Origin: Candidatus Aenigmatarchaeota archaeon
GTDB taxonomy: Archaea > Aenigmatarchaeota > Aenigmatarchaeia > GW2011-AR5 > JAGGXF01
Length of the DNA: 64,000 nt
Assembly (NCBI GenBank): GCA_021157845.1
Contig: JAGGVU010000002.1
Location: 31,376-95,375, forward strand
Direction of reading: 5' to 3'
In this document: piece by piece, positions 1 through 64,000 of the stretch
Position numbering within the stretch: the stretch's first letter is position 1
How the letters are laid out: each line of letters starts with the position of its first letter
Notes under the pieces: model-generated
Told to the model about the DNA's origin: nothing
Seen by the model: the letters and a program-made list of their open reading frames with translations, nothing else
Databases searched by the model: none
Position numbers and translations under genes: made by a program

Positions 1-425
1 ACACTGTTGAGAAGATTTACACCAGTGTGGAAAAAATAGCTGGATGTAAACCGGTAATACTTATAGGTCAGGCAGGTTCAGCCGGCCTTAGCCAGAAAGA
101 GCAGGTTAAAAAAATAAACGAATTTGATATGGGATTCTATAACTGCCTTATATGCACAAGTATAGGAGAAGAAGGCCTGCACATGGGAACAGCGACAACA
201 GCAATATTTTACGAACCTGTACCTTCTGCAATACGGACTGTGCAGCGGCGCGGCAGAGTAGGCCGCGAGAAAGTGGGCAGATTATATATACTTATTACAG
301 CAGATACGCGAGACGAGGCTTATTTTTGGGCAGCATACCACAAGGAGAAAAAAATGAAAAAAATTCTTGACAAGATGAAGGAAAAAACGTTAAAGGATTT
401 AATTGAATCTGAGGAAGCGAGTTAA
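1..425 (+). CDS. Hef-type DEAD/DEAH helicase, C-terminal fragment (5'-truncated by window edge)
   Basis: Open frame continues to position 1 with no stop (frame of 27). Helicase C-terminal domain motifs are present, including motif VI QRRGRVGR. An XPF nuclease gene lies immediately downstream. Confidence 0.6.
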   Translation, partial: TVEKIYTSVEKIAGCKPVILIGQAGSAGLSQKEQVKKINEFDMGFYNCLICTSIGEEGLHMGTATTAIFYEPVPSAIRTVQRRGRVGREKVGRLYILITADTRDEAYFWAAYHKEKKMKKILDKMKEKTLKDLIESEEAS

Positions 426-469
426 ACTCCTTTGCCATATCTTTTAATTCTTAACCAAAAAATAAAATC

Positions 470-1144
470 ATGGCTGAAGAAAAAAATGGCAAAAGCGGCA
501 AGAAAGTAAAAATAATTATAGACATAAGAGAAAGAGCTATGAAAACATTTCTAAAAAGATATGACTGTATTTTTGAGGAAAAACAATTGCCTGTTGGCGA
601 TTTTGTCTTATCTGACAGGGCTGTGGCAGAAAGAAAAACTGTGAAAGATTTTGTTCAAAGCGTGTCAGATGGCCGACTGTTTAACCAACTTATAATGCTA
701 AAACAGGTACAGAGACCAATTCTTATTATAGAGGGTATGGATATTAACAGCCATAACAGGGATATACAGCCAAACGCTATACGGGGTGCCTTAGCATCTG
801 TGGTGATAGACTATCAGATTCCTATTTTATGGACTAGAAATATAGAGGAAACTGCAGCTCTTCTTTATCAAATAGCAAAAAGAGAGCAGCTGAAGAAAAA
901 GAGGCCTATAAGCATCAGGGTTAAGCACAGGTTTCGCTCACTCCGGGAGCAGCAGGAATTTTTGGTATGTGGCTTGCCATTAGTGTCAACAGTTCTTGCG
1001 AGGAGGCTTTTGGGTAAATTTGGCTCACCAGAGGCTGTTTTTAATGCGTCAGAAGAAGAGCTTCAGAAAGTAAAAGGCATCGGAAAGGAACTGGCTGCAA
1101 AAATTAAAAATGTGCTTGAAACAAAGTTTAAAACAGATAGATAA
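470..1144 (+). CDS. XPF/ERCC4-family nuclease with C-terminal HhH2 (Hef nuclease moiety)
   Basis: ERCC4 nuclease core (DIRE..GDFVLSDR..ERK) plus tandem helix-hairpin-helix (GLPLVS..LQKVKGIGKELAAKI). Confidence 0.7.
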   Translation: MAEEKNGKSGKKVKIIIDIRERAMKTFLKRYDCIFEEKQLPVGDFVLSDRAVAERKTVKDFVQSVSDGRLFNQLIMLKQVQRPILIIEGMDINSHNRDIQPNAIRGALASVVIDYQIPILWTRNIEETAALLYQIAKREQLKKKRPISIRVKHRFRSLREQQEFLVCGLPLVSTVLARRLLGKFGSPEAVFNASEEELQKVKGIGKELAAKIKNVLETKFKTDR

Positions 1145-1230
1145 AATTCTATTGAAATTTTCTCTTGTTATACCCAGTGGCATTTTAACTAAGAACTCAC
1201 TGAGTATATGGTTTTGGCTGAAAATACATA

Positions 1231-1276
1231 TTTGGCCAACTGATGTTAAACAGTTAAAACACAAAGGTATCATAGG
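1231..1276. repeat. dispersed short intergenic repeat, copy X
   Basis: TTTGGCCAACTGATGTTAAACAGTTAAAACACAAAGG is similar to 21874-21910. Confidence 0.45.
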
Positions 1277-1656
1277 ATAGCTGCAGCTAAATAGGTGTAA
1301 ACCTTTTGCTCAAATGTTTCATATCTTTTTTCCGTGTCCTTTATTAATAGAAGAGTCTCCCTTTTTATAATTTTTCCGTCTGGTATATATTTGGGGTCTA
1401 TTCCTTCAGCAGTCGCATCTATAATTTCTCCATCGTTTTTATTGTAATAATGAACAAAGGCATCTCTGCTATGTGGATTTCTTATATCACATCTTATAAT
1501 CTCTCCACCCATGGTTTCCTGAATCATTAAAGCTGTTACATCACATTGACCAATTGGTGACTTGTCACCTGCTGCTTCATCATGGCTATCGTGTGCTGTT
1601 TCCTTTGACCACGAATTCCTCAACGCCTCTTTTAAACATTTAGACAGGCAAGTCAT
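1270..1656 (-). CDS. hypothetical protein (HDSHDE motif, possible metal-binding)
   Basis: Clean 128-aa ORF, convergent with the XPF gene. No family recognised. Confidence 0.35.
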   Translation of the reverse strand: MTCLSKCLKEALRNSWSKETAHDSHDEAAGDKSPIGQCDVTALMIQETMGGEIIRCDIRNPHSRDAFVHYYNKNDGEIIDATAEGIDPKYIPDGKIIKRETLLLIKDTEKRYETFEQKVYTYLAAAIL

Positions 1657-1722
1657 TTCATGACCTCTTTTAATTAGCAGTAGGCCAATAATTTATTAAA
1701 GATTATTGGTAGGTTATCTATT

Positions 1723-2511
1723 ATGCTATATACATCCAATTCATTTGTGCCGTATAATTACCCGCTAAAAGAGGCAAAAGTAGCTTTTTTGGGTATACCG
1801 TTTTCATCCACATCTGTTAGCGGAACAAGTCAGTATGGTCCTTTGGTTGTCCGGGAATCATTAAAACTGATAGAGGGCTGGGATGGCAAGAAGAATGTAT
1901 TTCAAAAAATATGTGATGTTGGTGACCTTGAGATTGTTCCTGGCTCTTATGAGCTCACTGCAGAACGGCTGAGGGACACAATAAAAGATATAAGAGCTGC
2001 CAATCCCAATGCATTCCTGGTTTTTGTAGGCGGAGAACACCTTATAACGCTGCCAATAGTTGAGCAGCTGAAGCCGAAAACAATTGTCCAATTGGATGCT
2101 CATGCCGATTTGCGCCCGGAATTCTTGGGCCTGAAATACAGCCATGTGACATGGGCTTATCATGCTTCTAAGTTGTCACATATAATTCAGATAGGTGTTC
2201 GTTCATGGTCTGCTGATGACAGGCTGTCAATGGCTGAGCAAGTGGAAAACATAAAAAACCTGGAAGAAAAAAAATTAGAGGGTCCTGTACACCTGACAAT
2301 AGATATGGATGTTTTTGATCCGTCTTATGTCAGGACAGGATTGCCAGAGCCAGGCGGCCTGAAGCCAAAAGAGGTCTTTGGCCTGATTGATAAAATCTTT
2401 GACTACAAGGTTAAAAGCATGGATATAGTAGAGATAGCTGATCACTCCCTTCCGAGCAAAACCGGATTTCTGGCAGCACAGTTGATAAAGAGAGCTCTTT
2501 CTAAGTTATAG
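1723..2511 (+). CDS. agmatinase/arginase-family ureohydrolase
   Basis: Arginase-fold Mn-binding motifs GGEHLITLP, LDAHADL and DMDVFDP. Confidence 0.7.
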   Translation: MLYTSNSFVPYNYPLKEAKVAFLGIPFSSTSVSGTSQYGPLVVRESLKLIEGWDGKKNVFQKICDVGDLEIVPGSYELTAERLRDTIKDIRAANPNAFLVFVGGEHLITLPIVEQLKPKTIVQLDAHADLRPEFLGLKYSHVTWAYHASKLSHIIQIGVRSWSADDRLSMAEQVENIKNLEEKKLEGPVHLTIDMDVFDPSYVRTGLPEPGGLKPKEVFGLIDKIFDYKVKSMDIVEIADHSLPSKTGFLAAQLIKRALSKL

Positions 2512-2562
2512 CCTTTTTATGCTCAGTGATTAAAACAGACGTTGGTGAGCTACTCAATTAAA

Positions 2563-2620
2563 AGATATGTTGAATAGTTAAAGTAAATGCGACATCATAT
2601 GAAGACGTATACAAAGTTAT
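2563..2620. repeat. dispersed short intergenic repeat, copy Y
   Basis: AGATATGTTGAATAGTTAAAGTAAATGCGACATCATATGAAGACG...ACAAAGTTA is similar to 21884-21945. Confidence 0.45.
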
Positions 2621-2675
2621 ATATTTCTGATAAGAAATGAGGATAAAAATAAAAAAAAAAGAAAAAGAAAGGTTT

Positions 2676-2984
2676 CTAGTCAAAAAGCAATTTATACCCT
2701 GCCCAAAGACCGCCTATTACAACAGCAATAAAGGCCAAAACCTCTGCTATTGCTGGAAGTATGGCAGGCATTGCGAATCGTATTTGTGATGTTGGCCAAA
2801 AGTCAAAAACAGCAGCTACAAAGAATAGTAGAGCTCCTGTTGTTAGCCATGCAAATTGCTTTGTCAATCCTTTCTTTATCTTTGCATACTCAGCCAGTGC
2901 TATTCCTAATAGGATAGCTATGGCAAATCCTATCATACCCTCAAACATTTTGTTATCACCTAATGAGTTATCTGGATAACTCAT
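2676..2984 (-). CDS. small integral membrane protein, hypothetical
   Basis: 102 aa with 3 predicted TM helices. Confidence 0.4.
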   Translation of the reverse strand: MSYPDNSLGDNKMFEGMIGFAIAILLGIALAEYAKIKKGLTKQFAWLTTGALLFFVAAVFDFWPTSQIRFAMPAILPAIAEVLAFIAVVIGGLWAGYKLLFD

Positions 2985-3051
2985 ATAAAAGCTTTATTAT
3001 TCGTCAATTGACGATGCTAATCTTTTTATAGCGTAATTTGAACTCATTAAT

Positions 3052-3783
3052 ATGCTATACATAGTTGGTTTGGGACTTAGCGATGATGACATAACATTAA
3101 GCTGCCTAGAATCTGTCAAAAGTGCTGATATAATTTATATAGAAGATTATACAAATAAATGGCTGGGTTCTGCTTCTTTGTTGGAGAGGCTTACAGGAAA
3201 AAAGATAAAACATATTAGCCGAGAGGGGGTAGAGTCTGACAAATTAATTAAGGAGGCAAAAGCGAGAGATGTCGCACTGCTCATACCAGGAGACCCGTTT
3301 GCAGCTACAACACACTTTGAGCTTATAATAGAGGCAGCAAAGCAAAATATAAAATACAAAATAGTTCACGCTCCAAGTATATTCTCAGTTATAGCAGAAA
3401 CAGGGCTTCAGTTATATAAATTTGGTGAGACAATAACAATACCTTATTCGCATGGCAATTATAATCCCTCCTCATGGTTTGCCAAGATATCAAAAAATTT
3501 GTCTAACAAATTGCATACATTAATATTGCTAGATATACAAAATGGAAATTGCATGACTGTAAGAGAGGCATTGGAATCAATAGAAAATCTGGACAAGAAC
3601 AGGAGGATAGTAACTAAAAAAATAGTTGCATGCTCAAAATTAGGCACAGAACAGAGGAAAATAGTTTTTGGTTCTTTTCAAAAGCTTAAAAAAATAGATT
3701 TTGACATACCAGCATGTATTATAATTCCGGGCAATCTGCATTTCAAAGAGGAAGAAGCTTTAGCATTATGGTCTTGTGGCTGA
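3052..3783 (+). CDS. dphB: diphthine synthase (Dph5)
   Basis: Tetrapyrrole-methylase fold. N-terminus MLYIVGLGL is typical of archaeal diphthine synthase, and the ~240 aa length fits. Confidence 0.8.
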   Translation: MLYIVGLGLSDDDITLSCLESVKSADIIYIEDYTNKWLGSASLLERLTGKKIKHISREGVESDKLIKEAKARDVALLIPGDPFAATTHFELIIEAAKQNIKYKIVHAPSIFSVIAETGLQLYKFGETITIPYSHGNYNPSSWFAKISKNLSNKLHTLILLDIQNGNCMTVREALESIENLDKNRRIVTKKIVACSKLGTEQRKIVFGSFQKLKKIDFDIPACIIIPGNLHFKEEEALALWSCG

Positions 3784-4036
3784 TATAATGACAGAAGAAC
3801 ATCTTAGAAAGGAAACAGAAAAGTGGCTTAAAAAAATAAGAGATAAATTATCAGTAGTAGGCGCAAATGATGAAAAGGGCAAAGGCATACTAAAGAACAT
3901 AAACGCCTATGTGGAAGACTGTGAATATTTTATGAAAAGGGGTGATTTAATCAGGGCCTTTGAAGCTGTCATCTGGGCTTGGGCATATCTTGAAATATAT
4001 TCCGGCGAAGGAATTTTAAAATCCAAATCAGTCTAA
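3776..4036 (+). CDS. DUF357-like archaeal protein
   Basis: 86-aa ORF overlapping the dph5 stop by 8 nt. Helical, with the conserved archaeal pattern WAWAYLE. Confidence 0.45.
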   Translation: MADIMTEEHLRKETEKWLKKIRDKLSVVGANDEKGKGILKNINAYVEDCEYFMKRGDLIRAFEAVIWAWAYLEIYSGEGILKSKSV

Positions 4037-4241
4037 TTCTTTTGGGATAAGTGCATCTTCGATATCTTCGAGATTGAGCTTTAAACATGATACAAGTCCG
4101 CCAAACAAGGCATGCATAGATGAAATCTGACTATATAGACACTTATGACAGAATAATCAGATAATTTTCTTCCAACCAATTTACAATATTCTTTCGATGA
4201 TATTCTTAATATTTTTTCCACATATGATTAAGGATAAAAAC

Positions 4242-4421
4242 CTAAAACATAAAAATCCGCCTGAATATAAAAAACCAGAACGCAGCAGCAATCAGAAAGC
4301 TGACAATACCAGTTGCTATTTTCAAGAGTTTGTGGTCCATCTCCTTCCATTCTTCCTGCACAAGCTGGAAAAATGTTTTTGACACACCCTTTATATCTTT
4401 CACAATTTTTTTTATTGGCAT
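4242..4421 (-). CDS. small membrane protein, possible SecE/Sec61-gamma (59 aa; not in ORF track)
   Basis: Manual translation MPIKKIVKDIKGVSKTFFQLVQEEWKEMDHKLLKIATGIVSFLIAAAFWFFIFRRIFMF. Amphipathic N-terminus followed by a single C-terminal TM helix, which is the SecE architecture. Confidence 0.3.
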   Translation of the reverse strand: MPIKKIVKDIKGVSKTFFQLVQEEWKEMDHKLLKIATGIVSFLIAAAFWFFIFRRIFMF

Positions 4422-4720
4422 AATTATATCCTATTTACCATTGATTTAAAATTATTTACCTTTAAGTTTCTTTAGTGCAGCTACAATATAAATGTTCTCC
4501 GCCAATATTTTCCAGGTGCGCGATTTTTTGCCAAATTGCTTAACCAATACGCGGTTATACTGGGTTTGCTTTTTCTCTTTTTAAACAACTAATGAACTAA
4601 TCTTTAGCGATTATAATAGGACCGCACCAGCCAATAATTCGGGCATTCCTATATACTCGTTTCTTACATTTCGCTTCCAGAAAAAGGTGCTCCAAATTTT
4701 TCACCCATATACAAAATCCA

Positions 4721-5479
4721 CTATAATTTTTTTATCTTTCCTGGTTTTGGCTCAAAGCATACGCCATCTGTAAGCAACTCGTTTATGGCAGAGTCAATAT
4801 CACTTTCCTCAAGCCCAGCCGCTTCTATCAGCTTTGTATAGTCAGTGCCATCACCTTCATCCAACTCTTCTATTAATTTTAGAATTAGTTCTTTATTTTT
4901 TCTCCTGTCTGCGTTGTGCTTTTCTATTCCCAACTCTTTTGAGATTATTATTGCCTCAACCTGATCTGGGTCAAGATTATACTTCTTTTTCATAAGCTTT
5001 TTCAATTCATCTAAGTCAGCAGTTTCTTTTTCTTTTTCCAGAATAATTTTTTTTATGCTCTCCCATTCAGTTTTCTGTTTTTTTAGTTCTGCTTTTCTTA
5101 GTGTAAGCCAGTTCGGATCATCTATTTTTAGCACAGATTCTATAATTAGATGTATTTCATCATTCCATTTTCTTATTTTTCCTATTACATCAACAATATC
5201 CCCCTCTTCAACATGCTCGATAAGGGAAATATTTTTAAACACCTTTGCCCTTATAGTGTCTGTTTCATCATCTAATGTCAGCGCACCATATTGGCTATTG
5301 TCAGATACGAACTTGTTTACAACTGTGGCCATTATTCTGACACGCGACAATTTTTGTCCGGACTTTGTCAGTATATAATCTGGAATAAAGCCTTCCTGTT
5401 CTATATACTCCCCGTCAGTTATATCCTTGATATTGCACTTGATTGCTGTAAGCCTTTTCATCTCAGCCATTTTGTTCAC
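4721..5479 (-). CDS. OB-fold nucleic-acid-binding protein with C-terminal winged helix (RPA32-like)
   Basis: OB-fold signature (RVRIMATVV..LTLDDETDTIRAKVF) and a C-terminal wH. Adjacent to mcm. Confidence 0.5.
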   Translation of the reverse strand: MNKMAEMKRLTAIKCNIKDITDGEYIEQEGFIPDYILTKSGQKLSRVRIMATVVNKFVSDNSQYGALTLDDETDTIRAKVFKNISLIEHVEEGDIVDVIGKIRKWNDEIHLIIESVLKIDDPNWLTLRKAELKKQKTEWESIKKIILEKEKETADLDELKKLMKKKYNLDPDQVEAIIISKELGIEKHNADRRKNKELILKLIEELDEGDGTDYTKLIEAAGLEESDIDSAINELLTDGVCFEPKPGKIKKL

Positions 5480-5510
5480 CGTAACTTAAGTTTACCTTAA
5501 ATCTTTTTAT

Positions 5511-7511
5511 TCATAAGCGTTTTACATATCCATATTTAGGTTCAAAAATTATACCTTCTTTTTTTAATTTCTCAATCAAACTGTCTGCATCTTTTATTCC
5601 GCGCGTTTCTGCCTCTGCTTTTATATCTTCTACAGATACCTGTTCCTCTTCTTTTTCAAGCTCTTCTATTATGGCAAGGATCGCTCCTATTTTACTTCGC
5701 TGGCTTGTTGTTACACCTGATTCTATTCTATCTATATCAATTACTCCTGTTTCCTCTTCATAGCCAAGCTGCCTTAATGAATAACTCATCAATTTTATTG
5801 CTCTTTCAGCATCTTCTAATCTGACTTTTTTGTCAAGGCGTAATTTTGCACTTGCTTCTGCAAGTCTTATAAGTGCCTCGTACTGTCTGAGCGTTATAGA
5901 AACAACTCCAGCCTCTTCTCCGGTGTATTTATTTCTCATATCCACATAAAAATTTTTAAGACGATTGGCAGCCTCTTCTGTAAGCTCTATATCAGTGTAA
6001 TTCTTTTTTGCGTATGCAATATACTTTCTTAGAAGATCTGTGGGTATGACAGGGGTCGCAACAGTTAAGTCAGTTCTTGACTTCAATATATGGTTTGCTA
6101 TTTCTTCATCTCTTTCTTTATCAGGTATATCTCGCAGTGCAAACTTAAGGTCAAACCTTGACATTAATGTTTCAGGTATTTTAATTTGTTCAATTATAGA
6201 CATCATCGGATCAAACCTTCCGAAACTTGGGTTTGCAGCAGCAAGAATAGCAGTTCTGGCAGGTAGCGTTGCTGTTATAGATGCTTTCGCTATGCTTATC
6301 GTTTCTAGCGACATTGCCTCATGCATTGCTATCTGATCATCTTTATTCATTTTGTCAAATTCATCTATGCTCATTAGGCCTTTGTTTGCCAGGACAAGCG
6401 CACCAGCTTCAAGGACCCACCCTCCCAGTTCTTCATCTTTCCGCACGGTTGCTGTTAATCCAGCACCTGTTACACCCTTTCCAGATGCATATTTTCCCCT
6501 TGGCATTATGTCTGCAACAAGTTTCAGTAGCTGTGATTTTGCAACACCCGGGTCTCCTGTTATAAGAATGTGAATATTTCCACGGACCTTTGTTTTATCC
6601 GGCAGCCGGTGTTCAACCCCTCCGAACATTTGAAGTATTATCGCCTGTTTTATTTCATCATAGCCATAAATAGCCGGTGCAATCGATTGCGTGAGCTTTT
6701 CAAATATAAGAGGGTCATTTGCCATGGATTTGATTTTTTTTACATCCTCCTCACTGATTTTTATATCTTCAAATTCTTTTTCAGACGGCTCAACATAATT
6801 AGCCTCCAGCATTAGATTCATTTTTGTCGTTTTTTTTCCTTTTATCCTTTTTGGAAGTTCTTTGATAATTCCAACTATTTTTAGCCTGTTTCCGGGGTCT
6901 GTTCTTCTTTGCATATCTGTAGTTGTTAGGTCGTCTTTCAAGAAGACAGCAATTTCACCGGGCTTTTCACCTTCTGCTATTTCAAAAGGCTCTGAAATTC
7001 TCAGCCAGCGCACATCCATTTTTTTCTCTTCCTCTACATCAAAATTAGTCCTCCTCCCGCATTCGCAAAAGTTTGGCTTTTTAATTAATGTTCCGTCCTG
7101 TTTAACTTCTATCAAGGCACCACAGTCTGGACATTTATAAATTATGTCGTATATTTGCGGCATTACTTCTGATGCGCTTTTTACAACACCTTCTACGCAC
7201 AGAAGTTTGCCAATATGCCTTGAGCGCAGGCTCCTTATCCTGACTTCTTTTCTTTTTGGCAAATTTCTTATTCTGATAGCTATTTTTGAATATTCTGGCA
7301 AATCTATGTTTTTTAACGCTTCTTGAAACGCTTCGAGCGTTTCTGATGGTTGCTCAAGAAGTTCGTCAGCTAACAGGGGATCAAACCTGTCTAAAACAGA
7401 AAAATCTATTACAAGTGATGTGCCGCCTTCTTTTGCTAATTCGTAAAGCTTTGCTTCATATTCTCTTCTTAAGAATTCTTCTAACCGTTCTTTTAAATCC
7501 ACTGGCCACAC
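5511..7511 (-). CDS. mcm: minichromosome maintenance helicase MCM
   Basis: Zn finger CPDCG..CECG, Walker A GDPGVAKS, Walker B IDEFDKM, arginine finger region and C-terminal wH. 666 aa. Confidence 0.92.
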   Translation of the reverse strand: MWPVDLKERLEEFLRREYEAKLYELAKEGGTSLVIDFSVLDRFDPLLADELLEQPSETLEAFQEALKNIDLPEYSKIAIRIRNLPKRKEVRIRSLRSRHIGKLLCVEGVVKSASEVMPQIYDIIYKCPDCGALIEVKQDGTLIKKPNFCECGRRTNFDVEEEKKMDVRWLRISEPFEIAEGEKPGEIAVFLKDDLTTTDMQRRTDPGNRLKIVGIIKELPKRIKGKKTTKMNLMLEANYVEPSEKEFEDIKISEEDVKKIKSMANDPLIFEKLTQSIAPAIYGYDEIKQAIILQMFGGVEHRLPDKTKVRGNIHILITGDPGVAKSQLLKLVADIMPRGKYASGKGVTGAGLTATVRKDEELGGWVLEAGALVLANKGLMSIDEFDKMNKDDQIAMHEAMSLETISIAKASITATLPARTAILAAANPSFGRFDPMMSIIEQIKIPETLMSRFDLKFALRDIPDKERDEEIANHILKSRTDLTVATPVIPTDLLRKYIAYAKKNYTDIELTEEAANRLKNFYVDMRNKYTGEEAGVVSITLRQYEALIRLAEASAKLRLDKKVRLEDAERAIKLMSYSLRQLGYEEETGVIDIDRIESGVTTSQRSKIGAILAIIEELEKEEEQVSVEDIKAEAETRGIKDADSLIEKLKKEGIIFEPKYGYVKRL

Positions 7512-7709
7512 CCACTAAAATAACTAAACAAACCTAATTGATATGAATTAGATTAACTAATACAGTATTAATTATAAGATGTAAATCTTTTTTAGATTAA
7601 CCACGAGAAAACTATATATTTTTTCTCCCCAAGCAAACCTTTTTTAAACTTTATTACCTTATAAAATAATGAAAACACAACAACAAAATAATAACTATGG
7701 GGTGATAAA

Positions 7710-8063
7710 ATGAAATTCTGGAAAAGCAAAGAAGAAAAAGAGATATTGAAATATTTGATGCCAAAACTTGTCGTGGCAGCGAAGGAGATATTAAATGAAC
7801 AAATTTCCGACTACGACAATTTAGCGTATATAGTTGGATTAGATATAGATGAAACTAAACGGACTATAGCTGAAACTGAAGAGGTTATAGCTAACTTGAA
7901 GAAGGAAATAGCAGAAAAACGAGCTGCATTACCAGGATTAAAAGCCAGCGAAGAAAACTATAGAAAAAAGATAGAAGAATATGAGAAGCTAAAACGCATT
8001 TGTACTGAATATACAAAAAAATTAGAGAAAGACCCGAAAGTTATTCTTGAATTCCTAAAATAA
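7710..8063 (+). CDS. hypothetical coiled-coil protein
   Basis: 117-aa charged helical ORF, divergent from mcm. Confidence 0.4.
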   Translation: MKFWKSKEEKEILKYLMPKLVVAAKEILNEQISDYDNLAYIVGLDIDETKRTIAETEEVIANLKKEIAEKRAALPGLKASEENYRKKIEEYEKLKRICTEYTKKLEKDPKVILEFLK

Positions 8064-8087
8064 TCTCATTTCTTTTTTTTATTATTT

Positions 8088-8678
8088 TCAAGCCTTTAAT
8101 TGCCTTAGTTTTTTCTGCAGGATTTTTATGGCGGTCTTGACATCTGCAAGGCTTTTTGCACCTGCGCACACAACCCTTCCAGAGCTGAATAGCAGAAAAG
8201 CAACCTTTGGGTCAAGAATCCTGTAAACAAGACCTGGAAACTGCTCCGGCTCGTATTCACTTGATTCAAGCTCAAACGCAAGCCCATCCAAATTTAATTC
8301 TTTCTTTAAATCAACAGAAACAACTATATTCTCTATTTTTACTCGTATCTTATTTTCATTTACCCGCGCCCCACTTTTTTTAATGTTTTTTACAACTTTT
8401 TTCAGTGCAATTTTTGCCTTTCCTGTTGACCGCGCGCCAACGCAGATAATTTTTCCACTTCTGAATATGAGGGTTGCAACCTTCGGCTCGCTTATTCTGT
8501 AAACAAGGCCTGGAAACTGCTCTGGCTCGTATTCACTGTCCTCAAGCACAGTAAGAAGCTTATCAAGGGAAAGTGTTTTTTTCACATCTGTAGAAGCAAC
8601 AACATTTTCAACAACTATTTTTATCTTTTTTTTAGTGACCATTTTTTCACCCCACACATAAATGTTAAAATTATACAC
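8088..8678 (-). CDS. tbp: TATA-box binding protein
   Basis: Two direct repeats of the TBP fold (EPEQFPGLVYRI..V..LFSSGK.VC.GA.S). Confidence 0.9.
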   Translation of the reverse strand: MYNFNIYVWGEKMVTKKKIKIVVENVVASTDVKKTLSLDKLLTVLEDSEYEPEQFPGLVYRISEPKVATLIFRSGKIICVGARSTGKAKIALKKVVKNIKKSGARVNENKIRVKIENIVVSVDLKKELNLDGLAFELESSEYEPEQFPGLVYRILDPKVAFLLFSSGRVVCAGAKSLADVKTAIKILQKKLRQLKA

Positions 8679-8759
8679 TATTACTGTTAAAACTATATTT
8701 TAAAAACTTATTTAAATACTAAATTTTAATCTTTTAAAGAATTTTCTCCAATTTTTTTT

Positions 8760-9461
8760 ATGGATATTATAGCTCTTTTTTCAGGCGGCAAGGATTCAAC
8801 ATATGCCTCTTATCTTGCTAAAAAACAGGGGCATAATATAAAATACTTAGTGTCGATTATATCTGAGAATCCCGACTCTTACATGTTTCACACGCCCAAT
8901 ATCCTGTTAGCTGAAAAGCAGGCAGAGGCAATGAATATACCAATTATATTAAAGAGCACAAAAGGCGAGAAAGAAAAAGAATTACTAGACTTAGAATCAG
9001 CTATTGGTTTAGCAATAAAAAGAAATCATTCTATATCTGGCATTGTCTGCGGTGCTGTTGCTAGTGAATATCAGAGAAGCAGGGTTGCTGCAATTGCTGG
9101 TAAATTCAGCATTGCCCTGTTATCGCCGTTGTGGCACAAAGACCCTGAAAAACTTCTGACAGATATGATAACTGCGGGTTTTAAGATAATAATAACATCT
9201 GTGTCTGCCCAGGGTCTTGATAAGTCCTGGCTTGGCAGGATAATTGATAAAAGGGCTGTAAAAGATTTAGTGATATTAAACAAAGAATACGGTATTCATA
9301 TCTTGGCCGAAGGAGGCGAATACGAAACATTTGTTCTTGATTGCCCGTTATTCAACAAAAGAATAGAAATAGAAAAAGCAGAAAAACATTGGGATGATAA
9401 GCTGGGCTGTGGACGACTTGAAATAAAAAAGATAAGAACTGTCAGAAAGGCAGATACTTAA
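8760..9461 (+). CDS. diphthine-ammonia ligase (Dph6, MJ0570 family PP-loop ATPase)
   Basis: PP-loop SGGKDS and the MJ0570-family EGGEYETFVLD motif. Confidence 0.7.
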   Translation: MDIIALFSGGKDSTYASYLAKKQGHNIKYLVSIISENPDSYMFHTPNILLAEKQAEAMNIPIILKSTKGEKEKELLDLESAIGLAIKRNHSISGIVCGAVASEYQRSRVAAIAGKFSIALLSPLWHKDPEKLLTDMITAGFKIIITSVSAQGLDKSWLGRIIDKRAVKDLVILNKEYGIHILAEGGEYETFVLDCPLFNKRIEIEKAEKHWDDKLGCGRLEIKKIRTVRKADT

Positions 9462-9483
9462 ATTTTTTTGTTTCTCTATAATT

Positions 9484-10056
9484 ATGGTTAATGTTTATCC
9501 CAATGCAATAATATTATCTGGCTTGCCTGGCTCTGGAAAGTCAGTATTAGGAGATAGTTTAGTTGAAAAATACAATTTTGAAAAACATTCTATCGGTGAT
9601 TTATGGAGAAAGCAATATAAAACCCTCTATCCAGATGAAAAAATCAGTTTTGAAGAGTTTTGGAAAGAAACAATGCTAGAAGATAATGTTAAAATAAACG
9701 AAGAAGCACGAAAAATACTTGAAAAGAAAATCGCTAAAAATTCAAAAATAATAATTGAGGGTAGATATACGATTCCTTTTGCTAGTCTTCCTGTTTTTTC
9801 TGTTTTTGTCACGTGTAATTTATCCGTAAGAGCAGAGAGGGCGTTGAATGGGAAAAAATACAAAGGACGGTCGAAAGAAAAAATAGAGGAGATACTCAAA
9901 GAGCGCGAACAAGACGAACTGAACATGGGAAAAAAGATGTTTGGTGATGAATATGATTATAGGGATAGAAAATATTATGACCTTTATCTTGATTCCGGAA
10001 AAATGAAACTAGAGGAAGAAGTTTCTGAAGCTTTGAATAGTATTGATTTTGGATAA
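9484..10056 (+). CDS. P-loop NMP kinase, archaeal cytidylate kinase-like
   Basis: GLPGSGKS Walker A in a ~190-aa archaeal Cmk-like context. Confidence 0.5.
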   Translation: MVNVYPNAIILSGLPGSGKSVLGDSLVEKYNFEKHSIGDLWRKQYKTLYPDEKISFEEFWKETMLEDNVKINEEARKILEKKIAKNSKIIIEGRYTIPFASLPVFSVFVTCNLSVRAERALNGKKYKGRSKEKIEEILKEREQDELNMGKKMFGDEYDYRDRKYYDLYLDSGKMKLEEEVSEALNSIDFG

Positions 10057-10063
10057 CATAATA

Positions 10064-11347
10064 CTAAAATAATTCAGCCTTACAATCTTCTATTTTTTCG
10101 TAAATTTTTTCTTCGTCCAGACTAGTTTTTCTGTTTTTCATCAGCACTTTCCCATCAACTATTGTTGTGTCAACATTTTCACCGTGGCACGAGTAGACAA
10201 TAGTAGAATATGGGTTATGCATCGGCTTTAAGTTAGGGCTCTTAAGGTTGATTAAAATTAAATCAGCTTTCTTGCCAGATTCAATTACACCACTATTAAT
10301 GCCAAGCGCTTTTGCCCCGTTTATTGTTGCCATTTTTAGGCAAGTTTTTGCATCTAGTGCTAACGAATTTTTCATTGAAATCTTTTGCAGCAACGAAGCA
10401 GTTTTCATCTCTTCAAACATGTCTAGGTTGTTGTTAGAAGCAGCTCCATCTGTTCCCAGAGAGACATTTATACTTTTTTCAAGCATTTTAACAACAGGTG
10501 CTATACCTGCTGCAAGTTTCATATTGGAAACAGGATTATGAACAACAGATACCCCCCTTTTCGACAGTATGTCCATTTCTTTATCATTTAGCCAGCAGCA
10601 GTGCGCTGCTATGGTGCGGTTAGACATTAATCCGATATCATCAAGATATTCAACAGGCCTTTTTCCATGTTCTCTTAGGCAATCTTTTAGTTCTTTTTCT
10701 GTTTCAGAAACGTGAATATGAATCTTTTTGTTATAGTTATCAGCAAGTTCTTTTATTCTCACTAAAAGCTCTTCAGAGCAGGTATAAATAGCATGCGGCC
10801 CCAAAATCCACTCTATTCTCGAAGAATTTTTTATATTTTTTATTTTTTCTGTCATAGTTTTCAATCTCTTTTTCCAGTTTCCTTTGGAAGAAATAGCTCT
10901 TGTCAAACAGCCTCTTATTCCAGTCTTACCAACGCTTTTCGCAACTTCGTCCATAAAATAGTACATATCGTTAAAACATGTTGTGCCTGACTTTATCATT
11001 TCCAGGCATCCTAGCATTGAGCCCCAATAGACATGTTTTTCTGTCAGGCGATCTTCTACTGGAAAAATTTTTTCAAGCCATTTTTGTAATGGCAAATTAT
11101 CCTCATATCCGCGAAATAAAGTCATTGCCAAATGTGTATGGGCATTAATAAGGCCAGGCATAACAAGAAATCCAGAGGCGTCTATCACTTCATCTGTCTT
11201 GTCCATGCCCTTTGACGGGCCAATCTTTTTGATAATGTTACCTTCTATTAATATGCTCTGGTTTTTCTTTACCTCAGATGGTGTTATGATAAGTGACGCA
11301 TTTTTTATCAGCATATTTTTTCCTCGTTTCATTAATCTCTTTAGCAT
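10064..11347 (-). CDS. amidohydrolase, MTA/SAH deaminase (MtaD)-like
   Basis: N-terminal MPGLINAHTHLAMT metal-binding HxH and amidohydrolase-1 fold. 427 aa. Confidence 0.7.
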   Translation of the reverse strand: MLKRLMKRGKNMLIKNASLIITPSEVKKNQSILIEGNIIKKIGPSKGMDKTDEVIDASGFLVMPGLINAHTHLAMTLFRGYEDNLPLQKWLEKIFPVEDRLTEKHVYWGSMLGCLEMIKSGTTCFNDMYYFMDEVAKSVGKTGIRGCLTRAISSKGNWKKRLKTMTEKIKNIKNSSRIEWILGPHAIYTCSEELLVRIKELADNYNKKIHIHVSETEKELKDCLREHGKRPVEYLDDIGLMSNRTIAAHCCWLNDKEMDILSKRGVSVVHNPVSNMKLAAGIAPVVKMLEKSINVSLGTDGAASNNNLDMFEEMKTASLLQKISMKNSLALDAKTCLKMATINGAKALGINSGVIESGKKADLILINLKSPNLKPMHNPYSTIVYSCHGENVDTTIVDGKVLMKNRKTSLDEEKIYEKIEDCKAELF

Positions 11348-12369
11348 TAATCTTTTTTTAGGTGAACAGTAGTTGTCGGAAACGGTATATCTATTCCTTC
11401 TTTATTCAAGCGTTTATATATTGCTGTTGTAAGTTTATCCTTTACTGAAAATGTGCTTGGCGTCGGAAGCCAGCAAACTAAGAGAAAGTTAAGAGAAAAA
11501 TCGCCCATTTCGGTGAAATAAATTTTCGGCTCAGGCTGCTTCACAATATCTTCACACTTTTTTGTTTCGTCCAGAACAACCCTTTTAACCTTGTCAACAT
11601 CAGACCCATACGCTACACTGAATTTTATCTTTAGTTTTGTCTTTGGCTCAGGGTTATTCCAGTTTATTATTTTTGAGTTTGCTATAATAGAATTCGGTAT
11701 TGATAATTCGGTGTTATCAAATGTTTTTATTCTGGTTGATCTTACACCTATTTCTGTTACAAACCCCTGCTCGCCAGATTCTAGCTGTATTCTGTCGCCT
11801 ATTTTGAATGGCCTGTCAAAAAATAATGTCAGCCCACCGAAGAAGTTCGCTATAGTGTCCTTTGCTGCAAATGCAACTGCAAAGCCAGCTATGCCTGCTG
11901 ACGCAAGCAGCGGCGTTATCTCAATGTTCCATATTTTGAAGATGAACATTATCCCTATAAGGTACAGGGATATGCGCACAATATCCTTCAGAAGCGGTAG
12001 CATGTTGCGGCCAATATCAGACTTGGCATGCTCTGAAATTTTTGACCCGTATTGCTCTATGAAAAGATTTGTTACCCTGACAACGGCTGAAAGAATTATG
12101 ACGGCGAGAATGGTTAATAAGATATTATCTGTTACAGATGCTACCTTAGTGCTAATCTCAATATATTTTATTGCTGAATATGCACCAAAGAGAATTATTA
12201 TGAAAAATATCGGTGTCTTTAACTTTTTAGCAAGCTTATCGTCAAAATCAGTTTTTGTTTTTGATGTCAGTTTTGGCAGCAAATATTTGAACGTGTATGA
12301 TACTATGAGAGCTATGAAAAACGATGCGACAAAAATGCCAGCGCCAATCAGATATTTCTGCTCTAACAT
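11347..12369 (-). CDS. MscS-family mechanosensitive channel
   Basis: N-terminal TM helices plus the MscS beta-domain (PFKIGDRIQL..GFVTEIGVRSTRIKTFDNTELSIPN). Confidence 0.8.
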   Translation of the reverse strand: MLEQKYLIGAGIFVASFFIALIVSYTFKYLLPKLTSKTKTDFDDKLAKKLKTPIFFIIILFGAYSAIKYIEISTKVASVTDNILLTILAVIILSAVVRVTNLFIEQYGSKISEHAKSDIGRNMLPLLKDIVRISLYLIGIMFIFKIWNIEITPLLASAGIAGFAVAFAAKDTIANFFGGLTLFFDRPFKIGDRIQLESGEQGFVTEIGVRSTRIKTFDNTELSIPNSIIANSKIINWNNPEPKTKLKIKFSVAYGSDVDKVKRVVLDETKKCEDIVKQPEPKIYFTEMGDFSLNFLLVCWLPTPSTFSVKDKLTTAIYKRLNKEGIDIPFPTTTVHLKKD

Positions 12370-12471
12370 AGATAATCTTTAAATGAAATTTTTTTAAAGA
12401 CAATTTTTATTATTTATCTTTTATTATTTAATTCTTATTATTTATGCTAATTATAAAGAATAGATGATATC

Positions 12472-13758
12472 ATGAACATATATATAGAAACATATGGTTG
12501 TGCTGCGAACCAGTCAGACAGCGAGATAATGGCAGGCCTGCTTTCAAAGGCCGGCTTTGATATTGTACATAATATAGAGTTAGCTGATATTATTATAATA
12601 AACACATGTGTTGTCAAGGGAACAACAGAAAGGAAAATTCTTTTCAGAATAAAAGAACTGGCAGAAAAAAATAAGAAACTGATTATAGCCGGTTGCATGC
12701 CGGAAACAGAGCTGGATAAAATAAGAAAAATAACAGACGCATCTGTAATTGGGACCGACTCTACAAAAATCCTGAGTGTTGTAAGAAGGGTTTTAAACAA
12801 CGAGCATGTTATAGAAATTGGAACAAAATCAGAAAAAGTGTGCCTGCCAAAAATCATGGCAAATCCAGTAAGAGATATTGTGCAGATATCAGAAGGATGT
12901 TTGTCATTATGCTCATTTTGCCTGACCCGTATGGCAAGAAAAAATTTATTTTCTTACAGCCCAGAAAAAATCCTAAGGGAAATAAATGAGGCCCACAGTT
13001 CAGGCGTAAAAGAATTCTGGCTGACATCTCAGGATTGCGGGTGTTACGGATTTGATATAGGGACAACAATAACAAATCTGCTAAAGAAAATAACAACAGA
13101 AGTTAGAGGAAAGTACCGAATAAGAGTTGGCATGATGAATCCACAGCACATTCTAAATCAGCTTAATGAACTGGTGGAAATCTATAAAGATGCGCATATA
13201 TTCAAATTTTTGCATATACCTGTCCAGTCTGGCTCTGACTCGATACTAAAAGATATGAAAAGAGGATATAGCGTAAATGATTTTTTACACACTATTAAGC
13301 GATTCAGGCAGAAAATACCTGACATCACTCTTTGGACAGACGTGATTGTCGGCTATCCGACAGAAACAGATGACGATTTTTCCAAAACAGCCAGTTTGAT
13401 AAAAAAAATCATGCCAGATTATACAAATATATCACGCTTTACACCGCGGCCGCATACAAAAGCAGCTGGGTTAAAACAATTGCCATCTGAGACCAAGAAG
13501 CAAAGGAGCAGGGCAATGACCGAGCTTGTCAACAAAATTTGTCTTAATCAAAATAGGAAATGGGTCGGAAAGGAATGTGAAATTTTAATAGACGAATACA
13601 ACAGGCATCATAGGACATGGATTGGCCGCACCGCGTTTTACAAGCAGGTTGTTGTTAAGGCTAATGAGAAGAGTAATCGGAAATTTCACTTAGGCGACTG
13701 GCTGAATGTGAAGATAACAGATGCAGCACAGACGCATCTAGTAGGAGAGGTTATTTAG
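12472..13758 (+). CDS. tRNA methylthiotransferase (MiaB/MtaB-CDKAL1 family; radical SAM + TRAM)
   Basis: MTTase N-domain (YIETYGCAANQSDSE), radical-SAM CxxxCxxC (CLSLCSFC) and a C-terminal TRAM. Confidence 0.8.
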   Translation: MNIYIETYGCAANQSDSEIMAGLLSKAGFDIVHNIELADIIIINTCVVKGTTERKILFRIKELAEKNKKLIIAGCMPETELDKIRKITDASVIGTDSTKILSVVRRVLNNEHVIEIGTKSEKVCLPKIMANPVRDIVQISEGCLSLCSFCLTRMARKNLFSYSPEKILREINEAHSSGVKEFWLTSQDCGCYGFDIGTTITNLLKKITTEVRGKYRIRVGMMNPQHILNQLNELVEIYKDAHIFKFLHIPVQSGSDSILKDMKRGYSVNDFLHTIKRFRQKIPDITLWTDVIVGYPTETDDDFSKTASLIKKIMPDYTNISRFTPRPHTKAAGLKQLPSETKKQRSRAMTELVNKICLNQNRKWVGKECEILIDEYNRHHRTWIGRTAFYKQVVVKANEKSNRKFHLGDWLNVKITDAAQTHLVGEVI

Positions 13759-13981
13759 TCAGTTTACACAAATAGCTATTAAATATGTCAATATGTGCAC
13801 TGCAAGAATGGTAATCAGTTTAAGACATGCTCTTTATCGTAGATAAGTACTATATCTTTATAGAAACTTATGCACAAATTTATCAGTGTTTGATATTAAA
13901 ATAGGCAATAAGACAGCCAATAGATGATATAATTGCAAGGCGTTTAAAAAAATAGATTAAAGATAAAATCAGGCCCATACC

Positions 13982-14368
13982 TTACAGAACAGCAGCGATG
14001 ATTCTTCCAACTATTCCTGTCAGGGATAATATCTCATAAATAACAAATGCAAGCAGCGCAACTTTTAGTTTTGTCTTCATATCCGCATCCTTTTTAAGGA
14101 AAATTTCTCCAAGAATAAGCCACACAACTAATGGAAATAACTGGAGGCCGAACCTTATGGACACAAATGATGAAAGAAAGGATTGAGTTACTGGTGTAAG
14201 AAAATACGCGAGTATAGACATTATAAGAACATTCTTAGGCTCAAAACTATGTCCAATAAATTTGTCAGACAGGATAATTGCAGTAAATATGACTATCATT
14301 TCAACTATTAAGATAAGAACGCCGTTAATAGTGGCTGGCACAACTGAAAACAGGGAAGGTAAACTCAT
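13982..14368 (-). CDS. integral membrane protein, hypothetical
   Basis: 128 aa with 4 TM helices. Confidence 0.4.
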   Translation of the reverse strand: MSLPSLFSVVPATINGVLILIVEMIVIFTAIILSDKFIGHSFEPKNVLIMSILAYFLTPVTQSFLSSFVSIRFGLQLFPLVVWLILGEIFLKKDADMKTKLKVALLAFVIYEILSLTGIVGRIIAAVL

Positions 14369-14405
14369 AAAAATAATCTAACTTTATCAGATTTAAAGTT
14401 TACAG

Positions 14406-16226
14406 TCAGCCTTTTTTTATTTTTTTCAAGATGGAAGAAACTAATTTTCCATCTGCTCTGCGTCCGATCTTCTTCATCACTATTCCCATCAACGCGGAGT
14501 TGCCGAGAGTAGGGCTTTTTTCAACCACTTCTTTTACAATGTTTTTTATTTCGTCTTCTGAAAGTTTCTCATAGAGTTGAGCAGATTTTTTTATTTCTCC
14601 AGCTTTTGTTTTTTCTAGCAATTCAGGTATAGCATCTTTTGATATTCTTTTTTTCGCAATTAATTCAAATAAATCTATATAATCCTTTTCACCTAGTTCA
14701 ATTTTTACTCCCCTTCTTTTCAAATCTTTCAATACAGATGTAAATGTTGTTGCGACAAGAATCGGATCAACCTTAAATTTTTTAACAATACTCTCAAACA
14801 GGTTAAAATATTTTGACATGATAATCTGTTCAGCAATTTCTTTGGGCATTTCCTTCTTAAGCTTCTTTATCTTTTCTTCAATTGTTTCAGGTATTTTTAT
14901 TGTATTCAAATATTTGCGCGTCAATCGCACCGGAGGTATATCTGTCTCCGGATACAATCTGGCAGCACCAGGCATTGGCCTGAGAAATTTTGTGTTAGTT
15001 CCTTCCACACCCCTCACTTCATTTGGCACACCGTTTATAGCATACCTTGCCCTTTGTAGCACAAATCTCAGGGCACGGCTTGCTTTTTCAGGTTCAGCAA
15101 CAACAATTACAAAGGCATCCTGCTTTCTGCAATTGAGCGCTATTTTTGTTTGTTCAACCTCCTCTTTTGTTATCCCGTAAGCAGGTAGCTCGTCTGAATG
15201 GAATATACCGGAAACACCAGCTATTTTTGCATAATCAGATAACTCTGTGCCCAGACGTCTTCCAGGCTGAACTTCTTTACCTAAAAACCCTGCAAATCCC
15301 GGAAGCCTAACTCCCAAGACAACGCCATTTTTAAGCCCCTGTTTAATTATTTTTGACTTTGTATGTTCAAATGCCGATAGCACAGCAAAATCTGGAACAA
15401 GGTTTTCTTCGCTTGTTATTTTTTTTAGTTCTTTACTAATTTCCAAAAGGTTTTTCTGTCTTTTTACCTCGTTTTTGACAATGGCTGGCATCTCATCCAA
15501 ATTTTGCACGTGTTTTATTTCTACACGTGAGCCACCTCTTATAGAGACATTAATATCCTGCCTTATTGTTCCGAGACCGCGCCTGACTTTGCACGACCTG
15601 AGTATCATCCCAATTTTTTTTGCAACTTCTTTTACTTCTATTGGGTGATTGATATCAGGGCTTGTTGCTATTTCTACTTCTGCTATTCCCAATCTGTCAA
15701 GCCGGAATGTTGTGCTTTTTTCATCTTCTCTTATCCGCCTTCCAGCATCTTCTTCTATATTTATTGTTGGGATAAATATTTTTTTTCCATTTACCTCAAC
15801 AAACCCATCTGTTGCTATAAGTGCTGTCCGCTGAAATCCAGATGTGTTTGAGCCGTCAACAACTGTTTTTCTCATTACATGTATTTCATCAAGAGGCTCA
15901 GCGTTAAGTAGAAAAGCTACCTGCAAAGCAATGGTTAACGCCTCTTCATTCATCGGGTGCGGCGGTTCTGAATCTGTTTCAACTAGGCAGTTTGTATCAG
16001 AATACGCTTCATAAATATACATTTTATTTTTCTTTTCTTCATATAACGCAGCCTTGTCTTTTTTTTCTGTTTCTCCTGCAGCTGCTCTGAGCTTTCTTTT
16101 TATTATCAGGTCCGGATTCTCATGCCTAATGATGGCCGGGCAACTACAAAAAAGCTTGTGACTATCCAGTTCCTGATGTATTTCTATGCCAACTTTCAGC
16201 CCCAATTGTTTCCAGTTCTCATCCAT
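14406..16226 (-). CDS. gatE: Glu-tRNA(Gln) amidotransferase subunit E
   Basis: N-terminus MDENWKQLGLKVGIEIHQEL and a GatB/YqeY-like C-terminus. 606 aa. Confidence 0.9.
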   Translation of the reverse strand: MDENWKQLGLKVGIEIHQELDSHKLFCSCPAIIRHENPDLIIKRKLRAAAGETEKKDKAALYEEKKNKMYIYEAYSDTNCLVETDSEPPHPMNEEALTIALQVAFLLNAEPLDEIHVMRKTVVDGSNTSGFQRTALIATDGFVEVNGKKIFIPTINIEEDAGRRIREDEKSTTFRLDRLGIAEVEIATSPDINHPIEVKEVAKKIGMILRSCKVRRGLGTIRQDINVSIRGGSRVEIKHVQNLDEMPAIVKNEVKRQKNLLEISKELKKITSEENLVPDFAVLSAFEHTKSKIIKQGLKNGVVLGVRLPGFAGFLGKEVQPGRRLGTELSDYAKIAGVSGIFHSDELPAYGITKEEVEQTKIALNCRKQDAFVIVVAEPEKASRALRFVLQRARYAINGVPNEVRGVEGTNTKFLRPMPGAARLYPETDIPPVRLTRKYLNTIKIPETIEEKIKKLKKEMPKEIAEQIIMSKYFNLFESIVKKFKVDPILVATTFTSVLKDLKRRGVKIELGEKDYIDLFELIAKKRISKDAIPELLEKTKAGEIKKSAQLYEKLSEDEIKNIVKEVVEKSPTLGNSALMGIVMKKIGRRADGKLVSSILKKIKKG

Positions 16227-16423
16227 ACCCTTTTACCTCTTTTTTCAACAACCCTTACCCTGTGAAAGGGTATATCCTTTTGTAAAAATTTGTTAAGCGG
16301 AATTTTTATTATTCTTTGTTCAATCCTGTCCCAATATCCTATTTCATAATCTTCTGGGTTTTCCCTTTTATCCCATTTTATTTTATCTATCAACTCTTTG
16401 ATCGTTTTTATCAAAAATATCAC
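16196..16423 (-). CDS. DUF504-like small protein (IPFHRVRVV..GKRVWMR motif), translationally coupled between gatD and gatE
   Basis: 75-aa ORF that overlaps the gatD stop (ATGA) and the gatE start by 31 nt. Confidence 0.45.
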   Translation of the reverse strand: MIFLIKTIKELIDKIKWDKRENPEDYEIGYWDRIEQRIIKIPLNKFLQKDIPFHRVRVVEKRGKRVWMRTGNNWG

Positions 16424-17754
16424 ATCAAAAATGCATTTATTATCGATCTGCTTGTGATTTCTCCGGCAATATTTTCCATCATCATGGATTTGATTTTGTC
16501 AAAATCTTTTGTATGCCCTAATGCCCAGCATAATTTAACATATGCTGTTTCAGGCAACATATCCTGGCCTGGAATTGCGCCAGCATCGTAAAAAAGAATT
16601 CTTAGATTTGTATAGACATTTGGATTTATTCTTCCATATAGTGTCTGGGGAGCTATAACAACGGGTATTCCGTCTTTTGTCAGCTTTTTTATAACAGGAA
16701 TCCATGAATTTTTTGACTTTGTTGGAACATGGCCAAGCCCGGTGCCTTCTATTACAAATCCCTTGTACCCTTTTGATGCATAATATTCAAGCACATGGGG
16801 ATCTGAGCCTGGGTAAGCTTTTAGTAGTGCAACTTTTTTTTCAAATTTTGCATCGGCCTCCACCTTTTCACTATCGTTTCTTTTTTTGTAATTTTTGTTT
16901 ACTATCTCTATTTTGCCGTCATACCATATTTTTGCAAGTGGCAGTTCATTTATCGGTCTGAATGCGTCTCTTCTTGATGTGTGCATTTTTCTTACCTTTG
17001 TTCCCCTGCTAAACAGGCAATAGTCATCATTTATAGAGCCATGCATACATATTCCGACCTCTGCTATATCTGATGTTGCAACATAAGCAGAACACACAAG
17101 ATTCATTGTTGTATCAGCAGAGCCTCTGTCACTGCTTCTCTGTGCACCCACAAGAACAACAGGCTTATGAAGGTTTTTTAGTGCAAATGACAACGCAGCA
17201 GCTGTGTAGTGAAGTGTGTCTGTTCCATGTGTTATTATAACACTTTTATTACCTTTATTTAACAGTCTGGCTGTTTCTTTTGCTATTTTAGCCCAGTCAT
17301 CTGCATTCATATCTTCAGACATGCGTGCAAAAGGGGAAGATATTTCAGTCAGGTTTATTATTTCTCTGAGGCGTGGCGTGGTGTCAAGCAACTCATCTGG
17401 CTTTATAAGGGAGCGTACAGCACCGGTTTCGTAATCTATTTTGCTTGTTATTGTTCCACCTGTCGTTATTAACGCAACCTGTGGCTTGGTTTTGTCAAAA
17501 GAAAGAGCCGGTTTTTTTTCACTGGATTTTTTGGCCGGCTTAATTCTTCTAACAGATGCATTTCTGAAATCTATGCCAATATTGTACCCATTGGCCAGTT
17601 TTATGACGATACAGTTTGAGTCTCCCTGCGTCCTGGGCATTAACATACCTGTGTATGTTTTACTACCTTTTTTTATTTCTATTAAATCTCCAACACTAAT
17701 TTTTTGCGATTCTAGAGCATTTTTTATTTTTACAGAATAACCTTCAAATGTCAT
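16420..17754 (-). CDS. gatD: Glu-tRNA(Gln) amidotransferase subunit D
   Basis: Asparaginase-like domain (VALITTGGTITSK, HGTDTL) with an N-terminal GatD-specific domain. Confidence 0.9.
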   Translation of the reverse strand: MTFEGYSVKIKNALESQKISVGDLIEIKKGSKTYTGMLMPRTQGDSNCIVIKLANGYNIGIDFRNASVRRIKPAKKSSEKKPALSFDKTKPQVALITTGGTITSKIDYETGAVRSLIKPDELLDTTPRLREIINLTEISSPFARMSEDMNADDWAKIAKETARLLNKGNKSVIITHGTDTLHYTAAALSFALKNLHKPVVLVGAQRSSDRGSADTTMNLVCSAYVATSDIAEVGICMHGSINDDYCLFSRGTKVRKMHTSRRDAFRPINELPLAKIWYDGKIEIVNKNYKKRNDSEKVEADAKFEKKVALLKAYPGSDPHVLEYYASKGYKGFVIEGTGLGHVPTKSKNSWIPVIKKLTKDGIPVVIAPQTLYGRINPNVYTNLRILFYDAGAIPGQDMLPETAYVKLCWALGHTKDFDKIKSMMMENIAGEITSRSIINAFLM

Positions 17755-17902
17755 AATACTTATTCATGATAGGAGAATATAAAAATTTGTTTTATAAATA
17801 TACATATGTGATTAGGTCCATAGTGTTCGACAATTGTTAACTACTTTTGAGTAACGAAACCTTTAAATAGTCCCAAATCTATATATAAGACAGGTGATTT
17901 GT

Positions 17903-18265
17903 ATGAGTGAAATAAGTCCATCTGATGTTGTAAAAGATAATGATTTTGGAATGAATGGAAAATACGGTTGTGGACTGCTTGATTTAGTCAGAGGCATATA
18001 TGATAGAGTGGATATTTATCGTGGATATGAAGAGACCATTAAACCAAAAGACCTGACAGACTATAAAGCTAAAATTATCGAGTATCAAAGTGGTTTTGAT
18101 AAGCTTGCTAAGAAACTTTACGAATTAAGAAGGGATATAGAAAAATCACAAAAAAATAAACAGAAAAAACATGAATATGAAACAAATTTGAAGAAGATTG
18201 GGAAGGAATTTGGCTTTTTAGATTATCTAAACATTTACAAAAGTATGAATTCTCCTGACAATTAA
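17903..18265 (+). CDS. hypothetical protein
   Basis: ORF-track ORF 17894..18265. Internal ATG at 17903 is preceded by AGGTGA at a spacing of 5. Confidence 0.4.
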   Translation: MSEISPSDVVKDNDFGMNGKYGCGLLDLVRGIYDRVDIYRGYEETIKPKDLTDYKAKIIEYQSGFDKLAKKLYELRRDIEKSQKNKQKKHEYETNLKKIGKEFGFLDYLNIYKSMNSPDN

Positions 18266-18321
18266 TTTTTTCTTTTTTTAATTTTTAAATACTAAAACTT
18301 CCAATAACTATTAGTGTTTTT

Positions 18322-18915
18322 ATGGTCTCAGAAATAGCTGAAATGCTTTTTTATGATATTCTTCAGATACAGCCATCTGTCATGACTGGCATATTTCTTA
18401 AGGATTTGCTGAATTTTTTGATACTGCCAACAATTGTTTTGCTTATATTTCTCGACTTTGCGGCAACTAAGTTTATAGGTGAGGAGAAGAAAGTATATAG
18501 AAAAATTCTTATAGTGGCATTTTATCTTATAATTGTGACACAGGGTTTCTACGGCCCTTTTGCAACATTTGCTGCTAATTATATGGTGATATTTCTTATT
18601 TTGGCTGGAGCTCTTTTTTTTGTCGGAAAAATATTTGGTGGACAATCTGCTTCAACTATTGGTAGAAAAATCGGAGATCTAAGAAATAAAAAAATAGAAA
18701 GGGAAGAACTGCGAATAAGGGAAAAAATATTGGAAGATACAATAAATGATATAGAAAGGGAGATGAATAGAATTAACGAATTTATAAGGAATAGTAGAGG
18801 AGAGGAAAGGTCAAGACAGGAAAGAATATTCAACGAATTGAGAAGGGAATTATCAGAAAAGAAAAAAGAATTAGAAAGGCTCCAAAAGATAGAAAAAAGG
18901 TCGTTAAGATATTAG
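18322..18915 (+). CDS. membrane protein, paralog family member 0 (TM N-domain + charged coiled-coil tail)
   Basis: N-terminal ~110 aa resemble the three downstream paralogs. The C-terminal 80 aa are a highly charged coiled coil. Confidence 0.5.
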   Translation: MVSEIAEMLFYDILQIQPSVMTGIFLKDLLNFLILPTIVLLIFLDFAATKFIGEEKKVYRKILIVAFYLIIVTQGFYGPFATFAANYMVIFLILAGALFFVGKIFGGQSASTIGRKIGDLRNKKIEREELRIREKILEDTINDIEREMNRINEFIRNSRGEERSRQERIFNELRRELSEKKKELERLQKIEKRSLRY

Positions 18916-19353
18916 GTGGTTGAAATGTTTGCACAATTTGACATAAATCTGGTCGCTTCATTTTTATTTGTATTTGCTGTAGTTTATGCTGTCTTGATTT
19001 ATTCTGCTATTTTGAAGCAGAAAAACATAAATGTTTTATTGTCTTTAGTTATAGCCTTTTTTGCTGTTTCCTATCAGCCGTTTGTTTCTATGATAACAGA
19101 ATTTATGCCATTTGCAAGTATTATACTGGTTATTTTATTTTTTGTTTTGTTTCTGAAAAAAATATTTGACAAAGAGAAAACAAAAGGAAATAATGAAATT
19201 ATAGCAATTTTATTTATCCTTTTACTGGTTGTCGGCTCAACATGGGGTCAAATAAAAAGTTATTTGCCTTTTGCATCTGACAATATCCTCTGGATTATAG
19301 GCATATTAGCATTTTTATTAATGCTTTATGTTGGCACTAGCGGGGAAAAGTGA
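18916..19353 (+). CDS. membrane protein, paralog family member 1
   Basis: Shares the ..F..VLP..FA...Y..L...N...SLVIAFF...Y.PFG.. pattern with 19422 and 19972. Confidence 0.55.
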   Translation: MVEMFAQFDINLVASFLFVFAVVYAVLIYSAILKQKNINVLLSLVIAFFAVSYQPFVSMITEFMPFASIILVILFFVLFLKKIFDKEKTKGNNEIIAILFILLLVVGSTWGQIKSYLPFASDNILWIIGILAFLLMLYVGTSGEK

Positions 19354-19421
19354 AAGAGAGTGAATAAACTTATTTAAATATAATCGTAATATATTTACTA
19401 TACAATGAGAAAGGAGGTTTT

Positions 19422-19907
19422 ATGATGACATGGGCAGTTGCGTTTTTAGGCAATCTTCAGCAAATGGCGTTTTTTGATTTTGTCTTGCCATGGCTTTTGG
19501 CATTTGCAATAATGTTTGGGGTGCTTACAAAGTCAAATATATTCAAGGAAAAAAATGTTAATGGACTAATATCTTTGGTAATAGCATTCTTTTTGACTAA
19601 TTACACACCATACGGAACATCTTTAGGTGCGTTTTTCACAACACTTTCTGGTTCAGCTATTCTCGTACTCTCAGGGCTTTTGGTTGTCTTGCTGTTCGCA
19701 GGCCTCATGGGTCTAAAGCCAGAAGATATATTGGGTGGAAACAAAACAGCACTTGGGTTATTCCTCTTGATAATAGGAATAATATTATTTATATCAGCAG
19801 GTGGAGAATCAGTTATCGGTGTTAATCTTGGAGGAGAAACACTGTCAGCATTATTTATGGTGTTGATAATAGCAGTTGCAGTGATGTTTGTAACCAAAGG
19901 CCAATAG
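19422..19907 (+). CDS. membrane protein, paralog family member 2
   Basis: FDFVLPWLLAFAIMFGVL...LISLVIAFFLTNYTPYG. Four TM helices. Confidence 0.55.
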   Translation: MMTWAVAFLGNLQQMAFFDFVLPWLLAFAIMFGVLTKSNIFKEKNVNGLISLVIAFFLTNYTPYGTSLGAFFTTLSGSAILVLSGLLVVLLFAGLMGLKPEDILGGNKTALGLFLLIIGIILFISAGGESVIGVNLGGETLSALFMVLIIAVAVMFVTKGQ

Positions 19908-19971
19908 ATTTATTAAAACATTTGACTTTGTTGAAGCCGGAAAAATATGAGTCAGAGGAGACGAAAATTAA

Positions 19972-20502
19972 ATGGCGTTCATAAATGAGTTTTTAGTTTA
20001 TCTTGAGCAAATGGATTTTTACAGCTTTGTTCTGCCCTTTATATTTAGTTTTGCCATTGTTTATTCGCTGTCACTCAAGGTTTTTGGCGGAAAAGACTCA
20101 AAAAGTGGTAATGCTGTTTCAACTATAATTGCATTAGTTTTTTCTTTTTACCTGACAGCTTATACACCATTTGGTACTACACTTTCAGCATTTTTCACGC
20201 AATTCTTTGGTCAAATGTCTATAGTAATAATTTCAGCCCTTTTTGTGCTGATTTTATTTGGGCTCGCAGGCTTAAGATTTTTCAGGGGAGAAGGCGGCGA
20301 GGGAATTTTTGATAAATACAAGAACCCGATTATATTGTTTATATTTCTTATAGTAGGAATTTATTTCATAAGCGCAGGAGGATTTTCTTTAAATATAAGC
20401 AGTAGCCTAACAAGAACAGCTATACTTTTATTTGTCATAATAATGGCAGTTCTGTTTGTTACAGGAAGCGAAGGAAAAACATCCGAAAAACCAGCCAAAT
20501 AG
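19972..20502 (+). CDS. membrane protein, paralog family member 3
   Basis: FYSFVLPFIFSFAIVYSL...IIALVFSFYLTAYTPFG. Four TM helices. Confidence 0.55.
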   Translation: MAFINEFLVYLEQMDFYSFVLPFIFSFAIVYSLSLKVFGGKDSKSGNAVSTIIALVFSFYLTAYTPFGTTLSAFFTQFFGQMSIVIISALFVLILFGLAGLRFFRGEGGEGIFDKYKNPIILFIFLIVGIYFISAGGFSLNISSSLTRTAILLFVIIMAVLFVTGSEGKTSEKPAK

Positions 20503-20579
20503 CCAGTAAAAAGAAGATGACCTGACAAAAATAATATTTCTTTATGTTTGGCAGGCAGTTTCTATATAATACCAAAGAG

Positions 20580-21317
20580 CTATCTCCCATCAGTGCTATC
20601 TTTCTGCTCTTCAAATCCAGATGCCTCTACTTCCTGATAAAGGCCTTTTCGCGGATTTTCCTCTTTATTTTCAACAAGTTCTTGCAGCTTCTGGATATTT
20701 TGCGTCATGGATGGCAAAACCTGTTTAAATGTTTTTTCCATCGCTCCTATTCGCGCTTCTATATCATCTATCCTTTCAGTCAAATTTTTTAGTTCATTTT
20801 TTAGCTCTGTATTGTCATTTGCTTTTGGGATTTCTATCTTGTTTATCTTTTCTCGTAGATTATCCCTTAGTATCAGGAAATCCTTGTTTAATTTTTTTAT
20901 TTGGTCGTCAATTTTTTTCCATTTTTCTTCGACAACGCCTTCTATCAGCTCCTCAAGAATCTCAGCAGAATCGCCGTATTCATCCACACCAGCTGATAGG
21001 TCAGGCACCGGTTCGGGACTTTCGCCAGAAGCGGTTGATAATGCTTGCTCTAAATTATCTGTCGGCTGTTGAGGAGGTGGCTGCTCTCCAAGACCAGCGG
21101 TTGTTGAGTAAAATTGGGGAACCGGTTCTTTTTTTTCTTCCTTTTTCTCAGTCAGGACACCACCTTTTATTGCCTGCATCATACCTTTTTCAATTTCCTT
21201 ATAATTATAACCTTTGGATTTTAGCTCTTTTATAATATCTGTTTCCTGCATACCTTTTGCAGACATTTCCTTTATATCATTCTCTACGTTTTTTTCCTTT
21301 TTATGCAAAAAAAACAT
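20580..21317 (-). CDS. coiled-coil protein with P/Q-rich linker, hypothetical
   Basis: 245-aa ORF with an N-terminal small domain, a PPPQQP linker and a C-terminal coiled coil. Confidence 0.45.
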   Translation of the reverse strand: MFFLHKKEKNVENDIKEMSAKGMQETDIIKELKSKGYNYKEIEKGMMQAIKGGVLTEKKEEKKEPVPQFYSTTAGLGEQPPPQQPTDNLEQALSTASGESPEPVPDLSAGVDEYGDSAEILEELIEGVVEEKWKKIDDQIKKLNKDFLILRDNLREKINKIEIPKANDNTELKNELKNLTERIDDIEARIGAMEKTFKQVLPSMTQNIQKLQELVENKEENPRKGLYQEVEASGFEEQKDSTDGR

Positions 21318-21335
21318 TCATACCCCCTCCGATAA

Positions 21336-21740
21336 TTACTTTAGTCCTAATTTTCTATCTAACTCATCCCTTGTTACAAATTTTTGGCTTATTGGGTTTA
21401 TCAAATCAAACATGCTTTCCAATTCCTTTACATCTCTTTTTGTTGCGGTCTTTTCAAATTTCTCAAATATTTTTTCTATAAGATTTTGTACCTTTACCAT
21501 TTCGTTTTCCAGATTTTTCAACCTTGACTCAACAGCGGTCAACTTCTCCTTTAATGCTTTTTGATGATTAAATTCACGCTGCTCCAAAGAATTAAGCCGC
21601 GATTCAAGAGAGTCAAGCTTTTGCTCCACAGTCCGGAGACGCCTGTTTTCTCTATTAGAGCGCCTGACAAGTTCTTTCATTACCAACGCGCTTTGATTTT
21701 CAGCCATACAAGTTATCAACACCTGAAGATGTAATTTCAA
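21336..21740 (-). CDS. coiled-coil protein, hypothetical
   Basis: Heptad-rich ORF (repeated LxxLESRL). The true start may be the internal Met at about 21707. Confidence 0.45.
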   Translation of the reverse strand: MKLHLQVLITCMAENQSALVMKELVRRSNRENRRLRTVEQKLDSLESRLNSLEQREFNHQKALKEKLTAVESRLKNLENEMVKVQNLIEKIFEKFEKTATKRDVKELESMFDLINPISQKFVTRDELDRKLGLK

Positions 21741-21873
21741 TATCCTATAAGAATCATTTATTTCTTCCCATATTTATAATTTATTATGTTCAGTGGCGGT
21801 CGCAAAAAACACGCATTGTTAATCTCCTTCGGCTATTTGGATGCGTCGCATATGGTTTTGGTCGAAGAGATAT

Positions 21874-21950
21874 TTTTGGCCAAATAGATGATAAACAGTT
21901 AAAACAAACATAAATGCGATATCATATGTCGCTGACAAAGTTAAAACAAA
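21874..21950. repeat. dispersed short intergenic repeat, copy Z (contains both X-like and Y-like halves)
   Basis: TTTGGCCAAATAGATGATAAACAGTTAAAACAAACATAAATGCGATATCATATGTCGCTGACAAAGTTAAAAC. Confidence 0.45.
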
Positions 21951-22009
21951 TCTTTTTTAATTATGAAATTTAAATAAGATTAGAACTTACCCTTTAATAA
22001 ACTACCAAA

Positions 22010-24271
22010 GTGATAATTTGTATGGTTTGTGAATATTCTTACGATCCAAACACGAGAAAGATGCGTGTTGATTGTTTGGGATGCATATATGGAGCCAGTA
22101 TAGAAGATTCGCCAGAATGCATGTCAAGAACCATTGAAAAGCTTATGGAAGTTGGCCGAACTACCGGAGTTATACTTGCTGAAACAAGAGAATATGAGTA
22201 TGATGAGAGAAATACTGCGCTTCTTTTGGAAATTGCGCAGGCAGTTATAAAAATAGTAAAAACAGAAAAGCTTACTGCTATTAAAAATCTTGGAATAACA
22301 GAATGTGAAAAATGTGTTCCGCGCAGATTCAGCAAAATGCAGGACATTGTTTCAACACTTAAGTCAGACCCCATAGACGCTTATAAAATGCTTTTGAGAG
22401 AGATAAGACACGTCAATATGAATATAAAAAAAACACAAAATCCTCTTTGCATAAAATGTTATAACCATTACCTTAATCGTGCACTTATCCCGATAAAAAA
22501 TATCATTGAACCTTTACGTTTAATACAGTTATCTGCTGATAAAATAAAAAAGTCCGGCGACAGATCGATATACCGGGAGATATTTCACCCAACAATACGG
22601 CCGAATTTTATGTTTACAAGGTTTATATCTTTGCCGCCTGCCAATGCAGAGCCGCTTGACAGGTATACAGTAGGGGATGGAAATAGCGTTCAGATAGTTA
22701 AAATCCCTGGAAAGGTAAGGTTGTTATATCATATATCTCCATCTGAATTTAATTTAACAGAAGACGAATATATGTTGCTTGACAGCGCAAGAAACTATTT
22801 GTCAGAGCATAAACCAAAGGAAGCAGAACTAACCGATCCAGAAAGAATCAGGGAGCGATTTTATAATATAAATTTTGATTTATTAAATGAGCTGGCAGAA
22901 AGATACGGTAAGACCATACCTGCAAAAAGGTTGTCCAAGCTTGCGTCTATATTAACACGATATACAGCTGGGTTTGGTGTGCTTGAGCTATTGCTACAGG
23001 ATGAGAAGATACAGGATATTTCTATTAATTCGCCGGTTTCACAAAGTCCGATATATATATTTCACTCAGATTTTGGAGAATGTGAAACTAATTTGGTAGT
23101 TAGCCCGAAAGATGCGGAATCATGGGCAACAAGATTTAGACTTATGTCAGGTCGGCCTTTAGACGAGGCAAACCCAGTCTTGGACACAGAACTGATAGTG
23201 CCTGGTGGCAGGGCAAGGGTGGCTGCTATTACGCGCTCGCTGTCGCCAGAAGGGTTGGGGTTTGCTTTGCGCCGTCACAGGGAAAAACCATGGACATTTC
23301 CATTATTTATAAAAAACAAAATGTTGAACCCGCTGGGTGCAGGATTAATATGGTTTATAATAGATGGAGCAAGAACATTCTTGGTCGCAGGAACGCGGTC
23401 TTCGGGCAAAACTTCATTTTTAGGTTCGATGATGCTGCAAATAATGCCAAGTACAAGGATAATAACAGTGGAAGATACGCTTGAACTTCCGGTAGTTGCA
23501 CTGAAAAAATTAGGTTATGATATAGAAAGGTTAAAAAGCAGGTCAGTTATTACGCAGGTTAAGACAGAGTTACCAGCTGAAGAAGCTCTAAGAACATCGT
23601 TACGACTGGGAGATTCTTCTCTTATAATAGGTGAAGTAAGGTCAAGAGAGGCATTGGCATTGTACGAAGCTATGAGAATAGGCGCCCTTGCAAATGTTGT
23701 TGCCGGAACAATACATGGTGATTCACCATATGGTGTTTTTGATAGGGTTGTGAATGACCTTGGAGTTCCTGCTACAAGTTTCAAAGCCACAGATATAATA
23801 ATAATAGCTAATAGGCTTAAAACACCAGATGGTCTTCATAGCTTTAGGCGCATAACAGAGATAACCGAGCTGAGAAAACATTGGACAGAAACACCAGAAA
23901 AAGGAGGGTTTGAGCCTCTGATGCAATATTCTGCAAAAGATGATGAACTAAAGCCTACACCGACATTGCTGACAGGTGAAAGCACTATTCTGAACAACAT
24001 CAGTCAGAATATAAGAGAATGGCGGGGAAATTGGGATGCAATATGGTCTAATATAAATTTAAGAGCAAAAATTCTAAATCTTATAGTTGAAAGTGCAAAA
24101 AAAACAAATGATGATTCTCTTTTAGAAGCTCCGTTTGTTATGCAGTCAAACAATATTTATCATTTGTTGTGTGACGAGGTAAGAAAGGAAGTCGGAAGTC
24201 TTGATTCTGATATGATTTATGATAAATACGTTGCTTGGATAAAAGAGCAGATTAGAAAAAAGGAATTATAA
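22010..24271 (+). CDS. type IV pilus/archaellum-family secretion ATPase (FlaI/PilB/VirB11 superfamily) with Cys-rich N-terminal extension
   Basis: Walker A GTRSSGKTSF, Walker B-like IIGEVRSREA and a His box TIHGDSPYG. 753 aa, with about 250 extra N-terminal residues containing CxxC..CxxC..C. Confidence 0.8.
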   Translation: MIICMVCEYSYDPNTRKMRVDCLGCIYGASIEDSPECMSRTIEKLMEVGRTTGVILAETREYEYDERNTALLLEIAQAVIKIVKTEKLTAIKNLGITECEKCVPRRFSKMQDIVSTLKSDPIDAYKMLLREIRHVNMNIKKTQNPLCIKCYNHYLNRALIPIKNIIEPLRLIQLSADKIKKSGDRSIYREIFHPTIRPNFMFTRFISLPPANAEPLDRYTVGDGNSVQIVKIPGKVRLLYHISPSEFNLTEDEYMLLDSARNYLSEHKPKEAELTDPERIRERFYNINFDLLNELAERYGKTIPAKRLSKLASILTRYTAGFGVLELLLQDEKIQDISINSPVSQSPIYIFHSDFGECETNLVVSPKDAESWATRFRLMSGRPLDEANPVLDTELIVPGGRARVAAITRSLSPEGLGFALRRHREKPWTFPLFIKNKMLNPLGAGLIWFIIDGARTFLVAGTRSSGKTSFLGSMMLQIMPSTRIITVEDTLELPVVALKKLGYDIERLKSRSVITQVKTELPAEEALRTSLRLGDSSLIIGEVRSREALALYEAMRIGALANVVAGTIHGDSPYGVFDRVVNDLGVPATSFKATDIIIIANRLKTPDGLHSFRRITEITELRKHWTETPEKGGFEPLMQYSAKDDELKPTPTLLTGESTILNNISQNIREWRGNWDAIWSNINLRAKILNLIVESAKKTNDDSLLEAPFVMQSNNIYHLLCDEVRKEVGSLDSDMIYDKYVAWIKEQIRKKEL

Positions 24272-24283
24272 GAGGCAGAAGAA

Positions 24284-26323
24284 ATGGGATGGTTTGACAA
24301 CACCTTCGATGATAAAAAGGATAAAAAAAATATAAACAAAAAAAAAGAGCCACCGAAGGAACTTCAGACGCCAGAAACAAGAGAGTATAAAATTTTCAAG
24401 GAAGAAGAATTTTTTTTTGCCAAACATACGCTCTATGAAAAAGCATGTGCTATTGCAGAGAAGATATTGAAAATCAGCCCAGATAAAAAAACAGGATATC
24501 AGTTGGATAGGGCAATAAAGTTTACACATTTAAAATGCACAAAAGAGGGCGTGACATCGTTAGCATCTTTATTTTTATTTTTTTGGACATTCTTAATATT
24601 TTTTCTGGTTATCACAAAGTATATAACTGGGGTCGGAATATCCCTTATACTTGGTGGACTTATTTTTATTATCATTTCACCATTTGCTTATTATTTGTAT
24701 AAATATCCGCTTCACCTGAAAAAAAAATATGAGATTCATATAGGCAGTGAAATAGTGATGCTTATTCTGTATATGGTCATATATATGAAGGATCATGCTA
24801 ACTTAGAGGGGGCATTGGACTTCTCAGCCAAAAATTTAAGAGGGCCCCTTTCTTATGATATCAGGAAACTTTTATGGGATATTGAAGTTGGTGTCTACAA
24901 AACACCGGAAGAGGCGTTAATAGAATATGCATCCAATTGGAGAGAAAATAAAGAGTTTGTAGAGTCTATACAAACAATAATTTCCAGCCTTGCACAAACA
25001 GAAGACCGGCGGATAATCGTTTTAGACCAAGCCATGAATATAATCCTGAACGGAACAAGGGAGCGCGTAAAGAGATATAGCTATAAATTAAAAATGCCAA
25101 TTATGGTTGTTAACGCACTCGGAATAACGTTGCCAATCATGGGATTGGTTATGTTTCCAGTTATTGCTATATTTCTTTCAGACATATTCAAGCCAATAAT
25201 GCTGTTTGTGGGGTATGATGTATTGTTGCCTATACTGCTGTTTTTTATAATAGTAAATATTCTTGAAACCAGGCCTGTTACATTCAGTAAAATAGATATA
25301 TCTGACAATCCTTCGGTTCCTGCAGAGGGCAAGTTTAATCTGAAGCTTAAGAATATAACAAAGGAAGTTCCAGCATGGCCATTTGCTATTTTTATTGCGT
25401 CTCTTTTCTTTTTAGGAGGGCTATTCCTTTTCACAAAAGAGGCAGAAGGGCTGATAGCTTCTGTTTTAATGATAGCAGGTATAAATTTTGGGATAATGGT
25501 GTATAACTATCTTTTATCTTTCCAGCTTATCAAAATCAGGAAAGAGACAAGAGAAATAGAAGGGCAGTTTGCAGAGGCCTTATTCCAACTGGGCAACAGG
25601 GTTTCGTCGGGCGCTCCTATCGAAATTGCTCTTGAGAGAAGTGTTGCTGATATGGAGAATCTGACAATAAAAAACCTTTTCAAATCTGCGCTCTCAAATA
25701 TGCAGAATCTTGGTCTTACATTTGAGGGCTCATTTTTTGACAGGAAATACGGTGCTATAAAGCAGTATCCTTCAAAGCTGATAAAATCTGTTATGAGGTC
25801 CGTCATAGACTCAAGTAAAAAGGGTGTTCAGCTTGCTGCCACATCAATGCTTAACATATCGCGATATTTAAGAGATATACATGAAACACAGGAAGAAATT
25901 GAGGAAGAAATGGGGGATATCATAAGTTCTTTGAAATTTCAGGCGTTCTTTTTATCACCACTGGTTAGCGGCGTTGTTGTAACAACAGCTACTATAATAA
26001 TCAGAATATTAAATCAGCTACACCAGACAGTTGGCGGAATGACAAATGTTCCTGGTGGCGGATTCGGGACAAGTTTACTTGGTGCATGGGGACAAATACC
26101 AATTAACCCGGGCGCTTTTCAGCTTATAGTTGGCCTTTATCTTGTTGAGACACTTTTGCTGCTTTCTATGTTTATCAGCGGGATAGGAACTGGTGAAGAT
26201 AAAATAGGTAAAAGAGATCTCACAGCAAGTATTTTATTAATAGGATTTATAGTATATATAATATCATTGGGAATAACTTTATTAGTATTCGGCCCAATGG
26301 TTGCGATAGGTGTTGCGGTATGA
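24284..26323 (+). CDS. polytopic membrane platform protein (FlaJ/TadC/PilC-like)
   Basis: 679 aa with more than 9 TM helices and two cytoplasmic helical domains. Sits immediately downstream of the ATPase. Confidence 0.6.
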   Translation: MGWFDNTFDDKKDKKNINKKKEPPKELQTPETREYKIFKEEEFFFAKHTLYEKACAIAEKILKISPDKKTGYQLDRAIKFTHLKCTKEGVTSLASLFLFFWTFLIFFLVITKYITGVGISLILGGLIFIIISPFAYYLYKYPLHLKKKYEIHIGSEIVMLILYMVIYMKDHANLEGALDFSAKNLRGPLSYDIRKLLWDIEVGVYKTPEEALIEYASNWRENKEFVESIQTIISSLAQTEDRRIIVLDQAMNIILNGTRERVKRYSYKLKMPIMVVNALGITLPIMGLVMFPVIAIFLSDIFKPIMLFVGYDVLLPILLFFIIVNILETRPVTFSKIDISDNPSVPAEGKFNLKLKNITKEVPAWPFAIFIASLFFLGGLFLFTKEAEGLIASVLMIAGINFGIMVYNYLLSFQLIKIRKETREIEGQFAEALFQLGNRVSSGAPIEIALERSVADMENLTIKNLFKSALSNMQNLGLTFEGSFFDRKYGAIKQYPSKLIKSVMRSVIDSSKKGVQLAATSMLNISRYLRDIHETQEEIEEEMGDIISSLKFQAFFLSPLVSGVVVTTATIIIRILNQLHQTVGGMTNVPGGGFGTSLLGAWGQIPINPGAFQLIVGLYLVETLLLLSMFISGIGTGEDKIGKRDLTASILLIGFIVYIISLGITLLVFGPMVAIGVAV

Positions 26324-26451
26324 GGAAAGGATATACGCTTAACCTCTGGTTGATTATTATTTTAATAATTTTTTGCCTGGCTTTAATTTATTTTTTAGTG
26401 CTTAGAGAAAAAATTTTATCGAATGTCCTGGATGTGGTTTCATGGAAATAA
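26320..26451 (+). CDS. small pilin-like protein (43 aa; not in ORF track)
   Basis: MRKGYTLNLWLIIILIIFCLALIYFLVL.. shows a class-III signal-peptide pattern (RKG then a hydrophobic stretch). ATG overlaps the upstream stop (ATGA). Confidence 0.3.
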   Translation: MRKGYTLNLWLIIILIIFCLALIYFLVLREKILSNVLDVVSWK

Positions 26452-26612
26452 AACATAAAGGACTGGCAACTGATTTGGCAGCAAAGATAATTTTATTTGT
26501 TATGGTTGCTGCGGTTGTAATTTTTATTTATTTAGCTGCTACCAAATCATTTTTCCCTCAGTCGGGTCAAAATATATTTGTTTCGTTTTGGAAAGCAATA
26601 TTTGGTGCCTGA
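26442..26612 (+). CDS. small pilin-like protein (56 aa; not in ORF track)
   Basis: MEIKHKGLATDLAAKIILFVMVAAVVIFIYL.. has a KG motif followed by a hydrophobic helix. Overlaps the previous ORF. Confidence 0.3.
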   Translation: MEIKHKGLATDLAAKIILFVMVAAVVIFIYLAATKSFFPQSGQNIFVSFWKAIFGA

Positions 26613-26629
26613 CAAATTGGGATGTTTAA

Positions 26630-27631
26630 ATGAGAAAAAAAGGTCAATTTAGCTTTACAAAAGCCATTATTATTTTAGTAGTAGTTATTGCACTGTCTCT
26701 CTTGATATTATCAAAAGTAAGGGTGTTTAGCAGAGATTCGCTGAATGGAAAAATAAACTTAAATTTTGTTGAACTTCTAAATACGCCAGATATTTCAGGT
26801 TCTGTTTCTATGTCAGGAACAGATGCACAGGGAAACAGCCAGTATGAATATAATTTTAATGTTGGAAATATGGAGCTAAAGTATCATGGTGCTGATGAGA
26901 CAACTGTTATAATTATTTTTACATTTAAAGGCCCAACTGACAAGACACTTCCAATTGGCGAAATAAAACTAATACCAAACGAAATGGCTGAAATCGATCC
27001 GCCTGCTGTAAAATTTCAGATGTCATTAAAATCAGGAATTTTTGCTCAGGCGCCCCCTTCGTTTAATGGAAAAATAAACAGCACTGCTGGTGGTGTTTAT
27101 GTTGGAAATTTTTCAATATATGCAAGAATAAAGGAATGTAAGGAAACGACAAGCAGCGTAACAGGTCAAACAAAAAAGGAATCAAAAATAGATTTTGACG
27201 TCTACGGAAGGACAAATGAAACATCAGATATAGAGCAATTGGGAACGATCAGTTTTTGCTGCAGCTATGACAGCTATGGCAGTTCTAATAATATTTGTAC
27301 AGACTGCAAAGGGAATGAAACAACAACACAAACACTGGCAAATTTACCGGGCAATGGTGAGGTAGCTATCTCATATACTGGCATATGCGGCGAAGACATC
27401 ATGGCCGACCAAGGCATACCTATTACATATAATTGGGTAGATGTAGGAATAGATGCAAAAGGTGGGTACAAAAAAAGTTTAGAGAATTATAAAACTGTAT
27501 ATATAAGGTTTTTTAAAAAAAGCAGCTGCGTGGAAAATAATGGCAATGATTTATCTCAGCTTATGGGCAAATGTGCTGCTGATAATTATTTGGGAATGCG
27601 GTCTTTTGAAGCAGATGTGAAAGAAATATAA
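26630..27631 (+). CDS. large Cys-rich pilin-like protein with class III signal peptide
   Basis: N-terminus MRKKGQFSFTKAIIILVVVIALSLLIL. 333 aa with 8 Cys in the C-terminal half. Confidence 0.6.
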   Translation: MRKKGQFSFTKAIIILVVVIALSLLILSKVRVFSRDSLNGKINLNFVELLNTPDISGSVSMSGTDAQGNSQYEYNFNVGNMELKYHGADETTVIIIFTFKGPTDKTLPIGEIKLIPNEMAEIDPPAVKFQMSLKSGIFAQAPPSFNGKINSTAGGVYVGNFSIYARIKECKETTSSVTGQTKKESKIDFDVYGRTNETSDIEQLGTISFCCSYDSYGSSNNICTDCKGNETTTQTLANLPGNGEVAISYTGICGEDIMADQGIPITYNWVDVGIDAKGGYKKSLENYKTVYIRFFKKSSCVENNGNDLSQLMGKCAADNYLGMRSFEADVKEI

Positions 27632-27651
27632 TTATTTAATGATGATGCAAA

Positions 27652-27786
27652 ATGAAAAAATTTTTATGGGCTATAATATTGCTTGTTGCTGCAGTTTTTA
27701 TACTAACGCTATTTATACTGAAAGCTAAAAATATGGGCATAAGCCTTATTGAATATATAGCTGGTCTGAATCTGTTTGGTGGTTAA
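27652..27786 (+). CDS. small hydrophobic protein (44 aa; not in ORF track)
   Basis: MKKFLWAIILLVAAVFILTLFIL.. fills an otherwise noncoding gap within the operon. Confidence 0.25.
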   Translation: MKKFLWAIILLVAAVFILTLFILKAKNMGISLIEYIAGLNLFGG

Positions 27787-27927
27787 ATGGAAATGCAGGG
27801 TTTTTTGGTAAGGCTATTGATAATGCTTGCGGTGCTTGCACTTATTTTTTTACTGCTTAAAGGGATTGTACCGGGTTTTGATGAGTCAGTCAAAAATTTA
27901 GTATGTTATGCTTTTGGAAATTGTTAA
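27787..27927 (+). CDS. small hydrophobic protein (46 aa; not in ORF track)
   Basis: MEMQGFLVRLLIMLAVLALIFLLL.. In the same frame as the next pilin-like gene, separated by a single TAA. Confidence 0.25.
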   Translation: MEMQGFLVRLLIMLAVLALIFLLLKGIVPGFDESVKNLVCYAFGNC

Positions 27928-27936
27928 GGTGATATT

Positions 27937-29130
27937 ATAAATAAAAAAGGAGATATTGAGATAGGGCTGGCACAGATTATACAAGTTATTATAGCATTAC
28001 TTGTTATTGCAACGCTTGTTTCAATTTTCAATACAGGAGCCGCTGCCACCCGTGAACAAACAGCCTTTGTCACTGCACAGGCACTCGCTGCACGCATAAA
28101 TGAGGCGTGTTTAGACACAAGTCAAGAGAGTTTAGGCACAAGTCAAGAGATGGAGATAAATATTCCGCAAGGAAAGATAATGCCATCTGTAAATTCACTT
28201 GATCCCGGAACAACTGTCGAAGGCGCTTATATAAAGATGCTTGCAGACCCAGAATTTGTTCTTTATTACGAGAGTTTTCCAATAGGCGATGATATTTCAT
28301 GGACATTATACACAGACCTTCCTTATACTGTCTATGCTTCGCTTAACGACAGCAGGCAAACTATACAAAATTTTAACGAGCTGGAAGCAGATTTTGTTTC
28401 CAATGTTAAAAAAGAGGTCAGTGACTACCTTTTAACAAAGGGGGTTGATGATGATTATCTCAAAGACGTTGAAAACATGAATGTCTTCCTGACAAATAAA
28501 TTAGTTGGAGGCGAACTGGGCAGCTGGCATCATACGAGCGTTGCAGACATTTTTAATATTTCTTTTACAGGGTTTAATCTTGCTAAAGCTTCATCAATCA
28601 AATATTTAGCATGTGGGGATAATGCACTTTGCCTTAAAACTCATAAAAATATCTATAGATTTCCGCTTACTAATTGCGACGGTATAGATTCAATAGAATT
28701 GCACACAGACAGCTTTTGGTCTTTTGGTCACCAGCGGGGGTTTGGGCTGGCTAGTCCATGTAAGTTAAAGGTGAAAATTTACAGGGCAAGTGGAAATAAT
28801 TGTTATTGCCACCAAAAACTATCTACCCCGATTTTTAATGTCTCGGAAAATGGAACTGCCACAACTATCGGAAAGAGAACAATGTGTTTTAATGAGCTTG
28901 GTGAAGAAAAGGCAGATAATAATTTTCAGTGTATAATAGTTGAGGCAGTTGGCGGAGCAAAAGACGGAACATTTTGTTATGTAAAAGACAGAAGCTGGAC
29001 GTACAACAATATAGCTGAAGATTTAGAACTGGTTAAAAGCAGTAATAACATTTATCCTGTTCTTAAACCACCGAGGCACTGGAGAGGTAAGCTTGGACTT
29101 AAAAATATATTCTGGCGGTGGCCCGACTGA
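27937..29130 (+). CDS. large Cys-rich pilin-like protein; pilin-type N-terminus lies upstream of the first ATG (28150), candidate non-canonical ATA start
   Basis: In-frame upstream sequence reads (I)NKKGDIEIGLAQIIQVIIALLVIATLVSIF, matching the class-III signal peptides of neighbouring genes. AGGTGA lies 4 nt before the ATA at 27937. The ORF track gives only 28150..29130. Confidence 0.45.
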   Translation: MNKKGDIEIGLAQIIQVIIALLVIATLVSIFNTGAAATREQTAFVTAQALAARINEACLDTSQESLGTSQEMEINIPQGKIMPSVNSLDPGTTVEGAYIKMLADPEFVLYYESFPIGDDISWTLYTDLPYTVYASLNDSRQTIQNFNELEADFVSNVKKEVSDYLLTKGVDDDYLKDVENMNVFLTNKLVGGELGSWHHTSVADIFNISFTGFNLAKASSIKYLACGDNALCLKTHKNIYRFPLTNCDGIDSIELHTDSFWSFGHQRGFGLASPCKLKVKIYRASGNNCYCHQKLSTPIFNVSENGTATTIGKRTMCFNELGEEKADNNFQCIIVEAVGGAKDGTFCYVKDRSWTYNNIAEDLELVKSSNNIYPVLKPPRHWRGKLGLKNIFWRWPD

Positions 29131-29543
29131 TGTCAAAGGGTGCAGGAGCTCTGATAAAAGAGGTTTTATGCATAGTTATAGGGCTTATTATTTTTGCACT
29201 TTTCGCAGTTCCTATAATGCAGGCTACAGGCAACACAATTGCTGAAGCAGGTATGAACCTAAACGCAAGGTATCATTGCGAGCAAATAGCCGGAATATTG
29301 AACATGTTATCGTCTTCTGATAATATGACAGTATTTTATAAAATTCCTTCAGAAAAATGTAATGTGAATATAAATGTTAATAATTCAAAAAGTGTGGAAG
29401 TTTTTATTGACCAGTCAAGCTATCAAAAATCTTTCATCGACAGCAGCATCGAAATTGTTCCTGCTAGTTTTTCCTGTAAAAATGGTGCTGCATCTTTGAA
29501 ATTTGAAAAAAAAGGAGACAAAATTTTAATAACAGGTGGATAA
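29130..29543 (+). CDS. pilin-like protein with class III signal peptide
   Basis: MSKGAGALIKEVLCIVIGLIIFALFAV. The ATG overlaps the upstream TGA. Confidence 0.55.
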   Translation: MSKGAGALIKEVLCIVIGLIIFALFAVPIMQATGNTIAEAGMNLNARYHCEQIAGILNMLSSSDNMTVFYKIPSEKCNVNINVNNSKSVEVFIDQSSYQKSFIDSSIEIVPASFSCKNGAASLKFEKKGDKILITGG

Positions 29544-30287
29544 ATGGATATAGTAAAGACAATACTTTTGGTTATACGCATGGTTGCTTTTGGAGCTTTT
29601 ATTGTGTTTTTCTTTACAAACCTATTTAATGTAACTATATCTGCGGATAGTCACGACAGTGAAAGATTTTCAGTAGAGATATCTGAAAACCTTTTAGCTT
29701 CTGATCTGACAAATGGATATGCAGTTTTTGACACTGCCAAGTTAGACGAACTCGATAAGAAGCATATAGAGCCGATATACAGCTGTGAATTTGTTTATTT
29801 GGCGAACATAACTGATTTAGAAACTCATGATTACTGGCTGATTGGTTCTGACTTTGGGCATATAGTTAACAGTCTTGTCTTGCCCGTTAAAATTAATAAT
29901 AGCGGTTCAATACATAAAGGCAGTATGCTGTTATACATAATGGAAAACCCATTCTCAAAAGTGAGCTGCCTTTTGAACAAAGCTGAAGAAGAGGGGCAAT
30001 CAAGCCTGACACTTGACTGGAGCAAGGGCACTGTAAAAAATCCCAAGAAAGCAAAAGAATTAGAAGTTGAAATAAAATGGTTTGGTAATTATTTTTGTGT
30101 CATTGACAAATATAATACAATAGCAACATTTAATTTATATTATCCAAAACCGACCACTGTTTATATGTGTAGATATTCATCAACACCGCTGAGAGATTTC
30201 AGCTATGAAAAACCAATTAAAACACTTATTGCCATAAGAGAAAACGGGAAATTAAAGTTAGAAGCAGAAGGTTTTAATGATGAATAA
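29544..30287 (+). CDS. pilus-associated protein with N-terminal signal anchor
   Basis: MDIVKTILLVIRMVAFGAFIVFFF. Start is coupled directly to the upstream stop. Confidence 0.5.
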   Translation: MDIVKTILLVIRMVAFGAFIVFFFTNLFNVTISADSHDSERFSVEISENLLASDLTNGYAVFDTAKLDELDKKHIEPIYSCEFVYLANITDLETHDYWLIGSDFGHIVNSLVLPVKINNSGSIHKGSMLLYIMENPFSKVSCLLNKAEEEGQSSLTLDWSKGTVKNPKKAKELEVEIKWFGNYFCVIDKYNTIATFNLYYPKPTTVYMCRYSSTPLRDFSYEKPIKTLIAIRENGKLKLEAEGFNDE

Positions 30288-30795
30288 AATGCGATATATG
30301 ATAAAAGGCATGAGAAGTAGAAAAGGTGTTGCACCAATAGCTGATATGATTGTCACATTTGTCATAGTTCTTGCTGTTGTAATAAGCGTTGTTGCAATAC
30401 TTTTTTACACAACAGCAAAGGACAAACTACACACGCCGGCCGGGATAAACTACAATATAGATCTTGTGGTTGTCACAACCGAACCTTATTATTTTTCATT
30501 TTTATTTAATGAGCCGTTTTTAAGAGAAATTACCCGTGCAGCATACTCTTATCCAGCTTTAAGCCCGGATCCGGATTTGTCAATTAGATGTAAGAATATA
30601 TTTTCCCCGTATAATATGCTGAAATATAGCTTGTCAATAGAAGATTATATAGTATGCAATTTTACTGAGAATAAAAATATAGAGGGTGCTCAAATAGAAA
30701 TACCGTTAATATTTGAAAGAAGTGTAAAATATGCAAAACTGGAAACAAAGATGAAGGAGCCAGAAATTCCAGACATAGGTGTTAGGATCAAATAA
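30277..30795 (+). CDS. pilin-like protein with class III signal peptide
   Basis: ..MRSRKGVAPIADMIVTFVIVLAVVISVVAIL. True start is probably one of the internal Met codons. Confidence 0.5.
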   Translation: MMNKMRYMIKGMRSRKGVAPIADMIVTFVIVLAVVISVVAILFYTTAKDKLHTPAGINYNIDLVVVTTEPYYFSFLFNEPFLREITRAAYSYPALSPDPDLSIRCKNIFSPYNMLKYSLSIEDYIVCNFTENKNIEGAQIEIPLIFERSVKYAKLETKMKEPEIPDIGVRIK

Positions 30796-30805
30796 GGTGT
30801 ATAGA

Positions 30806-31510
30806 ATGAGTAAAGGATTTGCAACAGCAGTTATTGTGGCAATATTCATAGCTGCTGCTGCTATCGCAGGATTTGTTATTATGGATAACAAAATGAACCG
30901 GGAAAAAGAGATAATTATGAAAGAGCAGGAAATAATCTTAAGTGATGTTAATTTTCACCTTGCTGACCAGTCTCTTAAGGAGGGATATTATCTAACAACT
31001 GTTCAGATTATTTATGATTTGTGCAGCAATGGCTTTGGCAACACAATTTGGTATAACGGGACAAAGAATATACCTTCCCTTGGTGAAATAGAATCAAAAA
31101 CAGAGGAATCTATAAAAAACAATGCATATCAGGGAGAATTTATTATGAACGGCGTAAAAATAAGGGTAGACAAACTGTCAGCAAATGTCAATATAACTGA
31201 TAGACTGACCTATAACATAAGCTCTGTTATATCTGTAATCAAGCCCTCGACAGCTGGGCCAACAACAAAAAGTGGCAGAAGAGATTATTATGGCCTAATA
31301 AATGTTGACATACCAGATATGATTACCAAGGGAGAATGCGTTATAGATGCGCTATCATCTGGACTAGCTCCAAATTGTGGTTCTGGCATAACAATAGAAG
31401 ATGGAACAGAAAAAACAATAAAGATAAAATCTGCATCGCAAAATTATTTTTACGACGGAGAAAAGTTCACACAAAAGCCATTTGAGCTTGTTATTAAATT
31501 CAAAGAGTAA
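30806..31510 (+). CDS. pilin-like protein with class III signal peptide
   Basis: MSKGFATAVIVAIFIAAAAIAGFVI. AAGGTG lies 6 nt upstream of this ATG. The ORF track starts at 30779. Confidence 0.55.
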   Translation: MSKGFATAVIVAIFIAAAAIAGFVIMDNKMNREKEIIMKEQEIILSDVNFHLADQSLKEGYYLTTVQIIYDLCSNGFGNTIWYNGTKNIPSLGEIESKTEESIKNNAYQGEFIMNGVKIRVDKLSANVNITDRLTYNISSVISVIKPSTAGPTTKSGRRDYYGLINVDIPDMITKGECVIDALSSGLAPNCGSGITIEDGTEKTIKIKSASQNYFYDGEKFTQKPFELVIKFKE

Positions 31511-31570
31511 ATCACATAAGATGAAAAAAAATTATAAAAAGGGATACGAATATAATTAATCTGTGAGCAT

Positions 31571-31888
31571 ATGAATAAAGGTATATCACTTCCAGTAAAT
31601 ATGGTTATAATTCTTATAATAGCTGTCATTGTTTTAGGCGTTTCTTTGGCATTTCTTCTTAAGATTGGCTCGCGAGGGATGGACGAAGCAGCAAACAGGC
31701 AGCTGGCAAATAAATTATGCACTCAATATGTGGGAAAAGACCCTACCTGCTCAGATACAAGCAAAGCAGATAGCGAGCTTTTGGAAAAATTGGCATCAAC
31801 ATGTGCAAAACTTAATTATACCGAGTGTTTAGATATAGCAGATGTTTCTTGTGTTAAAAAATGCTGTTCATTATTCTGCTCGGAATAA
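31571..31888 (+). CDS. small Cys-rich pilin (candidate major pilin), paralog of 37107..37442
   Basis: MNKGISLPVNMVIILIIAVIVLGVSLAF, with a Cys-rich C-terminus. 105 aa. Has its own A/T-rich TATA-like upstream element. Confidence 0.6.
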   Translation: MNKGISLPVNMVIILIIAVIVLGVSLAFLLKIGSRGMDEAANRQLANKLCTQYVGKDPTCSDTSKADSELLEKLASTCAKLNYTECLDIADVSCVKKCCSLFCSE

Positions 31889-31962
31889 ATGTCACTACTC
31901 TGATGCTCGGCTTCACCTCACGCCCAAAGTTTTTCTAACGAAAAACCTTCGTAAAATGGCAT
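31889..31962. repeat. cassette-spacer repeat family, copy E0 (partial)
   Basis: Shares GCTCGGCTT, CACCCAAA, GCATATGTT and GGCCCGCA(A/G)A blocks with E1 to E4. Confidence 0.4.
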
Positions 31963-32046
31963 ATGTTATATTCAATTTGCGTTGGCCCGCAAAGCCTAAA
32001 TTTTAAAACCGAAAACTTTATATATAATCGTTACAAAAGTAACAAT

Positions 32047-32595
32047 ATGGTCAAAAAAGTTTCAATATGGTTAACTTTGGAACCATTGTTATATGCCGAG
32101 CCAAAACATCTTGCTGAGATATCAAAAAAGCTCAAAAGACCGCACACGACTATAAGAAAACAACTTGCAGTATTTGAAAACATTGGACTATTAGAGAAAG
32201 AAAAAAAAGGAAGGCAAACACTTTACCAACTGAAAAAAATCCCTTTGTTTGTGGATTACTTAACAATAATTGAGAAGGAAAAGCTAATTGAAAGATGTAA
32301 AGAGGAGTTAGTTTTAAAAGAAATAATAGAGCAGTTACATTCCTTTAATAATCCTATTATTATTTTTGGTTCGGCTGTAGATTCAGTAAAAAAAGCAGGA
32401 GATGTGGATATTCTTGTTGTTGGAAAATTTAACAGAGAAAAAATTAAACTTCTTGAGAAAAAACTTAATTTGAAATTTCATATTATAAATGTAAAATCAT
32501 TAAAAGAAATAAGTGAAACATTAAAAAAAGAAATCATAAAAAAGCATTTGATTATCCAAAAAAGCGAGGAATGGATAAAATGGTTAGTAAGTTGA
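32047..32595 (+). CDS. minimal nucleotidyltransferase (MNT) with N-terminal wHTH, antitoxin-like
   Basis: NTase motif GSAVDSVKKAGDVDILVV. Internal ATG at 32047 (MVKKVSIW); the ORF track starts at 31963. Confidence 0.55.
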   Translation: MVKKVSIWLTLEPLLYAEPKHLAEISKKLKRPHTTIRKQLAVFENIGLLEKEKKGRQTLYQLKKIPLFVDYLTIIEKEKLIERCKEELVLKEIIEQLHSFNNPIIIFGSAVDSVKKAGDVDILVVGKFNREKIKLLEKKLNLKFHIINVKSLKEISETLKKEIIKKHLIIQKSEEWIKWLVS

Positions 32596-33047
32596 AATGG
32601 TGTTTCAGGAAGAGAGAAGTTAAACTTATCGAGCCTAACGAAAATCTATCAAATGAATATTTGAAAAGTGCTGAAGAAACCTTGCTTGTTTTGAGAGACA
32701 TTAAAGGAAAATCAAATATGTGGTTAGCAACAACAAAATACTATTCTGAATATTTTGCACTTTATGCTTTGTTAATGCGTATAGGCATTAAATCGGAGAT
32801 CCATGATTGCACTATAGAGATTGTGAAGTTTCTTGAAGAACAAAATGTTATTGAAATGGGGATTGCAAAAATACTTGAGAATGATAAAAGTTTAAGAATC
32901 GATAACCAATACTATTTGAAAAATAAGAAGGTATTTGTAGATTACAATAACTTAAGGGATTTGATTTTTAAAATCAAAGAAATAATAAACACAATAACCA
33001 ACGAAAAAATTGAGGAAATAAGAAGAAAAATCAGAGAAATAGTTTAG
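32571..33047 (+). CDS. HEPN-domain protein, toxin-like partner of MNT
   Basis: HEPN helical pattern (YYSEYFALYALLMRIGIKSEIHD). Overlaps the MNT gene by 25 nt. Confidence 0.5.
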   Translation: MDKMVSKLKWCFRKREVKLIEPNENLSNEYLKSAEETLLVLRDIKGKSNMWLATTKYYSEYFALYALLMRIGIKSEIHDCTIEIVKFLEEQNVIEMGIAKILENDKSLRIDNQYYLKNKKVFVDYNNLRDLIFKIKEIINTITNEKIEEIRRKIREIV

Positions 33048-33276
33048 CTCTCCGATCTCGGCTTCTCTGGGCCGAAGGCTCAGGTCACTTGACAGTGATT
33101 TAACGGTTACGCTCAGTTGCACCTTGTTTCGCCCAAATTTGCTTTTAGTCAACTTCGCTTAATCGCATATGTTCAATCGAGAATAAGTCCTAAATAATTG
33201 AAAGGGCAATTTCTAAAAAGTGGGAGGGGCTCGCCTACCGATATATTTAAATAAAAGTGTTAGTTAAGTTATAAAT
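33048..33276. repeat. cassette-spacer repeat family, copy E1
   Basis: Carries CGATCTCGGCTTCT, a GC hairpin, GCTCAGGTCACTTGACAG (33078-33095), ATTTAACGGTT and ACTTCGCTTAATCGCATATGTT (33152-33173). GC-rich relative to flanking sequence. Confidence 0.55.
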
Positions 33277-35022
33277 ATGATTAAATTAAAAGAGGTTATA
33301 ATTCTATTTTCAGTATTTTTAACGATAATTCAATCTGTTTCTGCTATCTCAAATGTTCAACATTCTGTAGATGGAAATAAAGTTACCTTAACTTATCAAG
33401 GGATTCCTCCATTTTGGATAAATATAAGAGGAGATACAAACATCGGGCAAGCAGGAGGATATTTATGGGCAAAAACATACTCAAAATCATTTAGTTATGA
33501 TATGAGTTTTGCTATTAATCCTTCTAAGAAATTTTATTATGGCATTAAAGATACAAGTTGGAGTTCTCCAACTGTTTTTAATTTAGGTGAAGTTCAAAAA
33601 AATGGATTAATTATTATTAATAAAAATGCTGATGGTAAGAATTACGCTAAACAAATTGCTCAGAATAGGGGTTGGGGATTTATTGAGTTAGAATCTTCAG
33701 ATATTAACTATATTAAAAACACCGTAAAATCATTTTATAATGAAAATAACAACGAATTTCTATTAATAATTGGTGATTTTAATGAAATACCTCTTAAAGA
33801 CACTGGAACACAACAATTTGGTTCTCAAGTTTATATTACAGACCCTCAATTGTATGGGGACATAAATGGAGATGGTTATGTTGATTTAAGCATTGGTAGA
33901 ATTCCTTTCTCATCCAAAATTTTATTGGAAAAATATTTTGATAATCTCCAAATTTCAGGTGAGAATGTATATATTGAAAATTATCCTTTTGGTAGCAGCT
34001 ACGATAATCTCCCATACGATGGATCTACATCAGGAGAATACATTGCTTCATTTTGTTTAAAAAAAGAATTGCCTCAATTGCAACCATATCGATTTAGAAG
34101 CAAAAATCAATTGATTAATGATTATCGGAGTTCTTCAGTAGTGCTTTTGAATACTCATGGCTCTTGGAGTGGTTTTAGTGTTAAGACTGAAGAGGAATTT
34201 AGAAACAAACAAACGCATTCTTTGGGTATTAATGACTTATGTGGCACGCAACAAGAAGATTGTTTTACTAATAGACCCATTTTTCTGCATTTTTCCTGCT
34301 TGAATGCAAGAAAATTAGGTATTGATCTCATAAAAAGAGGAGCTTCTGCTTTCATTGGGAATTATAATACTGGAGGTTATACTCCTAAAGGATTTTTATC
34401 TGAACTAGCTACAGGAAAACCTGTTGGTACTGTTATGAAAAATCAAATAAATAGAAAATTAAGCCATAATTTAGCTCTTAAAATGATTGTTGAAAATAGA
34501 GGAGAAAGAGAGAATGTTAATATAATTAATGAAAATATTGAAATATTTGATGATTATGGCGCTATCATGTATGGAGACCCAACACTTACTGTTAATATTC
34601 AAAAAGGTTCGGAAAATGTTAATATCCTTGAAGATCATAACAACAAAGTTGTAACAATCAAGATTAATAAAAACCCGGAGTTCATTCTTGATCCAGAACA
34701 TGGTGAAGACTATTATGGGATTCTTTGTTATAATAGCGTAAATTTAGATTCTTTGAAACACATAGATAAATCTTCATGGGAACAAACGTTTAATTCTTCA
34801 CACATGGCTACATTTCTTATACCAATAAATGATAATTCAATACAAGAGATTACTTCAGTTAAGATTAAATTAGAAGATCAATATGAGACTATATATGATA
34901 ACTCTATAAACTATTATTTATTCAAAGGAATAGACAAACAATTTTTATATTTAGATCTAGGTTATGATTCTCCTTTTATACCTTCAAATAAAGATTTAGA
35001 AATTCAAATTTACTATAATTAA
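33277..35022 (+). CDS. secreted protein with Sec signal peptide; possible C25/caspase-fold cysteine peptidase
   Basis: Signal peptide MIKLKEVIILFSVFLTIIQSVSA. His-Gly (LLNTHGS) and a downstream Cys (HFSCLN) spaced like the gingipain catalytic dyad. 581 aa. Confidence 0.4.
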   Translation: MIKLKEVIILFSVFLTIIQSVSAISNVQHSVDGNKVTLTYQGIPPFWINIRGDTNIGQAGGYLWAKTYSKSFSYDMSFAINPSKKFYYGIKDTSWSSPTVFNLGEVQKNGLIIINKNADGKNYAKQIAQNRGWGFIELESSDINYIKNTVKSFYNENNNEFLLIIGDFNEIPLKDTGTQQFGSQVYITDPQLYGDINGDGYVDLSIGRIPFSSKILLEKYFDNLQISGENVYIENYPFGSSYDNLPYDGSTSGEYIASFCLKKELPQLQPYRFRSKNQLINDYRSSSVVLLNTHGSWSGFSVKTEEEFRNKQTHSLGINDLCGTQQEDCFTNRPIFLHFSCLNARKLGIDLIKRGASAFIGNYNTGGYTPKGFLSELATGKPVGTVMKNQINRKLSHNLALKMIVENRGERENVNIINENIEIFDDYGAIMYGDPTLTVNIQKGSENVNILEDHNNKVVTIKINKNPEFILDPEHGEDYYGILCYNSVNLDSLKHIDKSSWEQTFNSSHMATFLIPINDNSIQEITSVKIKLEDQYETIYDNSINYYLFKGIDKQFLYLDLGYDSPFIPSNKDLEIQIYYN

Positions 35023-35223
35023 AACGGCGATCTCCGACTTCTTCGCAACATTCGGTTGCTCGACCGCTCCAAGTATTCGCGGGGACTTAACAGGCATTAA
35101 ACGGCTCGGCTTTTGCAGAGCCTCCACCCAAACTTTGCCTAATGGCAAAACTTCGCTTAATCGCATGTGTTAGGCGTAATTGCTCGACCGCACAATAAAT
35201 TTTTATAGAAACAAGTTTAGTTA
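35023..35223. repeat. cassette-spacer repeat family, copy E2
   Basis: Carries CGATCTCCGACTTCT, the hairpin GCAACATTCGGTTGC (35045-35059), ACTTAACAGG, ATTAAACGGCT, CACCCAAACTTTGCC and ACTTCGCTTAATCGCATGTGTT (35150-35171). Also the imperfect inverted pair GCCTAAT...GTTAGGC (35137-35175). Confidence 0.55.
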
Positions 35224-35787
35224 ATGATTATGAAACAATTAACTGAAATTGGAAAATTCTTGAAGGAAAAATCAAATGATAAAGCAAAAGAAAGTTGGAG
35301 AAAATTTGTTCCAACTTCAGAAAAAGTTTATGGAGTATATCTTGCTGAAATAAATAAAATTATTTCAAAATATATCTCTGGCGGTTTTAAACTTGTTGAA
35401 GAATTATGGAAAAGCGGTTATTTAGAAGAAAGAATTCTGGCTGCAAAAATCTTAGGAAAGATTTGTAAAAAAGACCCAGAAAAAACTTTAGGCTTAATTA
35501 AAAATTTTGTTGATGACATTACAGACTGGGCTGTATGCGATACCTTAGCAATCCAAGGAATCAGACCAATAGCAAAAATAAAACAAAAAGAAATTTTTGA
35601 ATTCTCAAGAAAATTGGTGAAATCTAAAAACCCTTGGAAAAGGAGGTTTGGAATTGTTTTGTTGATTAATTTCAAAAAAGATAAAACTTTGAAAAAAGAA
35701 ATTGAGAAAATCATAAAAAATGTTGAAGACGACAAAGAACATTATGTTAAAAAAGCTATAGACTGGGTTAAAAGAGAACTAAAATAG
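35224..35787 (+). CDS. HEAT-like repeat protein, DNA alkylation repair (AlkD/AlkC-like)
   Basis: All-helical 187 aa with the spacing of the DNA_alkylation family. Confidence 0.35.
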   Translation: MIMKQLTEIGKFLKEKSNDKAKESWRKFVPTSEKVYGVYLAEINKIISKYISGGFKLVEELWKSGYLEERILAAKILGKICKKDPEKTLGLIKNFVDDITDWAVCDTLAIQGIRPIAKIKQKEIFEFSRKLVKSKNPWKRRFGIVLLINFKKDKTLKKEIEKIIKNVEDDKEHYVKKAIDWVKRELK

Positions 35788-35887
35788 TGCCGCCCCGCAA
35801 CCCAAAATCCTTGAATTTTGCCCTACAGAAGGCATACATCTTTTATATTTCAATCCACTTTTCTCTTTAATAAATTTATAAATTGTT
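35788..35887. repeat. cassette-spacer repeat family, copy E4 (3' half only)
   Basis: CAACCCAAAATCC...TTTTGCCC matches the CACCCAAACTTTGCC block of E2. Confidence 0.35.
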
Positions 35888-35905
35888 TTGAATTTACTTA
35901 TTATT

Positions 35906-36337
35906 ATGAAGATTGTAATTTGTGCCGGTTTAGAATTTACATATCAAATAAAAGAAGTTGCCGAACAATTAATTAAACTAGGGCATGAAGTTGTGATACC
36001 TAAAACCGCTGAAATGATTCTGAACGGAGAGGTAACATTAAAACAAATTAAACAAGAAAAAGAAAATGGTGAAATTTCAAATAGAGCAAAGAAATATGAT
36101 GTTATAAGATACTATTTTGAAAAAATTAAAAATGCTGATGCAATTCTTGTTTTGAACTATGAAAAAAGAGGAATTAAAAATTACATTGGAGGAAACGTTT
36201 TTCTTGAAATAGGATTTGCACATGTATTGGGTAAAAAAATATTCTTACTAAACGAAATCCCTGATATGTTCTATAAAGACGAAATTGAATCTATGGACCC
36301 AATAGTATTAAAAGGAAACTTAAATAAAATCAAATAG
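35906..36337 (+). CDS. nucleoside 2-deoxyribosyltransferase-like protein
   Basis: Rossmann-like N-terminus KIVICAG and a GNVFLEIGFAHVLGKKIF motif matching the NDT/DUF4406 consensus. The ORF track starts at 35888. Confidence 0.45.
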   Translation: MKIVICAGLEFTYQIKEVAEQLIKLGHEVVIPKTAEMILNGEVTLKQIKQEKENGEISNRAKKYDVIRYYFEKIKNADAILVLNYEKRGIKNYIGGNVFLEIGFAHVLGKKIFLLNEIPDMFYKDEIESMDPIVLKGNLNKIK

Positions 36338-36605
36338 ACGGACTTCTGCGGTTGCCTTCGGCAATCCTTGCCATCGGTATCGCTCAGGTCACTTAACAGC
36401 CGTTATTATTCAATCGGCGTCGGCCCGCAGAAATTTATAAACTAGCCAAAAATAGGTTAATCATCCGAAATATTAGGTCGCTTACGATTGTCGGGTTTAT
36501 TTTTGTTTAGTTGCATTTTAATCGTTTAAAAAGGTTTAAAAACATTTCTTTCATACACTATATGAGTTTATTCATAGATAATGCAATGTAAAGGAGGTTT
36601 TTAAG
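36338..36605. repeat. cassette-spacer repeat family, copy E3
   Basis: Carries GACTTCTGCGG, the hairpin GTTGCCTTCGGCAA (36351-36364), GCTCAGGTCACTTAACAG (36382-36399), TTCAATCGGCG and GGCCCGCAGA. Confidence 0.55.
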
Positions 36606-36908
36606 ATGGCAGAGGAACAAGGAATTGAAAAAAAAGAAAAGCAAGACAATGTGATTTTTGTTGGGAAAAAGCCCAATATGTCCTATGTGCTTGCAGCAGT
36701 TACACAATTCGGTGATGGGCAGAATGAAATATATATAAAAGCAAGAGGAAGGTCTATCAGCAAAGCTGTTGATGTCGCAGAAATTGTTAAAAACAAGTTT
36801 GTTCAGGATGCAAAGGTAAAAGACGTAACAATCGGAACAGACGCAGTAGAGAATGAAAACAAAGAAAAAATCAATGTTTCAACAATTAGCATAACTCTTG
36901 GAAAGTAA
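36606..36908 (+). CDS. albA: chromatin protein Alba
   Basis: NVIFVGKKPNMSYVLAAVTQF...IYIKARGRSISKAVDVAEIVKNKF. AAGGAGG Shine-Dalgarno upstream. Confidence 0.85.
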   Translation: MAEEQGIEKKEKQDNVIFVGKKPNMSYVLAAVTQFGDGQNEIYIKARGRSISKAVDVAEIVKNKFVQDAKVKDVTIGTDAVENENKEKINVSTISITLGK

Positions 36909-37048
36909 CTTTTTTCTTTTTTTTCTTTTATTAAGTTTTTACTAATTTTAGGTTAGTTAGAAGATCTTTATACTCAGTGCCAAAAGCCGCGCGTGGAAAC
37001 TACTTTGGTCAAAATAGAGTAACTTCTCGTTATGTATCGACAATCATC

Positions 37049-37066
37049 ACAAACTTTATATACAAC
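37049..37066 (+). promoter_or_regulatory. TATA-like element (CTTTATATAC) upstream of pilin paralog, followed by AGGAGG Shine-Dalgarno
   Basis: A/T-rich TATA-like box about 45 nt upstream of the ATG at 37107. Shine-Dalgarno GCAGGAGG lies 7 nt before the ATG. Confidence 0.3.
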
Positions 37067-37106
37067 GAAATATAATTTATTCTTACGAACTGCAGGAGGT
37101 TGTTTT

Positions 37107-37442
37107 ATGTCTAAGAAAGGAATAAGTCTGCCCATTAACATGCTTGTAATTTTAGCAGTAGCTGTTATTGTTCTACTGGCTGTAGTTGCATTCTTTTTTT
37201 CTAATGTAGTTAAGGGTGGTGAAAGTGTAAGTCTCTCAGACGCGTGGGGCGACGCATGTATACGTGTGACAACTACATATGGATGTTCAGTAGATAGTGT
37301 AAACTCGGCTTTAGATGCTGGAACGTTTCTTGTTCGATATGGAAATGGAACCAGACCGTTTGATGAGATATGTCAAATAAAACTTGGAACAACTGATATA
37401 GCAACATGTATTTCCGATTGCGGATGCAAAGTCACTGAATAA
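37107..37442 (+). CDS. small Cys-rich pilin (candidate major pilin), paralog of 31571..31888
   Basis: MSKKGISLPINMLVILAVAVIVLLAVVAF, nearly identical in its signal region to the 31571 product. Internal Met of ORF 37032. Confidence 0.6.
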   Translation: MSKKGISLPINMLVILAVAVIVLLAVVAFFFSNVVKGGESVSLSDAWGDACIRVTTTYGCSVDSVNSALDAGTFLVRYGNGTRPFDEICQIKLGTTDIATCISDCGCKVTE

Positions 37443-37482
37443 ACCTTGCACTAATATGGTTTTGTAGCTAATTTTATATAAA

Positions 37483-38601
37483 GTGAAAAATATGGCTAGT
37501 GTAACACCTTGGGAAATCAAAGGAAAAATAGATTATAACAAGCTAATAAAAGAGTTTGGGCTGAAACCACTTCATAATCTTCCAAAGCAATTCTACAGAC
37601 ATTTTTTGTTCAGACGAAACATAATTTTTGCTCACAGGGATTTTAAAAGGATAGTGGATGCCGTTGAGCAAAAGAAGCCGTTTGCCATGATGACCGGTCT
37701 CATGCCTTCTGGTAAATTTCATTTCGGTCACAAAGTAGTTGCTGACCAGATTATTTTTTATCAGTCAATTGGGGCAAGGGTTTACATAGCTGTTGCAGAT
37801 ATCGAGGCATATAATACTAGAAACAAGGATATTAGCGAACTGCATAAGACAGCAATTAACGAATATCTCACAAACTATATTGCTCTTGGCCTAAATATCA
37901 AAAAATGCGACTTCTATTTCCAATCAAGTCGCTCTAAAGATGCAGATAAGGCAAACGCATATTATAGATTAGCTACTATGCTGGCAAGACACGCAACTTT
38001 TAACGAGTTTAGGGCTGTTTACGGTGAAATAACTATTGGAAAGATTATGTCTTCATTGCTACAGGCAGCAGACATGCTGCATCCACAACTTCCAGAATTC
38101 GAGGGAGGGCCCCTGCCAGTAGTTATTCCTGTCGGTTGCGACCAAGACCCGCACATCAGGCTAGCAAGAGATATTTCTCAGCGTGCCAGATTCTTTAATT
38201 TTATGCAGATAAGCTCTACATACCACAAATTTTTGCCCGGGCTAAAAGGAGGAAAAATGTCTTCAAGCGACCCCAATTCATACATAGCGCTGACAGACTC
38301 ACCAGAGCAAGTAGCCATAAAAATTAAAAAACATGCTTTCAGTGGAGGTCGCGGATCATTGGAAGAACATAGAAAAAAAGGCGGAAATCCGGATATAGAT
38401 GTATCTTTTCAGCTATTGAATTACGGGCTTGAGCCTAATGATAAAAATTTACAAAAGATTAGTGACGATTATAAATCCGGAAAACTGCTTTCCGGCGAGC
38501 TGAAGCAGATAGTAATAGAAAAAATAACCAAATTTCTTAAAGAGCACCAAAAGAAAAGAAAGAAGGCAAAGGCCAAACTGGAAAAGCTTGATTTATTCTA
38601 A
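37483..38601 (+). CDS. trpS: tryptophan--tRNA ligase (archaeal/eukaryotic type)
   Basis: N-terminal VTPWEIKG..IDYNKLIKEFG, HIGH motif FHFGH and KMSKS motif KMSSS. 372 aa. Confidence 0.8.
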   Translation: MKNMASVTPWEIKGKIDYNKLIKEFGLKPLHNLPKQFYRHFLFRRNIIFAHRDFKRIVDAVEQKKPFAMMTGLMPSGKFHFGHKVVADQIIFYQSIGARVYIAVADIEAYNTRNKDISELHKTAINEYLTNYIALGLNIKKCDFYFQSSRSKDADKANAYYRLATMLARHATFNEFRAVYGEITIGKIMSSLLQAADMLHPQLPEFEGGPLPVVIPVGCDQDPHIRLARDISQRARFFNFMQISSTYHKFLPGLKGGKMSSSDPNSYIALTDSPEQVAIKIKKHAFSGGRGSLEEHRKKGGNPDIDVSFQLLNYGLEPNDKNLQKISDDYKSGKLLSGELKQIVIEKITKFLKEHQKKRKKAKAKLEKLDLF

Positions 38602-39576
38602 TTTTTTCAAAACAAAAAAATATCTTGATAAAGATTTATGTACCCGTTGATATATCATGTATTTTATCTCCAGCCCAATCTTTTTCACTTTTTTTATGAA
38701 TGTTTTTGTAATCTTGTCAGGAACAACAATAACTATTTTTCCATCAGGCTTGGTGACTTCATATATAGATTCTATGGATTTACTATAAAGATGCACAACA
38801 TTTTTTTTGAATAGTGATGTCGATATGCCATAGGGCGGGTCTGTGACAACGGCATCAAATGTTCTTTTCCACACACGCTTTAAATCAGTTGCATCACCCT
38901 GCTTGAATATGCCCCTTAGTTTGAAATAGCTAAAATTTTTCTTGGCACCTTCTATCATTTCCTTTGACATGTCAGAGCCATAGCATCTTAGTCCTACTAT
39001 GCCTGCCTCCTTAAGAAGCAGACCAGTGCCACAGAACGGGTCTAGCACACAGCCATGTCTAAGACCTGTCAGATTAGCCATAGCTCTGGCTATCCTTGGA
39101 TCTAGTGTTATCGGTTTTCTATATGGGGCGGATGGTTTTAAAAAACCTTTATCAATATCAAACATTTTTTCTGTTATAATTATGTCTTTTGTCAGGATAA
39201 AAATTGTTATAATCTTTTCTGGATTTTCTAAGTCAACTCTTTTAGTGCTGTTATTCCACACAGCATCTGTAATCTTTTTTTTGTCCTTTTCTGAAATTTT
39301 CTGGTTTATTGTTTTTATCCTGACAGCGAATTTTTTTCTTATTTTTGGCATAGATGCTATTTTTTCATAGATGCGGCTTTTTTTTGTTTTGGTAAGAATC
39401 TTATGAACAGAATGTGCCATCCCGAGTTTATCTAGATTTGCAATCTTGTTTTTATTAGTGTCAAAAAATATGAACGGCCACTTCTTTTCATAAGAGCATG
39501 ACAATAATTTTAGTTTTGTCTCTGCCTCTGCTTCGGCCAACTTCGGAAAAAGCCCTGATAAATATATTAAATACAT
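38593..39576 (-). CDS. THUMP-domain tRNA (guanine-N2)-methyltransferase (Trm11/Trm14 family)
   Basis: N-terminal THUMP-like region, SAM-binding motif VLDPFCGTG and catalytic motif DPPYG. Confidence 0.7.
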   Translation of the reverse strand: MYLIYLSGLFPKLAEAEAETKLKLLSCSYEKKWPFIFFDTNKNKIANLDKLGMAHSVHKILTKTKKSRIYEKIASMPKIRKKFAVRIKTINQKISEKDKKKITDAVWNNSTKRVDLENPEKIITIFILTKDIIITEKMFDIDKGFLKPSAPYRKPITLDPRIARAMANLTGLRHGCVLDPFCGTGLLLKEAGIVGLRCYGSDMSKEMIEGAKKNFSYFKLRGIFKQGDATDLKRVWKRTFDAVVTDPPYGISTSLFKKNVVHLYSKSIESIYEVTKPDGKIVIVVPDKITKTFIKKVKKIGLEIKYMIYQRVHKSLSRYFFVLKKLE

Positions 39577-39680
39577 TTAAAATACCTCGCAATATTTGAT
39601 ATGTCACTATTTAACCAGCTTATAAAAGCACGTGCAAGATTGAATAATAAATATTTATATAGCCCGTATAAAATAAATTT

Positions 39681-41048
39681 ATGAACCTTAATAAGATAAA
39701 GCAAAATGTTCTGAGGGTTATAAAGCCTACAAAAAAGGAAAGAGAATTTCTAGACTCGTTTATAAAAGAGCTTCTGTCCATGGCAAAACTAAAATGTGAA
39801 AAATATCGTGCAGATGCTATTATAGTCGGGTCAACCGGAAAGCAGACATGGTTGAGAGGAGACTATGATATAGATATGTTCTTAATGTTTCCATATTCCC
39901 TGTCAAGAGAAGCGCTGGAAGAGAAGGGAATGAAATTGGCGAAGCTGATAGCAAAAAGGTTCACAAATGAGATAAAAATAAGTTACGCTGAGCATCCATA
40001 CGTTCAGGCCTATATAAATAGAAATGGCTACAAATTCAAGGTAGATATAGTTCCGTGCTATATGATAAGGAAGGGTCAAAAAATAAAATCCGCAGTTGAT
40101 CGTTCACCCCTTCATTTATCGTACATACTCCAAAATATGAATCCAACGCTTCGGGATGAAGCACGATTACTAAAGCAGTTTTGCAAAGGAATTGGTGTTT
40201 ATGGGAGTGATACGAAAAATTGTGGAGTTTCTGGATATGTTTTAGAGATATTGACTATGTTCTACGGAAGATTTGAAGATACACTTCAAAATATATCAAA
40301 ATGGTCATATGGAACTAGAATAGATTTAGAGGGAAAAAGCAAGAAGCGCTTTAAAGACCCGTTAATCGTTATTGATCCAACAGATAAAAACAGAAATGCG
40401 GCCGCAGCTTTAAGTGCAGAAAATTTTATGAAATTAATCAAAAAAAGCAAAGATTTCCTTTCTAACCCAAGTGAAAAATTTTTCTTTCCCACAAAAAACA
40501 AACTAACAAAATATCAGTTACAGTTGCTCAAAAAAAGAGGAACAAAATTCTTGGCAATAATTTTTGACAAACCGAAAGTAGTGGACGATATAGTTTATCC
40601 ACAACTCAGAAAAACAAGAAAACGAATAAAAAAACTTTTAGAGCAACAGGAATTTAGGGTTATTCGCGATACGGTGTGGTGCTCAGAATCAAAGTGCCTA
40701 ATTGTGATCGAATTAGAAGTTTGGTCGCTTCCAAAAATAAAAAAAATTATAGGCCCAGAAGTTTGGTATAAAAAAAGGAGTGAGGAGTTCTTATCTAAGT
40801 ATAAAAATTATGCCTCATTTGTAGAAAACAACAGATGGGTTGCGGAAAAAGAAAGAGAATTTTTAACAGCATCGAAATTTTTAGGCTATATAATAAAATC
40901 AGAAAAAATAGAAAATCTTGGATTTGGAAGTTATGTAGCACAGAAACTAAAAAAAGGAAAAATAGTCGAACACGAAGATTTCTGGACATTTGTTGAGCAC
41001 AATAAAATGTTTTCAAATTTTCTAAGAGAAAAATATTTCGAGAGCTGA
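39681..41048 (+). CDS. cca: CCA-adding tRNA nucleotidyltransferase, archaeal class I
   Basis: GSTGKQTWLRGDYDIDMFLMF class-I NTase motif. 455 aa. Confidence 0.85.
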   Translation: MNLNKIKQNVLRVIKPTKKEREFLDSFIKELLSMAKLKCEKYRADAIIVGSTGKQTWLRGDYDIDMFLMFPYSLSREALEEKGMKLAKLIAKRFTNEIKISYAEHPYVQAYINRNGYKFKVDIVPCYMIRKGQKIKSAVDRSPLHLSYILQNMNPTLRDEARLLKQFCKGIGVYGSDTKNCGVSGYVLEILTMFYGRFEDTLQNISKWSYGTRIDLEGKSKKRFKDPLIVIDPTDKNRNAAAALSAENFMKLIKKSKDFLSNPSEKFFFPTKNKLTKYQLQLLKKRGTKFLAIIFDKPKVVDDIVYPQLRKTRKRIKKLLEQQEFRVIRDTVWCSESKCLIVIELEVWSLPKIKKIIGPEVWYKKRSEEFLSKYKNYASFVENNRWVAEKEREFLTASKFLGYIIKSEKIENLGFGSYVAQKLKKGKIVEHEDFWTFVEHNKMFSNFLREKYFES

Positions 41049-41184
41049 TTCGTAAATAAGTTTCAGTTTACTCTCCATTTTATATATCAAATTAACTTGG
41101 CCTAAACCAGTTGCTTTAGGTGGTAATTGGTAGAATCATTTTTGCGCATCAAATTAACTTTGTGACCTCACGGCCCGTTTTAGT

Positions 41185-41577
41185 TTACTCTTCTTTCTTT
41201 TCTGCGGGAGTTTGCTCTCTATGTATTTTCGCGTATTCGGGTGTTATAATAACCCAGTCATCGCTTACCCCAGCTATATCTCCATTAAGGGCAAGACATG
41301 TTTTTCTTATTCTTGCAATAGCTCTTTTTAATTCTCCCATGTCTTTTTCTTTTAGCTCTTTTATTCGTACAAGAACGACATACCCTTCTCTAACTTTTCT
41401 TTGAATTCTATCAGAATCAGCATAATCTTCTAGTTTGTCAACAGCTATCATCATCTTTCCAGATTCACCAGATTTTTCTGCAAAATCTAATTCAATATAT
41501 TCATCTTCAACAGGTTCTTCGTCTCTTCTTAGTTTTCTAAAAATATTTTCTAATACCACAAAATCCACCTCTTTCAA
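41185..41577 (-). CDS. sepF: SepF-like cell division protein
   Basis: DUF552/SepF core pattern (MMIAVDKLEDYAD...VVLVRIKEL...IAGVSDDWVIITP). Confidence 0.55.
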   Translation of the reverse strand: MKEVDFVVLENIFRKLRRDEEPVEDEYIELDFAEKSGESGKMMIAVDKLEDYADSDRIQRKVREGYVVLVRIKELKEKDMGELKRAIARIRKTCLALNGDIAGVSDDWVIITPEYAKIHREQTPAEKKEE

Positions 41578-41652
41578 TTATTACGTCATAATTAATTAAC
41601 AATATTTATTCTTTGATATATAAATATTTAAGTTAATCTTTTTAAATATTAG

Positions 41653-41931
41653 CTAATTGCCTTTCTTTCTTTTCTGCTTTTCGTTCAAAACTTCGAGCAT
41701 AGAAATAATGTTCCAGATTTGCGTCCTTGTGTATGTAGGTATATTTGTATCGTTGGAGGCTTCTTCTAAAATAGAAATAGCAGAATTGATTTTTACTAGC
41801 GCATCCTTTGATTTATCAGTTAAATCATTTTGAGCGATTTCTATAGAATTTCTAACATTTTTCGGCACAGTTCTATCATTTTTTATCTGTTCGAGCAGTT
41901 CATTTATTTTTGCTATGCTCATGCCGATCAC
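41653..41931 (-). CDS. UPF0147-family archaeal protein
   Basis: ..SIEIAQNDL...AISILEEASNDTNIPTYTRTQIWNIISMLE matches the UPF0147 consensus. Confidence 0.6.
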   Translation of the reverse strand: MIGMSIAKINELLEQIKNDRTVPKNVRNSIEIAQNDLTDKSKDALVKINSAISILEEASNDTNIPTYTRTQIWNIISMLEVLNEKQKRKKGN

Positions 41932-41960
41932 CTTGCTACAGATATTTTTTTAAAAACAAA

Positions 41961-42275
41961 TCATTGCTGAAATTTTTTTTGCATTTCTTGTAATTTTGCT
42001 TTTACATTTTTCTCCTGCGCTTGAATAGTTTTTAACCTCAATGTTATTTCTTCTTTTTTATCTTCCAACTCTTCTTTAATATTCTTCTTACTGGTTTCAA
42101 CCATAATTGGACCAATTGCTTTATAGATTTTGCCAGTTGTGTTTTCAATCTCTTCTAACGCCCGCTGGATATCATTTTGCTCTATTAAAAGAGTTTGTTT
42201 TTGTAACATAATATTTTGCAATTGCTGGCTAAATATTTGAAATTGTAATGCTAATTCTTCTTGCTCCTTTTTCAT
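41961..42275 (-). CDS. pfdB: prefoldin beta subunit
   Basis: Two coiled-coil helices flanking a beta-hairpin (KIYKAIGPIMVE). Confidence 0.65.
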   Translation of the reverse strand: MKKEQEELALQFQIFSQQLQNIMLQKQTLLIEQNDIQRALEEIENTTGKIYKAIGPIMVETSKKNIKEELEDKKEEITLRLKTIQAQEKNVKAKLQEMQKKFQQ

Positions 42276-42289
42276 TTTATTTCCCTATC

Positions 42290-42520
42290 CTATAACTCTG
42301 TTTCCATTAATTTTTTAATTAATTTTATTTTTTCAATATACGAATTTAGGCAAGCCTGAAGACCTGCTAAATCCTTGGCTTCTATGTCCAAAACTAAATT
42401 TTTATTTTTTTTAAAAGCCTTTGCTGAAAATTTTGTTCCATCTTCATTTTCCAAAATCTTTAAAATATCATTAATTTTCTTCATTCTTATTTCAAGCTTG
42501 GCTTTTAACTTTTCACTCAT
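42290..42520 (-). CDS. pcc1: KEOPS subunit Pcc1
   Basis: AKLEIRM...DIEAKDLAGLQACLNSYIEKIK matches the Pcc1 consensus. Confidence 0.6.
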   Translation of the reverse strand: MSEKLKAKLEIRMKKINDILKILENEDGTKFSAKAFKKNKNLVLDIEAKDLAGLQACLNSYIEKIKLIKKLMETEL

Positions 42521-42607
42521 GCTATCAGGTTTTGGCTTTATTTATACCCAGAGTAACCAATTCTAATTTATTTGGATTAGTTCGGTGTCATTCATCAAGC
42601 CAGATAA

Positions 42608-42733
42608 TTATACTGCTGGAACTCTTTTTTTAAATAAAGGTCTGGTCTTTATGATAATTTTGAATCCACAAAACGGGCAGGTTACCTTTCCCAGTTCGTC
42701 AAATTCTTTACCGCATTTAATACATTTATACAT
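42608..42733 (-). CDS. rpoP: DNA-directed RNA polymerase subunit P (Rpb12 homolog; 41 aa, not in ORF track)
   Basis: Manual translation MYKCIKCGKEFDELGKVTCPFCGFKIIIKTRPLFKKRVPAV shows the CxxC...CxxC zinc ribbon of RpoP. Sits in the conserved position between L37ae and Pcc1. Confidence 0.6.
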   Translation of the reverse strand: MYKCIKCGKEFDELGKVTCPFCGFKIIIKTRPLFKKRVPAV

Positions 42734-42859
42734 ACATGTCCCCTTAATTTTTATAATTTTAAGCCATTGGTACGCTAAATATTGTTAACAAATCTTTTAA
42801 AGTTGATCGTGATGTCAGCCATCTGTATGCCATGATTCAGCTGTTTTCTTTTTTATATA

Positions 42860-43075
42860 TCACTCTCGAAATTCAAAAGCACCTGAGGCGAACTTTTTCC
42901 CGCATTTTTTACAGATCCATACACCTGCTGCTACCCTTCTAACAGCTCTTCTTGAGCATGCTGGGCACATATATTTCTTTTTTGACTTTCTTTTAACTTC
43001 TATAATTTTGTCTCTTATTTTCTTACCATACTTGGATCCAAATTGTCCTGCGCTTTTTGATTTCATAATATTCAA
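42860..43075 (-). CDS. rpl37ae: ribosomal protein L37Ae (eL43)
   Basis: CPACS...C..CGKKFASGAFE zinc ribbon. 71 aa. Confidence 0.85.
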   Translation of the reverse strand: MNIMKSKSAGQFGSKYGKKIRDKIIEVKRKSKKKYMCPACSRRAVRRVAAGVWICKKCGKKFASGAFEFRE

Positions 43076-43165
43076 CCTTGGGTATAATTTAACTTTCTAA
43101 ATTAAATAAATAAAAATGCTTTTAAAGTTTTATAATTGCTTTATTTTAGGCATAGCCTAAAAACA

Positions 43166-45034
43166 TCATTTAAACCTTATGGTTTCTAAATTTCTCGGCA
43201 CTAAAGTTTCTACTTTTAGCGTATTATATAACGTCTTTGCAAGTTCTATGGCCCTCGTCTTTTCACCATGGTCTATCAATATTCTTTTTGGTTTGGGAAT
43301 ATTTTTAGCGAAGTTTACTAACTGATTGTGATCACTGTGGCCGCTCAAGCCGTTTACAGTTTCTATCTGACACTTGAGTTCAAGCATTTCAGTCGTTCCA
43401 TCATTTTTTTCCATTTGAACAGTTTTCCACCCCTTTTGTATTCTTCTGCCCATCGTGCCTTCTGCTTGGTATCCTACAAATATCAATACATTCTTCTCAT
43501 CTGATGCAAATCTTTTTAAATAACTTATAACAGGCCCACCATTAAGCATACCAGAGGACGATATGACGACACATGGCGTTTTTTGATTTAGTACAACATC
43601 TCTTTCTTTTTGGGAACCAATTGCTTTAAGTCGCTTATCTGTAAACGGGTTTTCACCCCTGTGAAGTATTTTTGTCTGAACGCTACGTGATAAAAATTCT
43701 GGATATGCCGTATGTATGGCAGTTGCGTCCCATAACATTCCGTCAAGATAAATCGGAACATCTATATCGCTTTCAGTAACTATTTTTATAACTTCCTGCC
43801 CCCGGCCAACTGCAAACGATGGTATCAGAACTTTACCATTGTTTTTTATTGTCTTTTTTATGATGTCAATTAATAATTTTTCAGCGTCCTCTCTTTTTGG
43901 CTGGATGCAGTCATAACCGCCGTATGTAGATTCAATTATCATACCTTCTACTCTAGCAAAGTTAGTCGATGCTCGTTTAAGCAGCGAATTTGTCCCATAT
44001 TTAAAATCACCTGTGTAGAGTATATTATATAACCCGTTTCCTATATGAACATGAACTAAAGAAGATCCAAGTATGTGCCCGGCATTCTCCAGCGTTAATC
44101 TCATATCAGGCGTTATATCTGAGACTTCTCCGTATCCGAGAGGTATTGAATGTTTTATCATTTCCTCTATACCCTTTGATGTAAACGGTTCTTTCTTATT
44201 TTCACGCTGACATATCTGTATATAATCCAATAAAAGCATAGTTGTTAAATCTCTTGTAGGAGCTGTAGAATATAATGGGCCTCTATAGCCGTACTCGTAT
44301 AAATATGGTATTAAGCCAGAATGGTCCATATGTGCGTGTGATAATATAATAGCATCTAAGTCCTGAATATGAAACTCAGGTGCTTCGAGGTATGGAAATG
44401 GCTTTTTTGACGATCCAAGAGATATCCCACAATCTAGCAAAACCTTACTGTTATTTGTCTGGAGAAATATACAAGACCTGCCAACTTCTCTAAAGCCTCC
44501 AAGTGCAGTTGCTCGTATCCATTCAACATCTTTTGTTTCTGAATATATTTTCACGCCAAGTTCATGGAGAAATTTTTTTCTATATGCAGCCTCATTATGA
44601 AGCATTTTTCTTATTCCCCGTATTAATTCTGATTCAATTATTCCAGCTCTTTTTACAACAGGAGTCCAGTAAGTTTTATTTTTTATTTCGCGTAGTGTTG
44701 AGCCGGCCTTTCCTATTACTAAGCCGGGTTTCTGTGCGTGTATTATTATTTTATTGAATTCTGGCTCAAAATAGATATCTTTTATTTCCGCCTCTTTCGT
44801 TACAAAGTTTTTTACAAATTCTTTGGTTTTTTCTTCATCTTTTATTAAGCTCGGGTCTGCTCTAACCTCTATTCTTTTCTTTACTTTTTCAACAATCTTT
44901 TTGATTGCCTTTGTTGAATTTTTAAAGAACTCTCTATTTTTTGTGTATAAGATTATCTCGCTCCCTTCAAAGCAAACTTCAGATATCATTGCATCTTTTG
45001 GCAGCAGTTCTTTTATTTCATCTAGAATTTTCAT
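43166..45034 (-). CDS. aCPSF1/FttA beta-CASP ribonuclease with N-terminal KH domains
   Basis: Two KH domains, metallo-beta-lactamase HAHMDHSG, then beta-CASP and RMMBL. 622 aa. Confidence 0.85.
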   Translation of the reverse strand: MKILDEIKELLPKDAMISEVCFEGSEIILYTKNREFFKNSTKAIKKIVEKVKKRIEVRADPSLIKDEEKTKEFVKNFVTKEAEIKDIYFEPEFNKIIIHAQKPGLVIGKAGSTLREIKNKTYWTPVVKRAGIIESELIRGIRKMLHNEAAYRKKFLHELGVKIYSETKDVEWIRATALGGFREVGRSCIFLQTNNSKVLLDCGISLGSSKKPFPYLEAPEFHIQDLDAIILSHAHMDHSGLIPYLYEYGYRGPLYSTAPTRDLTTMLLLDYIQICQRENKKEPFTSKGIEEMIKHSIPLGYGEVSDITPDMRLTLENAGHILGSSLVHVHIGNGLYNILYTGDFKYGTNSLLKRASTNFARVEGMIIESTYGGYDCIQPKREDAEKLLIDIIKKTIKNNGKVLIPSFAVGRGQEVIKIVTESDIDVPIYLDGMLWDATAIHTAYPEFLSRSVQTKILHRGENPFTDKRLKAIGSQKERDVVLNQKTPCVVISSSGMLNGGPVISYLKRFASDEKNVLIFVGYQAEGTMGRRIQKGWKTVQMEKNDGTTEMLELKCQIETVNGLSGHSDHNQLVNFAKNIPKPKRILIDHGEKTRAIELAKTLYNTLKVETLVPRNLETIRFK

Positions 45035-45195
45035 TTTAACAACCTTTATTATATTTTATTATTATTTGACAGGTAGCTGTTCTCATATAGCTTTGATATT
45101 TTTGATATTATTATGGGTCTTCTTTTTCTTCACATTTTCGTTTGTGTTAATTTTTTTAGTCTACAACTATTTTCTTTAAACAGAAAAAAATCAGA

Positions 45196-45822
45196 TCATT
45201 TAATCAGCTGATTTATCTTTTTTTCATCAACAAACTCAAATCCTTTGTCAGTTATTGTTGCAATACGTATTTTCTTTCCACCTGAGGCAGTGTCACGCTC
45301 TCTTGCAACCTTTACAGAGTTTGCAGCCAGTTTAATGCCCTCTTCTACATTCATGGTTTCTTTATACTCGTTCTCTAGCAGCCCATATGCAAATGGGGAG
45401 CCAGACCCAGTTGATATGAACTTGTCTTCTATACTAGAGCCATCAGGAAAAAGGCTATATAGGTGAAATCCTGTGTTGTCCTTTCCGCCAACAAGCATGA
45501 CAGCCATTATTGGAAAATACCGGTTTTGGTGTAGAATGTTTGACAAAAGCGTTGAAACAGCATTTACTGTTATTTCTCCACGCTCCATCTTATATAAATT
45601 TATTTGTGCTTTGATAATTCTCAGAAGGTTTTGTATGTCTCCAACACCACCTGCAGTTGTTATTCCGATGAAGTCATCGATTTTAAAAACTTTGTGTACC
45701 TCTTTATGAGCTATCATGTATCCCATTGTTGCTTTTGATTCGCTGGCAAGCACTACACCATCTTTACATACCAGACCAACGGTTGTTGTCCCGGTTTTTA
45801 AGATTTGTTTTTTATCTTCCAT
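45196..45822 (-). CDS. psmB: proteasome subunit beta
   Basis: Propeptide followed by TTTVGLVCKDGVVLASE. Confidence 0.9.
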   Translation of the reverse strand: MEDKKQILKTGTTTVGLVCKDGVVLASESKATMGYMIAHKEVHKVFKIDDFIGITTAGGVGDIQNLLRIIKAQINLYKMERGEITVNAVSTLLSNILHQNRYFPIMAVMLVGGKDNTGFHLYSLFPDGSSIEDKFISTGSGSPFAYGLLENEYKETMNVEEGIKLAANSVKVARERDTASGGKKIRIATITDKGFEFVDEKKINQLIK

Positions 45823-45909
45823 AATTAACCACTGTTCTAATAAACCAATTCTAGAATTTGTATTGTTAATACTTAAAATAGTAAACTATTTAAATGTTCG
45901 CAATTCTGT

Positions 45910-46101
45910 CTATTTTTTTATAAGTTTTCTTCCCCTATCTGTTATGACTAAAAAATCCTTTTCCCTATAGATGAGTTGCATAATTTCCATGGATTTTATA
46001 AATTCAACAACATCCCCCGTCTTCATTTTCAGTTCTTTTGCTACTTTTTCAACAGTTTTTGGCTCTTTCTTTAGCGACTTCAATATTTCCTGAATGGTCA
46101 T
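45910..46101 (-). CDS. small winged-helix protein, hypothetical
   Basis: 63-aa ORF with an HTH-like central helix. Confidence 0.35.
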   Translation of the reverse strand: MTIQEILKSLKKEPKTVEKVAKELKMKTGDVVEFIKSMEIMQLIYREKDFLVITDRGRKLIKK

Positions 46102-46133
46102 AGTTATCTATTGGTGAAAAAGTTTTTATTAGT

Positions 46134-46547
46134 TTATTCTACGGATTTGCTTTTGATTTCCCTTAATATTTTTTCAAATTCTGACTGAAGCCCTTTATTA
46201 AAACATTTTATAGGTATTTTGTTTTTTAGGCAAAGCTTAATTTCTTCTCTCATTCCAGCAGAAATTTTTGGGCCACACAGCCATAATTCATCTATGAACC
46301 CTCTTTTCAGAAATTCGTTTCCTGCAGAGATCCCCAGCATCCTTTCCTCTTTTATATTATCATCCAGATACTGGTTTGCAACAACATAATGTGCAAATGG
46401 AATTATTTTTTGGCTATGCACTTTTTTACAAATAGTAAGTATTTTTTTGATATTCCCCTCAACATCCCCGTTTATCGGGTGCGCTATATAAACAATTTTT
46501 TTATTCACTGCCTTATCTTGTTTTGGTTGCATGCTAAGGATATGCAT
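46134..46547 (-). CDS. nucleoside 2-deoxyribosyltransferase-like (DUF4406-like) protein
   Basis: KIVYIAHPI..GD.. followed by IDELWLCGPKISAGMREEIKLCLKNKIPIK, resembling the DUF4406 pattern. Confidence 0.35.
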   Translation of the reverse strand: MHILSMQPKQDKAVNKKIVYIAHPINGDVEGNIKKILTICKKVHSQKIIPFAHYVVANQYLDDNIKEERMLGISAGNEFLKRGFIDELWLCGPKISAGMREEIKLCLKNKIPIKCFNKGLQSEFEKILREIKSKSVE

Positions 46548-46798
46548 ATAAAATATTAAAATATGATGCTAAAGCCCGTTTAATGTTATACAATAATGAA
46601 AAAGGAATAAAACAAAAAGCAGCCGCAAAAATATTATCTTTTTTTAAGAATGAATGAAGAAAAATCAACCAGACCAATGATATTTTTGCTGTGAGCTAAC
46701 ATTTGGCAGTTTCATCAGATAGAGGCCTGAATACAGCATTATTGTCTAATGAGTAAATTAGAATAAGGATTATTTTCAGCTGCTTTTATAAGGATAGA

Positions 46799-46978
46799 TG
46801 GGTCCAGGGAGATTTGAACTCCCGTCTGAAGCTGTTTTTAATCCTTTACATTAACCCGAAGCTGTAAAGGACTGCCCAAAGCTCCGATCCTAGACCAAAT
46901 TGCCCAAGCCAAAGATTTCTCTTTTCCCTTGAGGATTTTCTCTTTTTAAAGAGAAAAGGCTCACTAGACTATGGACCC
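46799..46978 (-). tRNA. tRNA-Pro(UGG)-like gene with two putative introns (~67 nt in D-loop, 41 nt at 37/38)
   Basis: 5' acceptor GGGTCCA pairs with 3' TGGACCC, discriminator A. T-arm GGGAG-TTCAAAT-CTCCC. Inferred mature sequence GGGTCCA TA GTCT AGTTGGTCTA GGAT C GGAGC TTTGGGA GCTTC AGAC GGGAG TTCAAAT CTCCC TGGACCC A. Intron 2 carries an 8-bp hairpin CCTTTACA/TGTAAAGG. Confidence 0.5.
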
Positions 46979-47032
46979 ATGTATCAATAAAATAGCAAGA
47001 AGACATTTAAAACTTTTTCGTCAAGGTTAATT

Positions 47033-47848
47033 ATGAACTTGAAGCAAATACTATCAAAGAAGTTAAATGTCAAAAAGGAAAAGCTGCCAAAAAGTTTTGA
47101 CCAGATTGGTTCTATATCTATAATAGATATCCCCGATGAGCTAAAAAAATATGAGAGGATTATTGGCCAAGAATTAATCAGGCTACATAAAAATATCAAA
47201 ACTGTTTATAAAAAGGGCTCGGCACGGAGTGGTATATACAGAACAAGAAAACTGAACTACTTGGCAGGAGAACGAACAGAAATAACAGAGCACAAAGAGT
47301 TTGGCTGTAAATTAAGAATGAATATTAGAAGATGTTATTTCTCGCCAAGAGAAGGAACAGAGCGCTCAAGGTTAATAAAACAAATTAGAAAAGGCGAGAC
47401 AATAATGGTCTTTTTTGCAGGTATAGGTCCGTACCCCATACTAATAAGTAGGCGCACCAAGGCAAAAAATATAATAGGGATAGAGCTGAACCCTGTAGCT
47501 GTGAAATATTTCAGGGAGAATGTGAAGATAAATAAAGCAAAAAATGTCAGTGTAATAGAAGGGGATGTTAGAAAAAAGGCCAGAAAATTTTATGGTTTAT
47601 GTGACAGGGTTATAATGCCTTTGCCTGAGACGGGTTATAAATATTTGGAAGAAGCTATAAAATGTTTAAAAAAAGAAGGAACAATAAATTTTTATTGCTT
47701 TTCACCAGATGATTTAAGCTCGATAAAAGAGAAAATAATGCGCGCAGGAAAAAGGTTGACTAGAAAAGTAAAAATCATTGAACAAAGAAAGGTTCTTCCG
47801 TATAATGCAAGAATATCTAAATGGCGAATAGATATAAGGGTATATTAA
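47033..47848 (+). CDS. tRNA (guanine37-N1)-methyltransferase Trm5 / Taw2-family
   Basis: Met-10+ like SAM motif VFFAGIGPYPI and the NPVA motif (ELNPVAVKYF). Confidence 0.7.
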   Translation: MNLKQILSKKLNVKKEKLPKSFDQIGSISIIDIPDELKKYERIIGQELIRLHKNIKTVYKKGSARSGIYRTRKLNYLAGERTEITEHKEFGCKLRMNIRRCYFSPREGTERSRLIKQIRKGETIMVFFAGIGPYPILISRRTKAKNIIGIELNPVAVKYFRENVKINKAKNVSVIEGDVRKKARKFYGLCDRVIMPLPETGYKYLEEAIKCLKKEGTINFYCFSPDDLSSIKEKIMRAGKRLTRKVKIIEQRKVLPYNARISKWRIDIRVY

Positions 47849-48077
47849 ATTTTATTTTTGCTTTTCAACATGCTTTCAGATAAATGCCATTATAAAATTT
47901 TCTGAGCCGCATAAAAATTGCAAAAACATCTCATAAGCAGTTGTCAACAAGTGACATGCTTTCTATATTCAGCGAACTTACTGACACGCACCACATAAAG
48001 ACATACAAATGATATCGTAACACACTCAATTTTAAATTCTTAAATAGCTTTTTGCCTTATTCATTATAGATGATAAA

Positions 48078-48599
48078 ATGATAGTCGTTTTGCGGTTAGG
48101 TCACCGCTTAGGCAGGGACGCAAGAATTTCTACACATGTGGGACTTGTGGCAAGGGCCTTTGGAGCTGATTTTTTAATTATCAGCGGAGAGCATGATAAA
48201 AAGGTGATAGAAAGTATAACGAATGTTAGTGACGAATGGGGCGGGCATTTTGATACTGTTTATAAGAAAAAATGGGAGCAATGTATTAGCGAATATAAGA
48301 AGAAAGGGTTTTCTATAATTCATTTAACTATGTATGGTCTGCCTATCCAAAATAAAATTAATGAAATCAGGAAAAAGAAAAATCTTCTGATCGTAGTTGG
48401 TGGCCAAAAAGTTCCTGGTGAAGTATATAAAATCAGTGACTACAATATTGCCATCACAAACCAGCCGCATTCAGAAGTCGCGGCATTAGCTGTGTTTTTA
48501 CACGAATATTTTTCAGGTACTGAACTGGACAGACAATGGAAAGATGCTAGTAAGAAAATAATTCCGCAGAAAAGAGGAAAGCAAGTTATTAACCAATAA
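48078..48599 (+). CDS. tRNA (cytidine56-2'-O)-methyltransferase aTrm56 (SPOUT)
   Basis: VLRLGHRLGRDARISTHVGLVARAFGA matches the aTrm56 N-terminal consensus. Confidence 0.7.
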   Translation: MIVVLRLGHRLGRDARISTHVGLVARAFGADFLIISGEHDKKVIESITNVSDEWGGHFDTVYKKKWEQCISEYKKKGFSIIHLTMYGLPIQNKINEIRKKKNLLIVVGGQKVPGEVYKISDYNIAITNQPHSEVAALAVFLHEYFSGTELDRQWKDASKKIIPQKRGKQVINQ

Positions 48600-48605
48600 T
48601 GTTAA

Positions 48606-49322
48606 TTAATAATTGGCCCTTATTTCTGTTTTGACAAATTTTTCAGCGATAGATTTGAACGTATTTAATTCTGCAACTGAAAAGGATTTTTTCTTTTCGT
48701 ATTCTGGGTTTATGCAGTTTTGTGGAACAAAGTTTTGTATTACAAATTTCTTGGCACCCTTGATATATTTCACTATCGCTTCAATATCTTCTTTGGTGTG
48801 GAGGCCAGGCACAGCAGTTGTTCTGAACTCATAAGCCACACCACTTTTTATTATAATAGAAACGCTTCTTTTTATCTTTTTTAATTTTTCATCTGTTATT
48901 TTAATTCCACACGCCTTGGAATATTTCTCTTTAGTTAGGGGAGATTTTATGTCCATAGCAATAAAGTCAACAAGATTTTGGCTAACGATCTCTTCTAATT
49001 TTTCAGGAAAACTTCCGTTTGTGTCTAATTTAACGAGATAGCCAAGTTCTTTAATTTTTTTAATGAAACTTACCAGATCTGTTTGCAGGCATGGTTCGCC
49101 GCCGGTTATTTCAACAGCTTCGAGAAGGTTTTTTCTTTTTTTCAAAAAATCGAAAATCTCCCCTTCTTTTATATGGTTTAGTTGCTTTATTTTTTTTTCA
49201 AGGACAAGCTGGCTGTTATGACAGAACGGACATCTGAAATTACAACCAATCGTAAAAATTATACATGATATTTTCCCGGGATAGTCTATCAAGGAAATTT
49301 TCTGAAGCCCTCCTATTAACAT
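48606..49322 (-). CDS. nrdG: anaerobic ribonucleotide reductase activating protein (radical SAM, NrdG-like)
   Basis: CNFRCPFCHN radical-SAM cluster motif. Adjacent to nrdD. Confidence 0.7.
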   Translation of the reverse strand: MLIGGLQKISLIDYPGKISCIIFTIGCNFRCPFCHNSQLVLEKKIKQLNHIKEGEIFDFLKKRKNLLEAVEITGGEPCLQTDLVSFIKKIKELGYLVKLDTNGSFPEKLEEIVSQNLVDFIAMDIKSPLTKEKYSKACGIKITDEKLKKIKRSVSIIIKSGVAYEFRTTAVPGLHTKEDIEAIVKYIKGAKKFVIQNFVPQNCINPEYEKKKSFSVAELNTFKSIAEKFVKTEIRANY

Positions 49323-49537
49323 ATTATCACATTTTTCAAAACCAGCTAAAATTAGGCAGGATTAGTTTTAGCTTCTTCAACCTGTTTATCAAAGGTTTTT
49401 CTGTCTTCGAATTCTGCCTGTTTGCCGTCATTCCACTGGCTGACTGGCCTTAGATATCCAACAACCCGCGAAAAAACCTCACATCTCGTTTTTGTCATTT
49501 TTATTCCTCCCTCCTTTCTAAATAACTAAAATAAAAA

Positions 49538-52500
49538 TTAATTCTCTGTAGCACAAATTGGGCAGTAATAATGTTTTCCAGGTATATAGCCGTGTATAGG
49601 GCATATGCTAAATGTTGGTGTTATGGTAAAGTATGGAAGCCTGAAATTTTCTGCTATCTTTCTTATAAGATTTTTCGTAGCTTCTGGGGATGGCATGCTC
49701 TCGCCTATAAATCCATGCAAAACTGTCCCACCTGTATATTTACATTGTAGGTTATCCTGAAGTTTCAAAGCTTCAAAAATGTCATCCGTGTAGTCAACTG
49801 GCAGTTGTGTTGAATTTGTATAGTACGGTGCTGCACCTCTTCTATAATTTTCTTCGTTTGCAACTATTATGTCCGGATAATTTTTTTTGTCAAGCCGCGC
49901 AAGCCTATGAGACGCCCCTTCTGCTGGTGTTGCCTCGAGGTTATATATATTTCCTGTTTCCTGTTGATAGCTCTGGAGTTTATTTCTCATAAAGTCCAAA
50001 ACCTTCTCAGCAAATTTTCTGCCTTTTTCGTCTGCTATATTTACGCCCATAAAATTTAGTAGGGCTTCGTTCATACCAATTAGTCCAATCGTTGAGAAAT
50101 GGTTTTTCCAATATTTCCCTGTTTTTTGTTTTATACTTCTCAAATAAAATCTGGAATATGGATACAGCCCCTTTTCAGTGAAATTTTCAATAATTTTTCT
50201 TTTGATTTCAAGGCTTTTTTTTGCCAGGTCCATATTTTTTTCAAGTTTCTCAAAAAACTCTTCTTCTGTTTTTGACATGTACCCTATTTTTGGCATGTTT
50301 ATGGTTACCACGCCTATAGAACCTGTGAGCGGATTAGCACCAAACAGTCCGCCGCCCCTTTTTTTTAATTCTCTATTGTCTATTCTAAGCCGGCAGTTGT
50401 GCGTAAGAATACCAGTAGTTCCTACTGTAAACATTGGCTCCCCGTTCTCAACTTCAAAGCAATAAGCAGTATTGTTTTTTAATTGCTTAATAGACTTGAT
50501 CTTTATCCAAAGCTTGTTGTCATGTTTAAACCAGAAATCACCATAGTTATTTCTATTTAGTTGATAGACTAAAACGGAATAGTTCGGTTCTTCACCTAAT
50601 CTACCGTCTCTACTGTCCTCATATACAGATGTGGTTGTTCCTAAAGTAGCTGCAAGCATATTAAGTGTTTCTAACATTTTCTTGGATGATGTGTATATTC
50701 TGTTGCGATTTCCTCCATCTGTTGCATAGTGCCCTTCCAATACACCCTTTCTAAATTCCAAACTCATTCCAAATATTCTACTTTTATAATGCTTCTCTCT
50801 TTTTATTCCAGAAACAAAGTCTTTACAAAGTCCTACAGCAGCTTTTGAATGTATTCTAAGTGTAAAGAGTTTAGTGTCGTCATACTCCTTTGTTGTACAA
50901 TGCGCCCCAAAATATTTTTCGGCAATTTGTTTTAGTTTTTTTGCAACAGTCTTTTTTTCTCCGGCTCCTAAAGAAAACACAACTGTTGTTTCTCTATCTA
51001 ATGATCCATCACCCGCATAAGCACCTACAAAATATCCCAAGTCAGCATTTCCACCATTTCCTTCGTACACATTAAGAGAATAGGGAAGATACATGCCTTC
51101 TTCCAATTGCTCTCCTTTCAATTCTTCTACCACCGCGTCTGGCCCTCTCATTACAAAATTGAGATGTTCACTAGACATTTTTATTTTATGACCATTTTCG
51201 AGAGCAATTTCAATCATTTTTTGATTTGGGAATTTGTTAAACTTGCCTTTTACAAATTTTCCATCACTGTAAATTTCATATTTCTCAGTCTTAGAATTAC
51301 CTTCATAGATGTTTCTAATGCTTGAATATTCCAACCTCCTTCCTCTATTTGATTTTATCAATACCTTTTCTTCGCCATCTAGCGGACACATACTTCTTAC
51401 GTCATCTGGCTTCATGTCACTATTTATAAAATTAGCGAAATATGGAACTCCGTACTTTGCAGTCATTTCCCAAAGTGGTTTATAGTCTTCTTTATCCCAC
51501 TCAAAATTTTTCGTTATGTTATATGTTGGAATTGGGAATGTGAACACCCGGCCTTTTGCATCACCTTCTAGCATCATTTCAGCAAACGCCCTGTTTATCA
51601 TATTCATCTCTTTCTGAAAGTCAGAGTAGGATTCTTTCTGCGGCTTTCCACCAATTATTACTGGCTCGTTTTTCATGTAGCTTGGAACTTCCAAATCGAG
51701 CGTTATGTTTGTAAAAGGAGTGTTCCCTGTTATGAAGACTTTGCCATTTCTTCTTGCTATTACAGTCTCATTTTTTGTGTTTGGGCACCATATTATCCCG
51801 TTATAGTTTACTTTTGTTATTTTCTGTATATACGTTTCCTTGTGTTTGATAAGTCTAAGGACATAAATATCTTTACTGCCGATTGTTGGCTTTCTTTTCA
51901 AGACAGTAAATCCGTACCCAGCGTTAACTGCTATGATTTGCAGTGCATCTAAAATTTCCAAATTCGTCGTCGCAATTTTGCAATTTTCGAACCCATCTGC
52001 CTTAAGGTAAGTTTGAATAAATAACTTAGACTGCCGTTCGTTCATATTTAATAAAATATCAGGTACAAAACTGATATTATCTCTAGTTCCAAACCATTTG
52101 TGAATTTTTCTGGAACTTTTTGCGTCAAGCCTAAGTCTTGCGACTTTACCATCAAAAGCAGCAGACTCATATTCAGAGTATTTTAGTTTGAAATGTTTCA
52201 GAAGTTTGATTATTTCTTTATAGTTCTTTTTGTTTTTTTCTTTCGACTGGTAAATACTTATCCTGTAGCAGTGTCTATATTTTGTTGGTCTTTCTATTGT
52301 TCCTTCGCTTATAATCCATGCCATTAATTTTATTTGTTCATCACTGATTGTTGCCTCTTTGTTTGAATTTTTTCCAGCGATAGGAATAATAAAAGGTGAT
52401 TTTAATTTTATGACGTCTTCTATCGGTTCAAGTATATATGCGCTGGTTTGAAAATTTTTTCTAACAACCCTATGTTTTGGCGATATTAATTGATCTTGTA

Positions 52501-53485
52501 CATGATTTTTCAGATTATACATTATTCCCTTATAATGCTTTTTGAAAACTCTTCTGACACGCTGATTTTCTATTTTGCCTGTTTTTACATTAAATGTCTT
52601 TATTATACTCCCTCTTTTTATTTCGTCATATCTGGCCCAGCCTTCTGGTGTCAATATTTCCGTATCTTCTGATACACACTGAAACCCAACCCTTGTCGGC
52701 ACATTTATGTTAAATAGAAATTCCTGCATCGCCTGCTTAACCTGTTTGTAGTTTAGATTGTCATAGCGAATAAATGGCGCAAGAAGCGTATCAAAATTTG
52801 AAAAAGCCTGTGCACCCGCTGCCTCGCCCTGCAGTGTATAGAAAAAATTTATTATCTGGCCAAGTGCAACCCGCAGATGTTTTGCAGGTTTGGTTTCTAT
52901 TTTTCCGCTCACACCTTTGAAGCCTGATAAGAGAAGGTCCTGCAAATCCCATCCTACGCAGTATGCACCAAATATTCCCAAATCATGAATATGAAAATCG
53001 CCGCTATTATATGCCTGTCTGATTTCTGGTGGATATATTTTATTCAGCCAATAGTTAGAAATAATTTTTGATGAGATATGAAAATTTAAGCCCTGCAAGG
53101 AATAAGTCATATTGCTATTCTCACGCACGCGCCAGTCCTTTTCATCAAGATACTTATCAACAACACTGAGGTCGCCAACCATCCTTCTAAGTTCTCTCAG
53201 TTCTTTATGCTGTTGTCTGTATAATATGTATGCTTTGGCAGTTTTTGCGTGGCCGTTTTCTATTAAAACCTTTTCAACTATATCCTGTATTTCCTCAACT
53301 GTAGGTTCTCTGCTAATGCCATCATATTTTTTTTCTAATATTTCTACAACTTGGGCAGATAGTTTTTTAGATAACTCTTTATCTTTTCCACCAACTGCCT
53401 GTGCAGCTTTCCAAATGGCTTCTGTTATTTTATTCGGTTCAAAATCAACAATTCTTCCATCCCGCTTTTTGATTTTTTTTATCAT
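49538..53485 (-). CDS. nrdD: anaerobic ribonucleoside-triphosphate reductase NrdD (class III) interrupted by two inteins
   Basis: ATP-cone N-terminus, C-terminal ..TFSICPIHGY..CPIC glycyl-radical/Zn-ribbon region. Extein total is about 665 aa out of 1315. Confidence 0.85.
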   Translation of the reverse strand: MIKKIKKRDGRIVDFEPNKITEAIWKAAQAVGGKDKELSKKLSAQVVEILEKKYDGISREPTVEEIQDIVEKVLIENGHAKTAKAYILYRQQHKELRELRRMVGDLSVVDKYLDEKDWRVRENSNMTYSLQGLNFHISSKIISNYWLNKIYPPEIRQAYNSGDFHIHDLGIFGAYCVGWDLQDLLLSGFKGVSGKIETKPAKHLRVALGQIINFFYTLQGEAAGAQAFSNFDTLLAPFIRYDNLNYKQVKQAMQEFLFNINVPTRVGFQCVSEDTEILTPEGWARYDEIKRGSIIKTFNVKTGKIENQRVRRVFKKHYKGIMYNLKNHVQDQLISPKHRVVRKNFQTSAYILEPIEDVIKLKSPFIIPIAGKNSNKEATISDEQIKLMAWIISEGTIERPTKYRHCYRISIYQSKEKNKKNYKEIIKLLKHFKLKYSEYESAAFDGKVARLRLDAKSSRKIHKWFGTRDNISFVPDILLNMNERQSKLFIQTYLKADGFENCKIATTNLEILDALQIIAVNAGYGFTVLKRKPTIGSKDIYVLRLIKHKETYIQKITKVNYNGIIWCPNTKNETVIARRNGKVFITGNTPFTNITLDLEVPSYMKNEPVIIGGKPQKESYSDFQKEMNMINRAFAEMMLEGDAKGRVFTFPIPTYNITKNFEWDKEDYKPLWEMTAKYGVPYFANFINSDMKPDDVRSMCPLDGEEKVLIKSNRGRRLEYSSIRNIYEGNSKTEKYEIYSDGKFVKGKFNKFPNQKMIEIALENGHKIKMSSEHLNFVMRGPDAVVEELKGEQLEEGMYLPYSLNVYEGNGGNADLGYFVGAYAGDGSLDRETTVVFSLGAGEKKTVAKKLKQIAEKYFGAHCTTKEYDDTKLFTLRIHSKAAVGLCKDFVSGIKREKHYKSRIFGMSLEFRKGVLEGHYATDGGNRNRIYTSSKKMLETLNMLAATLGTTTSVYEDSRDGRLGEEPNYSVLVYQLNRNNYGDFWFKHDNKLWIKIKSIKQLKNNTAYCFEVENGEPMFTVGTTGILTHNCRLRIDNRELKKRGGGLFGANPLTGSIGVVTINMPKIGYMSKTEEEFFEKLEKNMDLAKKSLEIKRKIIENFTEKGLYPYSRFYLRSIKQKTGKYWKNHFSTIGLIGMNEALLNFMGVNIADEKGRKFAEKVLDFMRNKLQSYQQETGNIYNLEATPAEGASHRLARLDKKNYPDIIVANEENYRRGAAPYYTNSTQLPVDYTDDIFEALKLQDNLQCKYTGGTVLHGFIGESMPSPEATKNLIRKIAENFRLPYFTITPTFSICPIHGYIPGKHYYCPICATEN
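50396..51388 (-). mobile_element. intein 2 in NrdD (331 aa, LAGLIDADG homing endonuclease) inserted at SM/CRLR catalytic motif
   Basis: Begins CPLDGEEKVLI. Block B GHKIKMSSEHLNFV. LGYFVGAYAGDGS LAGLIDADG motif. Ends GILTHN followed by C. Confidence 0.7.
51722..52678 (-). mobile_element. intein 1 in NrdD (319 aa, LAGLIDADG homing endonuclease)
   Basis: Begins CVSEDTEILTPEGW (block A). Block B ..SPKHRVV. LAGLIDADG-like motifs LMAWIISEGT and YLKADGFE. Ends KVFITGN followed by Thr, i.e. penultimate Gly instead of His. Confidence 0.6.
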
Positions 53486-53943
53486 TTTTTCACCCCTTTT
53501 AGTGAACTTATTTCGTTTTCAAACGATTCTATATCTTCAAAAGATCTATACACCGACGCAAATCTAATATAAGCAACTTTGTCAAGTTTCTTAAGTTTCT
53601 TTACAACCATTTCACCAATAACAGAACTTTCTATCTCCCTTTGTCCGGTTTTTCTGATATCCTTCTCAATCTTGTCAACCATTTTTTCTATTTTATCATA
53701 ACCTATTGGCCGTTTTTCACACGCCTTTTTTATACCTGCCAATATTTTCTCCCTATTAAATTCCTCTCTTCGTCCATCTTTTTTTATCACAACTATGTCT
53801 ATAGAAGGTCTTTCATATGTTACGAAACGTTTGCCACATTTTTCACACTCGCGGCGCCTTTTTATCGCACCCTCGACTTCCCTTGTTTCAAGAACTTTTG
53901 TCTCTTTATATGAGCAAAAAGGACACTTCGTAATTACCACCAA
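53482..53943 (-). CDS. nrdR: transcriptional repressor NrdR (zinc ribbon + ATP-cone)
   Basis: CPFC..TKV..R......RRRECEKCGKRF.TYE zinc ribbon followed by an ATP-cone. Its stop overlaps the nrdD start. Confidence 0.75.
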   Translation of the reverse strand: MVVITKCPFCSYKETKVLETREVEGAIKRRRECEKCGKRFVTYERPSIDIVVIKKDGRREEFNREKILAGIKKACEKRPIGYDKIEKMVDKIEKDIRKTGQREIESSVIGEMVVKKLKKLDKVAYIRFASVYRSFEDIESFENEISSLKGVKK

Positions 53944-54133
53944 ATAACACTATATATAGAATTTCAGACCACACCATACACTACATATAGTGATATAGAA
54001 CAATATATTGTATACGCCAGTATATATAGATTTTTGTCTTACAGCATATATTTTTTGCAACAACTAAGATTTTTTTACAATTTCAGCATCTTTAAAAATA
54101 TTAGAAGCAATTTTCTTACTAATTAATTGTAAA

Positions 54134-55009
54134 GTGATAAATATGAATAAAAAAATAACAAGCGGACTTTCTCTGGCAGAGGCCGTAATAAACACCTCGT
54201 ATATGGTAGAAAGCGAGCTTGGTCTGCGCGAATTAAAACAAATAAACTGGTATCATGACAAAATAAATGAAATAGCAGGCGAACTGAAAAAGAGGGTAAA
54301 CAAATACAGAACAGTAGAAGATGTTATTACGAATTATATTTATTCCAACTATCCAGACGTAAGTTTTATTACACAGCACCTGGACAAAAGCAGGTTTGAA
54401 TATAGTGAAGAAAATAGTAGCTGTGTTGTTTGTGCTTCTCTGTTTCTTTCTTTGGCAGAAAAATTAGATTATGAATTGTTTGAGAACTCTTATTTAGCTA
54501 GCATGCACGATTTTTATGGCAACGGTCACTTGTTTATAAGGAAATATGAAAATGGGGCTAGTAAAAATATAGACTTTGCTATGGTTAGAAAAAGGCCATT
54601 CCCGACTACAAGGGATTATAGGCTATACAAAAAGGGTAAGAAAAAAATTATATTTCACACCGAAGCTAATAATCTTTCTTATCTTAGGACATATCACCAG
54701 TTTCCAACCACAGAAGAAAAAAAATTAATATTTGCCGAAATAGCAAATGAAGCTGGTTGGATAGCTTGGGATAAAAAAAGAATTGATGACGCCTTAAAAT
54801 ATTTGAATTATGCACTGCGTTTTTCTTCCTTACCTGATATATTTATTAATAAGATTGAATTGCTTTGCGAAGGAAATCGGATAGCTGATGCAATAGCATG
54901 TTGTAAAGAAGCAATAAAAATAGCAAAGAAGAATTACGATCCGATATGCATCAGCTACTTTGAAGAGGCCCTGGAAGATTTGAAACATGACAAGCGGACG
55001 CCTGAGTGA
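54134..55009 (+). CDS. hypothetical protein (helical repeat C-terminus)
   Basis: 291-aa ORF, no family recognised. Confidence 0.4.
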   Translation: MINMNKKITSGLSLAEAVINTSYMVESELGLRELKQINWYHDKINEIAGELKKRVNKYRTVEDVITNYIYSNYPDVSFITQHLDKSRFEYSEENSSCVVCASLFLSLAEKLDYELFENSYLASMHDFYGNGHLFIRKYENGASKNIDFAMVRKRPFPTTRDYRLYKKGKKKIIFHTEANNLSYLRTYHQFPTTEEKKLIFAEIANEAGWIAWDKKRIDDALKYLNYALRFSSLPDIFINKIELLCEGNRIADAIACCKEAIKIAKKNYDPICISYFEEALEDLKHDKRTPE

Positions 55010-55021
55010 AAAATAAACGGC

Positions 55022-55387
55022 TCAGTAGGAAACCTCCCAGCTATATTCATTTAGGTACACAAATATGTCTTCTTCGCTAAGGTCCGAGAGGTGAGGATTT
55101 TCTTTCTTTACATAGTTTACAATCATCTTTTCTATATCCTCCTCAGTAAGGAATATATAATTTCCTTTACCTAGACATACACGTCCATAAGTTTTTCGAA
55201 AAAGAAGCCCTCTCCGTCCGAATTCTATATCTTCTGGGCGTATTTTCTCTATTTGTTCTGATTTATATGTATTTTTTATTGTTTTATTCTTTTTCAACCC
55301 ATCTGCTATTATCCTTTTTACTTCGTCTTCCTCAAATACTTTGTTGTAACCTATTTCCATATTTATCACCTCAAAAAAATTATACAT
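55022..55387 (-). CDS. hypothetical protein
   Basis: 121-aa ORF, no family recognised. Confidence 0.35.
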   Translation of the reverse strand: MYNFFEVINMEIGYNKVFEEDEVKRIIADGLKKNKTIKNTYKSEQIEKIRPEDIEFGRRGLLFRKTYGRVCLGKGNYIFLTEEDIEKMIVNYVKKENPHLSDLSEEDIFVYLNEYSWEVSY

Positions 55388-55438
55388 ATTTGACCAGAAA
55401 ACCTTAAAAAACTGCCATTTATAGGTAATAAATAAAAA

Positions 55439-56356
55439 TTATTTCGTTAAGAGTACGACCCTGCTTTCCTTTTTTTCGTCTGTGATTTTATATGACGAAT
55501 TCTGCTCAATGGCCTCAGCGAATTTCATTATTTCTTCATGCCGCGGCATGAACTTTAATCCAAGCCGCTCTCTGGAAAAGCCAACAGCCATGTATGCTTT
55601 CGCCTCTACAAATCTCGGGTTGGTCTTTTCTATTATTTCAGCATATTGTTCAGGCTTTATCATGTTTAACCCTTTAACAAGTGTCAGCCTTATAACAGAA
55701 CGGTTAAACTGGCTGAGCATGGACAAGGATTTTTTCAGCCGTGTCCAGCCGTCAGATATTATCGGCTGACAGGTTTTTTTATATATTTCCTCGTCAGGTG
55801 CAGCTACTGTTATGTAAAGTTGGTATGGCTGGTGTTCCAAGAGCCTCTCAATCATTTCAGGTCTTGTGCCGTTTGTCACGAGAAACGATGTCATGCCTCT
55901 GCTGTTCACGAGGTCTACGAACTCCGGCAGCTTTGGATATAGGGTCGGCTCACCTGCTAAAGAGATAGCAACCTGGTTTGGATTCATGGCCTCTTTAAAC
56001 TTTTTTTCGCTTACTTTTGGATTTCCCTTGAACCCCTGCAAGATTTCACGCTGGGCATTTATGCAATCATCCAATATTTGCTCCGGCTCGTCTATTGGTC
56101 CTACCCATTCAGGATATGTTATATTTGTGTCTCGCCAGCAAAATCGGCAGCGCTGGGTGCAGAAAGGAAGTGCTGGTGTCATCTGTAAACACCGGTGAGA
56201 TGAAATTCCATAGAATTTTTCCTTATAGCACACATTTCTGCCGCGCAATGATTCTCGTGTCCAGTTGCATATTTTTATTGCGGAATGCTTCGAAGGGCCT
56301 GCAAATCTGTACCCAATCTTTTCCAGTTTTTTTATCGTTTCTTCGTTAACTATCAT
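55439..56356 (-). CDS. taw1: tRNA 4-demethylwyosine synthase Taw1 (TYW1, radical SAM)
   Basis: CTQRCRFCWR radical-SAM motif plus the additional N-terminal Cys cluster. ~305 aa, as expected for archaeal Taw1. Confidence 0.8.
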   Translation of the reverse strand: MIVNEETIKKLEKIGYRFAGPSKHSAIKICNWTRESLRGRNVCYKEKFYGISSHRCLQMTPALPFCTQRCRFCWRDTNITYPEWVGPIDEPEQILDDCINAQREILQGFKGNPKVSEKKFKEAMNPNQVAISLAGEPTLYPKLPEFVDLVNSRGMTSFLVTNGTRPEMIERLLEHQPYQLYITVAAPDEEIYKKTCQPIISDGWTRLKKSLSMLSQFNRSVIRLTLVKGLNMIKPEQYAEIIEKTNPRFVEAKAYMAVGFSRERLGLKFMPRHEEIMKFAEAIEQNSSYKITDEKKESRVVLLTK

Positions 56357-56408
56357 AGAAGAAATAATTACTCAAATCTTTAAAAGAGTTTTTCATTAAT
56401 TTCTAGTT

Positions 56409-57233
56409 ATGTCTTTCAAGCAAAAACTCGCTGACAAAACAGGCCTGCCACTGAAAGCGCTGCCTTCTAGCTATCAGAGAATAGGAGATATAATACTAAT
56501 CAAGCTTTTCGGCGAAGCTGCACGACAAAAGAAGAAAATAAGCAAAGCGATTTTAGAGATGTTCCCATACATAAAAACGGTTTGCAGTATAAAAGGAATT
56601 TCAGGCGAGTACAGAGAGCCAGTTGTAGAGCTAATAGCTGGAGATAAAAGCACTATCACGATTCATAAGGAGCACGGCTGTCTATTTAAACTGGATGTAA
56701 GAAAAATAATGTTTTCAAAAGGGAACTTATCAGAGCGTCGCCGACTTGTTGGTCAGGTTAGGCCGGGTGAGACAATAGTTGATATGTTTGCTGGAATTGG
56801 CTATTTTTCCATAGGCATAGCCAAGAATACAAAAGCCAAAAAAATTTATGCAATAGAGAAGAATCCGGTTTCTTTTGGCTATCTGAAAGAGAACATAAAG
56901 CTAAACAAGATAAAAAACATTAAGCCAATTTTAGGAGATTGCAGAGATGTAAAAATAAAAGAAAAGGCAGACAGAGTAATAATGGGCTATTTTCCCGGAA
57001 CAGAGCGATTTCTCTCAACAGCTCTCTCTTTTCTAAAGGACAGTGGAATTATTCATTATCATAATATTTACAAAGAAAATGAACTATGGAAAAACCCCCT
57101 GGAAGAACTAAAAAAAACAGCTGATAAAAATTCCTATTCAATAAAGGTCCTTAAAAAGAAAAAAGTCAAAAGCGTTGCGCCACACGTATATCATATAGTT
57201 ATAGATTGTCTATGCGAAAGGAAAAAGTTATAA
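56409..57233 (+). CDS. Trm5/Taw2-family SAM-dependent tRNA modification enzyme (second paralog)
   Basis: VDMFAGIGYFSIGIA and IEKNPVSF motifs. Divergent from taw1. Confidence 0.7.
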   Translation: MSFKQKLADKTGLPLKALPSSYQRIGDIILIKLFGEAARQKKKISKAILEMFPYIKTVCSIKGISGEYREPVVELIAGDKSTITIHKEHGCLFKLDVRKIMFSKGNLSERRRLVGQVRPGETIVDMFAGIGYFSIGIAKNTKAKKIYAIEKNPVSFGYLKENIKLNKIKNIKPILGDCRDVKIKEKADRVIMGYFPGTERFLSTALSFLKDSGIIHYHNIYKENELWKNPLEELKKTADKNSYSIKVLKKKKVKSVAPHVYHIVIDCLCERKKL

Positions 57234-57263
57234 ATAGTTTTCTTTCTCTACGATAGTTCTGAA

Positions 57264-58034
57264 GTGATTAACATGGATAAACTAAATATTGAGCTGGTTG
57301 TAACGGATTTTAACGGTGTTATTTATAAAAACCACACAGAGGCAGATTTATGGCAAAATTTGGATTTAGAGTTAATCAAAGATGAGTTAAAGGAGCTCGA
57401 CGTTTTCCAAGCTGCCAAATATATAAAAACAGGTCTAAAACTAAAGAAATTAGTCATTGATTATAAAAATAATAAAATAGACTATGGAAAAATATTTGAC
57501 ATCTTTAATGAGGAAATCCTTTCCGGTTTGGATATAAAATATGTAAATAATTATATAACTAAAAAATATGTTAAATTGGGTAAGGAAAAAATTAATCGTA
57601 ATTTTCTTGGCGTAATAAAAGACATTAAAAATTATGGAAAGAAAACGGCAATCCTTTCAAGCGGCTGTCATGAAGGTATTGAAGCATTGCTTAGAGAGGT
57701 TGGGGCCGAGTATTTTGATGAAATTTGGGCAAATAAAATAAAAACAGATGAAAATGGGGTAATTGATAAATTTGAACTTAAAATATCTGATAACAACGGG
57801 TGTAAAAAGGGTAAGATATTGGAAGAGATGTTAGATAAGAAAGGTATTGATAAATGTAATACTGCATATATAGGGCACGGCCCAGAAGACAAAAGTGCAT
57901 TGAAAATAGTCGGGCATCCAATTATTTATGGTAGTCCTGTGGATGAGTCACTTTTAGAAGAGTTTGACCATTCTGCATTTGTTCCAAAGGACGAGCAGGA
58001 GCTAAAGCGATATATTCTTGGATTATCTTCTTAA
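57264..58034 (+). CDS. HAD-like hydrolase fold protein (atypical motif I DFNGV)
   Basis: Motif II ILSSG, a downstream Lys, and motif IV-like IGHGPEDKSAL. Confidence 0.4.
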   Translation: MINMDKLNIELVVTDFNGVIYKNHTEADLWQNLDLELIKDELKELDVFQAAKYIKTGLKLKKLVIDYKNNKIDYGKIFDIFNEEILSGLDIKYVNNYITKKYVKLGKEKINRNFLGVIKDIKNYGKKTAILSSGCHEGIEALLREVGAEYFDEIWANKIKTDENGVIDKFELKISDNNGCKKGKILEEMLDKKGIDKCNTAYIGHGPEDKSALKIVGHPIIYGSPVDESLLEEFDHSAFVPKDEQELKRYILGLSS

Positions 58035-58105
58035 TCACTTAAAAAGAAAAAGGACAGCACTGCCAAGAAGGCAGCGCTGTCGAGTTATGGGGTGTGGTCA
58101 GTATA

Positions 58106-59218
58106 CTATCTTATAATTTCTATACCAAGGTCTTTTTCCATGGCAGGTATTCCTTCTTCTGTGCGTTCTTCACACGGACCCAAGATATATGGAGACTTTA
58201 CACCGGTAACAATAGTTATTACCTGTATCTTTCCTTCATACTCTGGCAGAACTCTTGCTCCCCATATAACCTGCGCTTCTGGGTCAAGATGCTTTGAAAC
58301 AGTTTCTCCTATTATATTTATTTCATCTAGTCGCATATCTTCGCCGCCTATGATTTGAATCAATGCTCCTGTTGCTCCGGAATAATCAACCTCAAGTAGC
58401 GGGTGGTTCAAAGCTTTTGCAACAGCTTCTTCTGCCCTGTGCTGTGAATTTGAGCTGCCTACTCCAATAGCAGCTACTCCGCCAGACCTCATTACAGCTT
58501 TTACATCTGCATAGTCCAAGTTTACCAAGGAAGGTTGTGCTATGGTTTCAGTAATGCCTTTTATCATTGTTGAAATCAATTCGTCTGCCAGTGCAAACGC
58601 TTCTTTTAAAGGCATGTTGCCAGCAAGTTTTAGCAGTTTTTGATTTTCCATAACAATTACGGTATCACAAACTTCCCTCAGTTGCATTAGTCCGTCTTCT
58701 GCTTTTCCTATTCTGGCACCCTCTATCTTAAATGGAAGTGTGACCGCAGCGATTACTATCGCTCCTTGCTCTTTTGCTATGCGCGCTATAACAGGCGCAG
58801 CTCCAGTTCCAGTTCCTCCTCCAAGTCCACATGTTATAAACACAAGATCAGCATTTTTTAAAGCATCTTTCAGTTCGCCTTTTGATTCTTCAGCTGCTTT
58901 TTTTCCTATATTTGGATAACCACCAGCGCCAAGACCTTTTGTAAGTTCTTTACCTATCAAAAGTTTTTGATCAGCCTTTGATATGTGCAAATGTTTGGCA
59001 TCAGTATTCACGATAATTGTTTTCGCACCGTGAACTCCCATTTTTGTTAGTCGTGTTACACTGTTGTTACCAGCGCCGCCAATACCCATGACAACTATTT
59101 TGGCATTTTGCGACAGGTATTCATCCTCTATCTCATTTGATTCTTCTTTTGTTTCAGACATCCAATCTTTTGTTTCTTCTGCGTCAAATGCAGACCGTAT
59201 TAGATTTTCCATATCCAC
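58106..59218 (-). CDS. ftsZ: cell division GTPase FtsZ
   Basis: GIGGAGNN tubulin signature, NTDAKHL and GLGGGTGTGAAPVIA. Confidence 0.9.
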   Translation of the reverse strand: MDMENLIRSAFDAEETKDWMSETKEESNEIEDEYLSQNAKIVVMGIGGAGNNSVTRLTKMGVHGAKTIIVNTDAKHLHISKADQKLLIGKELTKGLGAGGYPNIGKKAAEESKGELKDALKNADLVFITCGLGGGTGTGAAPVIARIAKEQGAIVIAAVTLPFKIEGARIGKAEDGLMQLREVCDTVIVMENQKLLKLAGNMPLKEAFALADELISTMIKGITETIAQPSLVNLDYADVKAVMRSGGVAAIGVGSSNSQHRAEEAVAKALNHPLLEVDYSGATGALIQIIGGEDMRLDEINIIGETVSKHLDPEAQVIWGARVLPEYEGKIQVITIVTGVKSPYILGPCEERTEEGIPAMEKDLGIEIIR

Positions 59219-59627
59219 ACCTTCCTATATTTTTTATTATATATTTTTTCAAACCGAAAGCCTTTTATAAAACTCCAGTTAATTTATACTACATAAGAGT
59301 CATTTTTGGAAAGAATGTCCAACTTTCCAGAAACAGCAATTCCACTCACAAAATTAAAATCAACTTGAAACCCAACACAAAACCGATTGTCCAGATCGGT
59401 AAAATCACGTTGTCCAGACGTGATGTGTCTTTTTCTGTAACCGTCTATAAAATTTACAAACAAATTACTATTTCTATTTTGTTTTAACCCCTTTATATAA
59501 TTTTTGGTTGTGACAAGGTCAGACAAAATGTAAAATAATCAATTAAAATAAACTGAATTATATAATTTTTAGCCATTCAGGATTTATTCATCTTTATTAG
59601 CGAACATTCCTTTGCGAAAATCTAATA

Positions 59628-60395
59628 TCAATTTCTTCTCAAAAGAATGATATTATCCATGCTTGATTTGGACAGACGTTTTGGATATCTGGATTTGGAA
59701 AAACCAGTAAACCAGCCAAGAAATTCAAACCTGTTGTTTAGCTTCAGAAGAGTTAAAAATTCTTGGGGAAAAATAAGTTTTCTGTCGCATTTTCTTTTCA
59801 AGAGCAATCTTTTTCCGCGATCATTTACTTCTAGCTTTAATTTTTCTGTTATTATTTGGTTCAGACTATCTTTCAATTCAACTCTGTAAGTTGTCTTGAC
59901 TTTAATTCCGTCTTTTGACATAGTCCAGCTTTGCGGCTTAAAATTTAGCCAGTCCAATGTAAAGTTTTCAATCAAATATAATCCTCCTTTCCTTAGCGAG
60001 TGTGCTACTGAGTTTAGATGCTTTAAAAAATCCTCGTTGTTTTTAATATACCCAATTGTTCCCATCATAATAAATACAAAATCAGCCTTTTTCTTTATGT
60101 GAAAATCTATCATATCTGCTTTTACTGTTTCTATCTTTATTCCTTTTTCCTTTCCTTTTTGTTCTAAATATTTCAGCATTTTGGAGCTTGAATCTAGGCC
60201 AACTGCTTCGTATCCTCTTTTTGCAATTTCTCTTAACTGTAAACTTGGCCCGCAACCAATGTCAAGAAATCTTTTGACTTTTATCTTGCTAAATTTTTTT
60301 ATAAACTTTTCAAATAAATCCACTTGCTTTTCTGCATTTACAAAACTAAATGCGATTTCGTAATAAAGTGGATTTTTGTAAATAACCATAAACAT
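59628..60395 (-). CDS. class I SAM-dependent methyltransferase
   Basis: Motif I LDIGCGPS in a Rossmann MTase fold. Confidence 0.6.
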   Translation of the reverse strand: MFMVIYKNPLYYEIAFSFVNAEKQVDLFEKFIKKFSKIKVKRFLDIGCGPSLQLREIAKRGYEAVGLDSSSKMLKYLEQKGKEKGIKIETVKADMIDFHIKKKADFVFIMMGTIGYIKNNEDFLKHLNSVAHSLRKGGLYLIENFTLDWLNFKPQSWTMSKDGIKVKTTYRVELKDSLNQIITEKLKLEVNDRGKRLLLKRKCDRKLIFPQEFLTLLKLNNRFEFLGWFTGFSKSRYPKRLSKSSMDNIILLRRN

Positions 60396-60438
60396 AGTTA
60401 TCTGCTGTTTATAAAAAATTTACTAGTCAATAATAATT

Positions 60439-60864
60439 ATGAAATACGATATCTTTTTGGCCGGACCATGGGAAAATTTTGCACCAGCCCCGTATAAGCG
60501 CAAGATCAAGGAAGCATTTAAGGATAAAAAAATTTACGACCCTGAGAAAGAATGTCTGAATTTTTATGATGATGTGCACGCAGTTCTTAGAAAAGATTGG
60601 TTTGCTCTTAACTATGATGCTTTGTCAAATTCTTTGTCAATGGTTGCATTGGTGCCACAATTCCCATTTCCAGGTGTCGGCCCTGAAACAGGCATTTTTT
60701 ATTCATCCCATTGTAAAAAGGCGGGTGAGCCTCTTGAAGAGCTTATAATAATCTGGCCAGAAACTGTTAAACCGGATTATGGAAAAAGAGTTGTCAGGCA
60801 GATGGGACATTTGGTAAAAGATACAAATGAAGCTATTTTAAAACTTAAGGCTGTTTTAGAATAA
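60439..60864 (+). CDS. nucleoside 2-deoxyribosyltransferase-like / YtoQ-like protein
   Basis: N-terminus MKYDIFLAGPW and ..GPETGIFY.. resemble NDT-fold families. Confidence 0.35.
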   Translation: MKYDIFLAGPWENFAPAPYKRKIKEAFKDKKIYDPEKECLNFYDDVHAVLRKDWFALNYDALSNSLSMVALVPQFPFPGVGPETGIFYSSHCKKAGEPLEELIIIWPETVKPDYGKRVVRQMGHLVKDTNEAILKLKAVLE

Positions 60865-60899
60865 TCAATATCTTAATCAAATATCTAATAGCAAATTAG

Positions 60900-61115
60900 A
60901 TGAGGGGTGTAAAAATGTGTTTTCGTAAAATATGGGAAAAAAATCGGAAAAAGATGAGCTTTTCTGACTTTGTCTCGTTAAAGCTTAGTTGTACAGCTTT
61001 TGGTGTACTACTGGCAGCGATATTTCCGAGATTAATAGAAATTAATATCTGGTGGATTGTTGCAGTTTTTATAGTATTTGGGCTGAAGCCGTTTTATCAT
61101 ATGTTTGTGAAATAA
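60900..61115 (+). CDS. small membrane protein, hypothetical
   Basis: 71 aa with 2 TM helices. Confidence 0.3.
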   Translation: MRGVKMCFRKIWEKNRKKMSFSDFVSLKLSCTAFGVLLAAIFPRLIEINIWWIVAVFIVFGLKPFYHMFVK

Positions 61116-61150
61116 TCGTTTGAGCCAGCTTGTATCAAATTGACTCTCAC

Positions 61151-62449
61151 TTACATATCAAAGTACTTGTCTATTTCCCAGTCTGTCACATACTTGTTAA
61201 ATGCGTCTATCTCATTTTTCTTTGCTTTTATGTATTCATCAAACATGTGCTTGCCAAGTGCTTCTTTGACTACCAGATCATTTTTCATTTCTTTTAACGC
61301 TTCGCCAAGGGATCTTGGCAATATCTCTATTCCTGCTTCTTCTATTTCTTTTTCTGATAATTCATAGATATTCCCTCTGAATATTTCTGGTGGTTCCATC
61401 TCTTTTTCAATTCCGTCTAGGCCTGCCCAGAGTTGCACAGCAAATGTCAGATAAGGATTGCACAACGGGTCAGTTGACCTATATTCTATTCTTGTTTTTT
61501 TCCAGTCACCAAAAGTATTTGGAACTCTTATCAAATCAGACCTGTTTCCTCTTCCCCATGTTATATAAACAGGAGCTTCGTAACCGGGCATAAGTCTTTT
61601 GTATGAGTTGATGGTCGGGTTTGATATAGCGGTTATCGCTCTTGCATGCTTAAGCAGGCCTGCTATGAAATGCTCGGCTGTTTTTGACAAGCCAAATTCT
61701 CTATTTTCATCATAAAACGAATTAACCTTTTTATTTTCCCACAAGCTCATATTTGTGTGCATGCCGCTTCCATATGCGTCTTTAGATAATTTCGGCATAA
61801 ACGTCACACTAAGGTTTTTTCTTGCAGCCAACTCTCGTATAGCTATTTTTGTTAAAATGATATTGTCTGCAGTTTTGAGCGCTTTGTCATATTTTATATC
61901 AATTTCATGCTGGCCCTCTCCACACTCGTGATGCGAACTTTCTGGTGTTATATCCATCTCTTCAAGTGCTTCCATAAGTTCGTCTCTTAAGTTTGCTATC
62001 TCACTTGCCGGAGAATGATCAAAATAACCTTTTCTGTCCTTTTGCGGAACAGGTCTTCCATTACCATCTAGTTTTGTTATGTAAAACTCAAATTCAGGTC
62101 CTGTGTAAAAACCAAACCCCATGAGTCTTGCTTTATTCTCAGCCCTCTTAAGAATAAACCTTGGGTCTCCTTCAAACGGCTCATCATTTCTGTAAACATC
62201 TCCAAAAACTACTGCTTTCTTTTTATTCCAATATAGTTTTTTAAGTGTGTTTGGGTTTGGCTTAATCCGCATGTCACTTTCTGATATTCTTACAAATGCC
62301 TCAATGGAAGAACCATCAAATGTTATGCCATTTTCTACAGCCTTTTCATACTCGCTTGCAGGTATTGTTTGTACTTTCGGAATACCATAAATATCAACAA
62401 AAGATATATCAACTATTTTTACTCCTTCAGGAAGACTCATATCTGCCAC
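61151..62449 (-). CDS. glnA: glutamine synthetase
   Basis: GS beta-grasp N-domain and catalytic domain. 432 aa. Confidence 0.85.
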   Translation of the reverse strand: MADMSLPEGVKIVDISFVDIYGIPKVQTIPASEYEKAVENGITFDGSSIEAFVRISESDMRIKPNPNTLKKLYWNKKKAVVFGDVYRNDEPFEGDPRFILKRAENKARLMGFGFYTGPEFEFYITKLDGNGRPVPQKDRKGYFDHSPASEIANLRDELMEALEEMDITPESSHHECGEGQHEIDIKYDKALKTADNIILTKIAIRELAARKNLSVTFMPKLSKDAYGSGMHTNMSLWENKKVNSFYDENREFGLSKTAEHFIAGLLKHARAITAISNPTINSYKRLMPGYEAPVYITWGRGNRSDLIRVPNTFGDWKKTRIEYRSTDPLCNPYLTFAVQLWAGLDGIEKEMEPPEIFRGNIYELSEKEIEEAGIEILPRSLGEALKEMKNDLVVKEALGKHMFDEYIKAKKNEIDAFNKYVTDWEIDKYFDM

Positions 62450-62592
62450 ACCCCTTGATAAAATAATTCTATTCCTTTTATGTAAATATAAAGATTTTAT
62501 GCTAATTATAAAACAAATAACTAATTAAATAAGTTTTAAATATCTGTTTGTCTAATATTTAATCAATTTATGCCGCAAAGGTGTATATTTGT

Positions 62593-63039
62593 ATGGTTAT
62601 AGATGAAAAGGACAGAAAAATTCTACGCGAGCTTTTAAGAGATTCACGACAATCATTTCGGAGAATAGCCAGAAAAGTCGGGCTAACAACAAGCACAGTA
62701 GTAAAGCGATATAAGAATCTGAAAAAAGAGGGCATAATAAAAAAATCCACGGTCTTGGTAGATGCTGAAAAAATTGGTTATCCCCTGACAGCTACTATTG
62801 AGATTCGCATTTCAAAAGGCAAACTGAGTGAAGTAGAAAAGCATATATCAAAAAAATACAATGTAATAGCTGTTTATGATGTAACAGGTGAATTTGATGC
62901 TTTGATAATAGCACGATTCAGAAACAGAAAGGAATTGAACAGTTTTGTTAAATCGCTTTTATCCACAGAATATATTGAGCGGACAAACACACACTTTGTT
63001 CTCAACACCATAAAAGAAGATTTTAGCATACTGATTTGA
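62593..63039 (+). CDS. Lrp/AsnC-family transcriptional regulator
   Basis: HTH (DEKDRKILRELLRDSRQSFRRIARKVGLTTSTVVKRYKNL) plus RAM domain. The ORF track starts at a GTG at 62581. Confidence 0.75.
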   Translation: MVIDEKDRKILRELLRDSRQSFRRIARKVGLTTSTVVKRYKNLKKEGIIKKSTVLVDAEKIGYPLTATIEIRISKGKLSEVEKHISKKYNVIAVYDVTGEFDALIIARFRNRKELNSFVKSLLSTEYIERTNTHFVLNTIKEDFSILI

Positions 63040-63119
63040 GCTGATTAAGAGACTGCAGAAAACGACAAACATCAACTATATATATTTGCTATAATTAAGT
63101 AATAAATGAGGTGATAATT

Positions 63120-64000
63120 ATGAAAACATATCTTCTTAATGCTGGTGGGACAATAGCGTCCACTGAGACAGGAAGTGGAAGAGATTCCACAATGACTGTA
63201 GAGGAATTGGTTGAATATGTTCCAAAATTGAATAAATTTGATATAGAGACAAAAGATGTTTTTATAAAAGACAGCTCTAACATAAAGCCAGCTGACTGGT
63301 CTGTTATTGCAGAAAAAGTTGATAAAGCATTTAAAGAGGGCGCAGAGGGGATCGTGATTGCACATGGGACAGATACAATGGCCTATTCTGCATCTGCTTT
63401 GTCATTTATGTCTTCTCTTGATATCCCAGTTATTTTTACGGGCGGGCAGAAGTCGATAGGAGAAAAAGAGACAGACGCAAAGGATAATCTTTATAACTCT
63501 GTTTTAGCTGCCCAGCAACTGCCACCGTCTGTTTATCTGGTTTTTGACAACTCAATTTTTCTTGGCTGCACAACAACAAAAATAGATTCAATTGGATATC
63601 ACGCTTTTGAGACAAACTGGAAGCCGGTTGGAAAAATCTCTGGAGAGAATATTGAATTAGACAGCGATGCTGTAAATAAAATAAAAGGCCTGGATTTTGA
63701 AAACAATGAGATGGATATAAATATAGATACAAGTGTCGGGTTGCTTAAGATTTATCCCGGATTTGATACGCAATTGATTGATGCGGTGCTGTCAGACAAG
63801 AGAGGTCTAATAGTCGAAGGGCTTGGAGCAGGAAACTGCCCAGTAGGATATACTGATATAGTTGATAAAATTAAATATTGGAGCAAGCAGGAAAAGATAA
63901 TAGGAATAGTTACACAATGTCCGTTTGGTGCTTCAACTGGAGAATATGCAGCAGGAAAAGAAATAATCGACGCCGGCGCGATATCACTTGGAAAGATGAC
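63120..64000 (+). CDS. L-asparaginase (type I), 3'-truncated by window end (not in ORF track)
   Basis: Manual translation MKTYLLNAGGTIAST...HGTDTMAYSASALSF shows the TGGTIA and HGTDT asparaginase motifs. GAGGTGA lies 5 nt upstream. Open to the window end. Confidence 0.7.
   Translation, partial: MKTYLLNAGGTIASTETGSGRDSTMTVEELVEYVPKLNKFDIETKDVFIKDSSNIKPADWSVIAEKVDKAFKEGAEGIVIAHGTDTMAYSASALSFMSSLDIPVIFTGGQKSIGEKETDAKDNLYNSVLAAQQLPPSVYLVFDNSIFLGCTTTKIDSIGYHAFETNWKPVGKISGENIELDSDAVNKIKGLDFENNEMDINIDTSVGLLKIYPGFDTQLIDAVLSDKRGLIVEGLGAGNCPVGYTDIVDKIKYWSKQEKIIGIVTQCPFGASTGEYAAGKEIIDAGAISLGKM

Follow-up and report, generated by a model that had tools for sequence, protein, structure and literature searches.

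A tandem family of small membrane proteins and its coiled-coil partners, probably an accessory part of a pilus-type machine in DPANN archaea

A family of small membrane proteins with five transmembrane (TM) helices, encoded in tandem in the window (the whole stretch of 64,000 nucleotides analysed here), is probably, together with its partners, an undescribed accessory part of a pilus-type surface machine, since its genes are usually found together with those of two coiled-coil proteins next to a pilus-type motor. The cells of DPANN archaea are ultrasmall, most of them depend on a host, and to our knowledge the way in which they attach to their hosts is largely unknown. The genes of the window discussed below are the following.

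18322..18915, + strand: g1, 197-aa membrane protein with a short N-terminal helix, three TM helices and a charged coiled-coil tail of ~88 aa
18916..19353, + strand: g2, 145-aa five-TM protein of a divergent 'first-position' subfamily (BLASTP, family HMM)
19422..19907, + strand: g3, 161-aa core family member with five TM helices (BLASTP, family HMM, hydropathy)
19972..20502, + strand: g4, 176-aa core family member with an N-terminal helix and five TM helices (AlphaFold2, HMM search)
20580..21317, - strand: cc245, cytoplasmic protein in which a small helical domain at the N-terminus is followed by a linker rich in Pro/Gln/Glu and by a C-terminal coiled coil
21336..21740, - strand: cc134, small coiled-coil protein of the cytoplasm, with ..DLINP.. 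as its conserved C-terminal motif
22010..24271, + strand: type IV filament assembly ATPase of the T2SSE family, 753 aa (Pfam T2SSE, 2.5e-15)
24284..26323, + strand: FlaJ/TadC-type platform membrane protein with a T2SSF domain, 679 aa (Pfam T2SSF, 4.3e-8)
26630..31888, + strand: run of seven ORFs with pilin-like candidate filament subunits, read from translations

The list of open reading frames confirmed the four plus-strand genes and the two convergent coiled-coil genes that an earlier note on this DNA had described, and Pfam searches and translations identified the components of the pilus-type locus that it had placed downstream of the array: a T2SSE ATPase, a T2SSF platform and pilin-like ORFs. 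None of the seven ORFs that end this region has a Pfam match. Judged from the translations, several of them begin with a short basic N-terminus followed by one hydrophobic helix and are thereby pilin-like candidate filament subunits. The likeliest start codon of g2 is ATG 18925 (142 aa), not GTG 18916: GGTGG lies 6 nt upstream of the ATG, and the JGI gene call on the 99%-identical contig agrees. The ATPase gene and the gene for cc134 are divergent, and the latter probably begins at ATG 21707. A bacterial promoter/terminator scan was uninformative here, the host being an archaeon.

The four membrane proteins had been presented as paralogs. This holds for three of them: BLASTP aligned g3 with g4 at 38% identity across their full length (E=5e-27), g2 with g3 at E=2e-12 and g2 with g4 at E=3e-6, and a family HMM built from 80 sequences retrieved g2, g3 and g4 from the window with E-values of 3e-24, 3e-57 and 2e-45. 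The matches cover the full length, including the N-terminal core motif, whose working definition is G-F-[FY]-x-F-x-L-P-[FW]-L-L-x-F-A-I-x-Y-G-x-L-x-K ... A-F-F ... Y-x-P-x-G; in g2, 'AS' stands in place of LP and the remainder of the motif is retained. On these sequence grounds g2, g3 and g4 are proven paralogs, while the paralogy of g1 was not demonstrated. Generic hydrophobic composition, without any real family behind it, has a negligible chance of accounting for these similarities. It finds a partial foothold in g1, whose match to the family is barely, and not clearly, above reversed-profile controls. Against it stand the specific motifs common to g2-g4 with their significant BLASTP and HMM scores, the hundreds of full-length homologs with position-specific conservation, and the far lower scores of column-shuffled and reversed profiles against the family. 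For g2-g4, BLASTP, the exhaustive HMM search described below and residue conservation refuted this explanation.

Hydropathy and AlphaFold2 corrected the three to four TM helices assigned to these proteins in the earlier note: g2-g4 have five, preceded by a short N-terminal helix. In the g4 model (pLDDT 81.7) the helices span residues 2-13, 16-37, 44-63, 71-98, 119-135 and 145-165. The predicted topology is N-out/C-in, and the charge pattern across 316 family sequences obeys the positive-inside rule. The tail of g1 and the C-terminal tails of the family members are thus predicted to lie on the cytoplasmic side, as are cc134, cc245 and the ATPase. Across the same 316 sequences the conserved positions are G15, L21, P22, F/W23, F27, A28, Y31, L34, F59, Y64, P66 and G68, that is, glycine, proline, aromatic and aliphatic residues, and no conserved charged or catalytic residue, including an Asp pair, was found in the TM helices. 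Such a pattern would fit a packing or scaffold role. At another locus, the core family member P0115 carries its own C-terminal coiled-coil tail, and other such members exist.

The first gene of the array differs in build. Hydropathy and AlphaFold2 gave three TM helices for g1, and the highly charged coiled-coil tail, noted before at ~80 aa, was recovered over residues ~110-197 as two long predicted helices. The AlphaFold2 model, made from a 6-sequence alignment with an overall pLDDT of 63 and used for secondary structure only, places helices at residues 2-13, 23-52, 57-75, 78-106, 110-157 and 161-196, with a pLDDT of 82-87 in the tail block across residues ~131-190. BLASTP found no significant similarity of g1 to g2, g3 or g4 (E 0.065-0.63) and the 80-sequence HMM left it unmatched in the window. 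With hhalign, the family profile matched the single g1 sequence with a probability of 4% and the profile of the g1 family with 35% (score 31), in the register that had been proposed from the motifs: LP in TM1, a basic loop, and aromatic-Gly after TM2. Once the coiled-coil tail was removed, the TM-only part of g1 scored 20-28 against the family; matched reversed controls scored 11-17, and one reached 28.5. Comparisons through intermediate families gave probabilities of 86-96% at first and of 72-86%, partly driven by coiled-coil columns; reversed-profile controls scored ~30. In view of these control and TM-only scores this route to paralogy was dropped, and homology of g1 to the family is not claimed; from its sequence, a very divergent relative of the five-TM family is plausible. 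The g1 type is itself a conserved family, sited directly upstream of the array, with homologs at this place in 13 loci.

The family had been called unrecognised, and so it proved. Neither the array proteins of the window nor 80 further members of the family reached the threshold of any Pfam or NCBIfam model, the PDB contained no match to the family by sequence or by fold, and the source databases name its members "hypothetical protein". Below threshold, Pfam and NCBIfam returned a scatter of hydrophobic or coiled-coil matches, to DUF7548 (0.11), Pox_P21, pLS20_p028, Acyl_transf_3, DUF2070 and TrbC, none of them consistent across members. A word-index protein search returned only a 99% copy for g4, 5 matches for the g1 alignment and 27 for the family alignment; it was too insensitive for these low-complexity proteins, and an exhaustive HMM search was required. 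The latter yielded 1,453 cluster representatives (50%-identity clusters) at E<=1e-3, 226 of them at <=1e-10, with matches spanning the full length of proteins of 150-200 aa. The named genome matches were mostly DPANN archaea (Aenigmatarchaeota, Nanohaloarchaeota). A locus search with the family motif, taken from a 15-sequence subset of the family alignment, gave 32 loci, again mostly from Aenigmatarchaeota, Nanohaloarchaeota and other DPANN MAGs, and their arrays comprise 2-5 copies. Many of the analysed loci belong to MAGs labelled NC_groundwater, apparently derived from groundwater surveys.

The family, with its 1,453 clusters, is of old standing and broadly distributed among DPANN archaea, so that the lineage-specific paralog expansion suggested earlier does not describe it as a whole. 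The idea survives for the core copies of the g3/g4 type, of which clustered loci contain two to three each: from sequence comparison they look like recent duplicates or homogenised copies, because paralogs within a locus resemble each other more than they resemble genes in the same position elsewhere. Positional orthology of the g3 and g4 types across loci was rejected, 331 comparisons favouring the same position and 280 the other. The g2 type forms a separate conserved subfamily (cluster 6), and in most loci with a g1-type gene it comes directly after that gene.

The proximity of the array to surface-structure genes turned out to be general: in many genomes and metagenomes the array has stayed linked to the ATPase, the platform and both coiled-coil genes. 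The recurrent block consists of a gene 1-like gene, two to six family copies, the 245-aa coiled-coil protein, the 134-aa coiled-coil protein, the T2SSE ATPase with its N-domain of ~300 aa, and the T2SSF platform. Both coiled-coil genes adjoin the array in 19 of the 32 loci chosen by motif, and where the flank was long enough the 750-aa ATPase was present in 14 of these 19 and the platform gene in 13. The platform gene beside the ATPase gene is likewise conserved in related loci. We also performed the reverse test on 80 metagenome loci chosen solely by the ATPase N-domain, counting the 28 with at least 4.5 kb of upstream sequence: the family, cc245 and cc134 were each found in 22, the same 22 loci carrying all three, and the family gene was absent from 6. 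The array and cc245 lie on the same strand in 31 loci, in 11 of which they are separated by a gap of 26-65 nt, indicating a single operon; in 23 others they lie on opposite strands, as in the window. Distant family members (P0174, P0176) also adjoin T2SSE genes. Across genomes, the family thus keeps to the neighbourhood of T2SSE ATPase and T2SSF platform genes, the arrangement expected of an accessory component of a type IV filament (TFF) system.

By the same counts, cc245 and cc134 are conserved partner genes of the array (19 genome loci, 22 of 28 ATPase-selected metagenome loci). Pfam gave only sub-threshold coiled-coil matches for cc245, the most consistent being DUF7310 (9 of 18 members, best E 1e-5), and Pfam and PDB gave only generic coiled-coil matches for cc134. 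FlaC_arch matched cc134 at E 7e-3 in the window and at 8e-4 in one of 18 homologs, both below the cut-off. The N-terminal extension of the ATPase, ~300 aa long and Cys-containing, is specific to its clade according to the clade alignment, and NCBIfam matches of the ATPase to FlaI/TadA-type models stayed below their cut-offs. PNFM[YFL]TR[YF] and YTAG[LYF]G[IV][LI]E serve as marker motifs of this ATPase clade. In the portion of Sivabalasarma & Albers (bioRxiv 10.64898/2026.04.22.720090) available to us, subsystem-specific ATPase N-domains are argued to be docking sites for subsystem-specific accessory proteins.

We propose, with slightly better than even confidence, that these genes encode a membrane subcomplex with a structural function, which coiled-coil proteins connect to the ATPase of a type IV filament machine in DPANN archaea. 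The proteins g2-g4, and probably g1, would be subunits of an integral-membrane subcomplex in a DPANN-specific, pilus-like machine, in which the small five-TM proteins would have a structural role, neither catalytic nor ion-conducting. They would probably form homo- or hetero-oligomers in the membrane, encircling or flanking the FlaJ/TadC platform; as the core copies lack positional orthology, a fixed hetero-oligomer built from g3 and g4 types is less likely. The three TM helices of g1 would anchor a coiled coil of ~88 residues projecting into the cytoplasm, which could pair with the soluble cc134 and cc245. Together, g1, cc134 and cc245 may form a scaffold that links the membrane subcomplex with the hexameric ATPase through the clade-specific N-terminal domain of that ATPase. 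The scaffold's function would then parallel that of ArlX or ArlCDE in the archaellum, or of PilM/N/O in the type IVa pili of bacteria. Physical assembly, contact with the ATPase or the platform, and any role in pilus assembly, anchoring or host contact are inferences.

Alternatively, the array, with or without g1, could be an independent membrane complex, acting in the envelope, in transport or in membrane organisation, that lies near the pilus genes only because both have kept an ancestral position in the compact genomes of DPANN archaea. We consider this unlikely, yet with an appreciable chance of being right. The link between family and pilus genes is strong, not obligatory: arrays L009, L014, L017, L024, L034 and L120 have no T2SSE or coiled-coil gene within reach, and the 6 ATPase-selected loci mentioned above are without the module. 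L014 and L024 even keep the GatE-GatD synteny found upstream of the array in the window while the downstream pilus genes are absent, and single dispersed copies occur in L012, L021, L028, L029, L031 and L033. Because the loci belong to DPANN lineages that are related, common descent and not selection could account for part of the synteny. An unrelated complex would nevertheless not be expected to accompany both coiled-coil genes in 22 of 28 loci picked by the ATPase alone, nor would its adjacency be expected to survive inversions and also to occur as tight same-strand operons, and distant members are likewise linked to T2SSE genes.

Two further alternatives keep the array within the filament machine. 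As an ion-conducting stator or energising unit of the MotA/ExbB/TolQ kind, coupling ion flow to movement of the machine, the five-TM proteins would by analogy be well placed, being small, polytopic, present in multiple copies and next to a filament motor, and g1 as a membrane-anchored coiled-coil partner loosely recalls stator/scaffold pairs. This is very unlikely: the 316 sequences lack a conserved acidic or polar residue in the TM helices, no similarity to MotA, ExbB or TolQ was found in Pfam, NCBIfam or PDB, and a single-TM partner with a conserved Asp was not found. A stator of this type was rejected on the missing family match and the missing TM charge. Tandem duplication of small proteins with conserved N-termini is typical of pilins and archaellins, and no prepilin peptidase stood out in the locus, which could point to unusual pilin-like subunits or, among processing enzymes, to a divergent prepilin peptidase; we regard both as highly improbable. 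A type IV pilin or archaellin combines a class III signal peptide, with its short basic start and [KR]-[GA] cleavage site, a single hydrophobic helix and a soluble domain, whereas the N-terminus here is acidic or neutral and without the class III motif, there is no soluble domain, and five TM helices would block extraction into a filament. The prepilin peptidases (Peptidase A24; PibD/FlaK/EppA) were discarded in turn, as the family has no conserved Asp pair or GxGD motif, the Asp of GFYDF occurs in only 36% of members, and Pfam gave no Peptidase_A24 match to the array proteins of the window or to the 80 other members searched.

The structural subcomplex that we favour recalls the archaellum, where ArlX (FlaX) and ArlC/D/E are, like g1 and cc134/cc245, coiled-coil proteins, either anchored in the membrane or soluble, whose genes lie next to those of a FlaI-type ATPase and a FlaJ platform. 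ArlX and ArlC/D/E are thought to make a cytoplasmic ring around the motor, and g1 and cc134/cc245 share their general build and genomic position. No significant sequence similarity accompanies this likeness, FlaC_arch at E~1e-3 to 7e-3 being sub-threshold. ArlX has one TM helix and g1 three, the five-TM array has no archaellum counterpart, and no ArlH, ArlF, ArlG or archaellin gene was recognisable at the locus with Pfam or NCBIfam. Identity of g1, cc134 and cc245 with ArlX/ArlCDE was rejected on the sub-threshold FlaC_arch matches and the lack of detected archaellum-specific genes. The PilM/PilN/PilO alignment subcomplex of type IVa pili in bacteria and, in type II secretion, GspL/GspM offer a similar picture: inner-membrane accessory proteins containing coiled-coil segments link the cytoplasmic ATPase side to the platform, and their genes accompany those of the core. 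PilN, PilO and GspM are, however, single-pass proteins with periplasmic domains, while the window proteins are polytopic and almost without extramembrane mass, and no homology was detected. The small polytopic CedA/CedA1/CedA2 set of crenarchaeal Ced DNA import, which we take to be encoded beside a secretion-type ATPase, also resembles the array. The Ced ATPase is of the VirB4/HerA type, in contrast to the T2SSE/T2SSF pair found here, and Ced-related support consisted of a single weak TrbC/VirB2 Pfam match among 80 members (E 0.007), with no fold match.

A bolder version of the structural reading, to which we give a slim chance, is that the array, g1, cc134 and cc245 form a membrane ring and a cytoplasmic cage unique to DPANN pilus machines and adapting the motor to episymbiosis. 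Such an assembly might anchor or gate host-penetrating filaments, or form the membrane part of a cell-cell contact apparatus, and would then be a lineage-defining component of DPANN host interaction without counterpart in other archaea or bacteria. Groundwater cryo-TEM has revealed ultrasmall cells, probably CPR or DPANN, with pili-like appendages reaching into host cells (He et al. 2021, PMC7906910).

The archaeal TFF subsystems, as treated in the accessible parts of Makarova et al. 2016 (PMC4858521) and Sivabalasarma & Albers (bioRxiv 10.64898/2026.04.22.720090), have the same core as the window locus, namely a T2SSE ATPase, a T2SSF platform and pilin-like genes, and these catalogues expect subsystem-specific accessory membrane or coiled-coil proteins. 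Neither a tandem five-TM family nor a cc134/cc245 pair is described in those parts of the two sources. Present catalogues of archaeal type IV filaments rest on arCOGs with poor DPANN coverage. If the module belongs to the machine, three unannotated families (the five-TM family with its g1-type relative, cc245 and cc134) become testable DPANN-specific pilus components, and they provide a sequence signature for locating the DPANN pilus apparatus in metagenomes. The locus would also be a case in which a clade-specific ATPase N-terminal domain co-occurs with clade-specific accessory proteins, an idea proposed on structural grounds in the consulted part of bioRxiv 10.64898/2026.04.22.720090. In the same portions of PMC4858521 and of that preprint, the coiled-coil arCOG07564 is listed among the accessories of halobacterial subclade 4F, with an ATPase clade that nanoarchaea have as well; the sub-threshold DUF7310 matches are the sole hint of a relation between cc134/cc245 and this arCOG.

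The earlier note had described four + strand ORFs, g1 to g4, as a tandem array of paralogous membrane proteins. All four are present at the coordinates that it gave, in an archaeal window of low G+C content (about 0.32-0.39), with GatE and GatD genes a short distance upstream of the block and genes for Alba, TrpRS and the CCA-adding enzyme downstream.

18322-18915, + strand, g1, membrane protein with a charged C-terminal region
18916-19353, + strand, g2, first five-TM protein gene of the array
19422-19907, + strand, g3, five-TM protein
19972-20502, + strand, g4, five-TM protein
20580-21317, - strand, cc245, coiled-coil protein
21336-21740, - strand, cc134, coiled-coil protein
22010-24271, + strand, ATPase of 753 aa
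24284-26323, + strand, platform protein of 679 aa

The g2 start is probably ATG 18925, because a GGTGG motif lies 6 nt upstream and JGI annotates the gene with this start, at 142 aa, on a contig of 99% identity. Between GatD and g1, ORF 17894-18265 encodes a charged, coiled-coil-like protein of 123 aa; no homolog was found among the related loci, which therefore places it outside the conserved module. Read by eye, the stretch between this ORF and g1 contains an oligo-T run as well as a TTTAAATA box, which suggests that g1 begins its own transcription unit.

Pairwise BLASTP identified g3 and g4 as paralogs over their full length (38% identity, E=5e-27) and related g2 to g3 (E=2e-12) and g4 (E=3e-6), while g1 gave nothing significant against any of the three (E 0.065-0.63). 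Paralogy thus stands for g2, g3 and g4 and is unproven for g1. The 3-4 TM helices announced for these proteins had to be corrected: according to both hydropathy and AlphaFold2, g2-g4 begin with a short helix, after which come five TM helices (g4 model: pLDDT 81.7; helices 2-13, 16-37, 44-63, 71-98, 119-135 and 145-165). g1 has three TM helices, and its strongly charged residues ~110-197 are predicted as two long helices.

An exhaustive HMM search of 1.84 billion cluster representatives with a g2-g4 profile retrieved 1,453 proteins at E≤1e-3, of which 226 reached E≤1e-10, and almost all hits are 150-200 aa long and align end to end; the sole find of a word-indexed search was a near-identical copy. 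The N-terminal core, in an alignment of 80 sequences, reads ..L..lGF[YF]dFvLP[WF]LL.FAI.YG.L.K...FG....N..I[AS].V.AFF...Y.P.G...fF..lFG. The family was indeed unrecognised: no Pfam or NCBIfam model scored above threshold for any of g1-g4, none of the 80 aligned members had a consistent Pfam match, a profile search of PDB sequences returned no match, and members named by their source are called "hypothetical protein". It is an unannotated, widespread DPANN membrane-protein family.

Genomic neighbourhoods were selected in two ways, by the family and by the ATPase. A scan for the family motif GF[YF]DF[VIL]LPW, with one genome per species, yielded 32 loci. Aenigmatarchaeota account for most of them, along with MAGs that bear the label Nanohaloarchaeota or Nanobdellati, and one is a short contig binned as Methanosarcinales. 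HMMs from the window proteins, searched against the ORFs of these loci, revealed a recurring block of g1, two to five family genes, cc245, cc134, a ~750-aa ATPase (Pfam T2SSE) and a FlaJ/TadC-like platform protein (T2SSF). Flanks permitting, 19 of the 32 loci contain cc245 and cc134, 14 the ATPase gene and 13 the platform gene. From a scan of a metagenome collection with the aligned clade-specific N-terminal region of the ATPase, 80 loci were kept, and in 28 of them the contig extends 4.5 kb or more upstream of the ATPase gene; the family, cc245 and cc134 were each present in 22 of these 28, and a family gene was absent in 6. In the commonest layout cc134, cc245 and the array share a strand and the ATPase-platform pair is divergent; in 11 loci just 26-65 nt separate cc245 from the array. 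Array and cc245 lie on the same strand in 31 loci and on opposite strands, as in the window, in 23. The distant family members P0174 and P0176 likewise adjoin T2SSE genes. No T2SSE or coiled-coil gene was within reach of the arrays of L009, L014, L017, L024, L034 and L120, and dispersed single copies of the family occur too. The family and the two coiled-coil families are a conserved module beside a pilus-type motor, a context that makes the array more interesting than a plain array of paralogs.

GatE-GatD precedes the g1-array block in the window (14406-17754) and also in two Aenigmatarchaeota loci without pilus genes downstream of the array (L014:293-3568 and L024:228-3810); the upstream synteny therefore persists where the link to pilus genes is lost. 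The ATPase ORF is well over 750 aa (1,267-2,003 aa) in several related loci (L038:12541-16707, L039:2979-7145, L015:3230-9241 and L098:9428-13231). Precomputed Pfam matches to Intein_splicing and LAGLIDADG_3 in L038 and L039 imply that this ATPase clade hosts inteins repeatedly. Just upstream of the module in L010 lies a 408-aa ORF (2435-3661) that, by eye, resembles TnpB/OrfB proteins of the IS200/IS605 type and has a Zn-finger motif near its C-terminus.

Clustering of 91 family ORFs from genome loci separated the g2 type, the first array gene, as a distinct subfamily, which directly follows g1 in most loci having g1. The core copies (g3/g4 type) number 2-3 per locus in this set, and total family ORFs reach six in metagenome loci. 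Core copies showed no positional orthology, the best match falling at the same position in 331 comparisons vs 280 at the other, and paralogs within a locus scored 91 bits on average vs 78 bits for same-position pairs across loci. These results point to an old pair of g1 and g2-type genes, behind which the core copies have been duplicated or homogenised within lineages; the proposed lineage-specific expansion holds for the core copies and not for the rest of the array.

Whether g1 belongs to the array family was approached by profile comparison. g1 represents a conserved family of its own, with homologs in 13 loci; in most of these the homolog directly precedes the first gene of the array. The array-family profile matched the single g1 sequence with 4% probability, and the g1-family profile matched the array-family profile with 35% probability (score 31, 71 columns), in the register that had been drawn by eye; the controls reached no more than 16 when the columns of the g1 profile were shuffled, and 11 with reversed profiles. 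With its coiled coil removed, the g1 profile scored 20-28 against family-type profiles, matched reversed controls giving 11-17 and one 28.5. Larger proteins of groundwater Aenigmatarchaeota (275-305 aa), composed of a TM domain and a C-terminal tail with a coiled coil in some, seemed at first to bridge the two families, with probabilities of 94-96% against the array family and 72-86% against the g1 family; reversed versions of those profiles then scored about 30. A low-confidence model of g1 has the N-terminal helix pattern of g4, and some bona fide family members, e.g. P0115, carry coiled-coil tails of their own. On balance we find it plausible, and somewhat more likely than not, that g1 is a very divergent relative; what can be defended for the array is three proven paralogs with one conserved partner. 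In L006, L010, L013, L016 and L019 two of the larger relatives replace the g1 type upstream of the array (e.g. L010:4366-5283 and 5300-6127). They share a signal-peptide-like N-terminus and a family-like first TM motif; one ends in a soluble tail, the other in a C-terminal coiled coil.

Residue conservation was assessed on 316 non-identical family members. Conserved residues are of the Gly, Pro, aromatic and aliphatic kinds, and conserved positions comprise G15, L21, P22 (83%), F/W23, F27, A28, Y/F31, L34 (86%), K36, F59, Y/F64, P66 and G68. Within TM helices the 316 members have no conserved acidic or polar residue, the Asp of GFYDF occurs in only 36%, and neither an Asp pair nor a GxGD motif is present. 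This pattern argues that the proteins serve in packing or as a scaffold, and speaks against enzymatic activity, a prepilin-peptidase identity or ion conduction as a stator; the proteins could not be classed as pilins, prepilin peptidases or MotA-type stators. Lys and Arg are enriched in the TM1-TM2 and TM3-TM4 loops and at the C-terminus, the N-terminus and other loops being neutral or acidic, a distribution that indicates a predicted N-out, C-in topology.

A conserved MxLFxKK motif stands at the N-terminus of cc245; a small helical domain follows, then a linker rich in Pro, Gln and Glu, and finally a coiled coil at the C-terminus. Its aligned homologs begin with M-x-L-F-x-K-K-K, in which K6 is nearly invariant, followed by a helical domain resembling ..G(M/L)..(D/E)I...LK..GY...EI..AM...; the extreme N-terminus could serve to bind the membrane or a partner. 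cc134 is a coiled-coil protein whose likely start codon is ATG 21707, and a ..DLINP.. motif is conserved at its C-terminus. Neither protein has a TM segment or signal peptide, and both are therefore assigned to the cytoplasm. Their database matches were generic coiled-coil ones, the most consistent being a below-threshold match to Pfam DUF7310 in 9/18 cc245 homologs; FlaC_arch matched only at E~1e-3 to 7e-3.

Paralogy, family size, predicted topology, residue pattern and gene linkage are established by the analysis; assembly, contacts and function are inferred. In the proposed mechanism the five-TM proteins would make up a structural subcomplex in the membrane, part of a type IV filament machine specific to DPANN, and g1, through its cytoplasmic coiled coil and jointly with cc134 and cc245, would connect this subcomplex to the ATPase. 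The ATPase N-domain, of ~300 residues, is specific to the clade. Subsystem-specific N-domains have been proposed as docks for subsystem-specific accessory proteins, in a 2026 MacSyFinder-based reclassification (bioRxiv 10.64898/2026.04.22.720090), and this proposal fits the co-occurrence of ATPase and module. The proposed arrangement would resemble the archaellum proteins ArlX or ArlCDE, as well as PilM/N/O of bacterial pili, by analogy and not by homology; the proteins could not be assigned to either group as homologs. The module is not described in the consulted sections of that reclassification, of Makarova et al. 2016 (PMC4858521), an arCOG-based census of type IV pili in archaea, or of an archaeal "dark matter" survey (PMC6393860), a limited literature, so that an earlier description may exist elsewhere. 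Pili-like appendages of ultrasmall groundwater cells have been imaged extending into host cells (He et al. 2021, PMC7906910), and many of the related loci come from NC_groundwater-labelled MAGs.

Further observations concern the surroundings of the pilus locus. Small Cys-rich proteins at 31571-31888 and 37032-37442, the latter 5 kb past the locus and matched by an HMM from the former, have a common pilin-like N-terminus, ..KGISLP(V/I)NM(V/L)(I/V)IL.., and may be major-pilin paralogs. Directly after the run of pilin-like genes, two overlapping ORFs of 210 and 158 aa (31963-33047) look by eye like a nucleotidyltransferase/HEPN-type pair. JGI contig Ga0164318_10091232 (L001) carries a 99%-identical g4 (P0001) with g2, g3, cc245 and cc134 in window order, and Ga0164310_10002546 (L040) is 100% identical to the ATPase N-domain query; those JGI metagenomes therefore contain this organism or a very close one.

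Follow-up and report, generated by a model that had tools for sequence, protein, structure and literature searches.

Loci that join a pilus-type ATPase to a TadC platform have been described in DPANN archaea before. Makarova et al. 2019 report pilus "dark-matter" islands in DPANN genomes, and predict that the unrecognisable proteins in the FlaI/TadC islands are pilins (PMC6393860). Hamm et al. 2024 (Nat Commun 15:6449, PMC11291902) describe a "Locus 1" in which coiled-coil proteins, CpaF, TadC and filament proteins lie near GatE. They find this type of locus in Aenigmarchaeota, Nanohaloarchaeota, Woese-, Pace- and Nanoarchaeota, and several proteins of the Locus 1 type were detected in the proteome of Ca. 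Nanohaloarchaeum antarcticus (PMC11291902). In the archaeal type IV pilus (T4P) subclade 4F of Makarova, Koonin & Albers 2016 (PMC4858521), an ATPase, TadC and pilins go with an intracellular coiled-coil protein, arCOG07564; the clade 4F ATPase also occurs in nanoarchaea, whose pilins were not identifiable. We also count among the closest systems the bacterial Tad/Flp pilus (type IVc), the minor-pilin/PilY1 tip complexes of bacterial T4aP, and the GspH-K pseudopilins of the T2SS.

We analysed a window of 64 kb (64,000 nts) from an Aenigmatarchaeota MAG, a tiny symbiont of the DPANN group, as the initial annotation of the sequence had supposed of a DPANN-like archaeon. With a probability of about 0.8, the locus within it is a T4P-like surface filament machine of a kind conserved in cluster-2 DPANN archaea. 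The pilus-locus reading is not new: DPANN loci of this sort are in both Hamm et al. 2024 and Makarova et al. 2019. The type was already described as conserved across DPANN, and this is an ordinary example of it. Going by the published description, the locus resembles Locus 1 in its CpaF/FlaI-like ATPase, its TadC, its filament-protein genes, its adjacent coiled-coil proteins (cc134 and cc245, beside the ATPase/TadC pair) and a nearby GatE. The GatE gene, with GatB_N, GAD and GatB_Yqey domains, is at 14406-16226, and GatD is at 16420-17754. The two descriptions differ in that the only filament proteins annotated in the paper are "FlaF" and "PilA", whereas here there are eleven genes and a twelfth beside alba. 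To the published account we add an even-cysteine rule and three conserved elements: the p397 family, the tiny ORFs and the upstream 5-TM paralogues. The subclade 4F description has neither the N-terminal extension of the ATPase nor the 5-TM paralogues (PMC4858521), and its PilA-family (arCOG02416-type) pilin models do not match the proteins of the locus. Rfam and tRNA scans of the window return nothing.

Organisation of the locus

The genes of the locus run co-directionally on the + strand from about 22010 to 31888: the ATPase, the platform, and a chain of eleven packed genes (26320-31888). The gaps at successive junctions are 12, -4, -10, 17, 20, 0, 9, -1, 0, 22, 10 and 60 nts. This packing is operon-like, and in the chain, with its overlaps, it is suggestive of one transcript. 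The ORF coordinates and the gaps bear out the co-directional locus with tight or overlapping junctions that the initial annotation had drawn, and its core reading, a T4P-like locus with an ATPase, a platform and many pilin-like proteins, is supported by the family of the ATPase, the T2SSF score of the platform and an architecture that recurs in related DPANN loci.

The assembly ATPase

The first gene of the string (22022-24271, +) encodes a 749-aa ATPase of the FlaI/TadA/GspE2 family, identified by Pfam, NCBIfam and PDB matches. It scores 56.5 bits against Pfam T2SSE (cut-off 24.9), and its PDB matches are to afGspE (2oap, E = 8e-31) and also to FlaI and CpaF (CpaF structures, 1e-19). VirB11-type ATPases are far weaker matches, at about 28 bits compared to 110 for afGspE. 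The Walker A/B, Asp and His boxes are invariant in a 14-sequence alignment, and by these residues the ATPase is catalytically intact. The initial annotation had the right family and a length of 753 aa from a GTG at 22010; the start has to be revised, since homologues begin at what corresponds to the ATG at 22022, which is the most likely start.

The N-terminal extension, proposed to be about 250 aa, measures about 190-200 aa relative to afGspE and FlaI. In it a small beta-beta-alpha-beta-beta domain leads into a 4-helix bundle, and the extension is specific to DPANN. The CxxC cluster noticed in it does not generalise. In the 14-sequence alignment the only invariant N-terminal cysteines are C99 and C150, and in 54 sequences just one cysteine is conserved at 90%. 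With one or two cysteines kept in the family, a conserved zinc or other metal cluster is unsupported. The family as a whole, extension included, is found at 50-65% identity in more than 585 DPANN genomes, across phyla.

An archaellum, that is, a motility locus, would also have an ATPase of this family. The NCBIfam FlaI model is the best NCBIfam match of the ATPase (125.6 bits), some homologues are annotated as "flagellar protein FlaI", and the upstream coiled-coil protein cc134 has a faint FlaC_arch match. The FlaI score is nevertheless far under the equivalog cut-off of 550 bits, the non-archaellum afGspE outscores FlaI in the PDB (110 to 75 bits), and there is no FlaH/KaiC-like gene, FlaF, FlaG or archaellin (Arch_flagellin) domain among the locus proteins. 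We regard an archaellum as extremely improbable.

The platform protein

Directly after the ATPase, at 24284-26323 (+), lies a 679-aa polytopic protein with about 10 predicted TM segments. It matches Pfam T2SSF in two stretches (33.6 bits, gathering score 25.2), in agreement with its first description as FlaJ/TadC-like; a PDB sequence search with it gives nothing significant. Of 81 loci surveyed, 62 have the platform gene directly 3' of the ATPase gene.

With a TadA/CpaF-matching ATPase, a TadC-like platform and candidate subunits of 40-56 aa, the locus recalls the bacterial Tad/Flp pilus. In some related loci, a small ORF even starts MR(I/L)EY, reminiscent of the Flp "EY" motif. In contrast to Tad/Flp, there is one platform gene instead of TadB plus TadC; no TadZ, secretin (RcpA) or pilotin is found among the locus proteins; the small proteins of the window have no G/XXXXEY; and the TadA score (TIGR03819, 114.7 bits) is below its cut-off of 373. 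We do not identify the locus as a bacterial Tad (T4c) pilus.

The chain downstream of the platform

All eleven chain products have an N-terminal hydrophobic helix. The first two are tiny pilin-like proteins, s43 (43 aa, MRKG|YTLNLW plus helix, 26320-26451) and s56 (56 aa, MEIKHKG|LATDLAAK plus helix, 26442-26612), and two small N-helix ORFs right after TadC recur in related loci. Then comes p333 (26630-27631), a large pilin-like protein with MRKKG|QFSFTKA, a helix and 8 ectodomain cysteines; its position is filled by a large Cys-rich protein in other loci too. Two more tiny N-helix genes follow. The product of s44 (27652-27786) has 44 aa and no KG leader, and its positional counterpart aligns in five related loci (L004, L006, L007, L021, L026). 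The product of s46 (27787-27927) has 46 aa and belongs to a small conserved family (..L.G.VPG.(D/E)S..); in L004, L006, L007 and L026 it aligns with the ORF that comes just before the p397-family gene.

The most conserved member of the set is p397 (27934-29130), a large pilin-like protein with 10 cysteines. No ATG, GTG or TTG occurs before 28150, and gene callers cut the protein down to 326 aa. Because the N-terminal helix is conserved in homologues, the start of p397 has to be an ATT or ATA in the same frame (27934-27960). We considered a read-through or fusion with s46, which is in the same frame with a TAA between, and rejected it: the two are separate, overlapping genes in related loci, a two-helix product misfits the family alignment, and the other frames have no usable start. 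Conserved motifs of p397 are GDPNYVLYYESFPPGEA.GWE, CG.NALCLKT, DFYLASPC and W.WPG. The family comprises 344 representative clusters, and many of its members have no leader at all. An AlphaFold (AF2) model of p397, the one protein modelled, has a helix at residues 3-59 (57 residues) and an alpha/beta head, with a pTM of 0.75. The proposed AlphaFold check recovers the long N-terminal helix; neither the whole model nor its head has a significant match among PDB folds, and the modelled fold is pilin-like in the long N-terminal helix only.

The remaining chain genes are p137 (29130-29543; MSKG|AGALIKEV plus helix, 4 Cys), whose family of 137-149-aa proteins occupies the same position in L004, L007, L012 and L026; p247 (29544-30287), a bitopic N-helix protein with 4 Cys and no KG leader (MDIVKTILLVIRM..), which has homologues in L004, L006, L007 and L026; p161 (30310-30795, with an alternative ORF start at 30277; MRSRKG|VAPIADM plus helix, 2 Cys); p234 (30806-31510; MSKG|FATAVIV..); and p105 (31571-31888), a small pilin-like protein with MNKG|ISLPVNM, a helix and 8 Cys. 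The p247 position has leaderless, MD-type N-termini in other loci, and p247 could be an assembly or alignment subunit instead of a pilin. A TATA-like TTATAAAAA is found in the 60-nt gap before p105. Among 5.8 billion proteins, p105 finds homologues in its own cluster only, and BLAST detects no relatives of p333, p161, p234, s43 or s56 in the 80 related loci.

A twelfth, detached pilin-like gene lies beyond the string. This is p111b (37107-37442, +; MSKKG|ISLPINM plus helix, 6 Cys), which adjoins alba and has its own TATA-like box and GGAGG ribosome-binding site. It shares the N-terminus KGISLP(V/I)NM with p105. In four Nanohaloarchaeota loci (L049, L052, L058, L066) an alba-plus-pilin pair is directly 3' of the pilin chain.

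An alternative is a bindosome- or pseudopilus-like machine, in which the ATPase and platform build no long pilus but insert the large Cys-rich proteins and organise them into something short at the cell surface. The models are the Bas system of Sulfolobus with its sugar-binding proteins and the T2SS pseudopilus, and the assembly would serve in uptake, in secretion or at a cell-cell junction. Most of the coding mass of the chain is indeed in large ectodomain proteins (p333, p397, p247 and p234) rather than in a single small pilin made in abundance; about 11 different subunits keep a fixed order across phyla, which is more like a multi-subunit complex than like an array of a pilin plus paralogues; many p397-family members have no cleavable leader; and the ATPase also matches NCBIfam BasE. 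That match, however, is 65 bits against a cut-off of 1000, and the locus proteins have no substrate-binding-protein (solute-binding) domains, so we do not assign the locus to the Sulfolobus bindosome. The conserved helix-only proteins of 40-56 aa look like shaft subunits, and p105 and p111b each seem to have a promoter, which is frequent among genes for major pilins. We consider a short assembly of this kind unlikely compared to a T4P-like filament.

Leader peptides and cysteines

A short M-x(1-4)-[KR]-G leader precedes the helix in 8 of the 11 chain products (s43, s56, p333, p397, p137, p161, p234 and p105). The other three, s44, s46 and p247, have the helix without the [KR]G leader. All the prepilin-like N-termini quoted in the initial annotation are present in the sequence; in place of its "at least ten" proteins with class III signals, there are these eight with a [KR]G leader. 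Leader plus helix appears in 1 of about 70 other genes in the window (Fisher p = 4e-8), and its clustering in the chain is not chance. The related loci have 316 downstream ORFs, and in 157 of them a [KR]G stands before the hydrophobic core; position +1 is I/V/L/Q/M/F and position +2 is S/A, which we take to be the cleavage context of an archaeal PibD-type peptidase. The relaxed motif is also found in p111b. A FlaFind-style scan hence has two outcomes: the relaxed motif picks up 8 of 11, and a strict FlaFind-type regex matches at the leader only in p234. Between the leader G and the hydrophobic core there is a polar spacer of 5-9 residues, which is long. HMM searches divide in a similar manner. 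The ATPase and the platform are recognised, and none of the twelve pilin-like proteins matches Pfam Pilin_N, Pfam Class_IIIsignal or NCBIfam TIGR02537, even at E up to 10.

Of the proteins counted, 143 have an even number of ectodomain cysteines and 17 an odd number (p = 5e-26), which implies disulfides. The cysteine content is 3.0%, compared to 1.2% in the housekeeping genes of the window. This indicates that the chain proteins would carry extracellular disulfide-bonded domains. The 8-10 cysteines first counted in two large products are as found in p333 and p397, and the even-Cys rule gives strong support to the idea that such products are disulfide-stabilised.

The leaders would be the substrate of a prepilin peptidase. 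A TM and family scan of the proteins in the 64-kb window finds no such enzyme, in line with the initial annotation for PibD/FlaK; its large polytopic proteins come to an MscS channel and some unassigned small membrane proteins. Nor does a motif scan find a GxGD-type polytopic ORF within 10 kb on either side of 80 related loci. TadV-type peptidases are reported in Nanohaloarchaeota clusters (PMC9563170). Against the filament reading we count the lack of a pilin HMM match, the single match to the strict regex, the long spacer, the three leaderless products and the many leaderless p397-family members, and the absence of a peptidase from the window and the flanks.

Genes upstream of the ATPase

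Four tandem genes for small membrane proteins lie upstream on the + strand. The first, mp197 (18322-18915, 3 predicted TM), has no Pfam family, and its place is taken by weak homologues in L007 and L011; going by neighbourhood only, it may be part of the system. The other three are paralogues: mp145 (18916-19353, 5 TM), with homologues upstream of the ATPase in 10 loci; mp161 (19422-19907, 4-5 TM), which has a conserved FFxFxLPW motif, no Pfam or PDB match, and occurs in 34 related loci; and mp176 (19972-20502, 4-5 TM), for which a PDB sequence search gives nothing significant. At least one of these paralogues is present in 31 of the 50 loci having at least 4 kb upstream. We rejected the 5-TM paralogues as candidates for the prepilin peptidase: they have no Pfam A24 match, and neither GxGD nor a conserved Asp motif is present in mp176, in the other window copies or in their relatives.

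Two coiled-coil genes are on the - strand, divergent from the ATPase. The longer, cc245 (20580-21317), has no TM or signal peptide and is present in 47 of 65 loci. Its Pfam matches are coiled-coil noise only (DUF7310 and similar), and its PDB search finds nothing significant (reovirus sigma-1 weakly, E = 0.66). Hamm et al. 2024 describe coiled-coil proteins (CCPs) to which cc245 corresponds. The small cc134 (21336-21740), immediately upstream of the ATPase, has weak coiled-coil Pfam matches that include FlaC_arch and DUF7310. Its relatives, found in 50 of 81 loci (42 of 65 among those with enough upstream sequence), are usually 400-470 nts upstream of the ATPase on the opposite strand. A coiled-coil pair of the cc134/cc245 type is also kept in the Nanohaloarchaeota locus L065.

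Conservation of the neighbourhood

A survey of related loci shows that the linkage is conserved across Aenigmatarchaeota, Nanohaloarchaeota, Woesearchaeota and genomes labelled "Nanoarchaeota". The recurring parts are the two divergent coiled-coil proteins, the small 5-TM paralogues, TadC and the downstream pilin-like chain. A co-directional chain of N-helix genes is present in 33 of 44 loci, in several phyla, and its order repeats: a pair of small genes, a large Cys-rich one, and a second pair of small genes. The other 11, such as L017, L055 and L070, have no chain after TadC, so the ATPase-TadC pair is separable from the pilin genes. These loci, together with the failure of pilin HMMs to recognise any chain protein, would fit a locus in which ordinary signal-anchored secreted or surface proteins happen to lie beside the ATPase-TadC pair and the real pilins are elsewhere. 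The repeated order of the chain in the 33 loci, its overlapping packing and the strong enrichment of the [KR]G-plus-helix pattern argue against such an arrangement, and we give it little credence.

Discussion

For a T4P-like filament machine, established type IV filament biology suggests how the parts would work. A hexamer of the ATPase would dock on the platform, and ATP-driven lifting of subunits from the membrane, with stacking through their N-terminal hydrophobic helices, would produce a surface filament. The eleven chain products and p111b would be filament subunits or accessories, and the basic [KR]-G leader of the eight would be removed by a prepilin peptidase whose gene would lie outside the window. 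For the shaft, the products of 40-105 aa are the strongest candidates: s43, s56, s44, s46, p105 and p111b. The large, disulfide-rich p333, p397 and p234 may be minor or tip subunits carrying binding surfaces, the leaderless p247 a bitopic assembly component, and the coiled-coil pair and upstream 5-TM paralogues are probably cytoplasmic or membrane accessories. The Cys-rich products may act as adhesins and the pili in host attachment, as first suggested, and we infer that a role in contact with a host cell or surface is likely.

We also considered that what the machine assembles is the DPANN "attachment organelle" rather than an ordinary adhesive pilus. Cryo-ET shows a thin tube of about 7 nm that reaches into the host cytoplasm. 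Gaisin et al. 2024 (PMC11104419) state that the molecular identity of the organelle is unknown, and pili and ATPases go unmentioned in Johnson et al. 2024 (PMC11420986). The 50-65% identity of the ATPase across phyla, the fixed order of subunits and the DPANN-specific N-terminal domain could point in this direction, and we hold the idea as a long shot. If it is true, this tube would be built of the small subunits, and the host-contact parts would be the coiled-coil proteins together with the large subunits rich in disulfides.

The comparison provides a coordinate-level parts list of about 12 pilin-like genes, including tiny ORFs and a non-canonical start, which annotation pipelines have missed. 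It also gives rules for searching other DPANN genomes (a [KR]G leader plus helix, even ectodomain cysteines, a fixed order, and an alba-pilin pair), which ease the design of tests on cultivated relatives by proteomics and cryo-ET. DPANN archaea attach to other cells for their living. With its strongly conserved ATPase and its near-universal presence in several phyla of DPANN, this type of locus is a prime candidate for the contact machinery by which they would attach and feed.

A thirteen-gene locus with an ATPase and a platform protein

Thirteen co-directional genes occupy ~22.0-31.9 kb of the window on the + strand. They encode an ATPase (22022-24271), a polytopic membrane protein (24284-26323), and a chain of eleven proteins of 43 to ~397 aa (26320-31888), which we name in order s43, s56, p333, s44, s46, p397, p137, p247, p161, p234 and p105, the number giving the length in aa. 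All eleven have a hydrophobic helix at the N-terminus. The successive junctions measure 12, -4, -10, 17, 20, 0, 9, -1, 0, 22, 10 and 60 nt, in agreement with the tightly packed and overlapping + strand locus described in the initial annotation. An ENA metagenome scaffold carrying an identical TadC protein has the same gene calls, save for a truncated ~397-aa gene.

The ATPase matches Pfam T2SSE (56.5 bits) and, in NCBIfam, FlaI (125.6 bits) and TadA (114.7 bits), both under their equivalog cut-offs. Against the PDB, Archaeoglobus GspE (2oap, 8e-31) comes first, followed by FlaI and CpaF (~1e-19); VirB11 and PilT are far weaker matches. Across the ATPase and 13 aligned homologues, the Walker A, Walker B, Asp box and His box do not vary. 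The T2SSE, GspE, FlaI and CpaF matches uphold the earlier assignment to the FlaI/PilB family. The length of 753 aa is revised: because the homologues begin MVC(D/E)Y, we place the most likely start at ATG 22022 (749 aa), the same start as in a database protein 99% identical to it. Three homologues (P0074, P0097 and P0103) reach ~1245 aa and include intein and LAGLIDADG domains (PF14890, PF14528), which would fit a strongly conserved host protein. The 679-aa platform protein, with ~10 TM segments, scores above the Pfam T2SSF threshold, which confirms it as FlaJ/TadC-like.

None of FlaH, FlaF, FlaG and archaellin is found among the locus proteins, and we therefore reject an archaellum. Tad-specific parts (TadZ, secretin) are not detected at the locus either. 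As noted before, the 64-kb window has no prepilin peptidase, its large polytopic proteins being an MscS channel and unassigned small membrane proteins; a motif scan of the flanks of 80 related loci finds none.

Pilin-like N-termini

Eight chain proteins (s43, s56, p333, p397, p137, p161, p234 and p105) start with M-x(1-4)-[KR]-G, 5-9 mixed residues, and then ~18-20 strongly hydrophobic ones. In s44, s46 and p247, the helix lacks the [KR]G leader, so the earlier count of at least ten proteins with class III signals is reduced to eight. Elsewhere in the window, only one real gene has the leader-plus-helix pattern, the detached p111b (37107-37442), which has KGISLP(V/I)NM in common with p105. The pattern is thus present in 8/11 chain genes vs 1/~70 other window genes (Fisher p = 4e-8). 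Pilin and class III signal HMMs in Pfam and NCBIfam give zero matches to the chain proteins or p111b, even at E up to 10, and a strict FlaFind-type regular expression matches the leader of p234 only. Across related loci, [KR]G precedes the hydrophobic core in 157/316 downstream ORFs, with I/V/L/Q/M/F at +1 and S/A at +2.

The p397 gene has no ATG, GTG or TTG before 28150, and gene callers shorten it to 326 aa. Over its first ~70 residues the product can be aligned with the N-terminal helix of 17 homologues, and one Cys there is invariant. At 27925-27960, the s46 TAA stop and a Shine-Dalgarno-like GGTGAT are followed in frame by ATT ATA AAT AAA AAA GGA GAT ATT GAG ATA. Since the helix is conserved and a canonical start is absent, we infer an ATT/ATA start just after GGTGAT, perhaps translated by termination-reinitiation. 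In a search of 1.84 billion proteins, a p397-family profile retrieves 344 representative clusters, and for 152 of these E is 1e-30 or lower. Family members either begin with a KG leader or lack one and show M-x-x-I-E-E instead, an acidic residue then lying near position 5.

Immediately 5' of p397-family genes, the tiny ORFs keep their place and size across loci, and to some extent their sequence. For this reason we take them to be real genes. In four related loci (L004, L006, L007 and L026), the 40-47-aa ORF upstream of the p397-family gene opens with MR(I/L/V)EY and then a hydrophobic helix, similar to the mature "EY" N-terminus of bacterial Flp pilins, except that no leader is present; the window's own s46 lacks the EY.

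Cys-rich ectodomains with predicted disulfides

We counted ectodomain Cys in the 176 downstream N-helix proteins that reach 90 aa or more: 143 have an even number, 17 an odd number, and 16 have none (binomial p = 5e-26). The Cys content of the ectodomains in the window is 3.0% vs 1.2% for its housekeeping proteins. The dominance of even counts and this enrichment strongly support the prediction that the ectodomains are extracellular, disulfide-bonded domains, and the even-Cys excess likewise supports the disulfide-stabilised Cys-rich proteins suggested initially.

Conservation across DPANN archaea

The best ATPase matches are full-length proteins (~740 aa) from Candidatus Aenigmatarchaeota MAGs, 58-72% identical. 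Scanning for ATPase relatives with one genome per species gives at least 585 loci, of which we kept the best 80. In these the ATPase is 50-64% identical over its whole length, and they span Aenigmatarchaeota, Nanohaloarchaeota (including the closed CP046106 and CP012986), Woesearchaeota and "Nanoarchaeota". With the window counted, TadC follows the ATPase in 62/81 loci. Upstream, divergently transcribed homologues of the coiled-coil proteins cc134 (21336..21740, -) and cc245 (20580..21317, -) occur in 42/65 and 47/65 of the loci with enough upstream sequence, and homologues of the small 5-TM proteins lie further upstream in 31/50. In 33/44 loci, TadC is followed by a chain of genes in the same direction that encode N-helix proteins, as many as 15. 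Its recurring order, Nanohaloarchaeota included, is two small proteins (~40-60 aa), one large Cys-rich, two small, and then further large or medium ones. Sequence similarity among chain proteins is mostly lost, and three families are detectable: p397, joining 12 loci with a nanohaloarchaeal relative among them, p137 (5 loci) and p247 (5 loci).

In the survey of archaeal type IV pilus diversity by Makarova et al. 2016 (PMC4858521), a coiled-coil protein accompanies subclade 4F, whose ATPase is "also found in nanoarchaea", where pilins were not found. DPANN "dark matter" islands combine an ATPase, TadC and signal-peptide proteins predicted to be pilins (Makarova et al. 2019, PMC6393860). For cluster-2 DPANN, Aenigmarchaeota among them, Hamm et al. 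2024 (PMC11291902) describe two type IV pilus-like loci that are conserved and have adjacent coiled-coil proteins resembling viral sigma-1. Locus 1 is near GatE, and the proteome of Ca. Nanohaloarchaeum antarcticus contains several of the locus products. The window fits that description, with cc245 and cc134 adjoining the ATPase, a weak PDB match of cc245 to sigma-1, and GatE and GatD a few kb upstream. The locus is therefore one of an already described kind.

Neighbouring regions

Four tandem genes at 18322-20502 encode small membrane proteins (3-5 TM) with a common FFxFxLPW motif and no family assignment; genes like these are found 5' of the ATPase in many DPANN phyla. The divergent cc134 and ATPase genes lie 280 nt apart, and the spacer includes a comparatively GC-rich segment (21790-21890, gttcagtggcggtcgc...ggtcgaagag) with no match in Rfam, possibly a regulatory element or a small RNA. 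Alba followed by a pilin-like gene of ~100-117 aa appears in the window (36606-37442) and in four Nanohaloarchaeota loci (L049, L052, L058 and L066, ~20.1-20.9 kb), where the pair is directly 3' of the pilin chain. Between the chain and this pair, the window has a stretch (31963-36400) with GC of 0.30 vs ~0.35-0.39 in the pilus locus, which looks like an insertion. It encodes an HTH and nucleotidyltransferase protein and, in an overlapping gene, a 158-aa partner that may be HEPN-like and has no Pfam match. The other products are a 581-aa secreted protein resembling Peptidase_C25, a DNA alkylation repair protein, and one similar to nucleoside deoxyribosyltransferase. The unusually long 1315-aa ORF at 49538-53485 (-), with an N-terminus like the ribonucleotide reductase ATP-cone, might contain an intein.

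Proposed function

We propose that ATP hydrolysis by a hexameric ATPase, docked on the TadC platform, would drive the polymerisation of leader-cleaved subunits via their N-terminal helices. The shaft would likely be made of the tiny proteins, or of p105/p111b. Both p105 and p111b have a TATA-like box, to which p111b adds a strong GGAGG site. The large disulfide-rich proteins would likely serve as minor or tip subunits, and the leaderless p247 may take part in assembly. As the main rival we consider a surface assembly that is short and resembles a bindosome or pseudopilus, rather than a long pilus; bindosome-type solute-binding proteins are not detected at the locus. The boldest reading, that the machine builds the DPANN attachment organelle, we consider unlikely, with roughly one chance in eight. 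The machine would probably serve in attachment to a host or a surface.

What the first reader, a model, noticed from the sequence alone, without database searches (positions are those of the whole stretch)
27787..28200. Pilin-like gene whose signal-peptide-encoding region precedes the first ATG: candidate non-canonical ATA start, readthrough or very recent start-codon mutation
The ORF-track gene 28150..29130 begins at an internal Met. Upstream, in the same frame and uninterrupted back to a TAA at 27925-27927, the sequence encodes GDIINKKGDIEIGLAQIIQVIIALLVIATLVSIFNTGAAATREQ.... This is a textbook pilin N-terminus (KKG, Glu shortly after, a 22-residue hydrophobic helix) highly similar to the neighbouring pilins, so it is unlikely to be open by chance. 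No in-frame ATG/GTG/TTG exists in this stretch. An ATA codon at 27937-27939 (giving M/I-NKKGD..., compare MNKGISLP of the paralog) sits 4 nt downstream of AGGTGA. The upstream 46-aa hydrophobic ORF (27787-27927) is in the same frame and is separated only by that single TAA. Possible explanations are initiation at ATA/ATT, stop-codon readthrough fusing the two ORFs, or a recent ATG-to-ATA mutation creating a pilin pseudogene.
Basis: seen in the sequence. Interest (0 to 1): 0.6.

Follow-up and report, generated by a model that had tools for sequence, protein, structure and literature searches.

The report
Archaeal pilin gene starting at ATA
A large pilin-like gene in the pilus operon of an uncultured DPANN (Aenigmatarchaeota) archaeon has no ATG/GTG/TTG start yet is clearly still functional, so it most likely starts at an ATA codon behind a strong ribosome-binding site; this is a rare but known kind of weak start, not a new mechanism.

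Summary
The frame is open from 27928 to 29130 and has no ATG, GTG or TTG before 28150. The 74 'leader' codons encode NKKG|DIEIG followed by a long hydrophobic helix. This N-terminus is typical of a family of about 157 proteins; every member that carries a source name is from Aenigmatarchaeota.

It is neither a sequencing error nor a pseudogene. Four separate assemblies (98-99.9% identical) share TAAGGTGATATTATAAAT. Across them the gene shows 14 synonymous and 2 non-synonymous variable codons (pN/pS about 0.025). The leader alone has 4 synonymous changes, 0 non-synonymous, and one in-frame 21-nt indel.

More distant relatives place an ATG exactly where the window has ATA 27937, behind the same ribosome-binding-site geometry. 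One of them is a syntenic ortholog.

ATA 27937 lies 4 nt after AGGTGA, and ATG genes in this window typically have 4-5 nt. ATT 27934 lies only 1 nt after it.

Readthrough of the TAA is unlikely. The ortholog's upstream small ORF is in another frame, no RNA structure is present, and TAA is the commonest stop codon here.

Best explanation: a fixed ATG-to-ATA change, with weak near-cognate initiation helped by a 7-nt Shine-Dalgarno sequence and coupling to the upstream ORF's stop. This is not proven experimentally. I rate it a new member of a known kind, of moderate to low interest.

The parts
22022..24271 (+). Context: type IV pilus/archaellum-type assembly ATPase (FlaI/TadA-like). It is the first gene of the operon.
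   Evidence: Pfam T2SSE, E=2.5e-15. The NCBIfam FlaI and TadA models match below their cut-offs.
24284..26323 (+). Context: polytopic membrane platform protein (TadC/FlaJ-like).
   Evidence: Pfam T2SSF, E=4.3e-8, two stretches.
27787..27927 (+). Upstream 46-aa hydrophobic small ORF. Its TAA stop (27925-27927) overlaps the ribosome-binding site of the pilin-like gene.
   Evidence: ORF list. It shows 3 synonymous and 0 non-synonymous differences against L001. A similar small ORF (…KIMPSF…) precedes the ortholog in L013, but in a different frame.
27927..27933 (+). Shine-Dalgarno sequence AGGTGAT, with 7 nt complementary to the archaeal 16S 3' end. It is the longest in this operon.
   Evidence: Sequence. 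Other starts in the window are compared. Five of the 10 other AGGTGAT sites in the window precede ATG starts.
27937..27939 (+). ATA, the most likely initiation codon. It would be read by initiator Met-tRNA as a near-cognate codon.
   Evidence: It lies 4 nt after GGTGA, and the mode for ATG genes here is 4-5 nt. It lines up with the ATG of L003 (GGT GAT TGA ATG GGC AAG GGA GAC) and of L013 (cggtgtaaat ATG AAA GGA). It is identical in 4 assemblies.
27934..27936 (+). ATT, the second-choice near-cognate start.
   Evidence: It lies only 1 nt after GGTGA, which is outside the spacing seen for any ATG gene of the window.
27937..27951 (+). Class III (prepilin-type) signal peptide, (M/I)-N-K-K-G, with predicted cleavage after Gly.
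   Evidence: About half of the family members carry the motif [KR][KR]G-x-[ILV]-[ED] at the same place. The same M-x-K-G pattern is found in 7 neighbouring genes.
27946..28113 (+). Long N-terminal alpha-helix (model residues 4-59): a hydrophobic half followed by the conserved QxAF…L..AI.EAC half.
   Evidence: AlphaFold2 model, pLDDT 81.5, pTM 0.82. Alignments.
27937..29130 (+). Full coding sequence proposed: 397 codons plus the TGA stop.
   Evidence: Translation. Across 4 assemblies there are 14 synonymous and 2 non-synonymous variable codons, with pN/pS about 0.025. phmmer finds 157 relatives whose N-termini match residues 5-20 of the open frame.
28109..28150 (+). In-frame 21-nt tandem duplication (GTTTAGACACAAGTCAAGAGA / GTTTAGGCACAAGTCAAGAGA). 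It is present only in the window strain and adds 7 residues after the helix.
   Evidence: Alignments with L001 and L002 and protein alignment.
28150..28152 (+). Internal ATG that gene callers take as the start, giving the truncated 326-aa protein P0001.
29130..29543 (+). Next pilin-like gene (MSKG|AGALIKE…). Its ATG overlaps the TGA stop of the gene in question (TGATG).

Best explanation
The gene at 27937-29130 is a functional member of an Aenigmatarchaeota (DPANN archaea) family of large pilin-like proteins, and it sits in a type IV pilus operon. In this lineage the ancestral ATG start has become ATA.

**Proposed mechanism (inferred).** Ribosomes are held by the 7-nt Shine-Dalgarno sequence AGGUGAU (27927-27933). 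Many of them have just terminated at the UAA of the upstream 46-aa ORF, which overlaps that sequence. Initiator Met-tRNA then pairs with the near-cognate AUA 4 nt downstream.

**Expected product (inferred).** The precursor would be M-N-K-K-G|D-I-E-…. A prepilin peptidase is expected to cut after Gly, so the mature protein is the same whichever nearby near-cognate codon is used. Initiation at AUA should be weak, which would suit a bulky minor or tip pilin needed in few copies.

**What is shown.** The leader is coding, conserved and under purifying selection. The ATA is fixed in the population. The geometry matches canonical starts here and in relatives.

**What is inferred.** That AUA is the initiating codon, that coupling helps, that output is low, and that the signal peptide is cleaved.
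For: 1. **The leader is real coding sequence.** It aligns with the N-termini of relatives, in both the TM helix and the QTAF…L.A..N..CL motif. AlphaFold2 places residues 4-59 in one long helix.

2. **Four assemblies share the start region.** The window, L001 (ENA ERZ2433807), L002 (JGI Ga0164318) and L012 (JGI Ga0164310) differ by 0.1-2% but all read TAAGGTGATATTATAAATAAAAAAGGAGA.

3. **The gene is under purifying selection.** There are 14 synonymous and 2 non-synonymous variable codons. Window vs L001 gives pS 0.044 and pN 0.0011. In the leader, 4 changes fall on 47.7 synonymous sites and none on 144.3 non-synonymous sites (about 0.004 by chance, my calculation), plus one in-frame 21-nt indel.

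4. **Spacing fits.** About 25 ATG genes of the window have GGTGA-type sites 4-5 nt before the start, and ATA 27937 has 4. The Pyrococcus abyssi aEF1A model mRNA GGAGGUGAUUUAAAUG has the same geometry (PMC6237735).

5. **Relatives have ATG at that position.** L003 reads GGT GAT TGA ATG GGC AAG GGA GAC (MGKG|D). The syntenic ortholog L013 reads cggtgtaaat ATG AAA GGA (MKG|I…).

6. **No other route into the frame exists.** Both other frames hit stops at 27930-27944 (read). RNA folding around the site is no more stable than shuffled sequence (z = -0.01).

7. **There is precedent.** AUA, AUU, AUC and CUG start at 1-2% of AUG in E. coli (bioRxiv 10.1101/063800). AUA starts of infC, ccpN and citZ in S. 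aureus have extended Shine-Dalgarno sequences, and reporters for ccpN and citZ give 10-30% of AUG (PMC13009471). About 30% of putative alternative start sites in Haloferax ribosome profiling are near-cognate (PMC7261190). Termination-reinitiation coupling that depends on a Shine-Dalgarno sequence has been reported in archaea (PMC7531240).
Against: - There is no experimental evidence for initiation at AUA in this organism, and I found none validated for any archaeon. The archaeal initiation review mentions only AUG, GUG and UUG, and aIF1 discriminates against non-canonical starts.
- ATA is the commonest Ile codon here (5.8% of codons). An ATA at the right distance is therefore not surprising in itself, and the case rests on elimination.
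- The ATA is conserved only within one population of at least 98% identity. All other species examined use ATG, GTG or TTG.
- Other near-cognates (ATT 27934, ATT 27955, ATA 27961, CTG 27967) cannot be strictly excluded. Some family members lack the KG motif and start right at the helix.
- No other gene in the 64-kb window shows the same thing.
Confidence: 0.68

Rival explanations
1. Initiation is at a different near-cognate codon of the same frame: ATT 27934 (M-I-N-K-K-G…), or downstream of KKG at ATT 27955, ATA 27961 or CTG 27967. The downstream choices would give an uncleaved signal-anchor protein like the family members that lack KG.
For: - Family members such as P0002/L007 (MSD…), L005 (MEAIEE…) and L004 (MVEE…) start right at the helix without KG.
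- AAGGAG at 27946-27951 lies 8 nt before ATA 27961, the spacing seen after GGAG-type sites here.
- The second ATG of the L013 ortholog lines up with ATA 27961.
Against: - ATT 27934 is only 1 nt from GGTGA.
- The conserved [ILV]-[ED] residues (I 27955, E 27958) and the KKG lie upstream of 27961.
- The GGAG is produced simply by coding K-G-D.
- The much stronger 7-nt site points to 27937.
- In L013 the upstream ATG, not the second one, has the ribosome-binding site.
Confidence: 0.12
2. The gene is dead or dying. Loss of the ATG abolished translation of the full-length protein, and the open frame and signal peptide are relics.
For: - No canonical start exists.
- Gene callers only find the 326-aa remnant.
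- DPANN genomes are AT-biased and prone to drift (my own knowledge), and G-to-A is the expected direction of mutation.
Against: - The ATA is shared by four diverged assemblies, yet changes since their split are 14 synonymous to 2 non-synonymous (pN/pS about 0.025). That is stronger constraint than in neighbouring pilin genes, for example 6 synonymous to 8 non-synonymous in 26630-27631.
- The only indel is in frame.
- Under neutrality about 75% of changes should be non-synonymous.
Confidence: 0.06
3. Readthrough of the TAA at 27925-27927, or another recoding event, fuses the 46-aa ORF to the pilin-like frame, so translation starts at ATG 27787.
For: The two ORFs are in the same frame and separated by one stop codon. 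In L003 the upstream ORF is also in frame.
Against: - In the syntenic ortholog L013 the upstream small ORF is in a different frame. In the P0002 contig the called coordinates of the small ORF and the gene also put them in different frames.
- There is no stimulatory RNA structure (z = -0.01).
- TAA is the commonest genuine stop codon here (25 of 51).
- A fusion would put a transmembrane helix in front of the KKG cleavage site, which does not fit prepilin topology (inference).
- Being in frame has a 1-in-3 chance.
Confidence: 0.04
4. Only the ATG at 28150 is used. This would give a 326-aa protein with no signal peptide or membrane helix.
For: It is the first canonical start and the one chosen by gene callers.
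Against: - No ribosome-binding site precedes 28150; the upstream sequence is …AAGTCAAGAG ATG.
- The product would lack the helix and the conserved QxAF…C motif present in nearly all relatives, and would be a cysteine-rich extracellular-type domain left in the cytoplasm.
- The leader shows only synonymous changes.
Confidence: 0.05

Closest known systems
Bacterial genes with near-cognate AUU/AUA start codons (E. coli infC and pcnB, AUU; S. aureus infC, ccpN and citZ, AUA; cvfC1, AUU)
   Same: A functional gene lacks AUG/GUG/UUG. The near-cognate codon lies at the proper distance behind an unusually long Shine-Dalgarno sequence. The expected consequence is reduced output: 1-2% of AUG in E. coli and 10-30% in S. 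aureus.
   Different: This case is archaeal, where initiation uses aIF1, aIF1A and aIF2 rather than IF3. The ATA is conserved only within one population and not across species, so it looks like a tolerated or recently adopted change rather than an old regulatory device. Nothing has been tested experimentally.
Archaeal type IV pilins and class III signal peptide proteins (substrates of PibD/FlaK/EppA)
   Same: It has a short basic leader ending in K-G, followed immediately by a hydrophobic helix (model helix, residues 4-59). It lies in an operon with a FlaI/TadA-type ATPase, a TadC/FlaJ-type platform and about eight other M-x-K-G proteins.
Translational coupling by termination-reinitiation in archaea (Huber et al. 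2019, as summarised in PMC7531240)
   Same: The upstream stop codon overlaps the ribosome-binding site of the next cistron, 9 nt before its start. The same tight junctions occur in L003 (TGA ATG) and L013 (TAA at ATG).
   Different: The described cases reinitiate at canonical start codons. Reinitiation at AUA has not been described as far as I found.
Start-codon turnover in the same family (archaeon GW2011_AR5, L009/P0161)
   Same: At the position of the L003 ATG, L009 has ATC. This is a second, independent loss of the ancestral start in the family.
   Different: In L009 an in-frame ATG 25 codons upstream, with its own GTGAT site, takes over and gives a long basic leader. In the window a TAA three codons upstream rules that out.

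Membership tests
Archaeal type IV pilin-like protein (class III signal peptide) | Short positively charged leader ending in [KR]-G/A, directly followed by a hydrophobic stretch of about 20 residues | tested here: met
   The N-terminus reads (I/M)NKKG|DIEIGLAQIIQVIIALLVIATLVSIF. The same motif is present in about half of 37 relatives.
Archaeal type IV pilin-like protein (class III signal peptide) | Long N-terminal alpha-helix carrying a globular head | tested here: met
   The AlphaFold2 model has a helix at residues 4-59 followed by a beta-rich domain, with pLDDT 81.5.
Archaeal type IV pilin-like protein (class III signal peptide) | Encoded next to a type IV filament ATPase and platform protein | tested here: met
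   T2SSE at 22022-24271 and T2SSF at 24284-26323. The gene order is the same in L013.
Archaeal type IV pilin-like protein (class III signal peptide) | Head domain related in sequence or fold to known pilins | tested here: not met
Archaeal type IV pilin-like protein (class III signal peptide) | Cleavage by a prepilin peptidase and incorporation into a filament | not testable with these tools
   No peptidase gene was seen among the 40 window proteins scanned, but the window is only 64 kb.
Gene with a near-cognate (non-AUG/GUG/UUG) start codon | Conserved, selected coding sequence extends upstream of every canonical start codon | tested here: met
Gene with a near-cognate (non-AUG/GUG/UUG) start codon | A near-cognate codon at the normal distance from a strong ribosome-binding site | tested here: met
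   AGGTGAT, then 3 nt, then ATA. This is the same geometry as ATG genes here and in L003.
Gene with a near-cognate (non-AUG/GUG/UUG) start codon | The non-canonical codon is conserved among relatives | tested here: inconclusive
   It is identical in 4 assemblies of at least 98% identity. It is ATG, GTG or TTG in all other species found.
Gene with a near-cognate (non-AUG/GUG/UUG) start codon | Direct evidence of initiation (ribosome profiling, toeprint, reporter, N-terminal peptide) | not testable with these tools
   The organism is uncultured and no expression data are available here.
Programmed stop-codon readthrough | In-frame arrangement conserved in relatives, with a stimulatory context or structure | tested here: not met
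   The upstream ORF of L013 is in another frame. The fold z-score is -0.01. TAA is the main stop codon.
Pseudogene | Relaxed constraint: non-synonymous changes, frameshifts or stops accumulate | tested here: not met
   There are 14 synonymous and 2 non-synonymous variable codons, and the only indel is in frame.
Programmed ribosomal frameshift or transcriptional slippage at the AAAAAAG run (27943-27949) | An ORF with a start codon in another frame leading into the slippery site | tested here: not met
   Both other frames are closed just upstream: GTG ATA TTA TAA ends at 27940, and TGA 27930 and TAA 27942 close the other (read).

The most novel reading that the evidence does not exclude
AUA is a genuine start codon in this DPANN archaeon, and it works only through termination-reinitiation. 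Ribosomes finishing the 46-aa membrane micro-ORF stay on the overlapping 7-nt Shine-Dalgarno sequence and restart at AUA. The bulky pilin-like protein would then be made in small, fixed proportion to the micro-protein. I found no supported case of an AUA-initiated gene in Archaea, nor of reinitiation at a non-AUG codon, so this would be the first I know of.
Probability: 0.25. Interest if true: 0.55.

Novelty: new member of a known kind. Interest (0 to 1): 0.35.

Why it matters
**Annotation.** Gene callers cut 71 codons off this gene, including the signal peptide and the membrane helix. Public databases therefore hold a 326-aa fragment (P0001) that looks cytoplasmic. Several other family members also look mis-started: P0156 and P0003 on checked DNA, and perhaps P0009, judged from its protein sequence only. 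Pilus repertoires of DPANN archaea are probably under-called for this reason.

**Biology.** If AUA does initiate here, it gives a natural archaeal test case for how far the aIF1/aIF2 machinery tolerates a near-cognate codon when a long Shine-Dalgarno sequence and translational coupling hold the ribosome in place. It would also show a simple way to keep a minor pilin at low dosage.

**Limits.** This is not a new principle. The same thing is established in bacteria.

Tried and rejected
- **Sequencing error or private mutation: rejected.** Three further assemblies carry the same sequence.
- **Pseudogene: rejected** by the synonymous/non-synonymous counts.
- **Readthrough: disfavoured**.
- **Frameshift or slippage at AAAAAAG: rejected.** Both other frames are closed just upstream.
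- **Other ATA/ATT starts in the genome.** I scanned all long ORFs of the window and of 15 fetched loci for long start-less leaders, and all ribosome-binding-site-like motifs followed by near-cognates. Only this gene stands out.
- **tRNA and Rfam scans of the window** found nothing, so the initiator tRNA could not be examined.
- **DNA for the P0002 contig** was unavailable.
- **Orthologs of intermediate distance** were not found. The metagenome scan returned only one more near-identical contig, and the closest other species is 36% identical.
- **Fold searches** to name the head domain gave nothing significant. The AlphaFold database library was not available.
- **Bacterial-type promoter and terminator scan** was uninformative for an archaeon.
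- **Literature.** One paper search failed on syntax. Searches found no described AUA start in Archaea.
Full report
**1. The observation**

The sequence is as described.
- TAA lies at 27925-27927.
- The frame is open from 27928 to the TGA at 29128-29130.
- No in-frame ATG, GTG or TTG occurs before ATG 28150.
- The 74 leader codons read GDIINKKGDIEIGLAQIIQVIIALLVIATLVSIFNTGAAATREQTAFVTAQALAARINEACL….
- AGGTGAT is at 27927-27933, ATT at 27934 and ATA at 27937.
- The 46-aa ORF at 27787-27927 is in the same frame.

Among about 50 long stop-to-stop ORFs of the window, no plausible gene has more than about 25 codons before its first canonical start. This one has 74.

**2. The setting**

The window is archaeal chromosome. 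It encodes MCM, GatD/GatE, the termination factor FttA, an archaeal CCA-adding enzyme, FtsZ, a proteasome subunit and diphthamide synthase. G+C is 35%.

The gene lies in a type IV filament operon. A FlaI/TadA-type ATPase (22022-24271) and a TadC/FlaJ-type platform (24284-26323) are followed by about a dozen small to medium genes. Eight of these begin with M-x(1-15)-[KR]-G and a hydrophobic stretch.

Every relative of the gene that carries an organism name comes from Candidatus Aenigmatarchaeota, or from an unclassified 'archaeon' MAG such as GW2011_AR5.

**3. The leader is coding and family-typical**

- An exhaustive phmmer search found 157 representatives with E ≤ 1e-3. Most alignments begin at residues 5-20 of the open frame and at residues 3-17 of the target, so the relatives' N-termini match the part that lies before the first ATG.
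- Their sequences show M-x(0-6)-[KR][KR]-G-x-[ILV]-[ED], then a hydrophobic helix, then QxAFxNxExLxxAIxExC. Examples are P0024 MNSKRNKKGSIELKLQLVLQVIVVL, P0089 MKRKGDLG and P0109 MLKRKGDTAV.
- An AlphaFold2 model built on 30 family sequences (pLDDT 81.5, pTM 0.82) puts residues 4-59 in a single helix followed by a beta-rich domain. That is the pilin layout.

**4. Not an error and not a pseudogene**

Three other assemblies carry the gene: L001 (ENA ERZ2433807), L002 (JGI Ga0164318) and L012 (JGI Ga0164310). They are 98.0-98.3% identical to the window and 99.4-99.9% identical to each other. All read TAAGGTGATATTATAAATAAAAAAGGAGA.

| Measure | Result |
|---|---|
| Variable codons across the four | 16: 14 synonymous, 2 non-synonymous |
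| Window vs L001, whole gene | pS 0.044, pN 0.0011 |
| Leader, synonymous sites (S = 47.7) | 4 changes |
| Leader, non-synonymous sites (N = 144.3) | 0 changes |

- The chance that all four leader changes fall on synonymous sites is about 0.004 (my calculation).
- The single indel is an in-frame 21-nt tandem duplication in the window strain (28109-28150).
- Neighbouring pilin genes are less constrained; for example 26630-27631 shows 6 synonymous and 8 non-synonymous differences.

The ATA is shared by all four assemblies, so it predates their split. The gene, leader included, has been kept by selection since then.

**5. Where translation starts**

In the window's ATG genes, GGTGA-type ribosome-binding sites end 4-5 nt before the start codon (range 2-8). 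Examples are acggtgaacaaaATG, ggggtgaaaaaATG, gaggtgataaatATG and caggtggataaATG. The Pyrococcus abyssi model mRNA GGAGGUGAUUUAAAUG has the same geometry (PMC6237735).
- ATA 27937 lies 4 nt after GGTGA.
- ATT 27934 lies 1 nt after it.

Relatives settle the position.
- L003 reads …GGT GAT TGA ATG GGC AAG GGA GAC… (MGKG|D). It has the same site, the same spacing, and an upstream stop at the same junction.
- The syntenic ortholog has the same gene order (P0003, 36% identity; L013-L015). It reads cggtgtaaat ATG AAA GGA ATA CGA GAA ATG GGT…, that is MKG|IREMGPKLILEII. Both of its ATGs line up with ATA codons of the window, 27937 and 27961.

The lineage has therefore replaced the start ATG by ATA.

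Downstream near-cognates (ATT 27955, ATA 27961, CTG 27967) would drop the conserved KKG and the [ILV]-[ED] residues, and they lack a comparable ribosome-binding site.

**6. Other routes into the frame**

- **Readthrough of TAA is unlikely.** In L013 the homologous small ORF is in another frame. In the P0002 contig the called coordinates of the small ORF and the gene also put them in different frames. The local RNA fold is no more stable than shuffled sequence (z = -0.01). TAA is the commonest stop codon (25 of 51).
- **Frameshifting or slippage at AAAAAAG is ruled out.** It would need an ORF in another frame, and both other frames are closed at 27930-27944.
- **ATA is not reassigned.** It is the most used Ile codon (927 of 15,909 codons).

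**7. Mechanism proposed**

The ribosome-binding site AGGUGAU has 7 nt of complementarity, the longest in this operon. It overlaps the UAA of the upstream micro-ORF. Terminating ribosomes, or their small subunits, are thus delivered to a site that places AUA in the P site. Initiator Met-tRNA pairs with a mismatch at the third position.

Precedents:
- AUA, AUU, AUC and CUG give 1-2% of AUG in E. coli (bioRxiv 10.1101/063800).
- AUA starts of infC, ccpN and citZ in S. aureus have extended Shine-Dalgarno sequences, and reporters for ccpN and citZ give 10-30% of AUG (PMC13009471).
- About 30% of putative alternative start sites in Haloferax ribosome profiling are near-cognate, though these are unvalidated (PMC7261190).

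The leader peptide is expected to be removed after Gly. The mature protein therefore does not depend on which nearby codon starts translation, which may be why the change was tolerated. The likely effect is low output, which would suit a 397-aa minor or tip pilin. All of this step is inference.

**8. Comparison and novelty**

The case works like the bacterial infC/ccpN class of weak start codons and shares its sequence features. It differs in three ways: it is archaeal, it is conserved only within one population, and it is untested.

I found no validated AUA start in Archaea in the literature available here. The archaeal initiation review names only AUG, GUG and UUG.

A parallel case of start-codon turnover occurs in the same family. 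GW2011_AR5 (L009) has ATC at the ancestral start position and uses an ATG 25 codons upstream with its own GTGAT site.

I rate this a new member of a known kind. The annotation consequence is concrete: public protein P0001 is a truncated call.

**9. Confidence**

| Claim | Confidence |
|---|---|
| The gene is functional and translated from upstream of KKG | about 0.85 |
| Initiation at ATA 27937 specifically | about 0.68 |
| Another near-cognate in the same frame | 0.12 |
| Pseudogene | 0.06 |
| Internal ATG only | 0.05 |
| Readthrough | 0.04 |

Noticed in passing
window 27937-29130; relatives P0002-P0171; loci L003-L015: The gene belongs to an uncharacterised family that may be specific to Aenigmatarchaeota. 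It has 157 representatives of 400-900 aa. Conserved features are GDPxYxLYYExFPPGEA, KYxxCGxNxLCLKT, DFYLASPC, about ten invariant or near-invariant cysteines, and a WxWP motif at or within a few residues of the C-terminus. It has no Pfam or NCBIfam family, and the confident AlphaFold2 model has no PDB neighbour.
   Followed up: partly
L009 5806-5900 and L008 3044-3140: In archaeon GW2011_AR5 the family member has ATC where L003 has its start ATG (…AAG ATC GGC AAG GGT GAC…). It appears to use an ATG 25 codons upstream with its own GTGAT site, giving a 29-residue basic leader before the cleavage site. This is a second, independent loss of the ancestral start in the family.
   Followed up: partly
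L013 7320-7340; L005 5938-6000: Database proteins of the family are often mis-started. P0003 is called from the second ATG, although an ATG with a ribosome-binding site lies 6 codons upstream (MKG|IREMG…). P0156 (L005) is called inside the helix, although a TTG with a GGTGGT site gives MEAIEELIF….
   Followed up: partly
window 27652-27786 and 27787-27927: Two adjacent small hydrophobic ORFs (44 and 46 aa) show mostly or only synonymous differences between strains. They have counterparts in the same place in L013 and, by size, in the P0002 contig. They look like conserved micro-proteins of the pilus operon with unknown role.
   Followed up: partly
window 28109-28150: A 21-nt tandem duplication with one mismatch is present only in the window strain. 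It is in frame and adds DTSQESL after the N-terminal helix.
   Followed up: yes
window 49538-53485 (- strand): The anaerobic ribonucleotide reductase NrdD (1315 aa) is interrupted by an intein with a LAGLIDADG-type homing endonuclease domain (Pfam Intein_splicing and LAGLIDADG_3).
   Followed up: no
window 33277-35022: A 581-aa secreted protein with a weak match to peptidase family C25 (gingipain-like) lies about 1.4 kb beyond the last pilin-like gene of the pilus operon.
   Followed up: no
window 31963-33047: Two small genes lie directly after the operon. Both look from their sequences like a nucleotidyltransferase/HEPN-type pair, but they were not scanned against any library.
   Followed up: no
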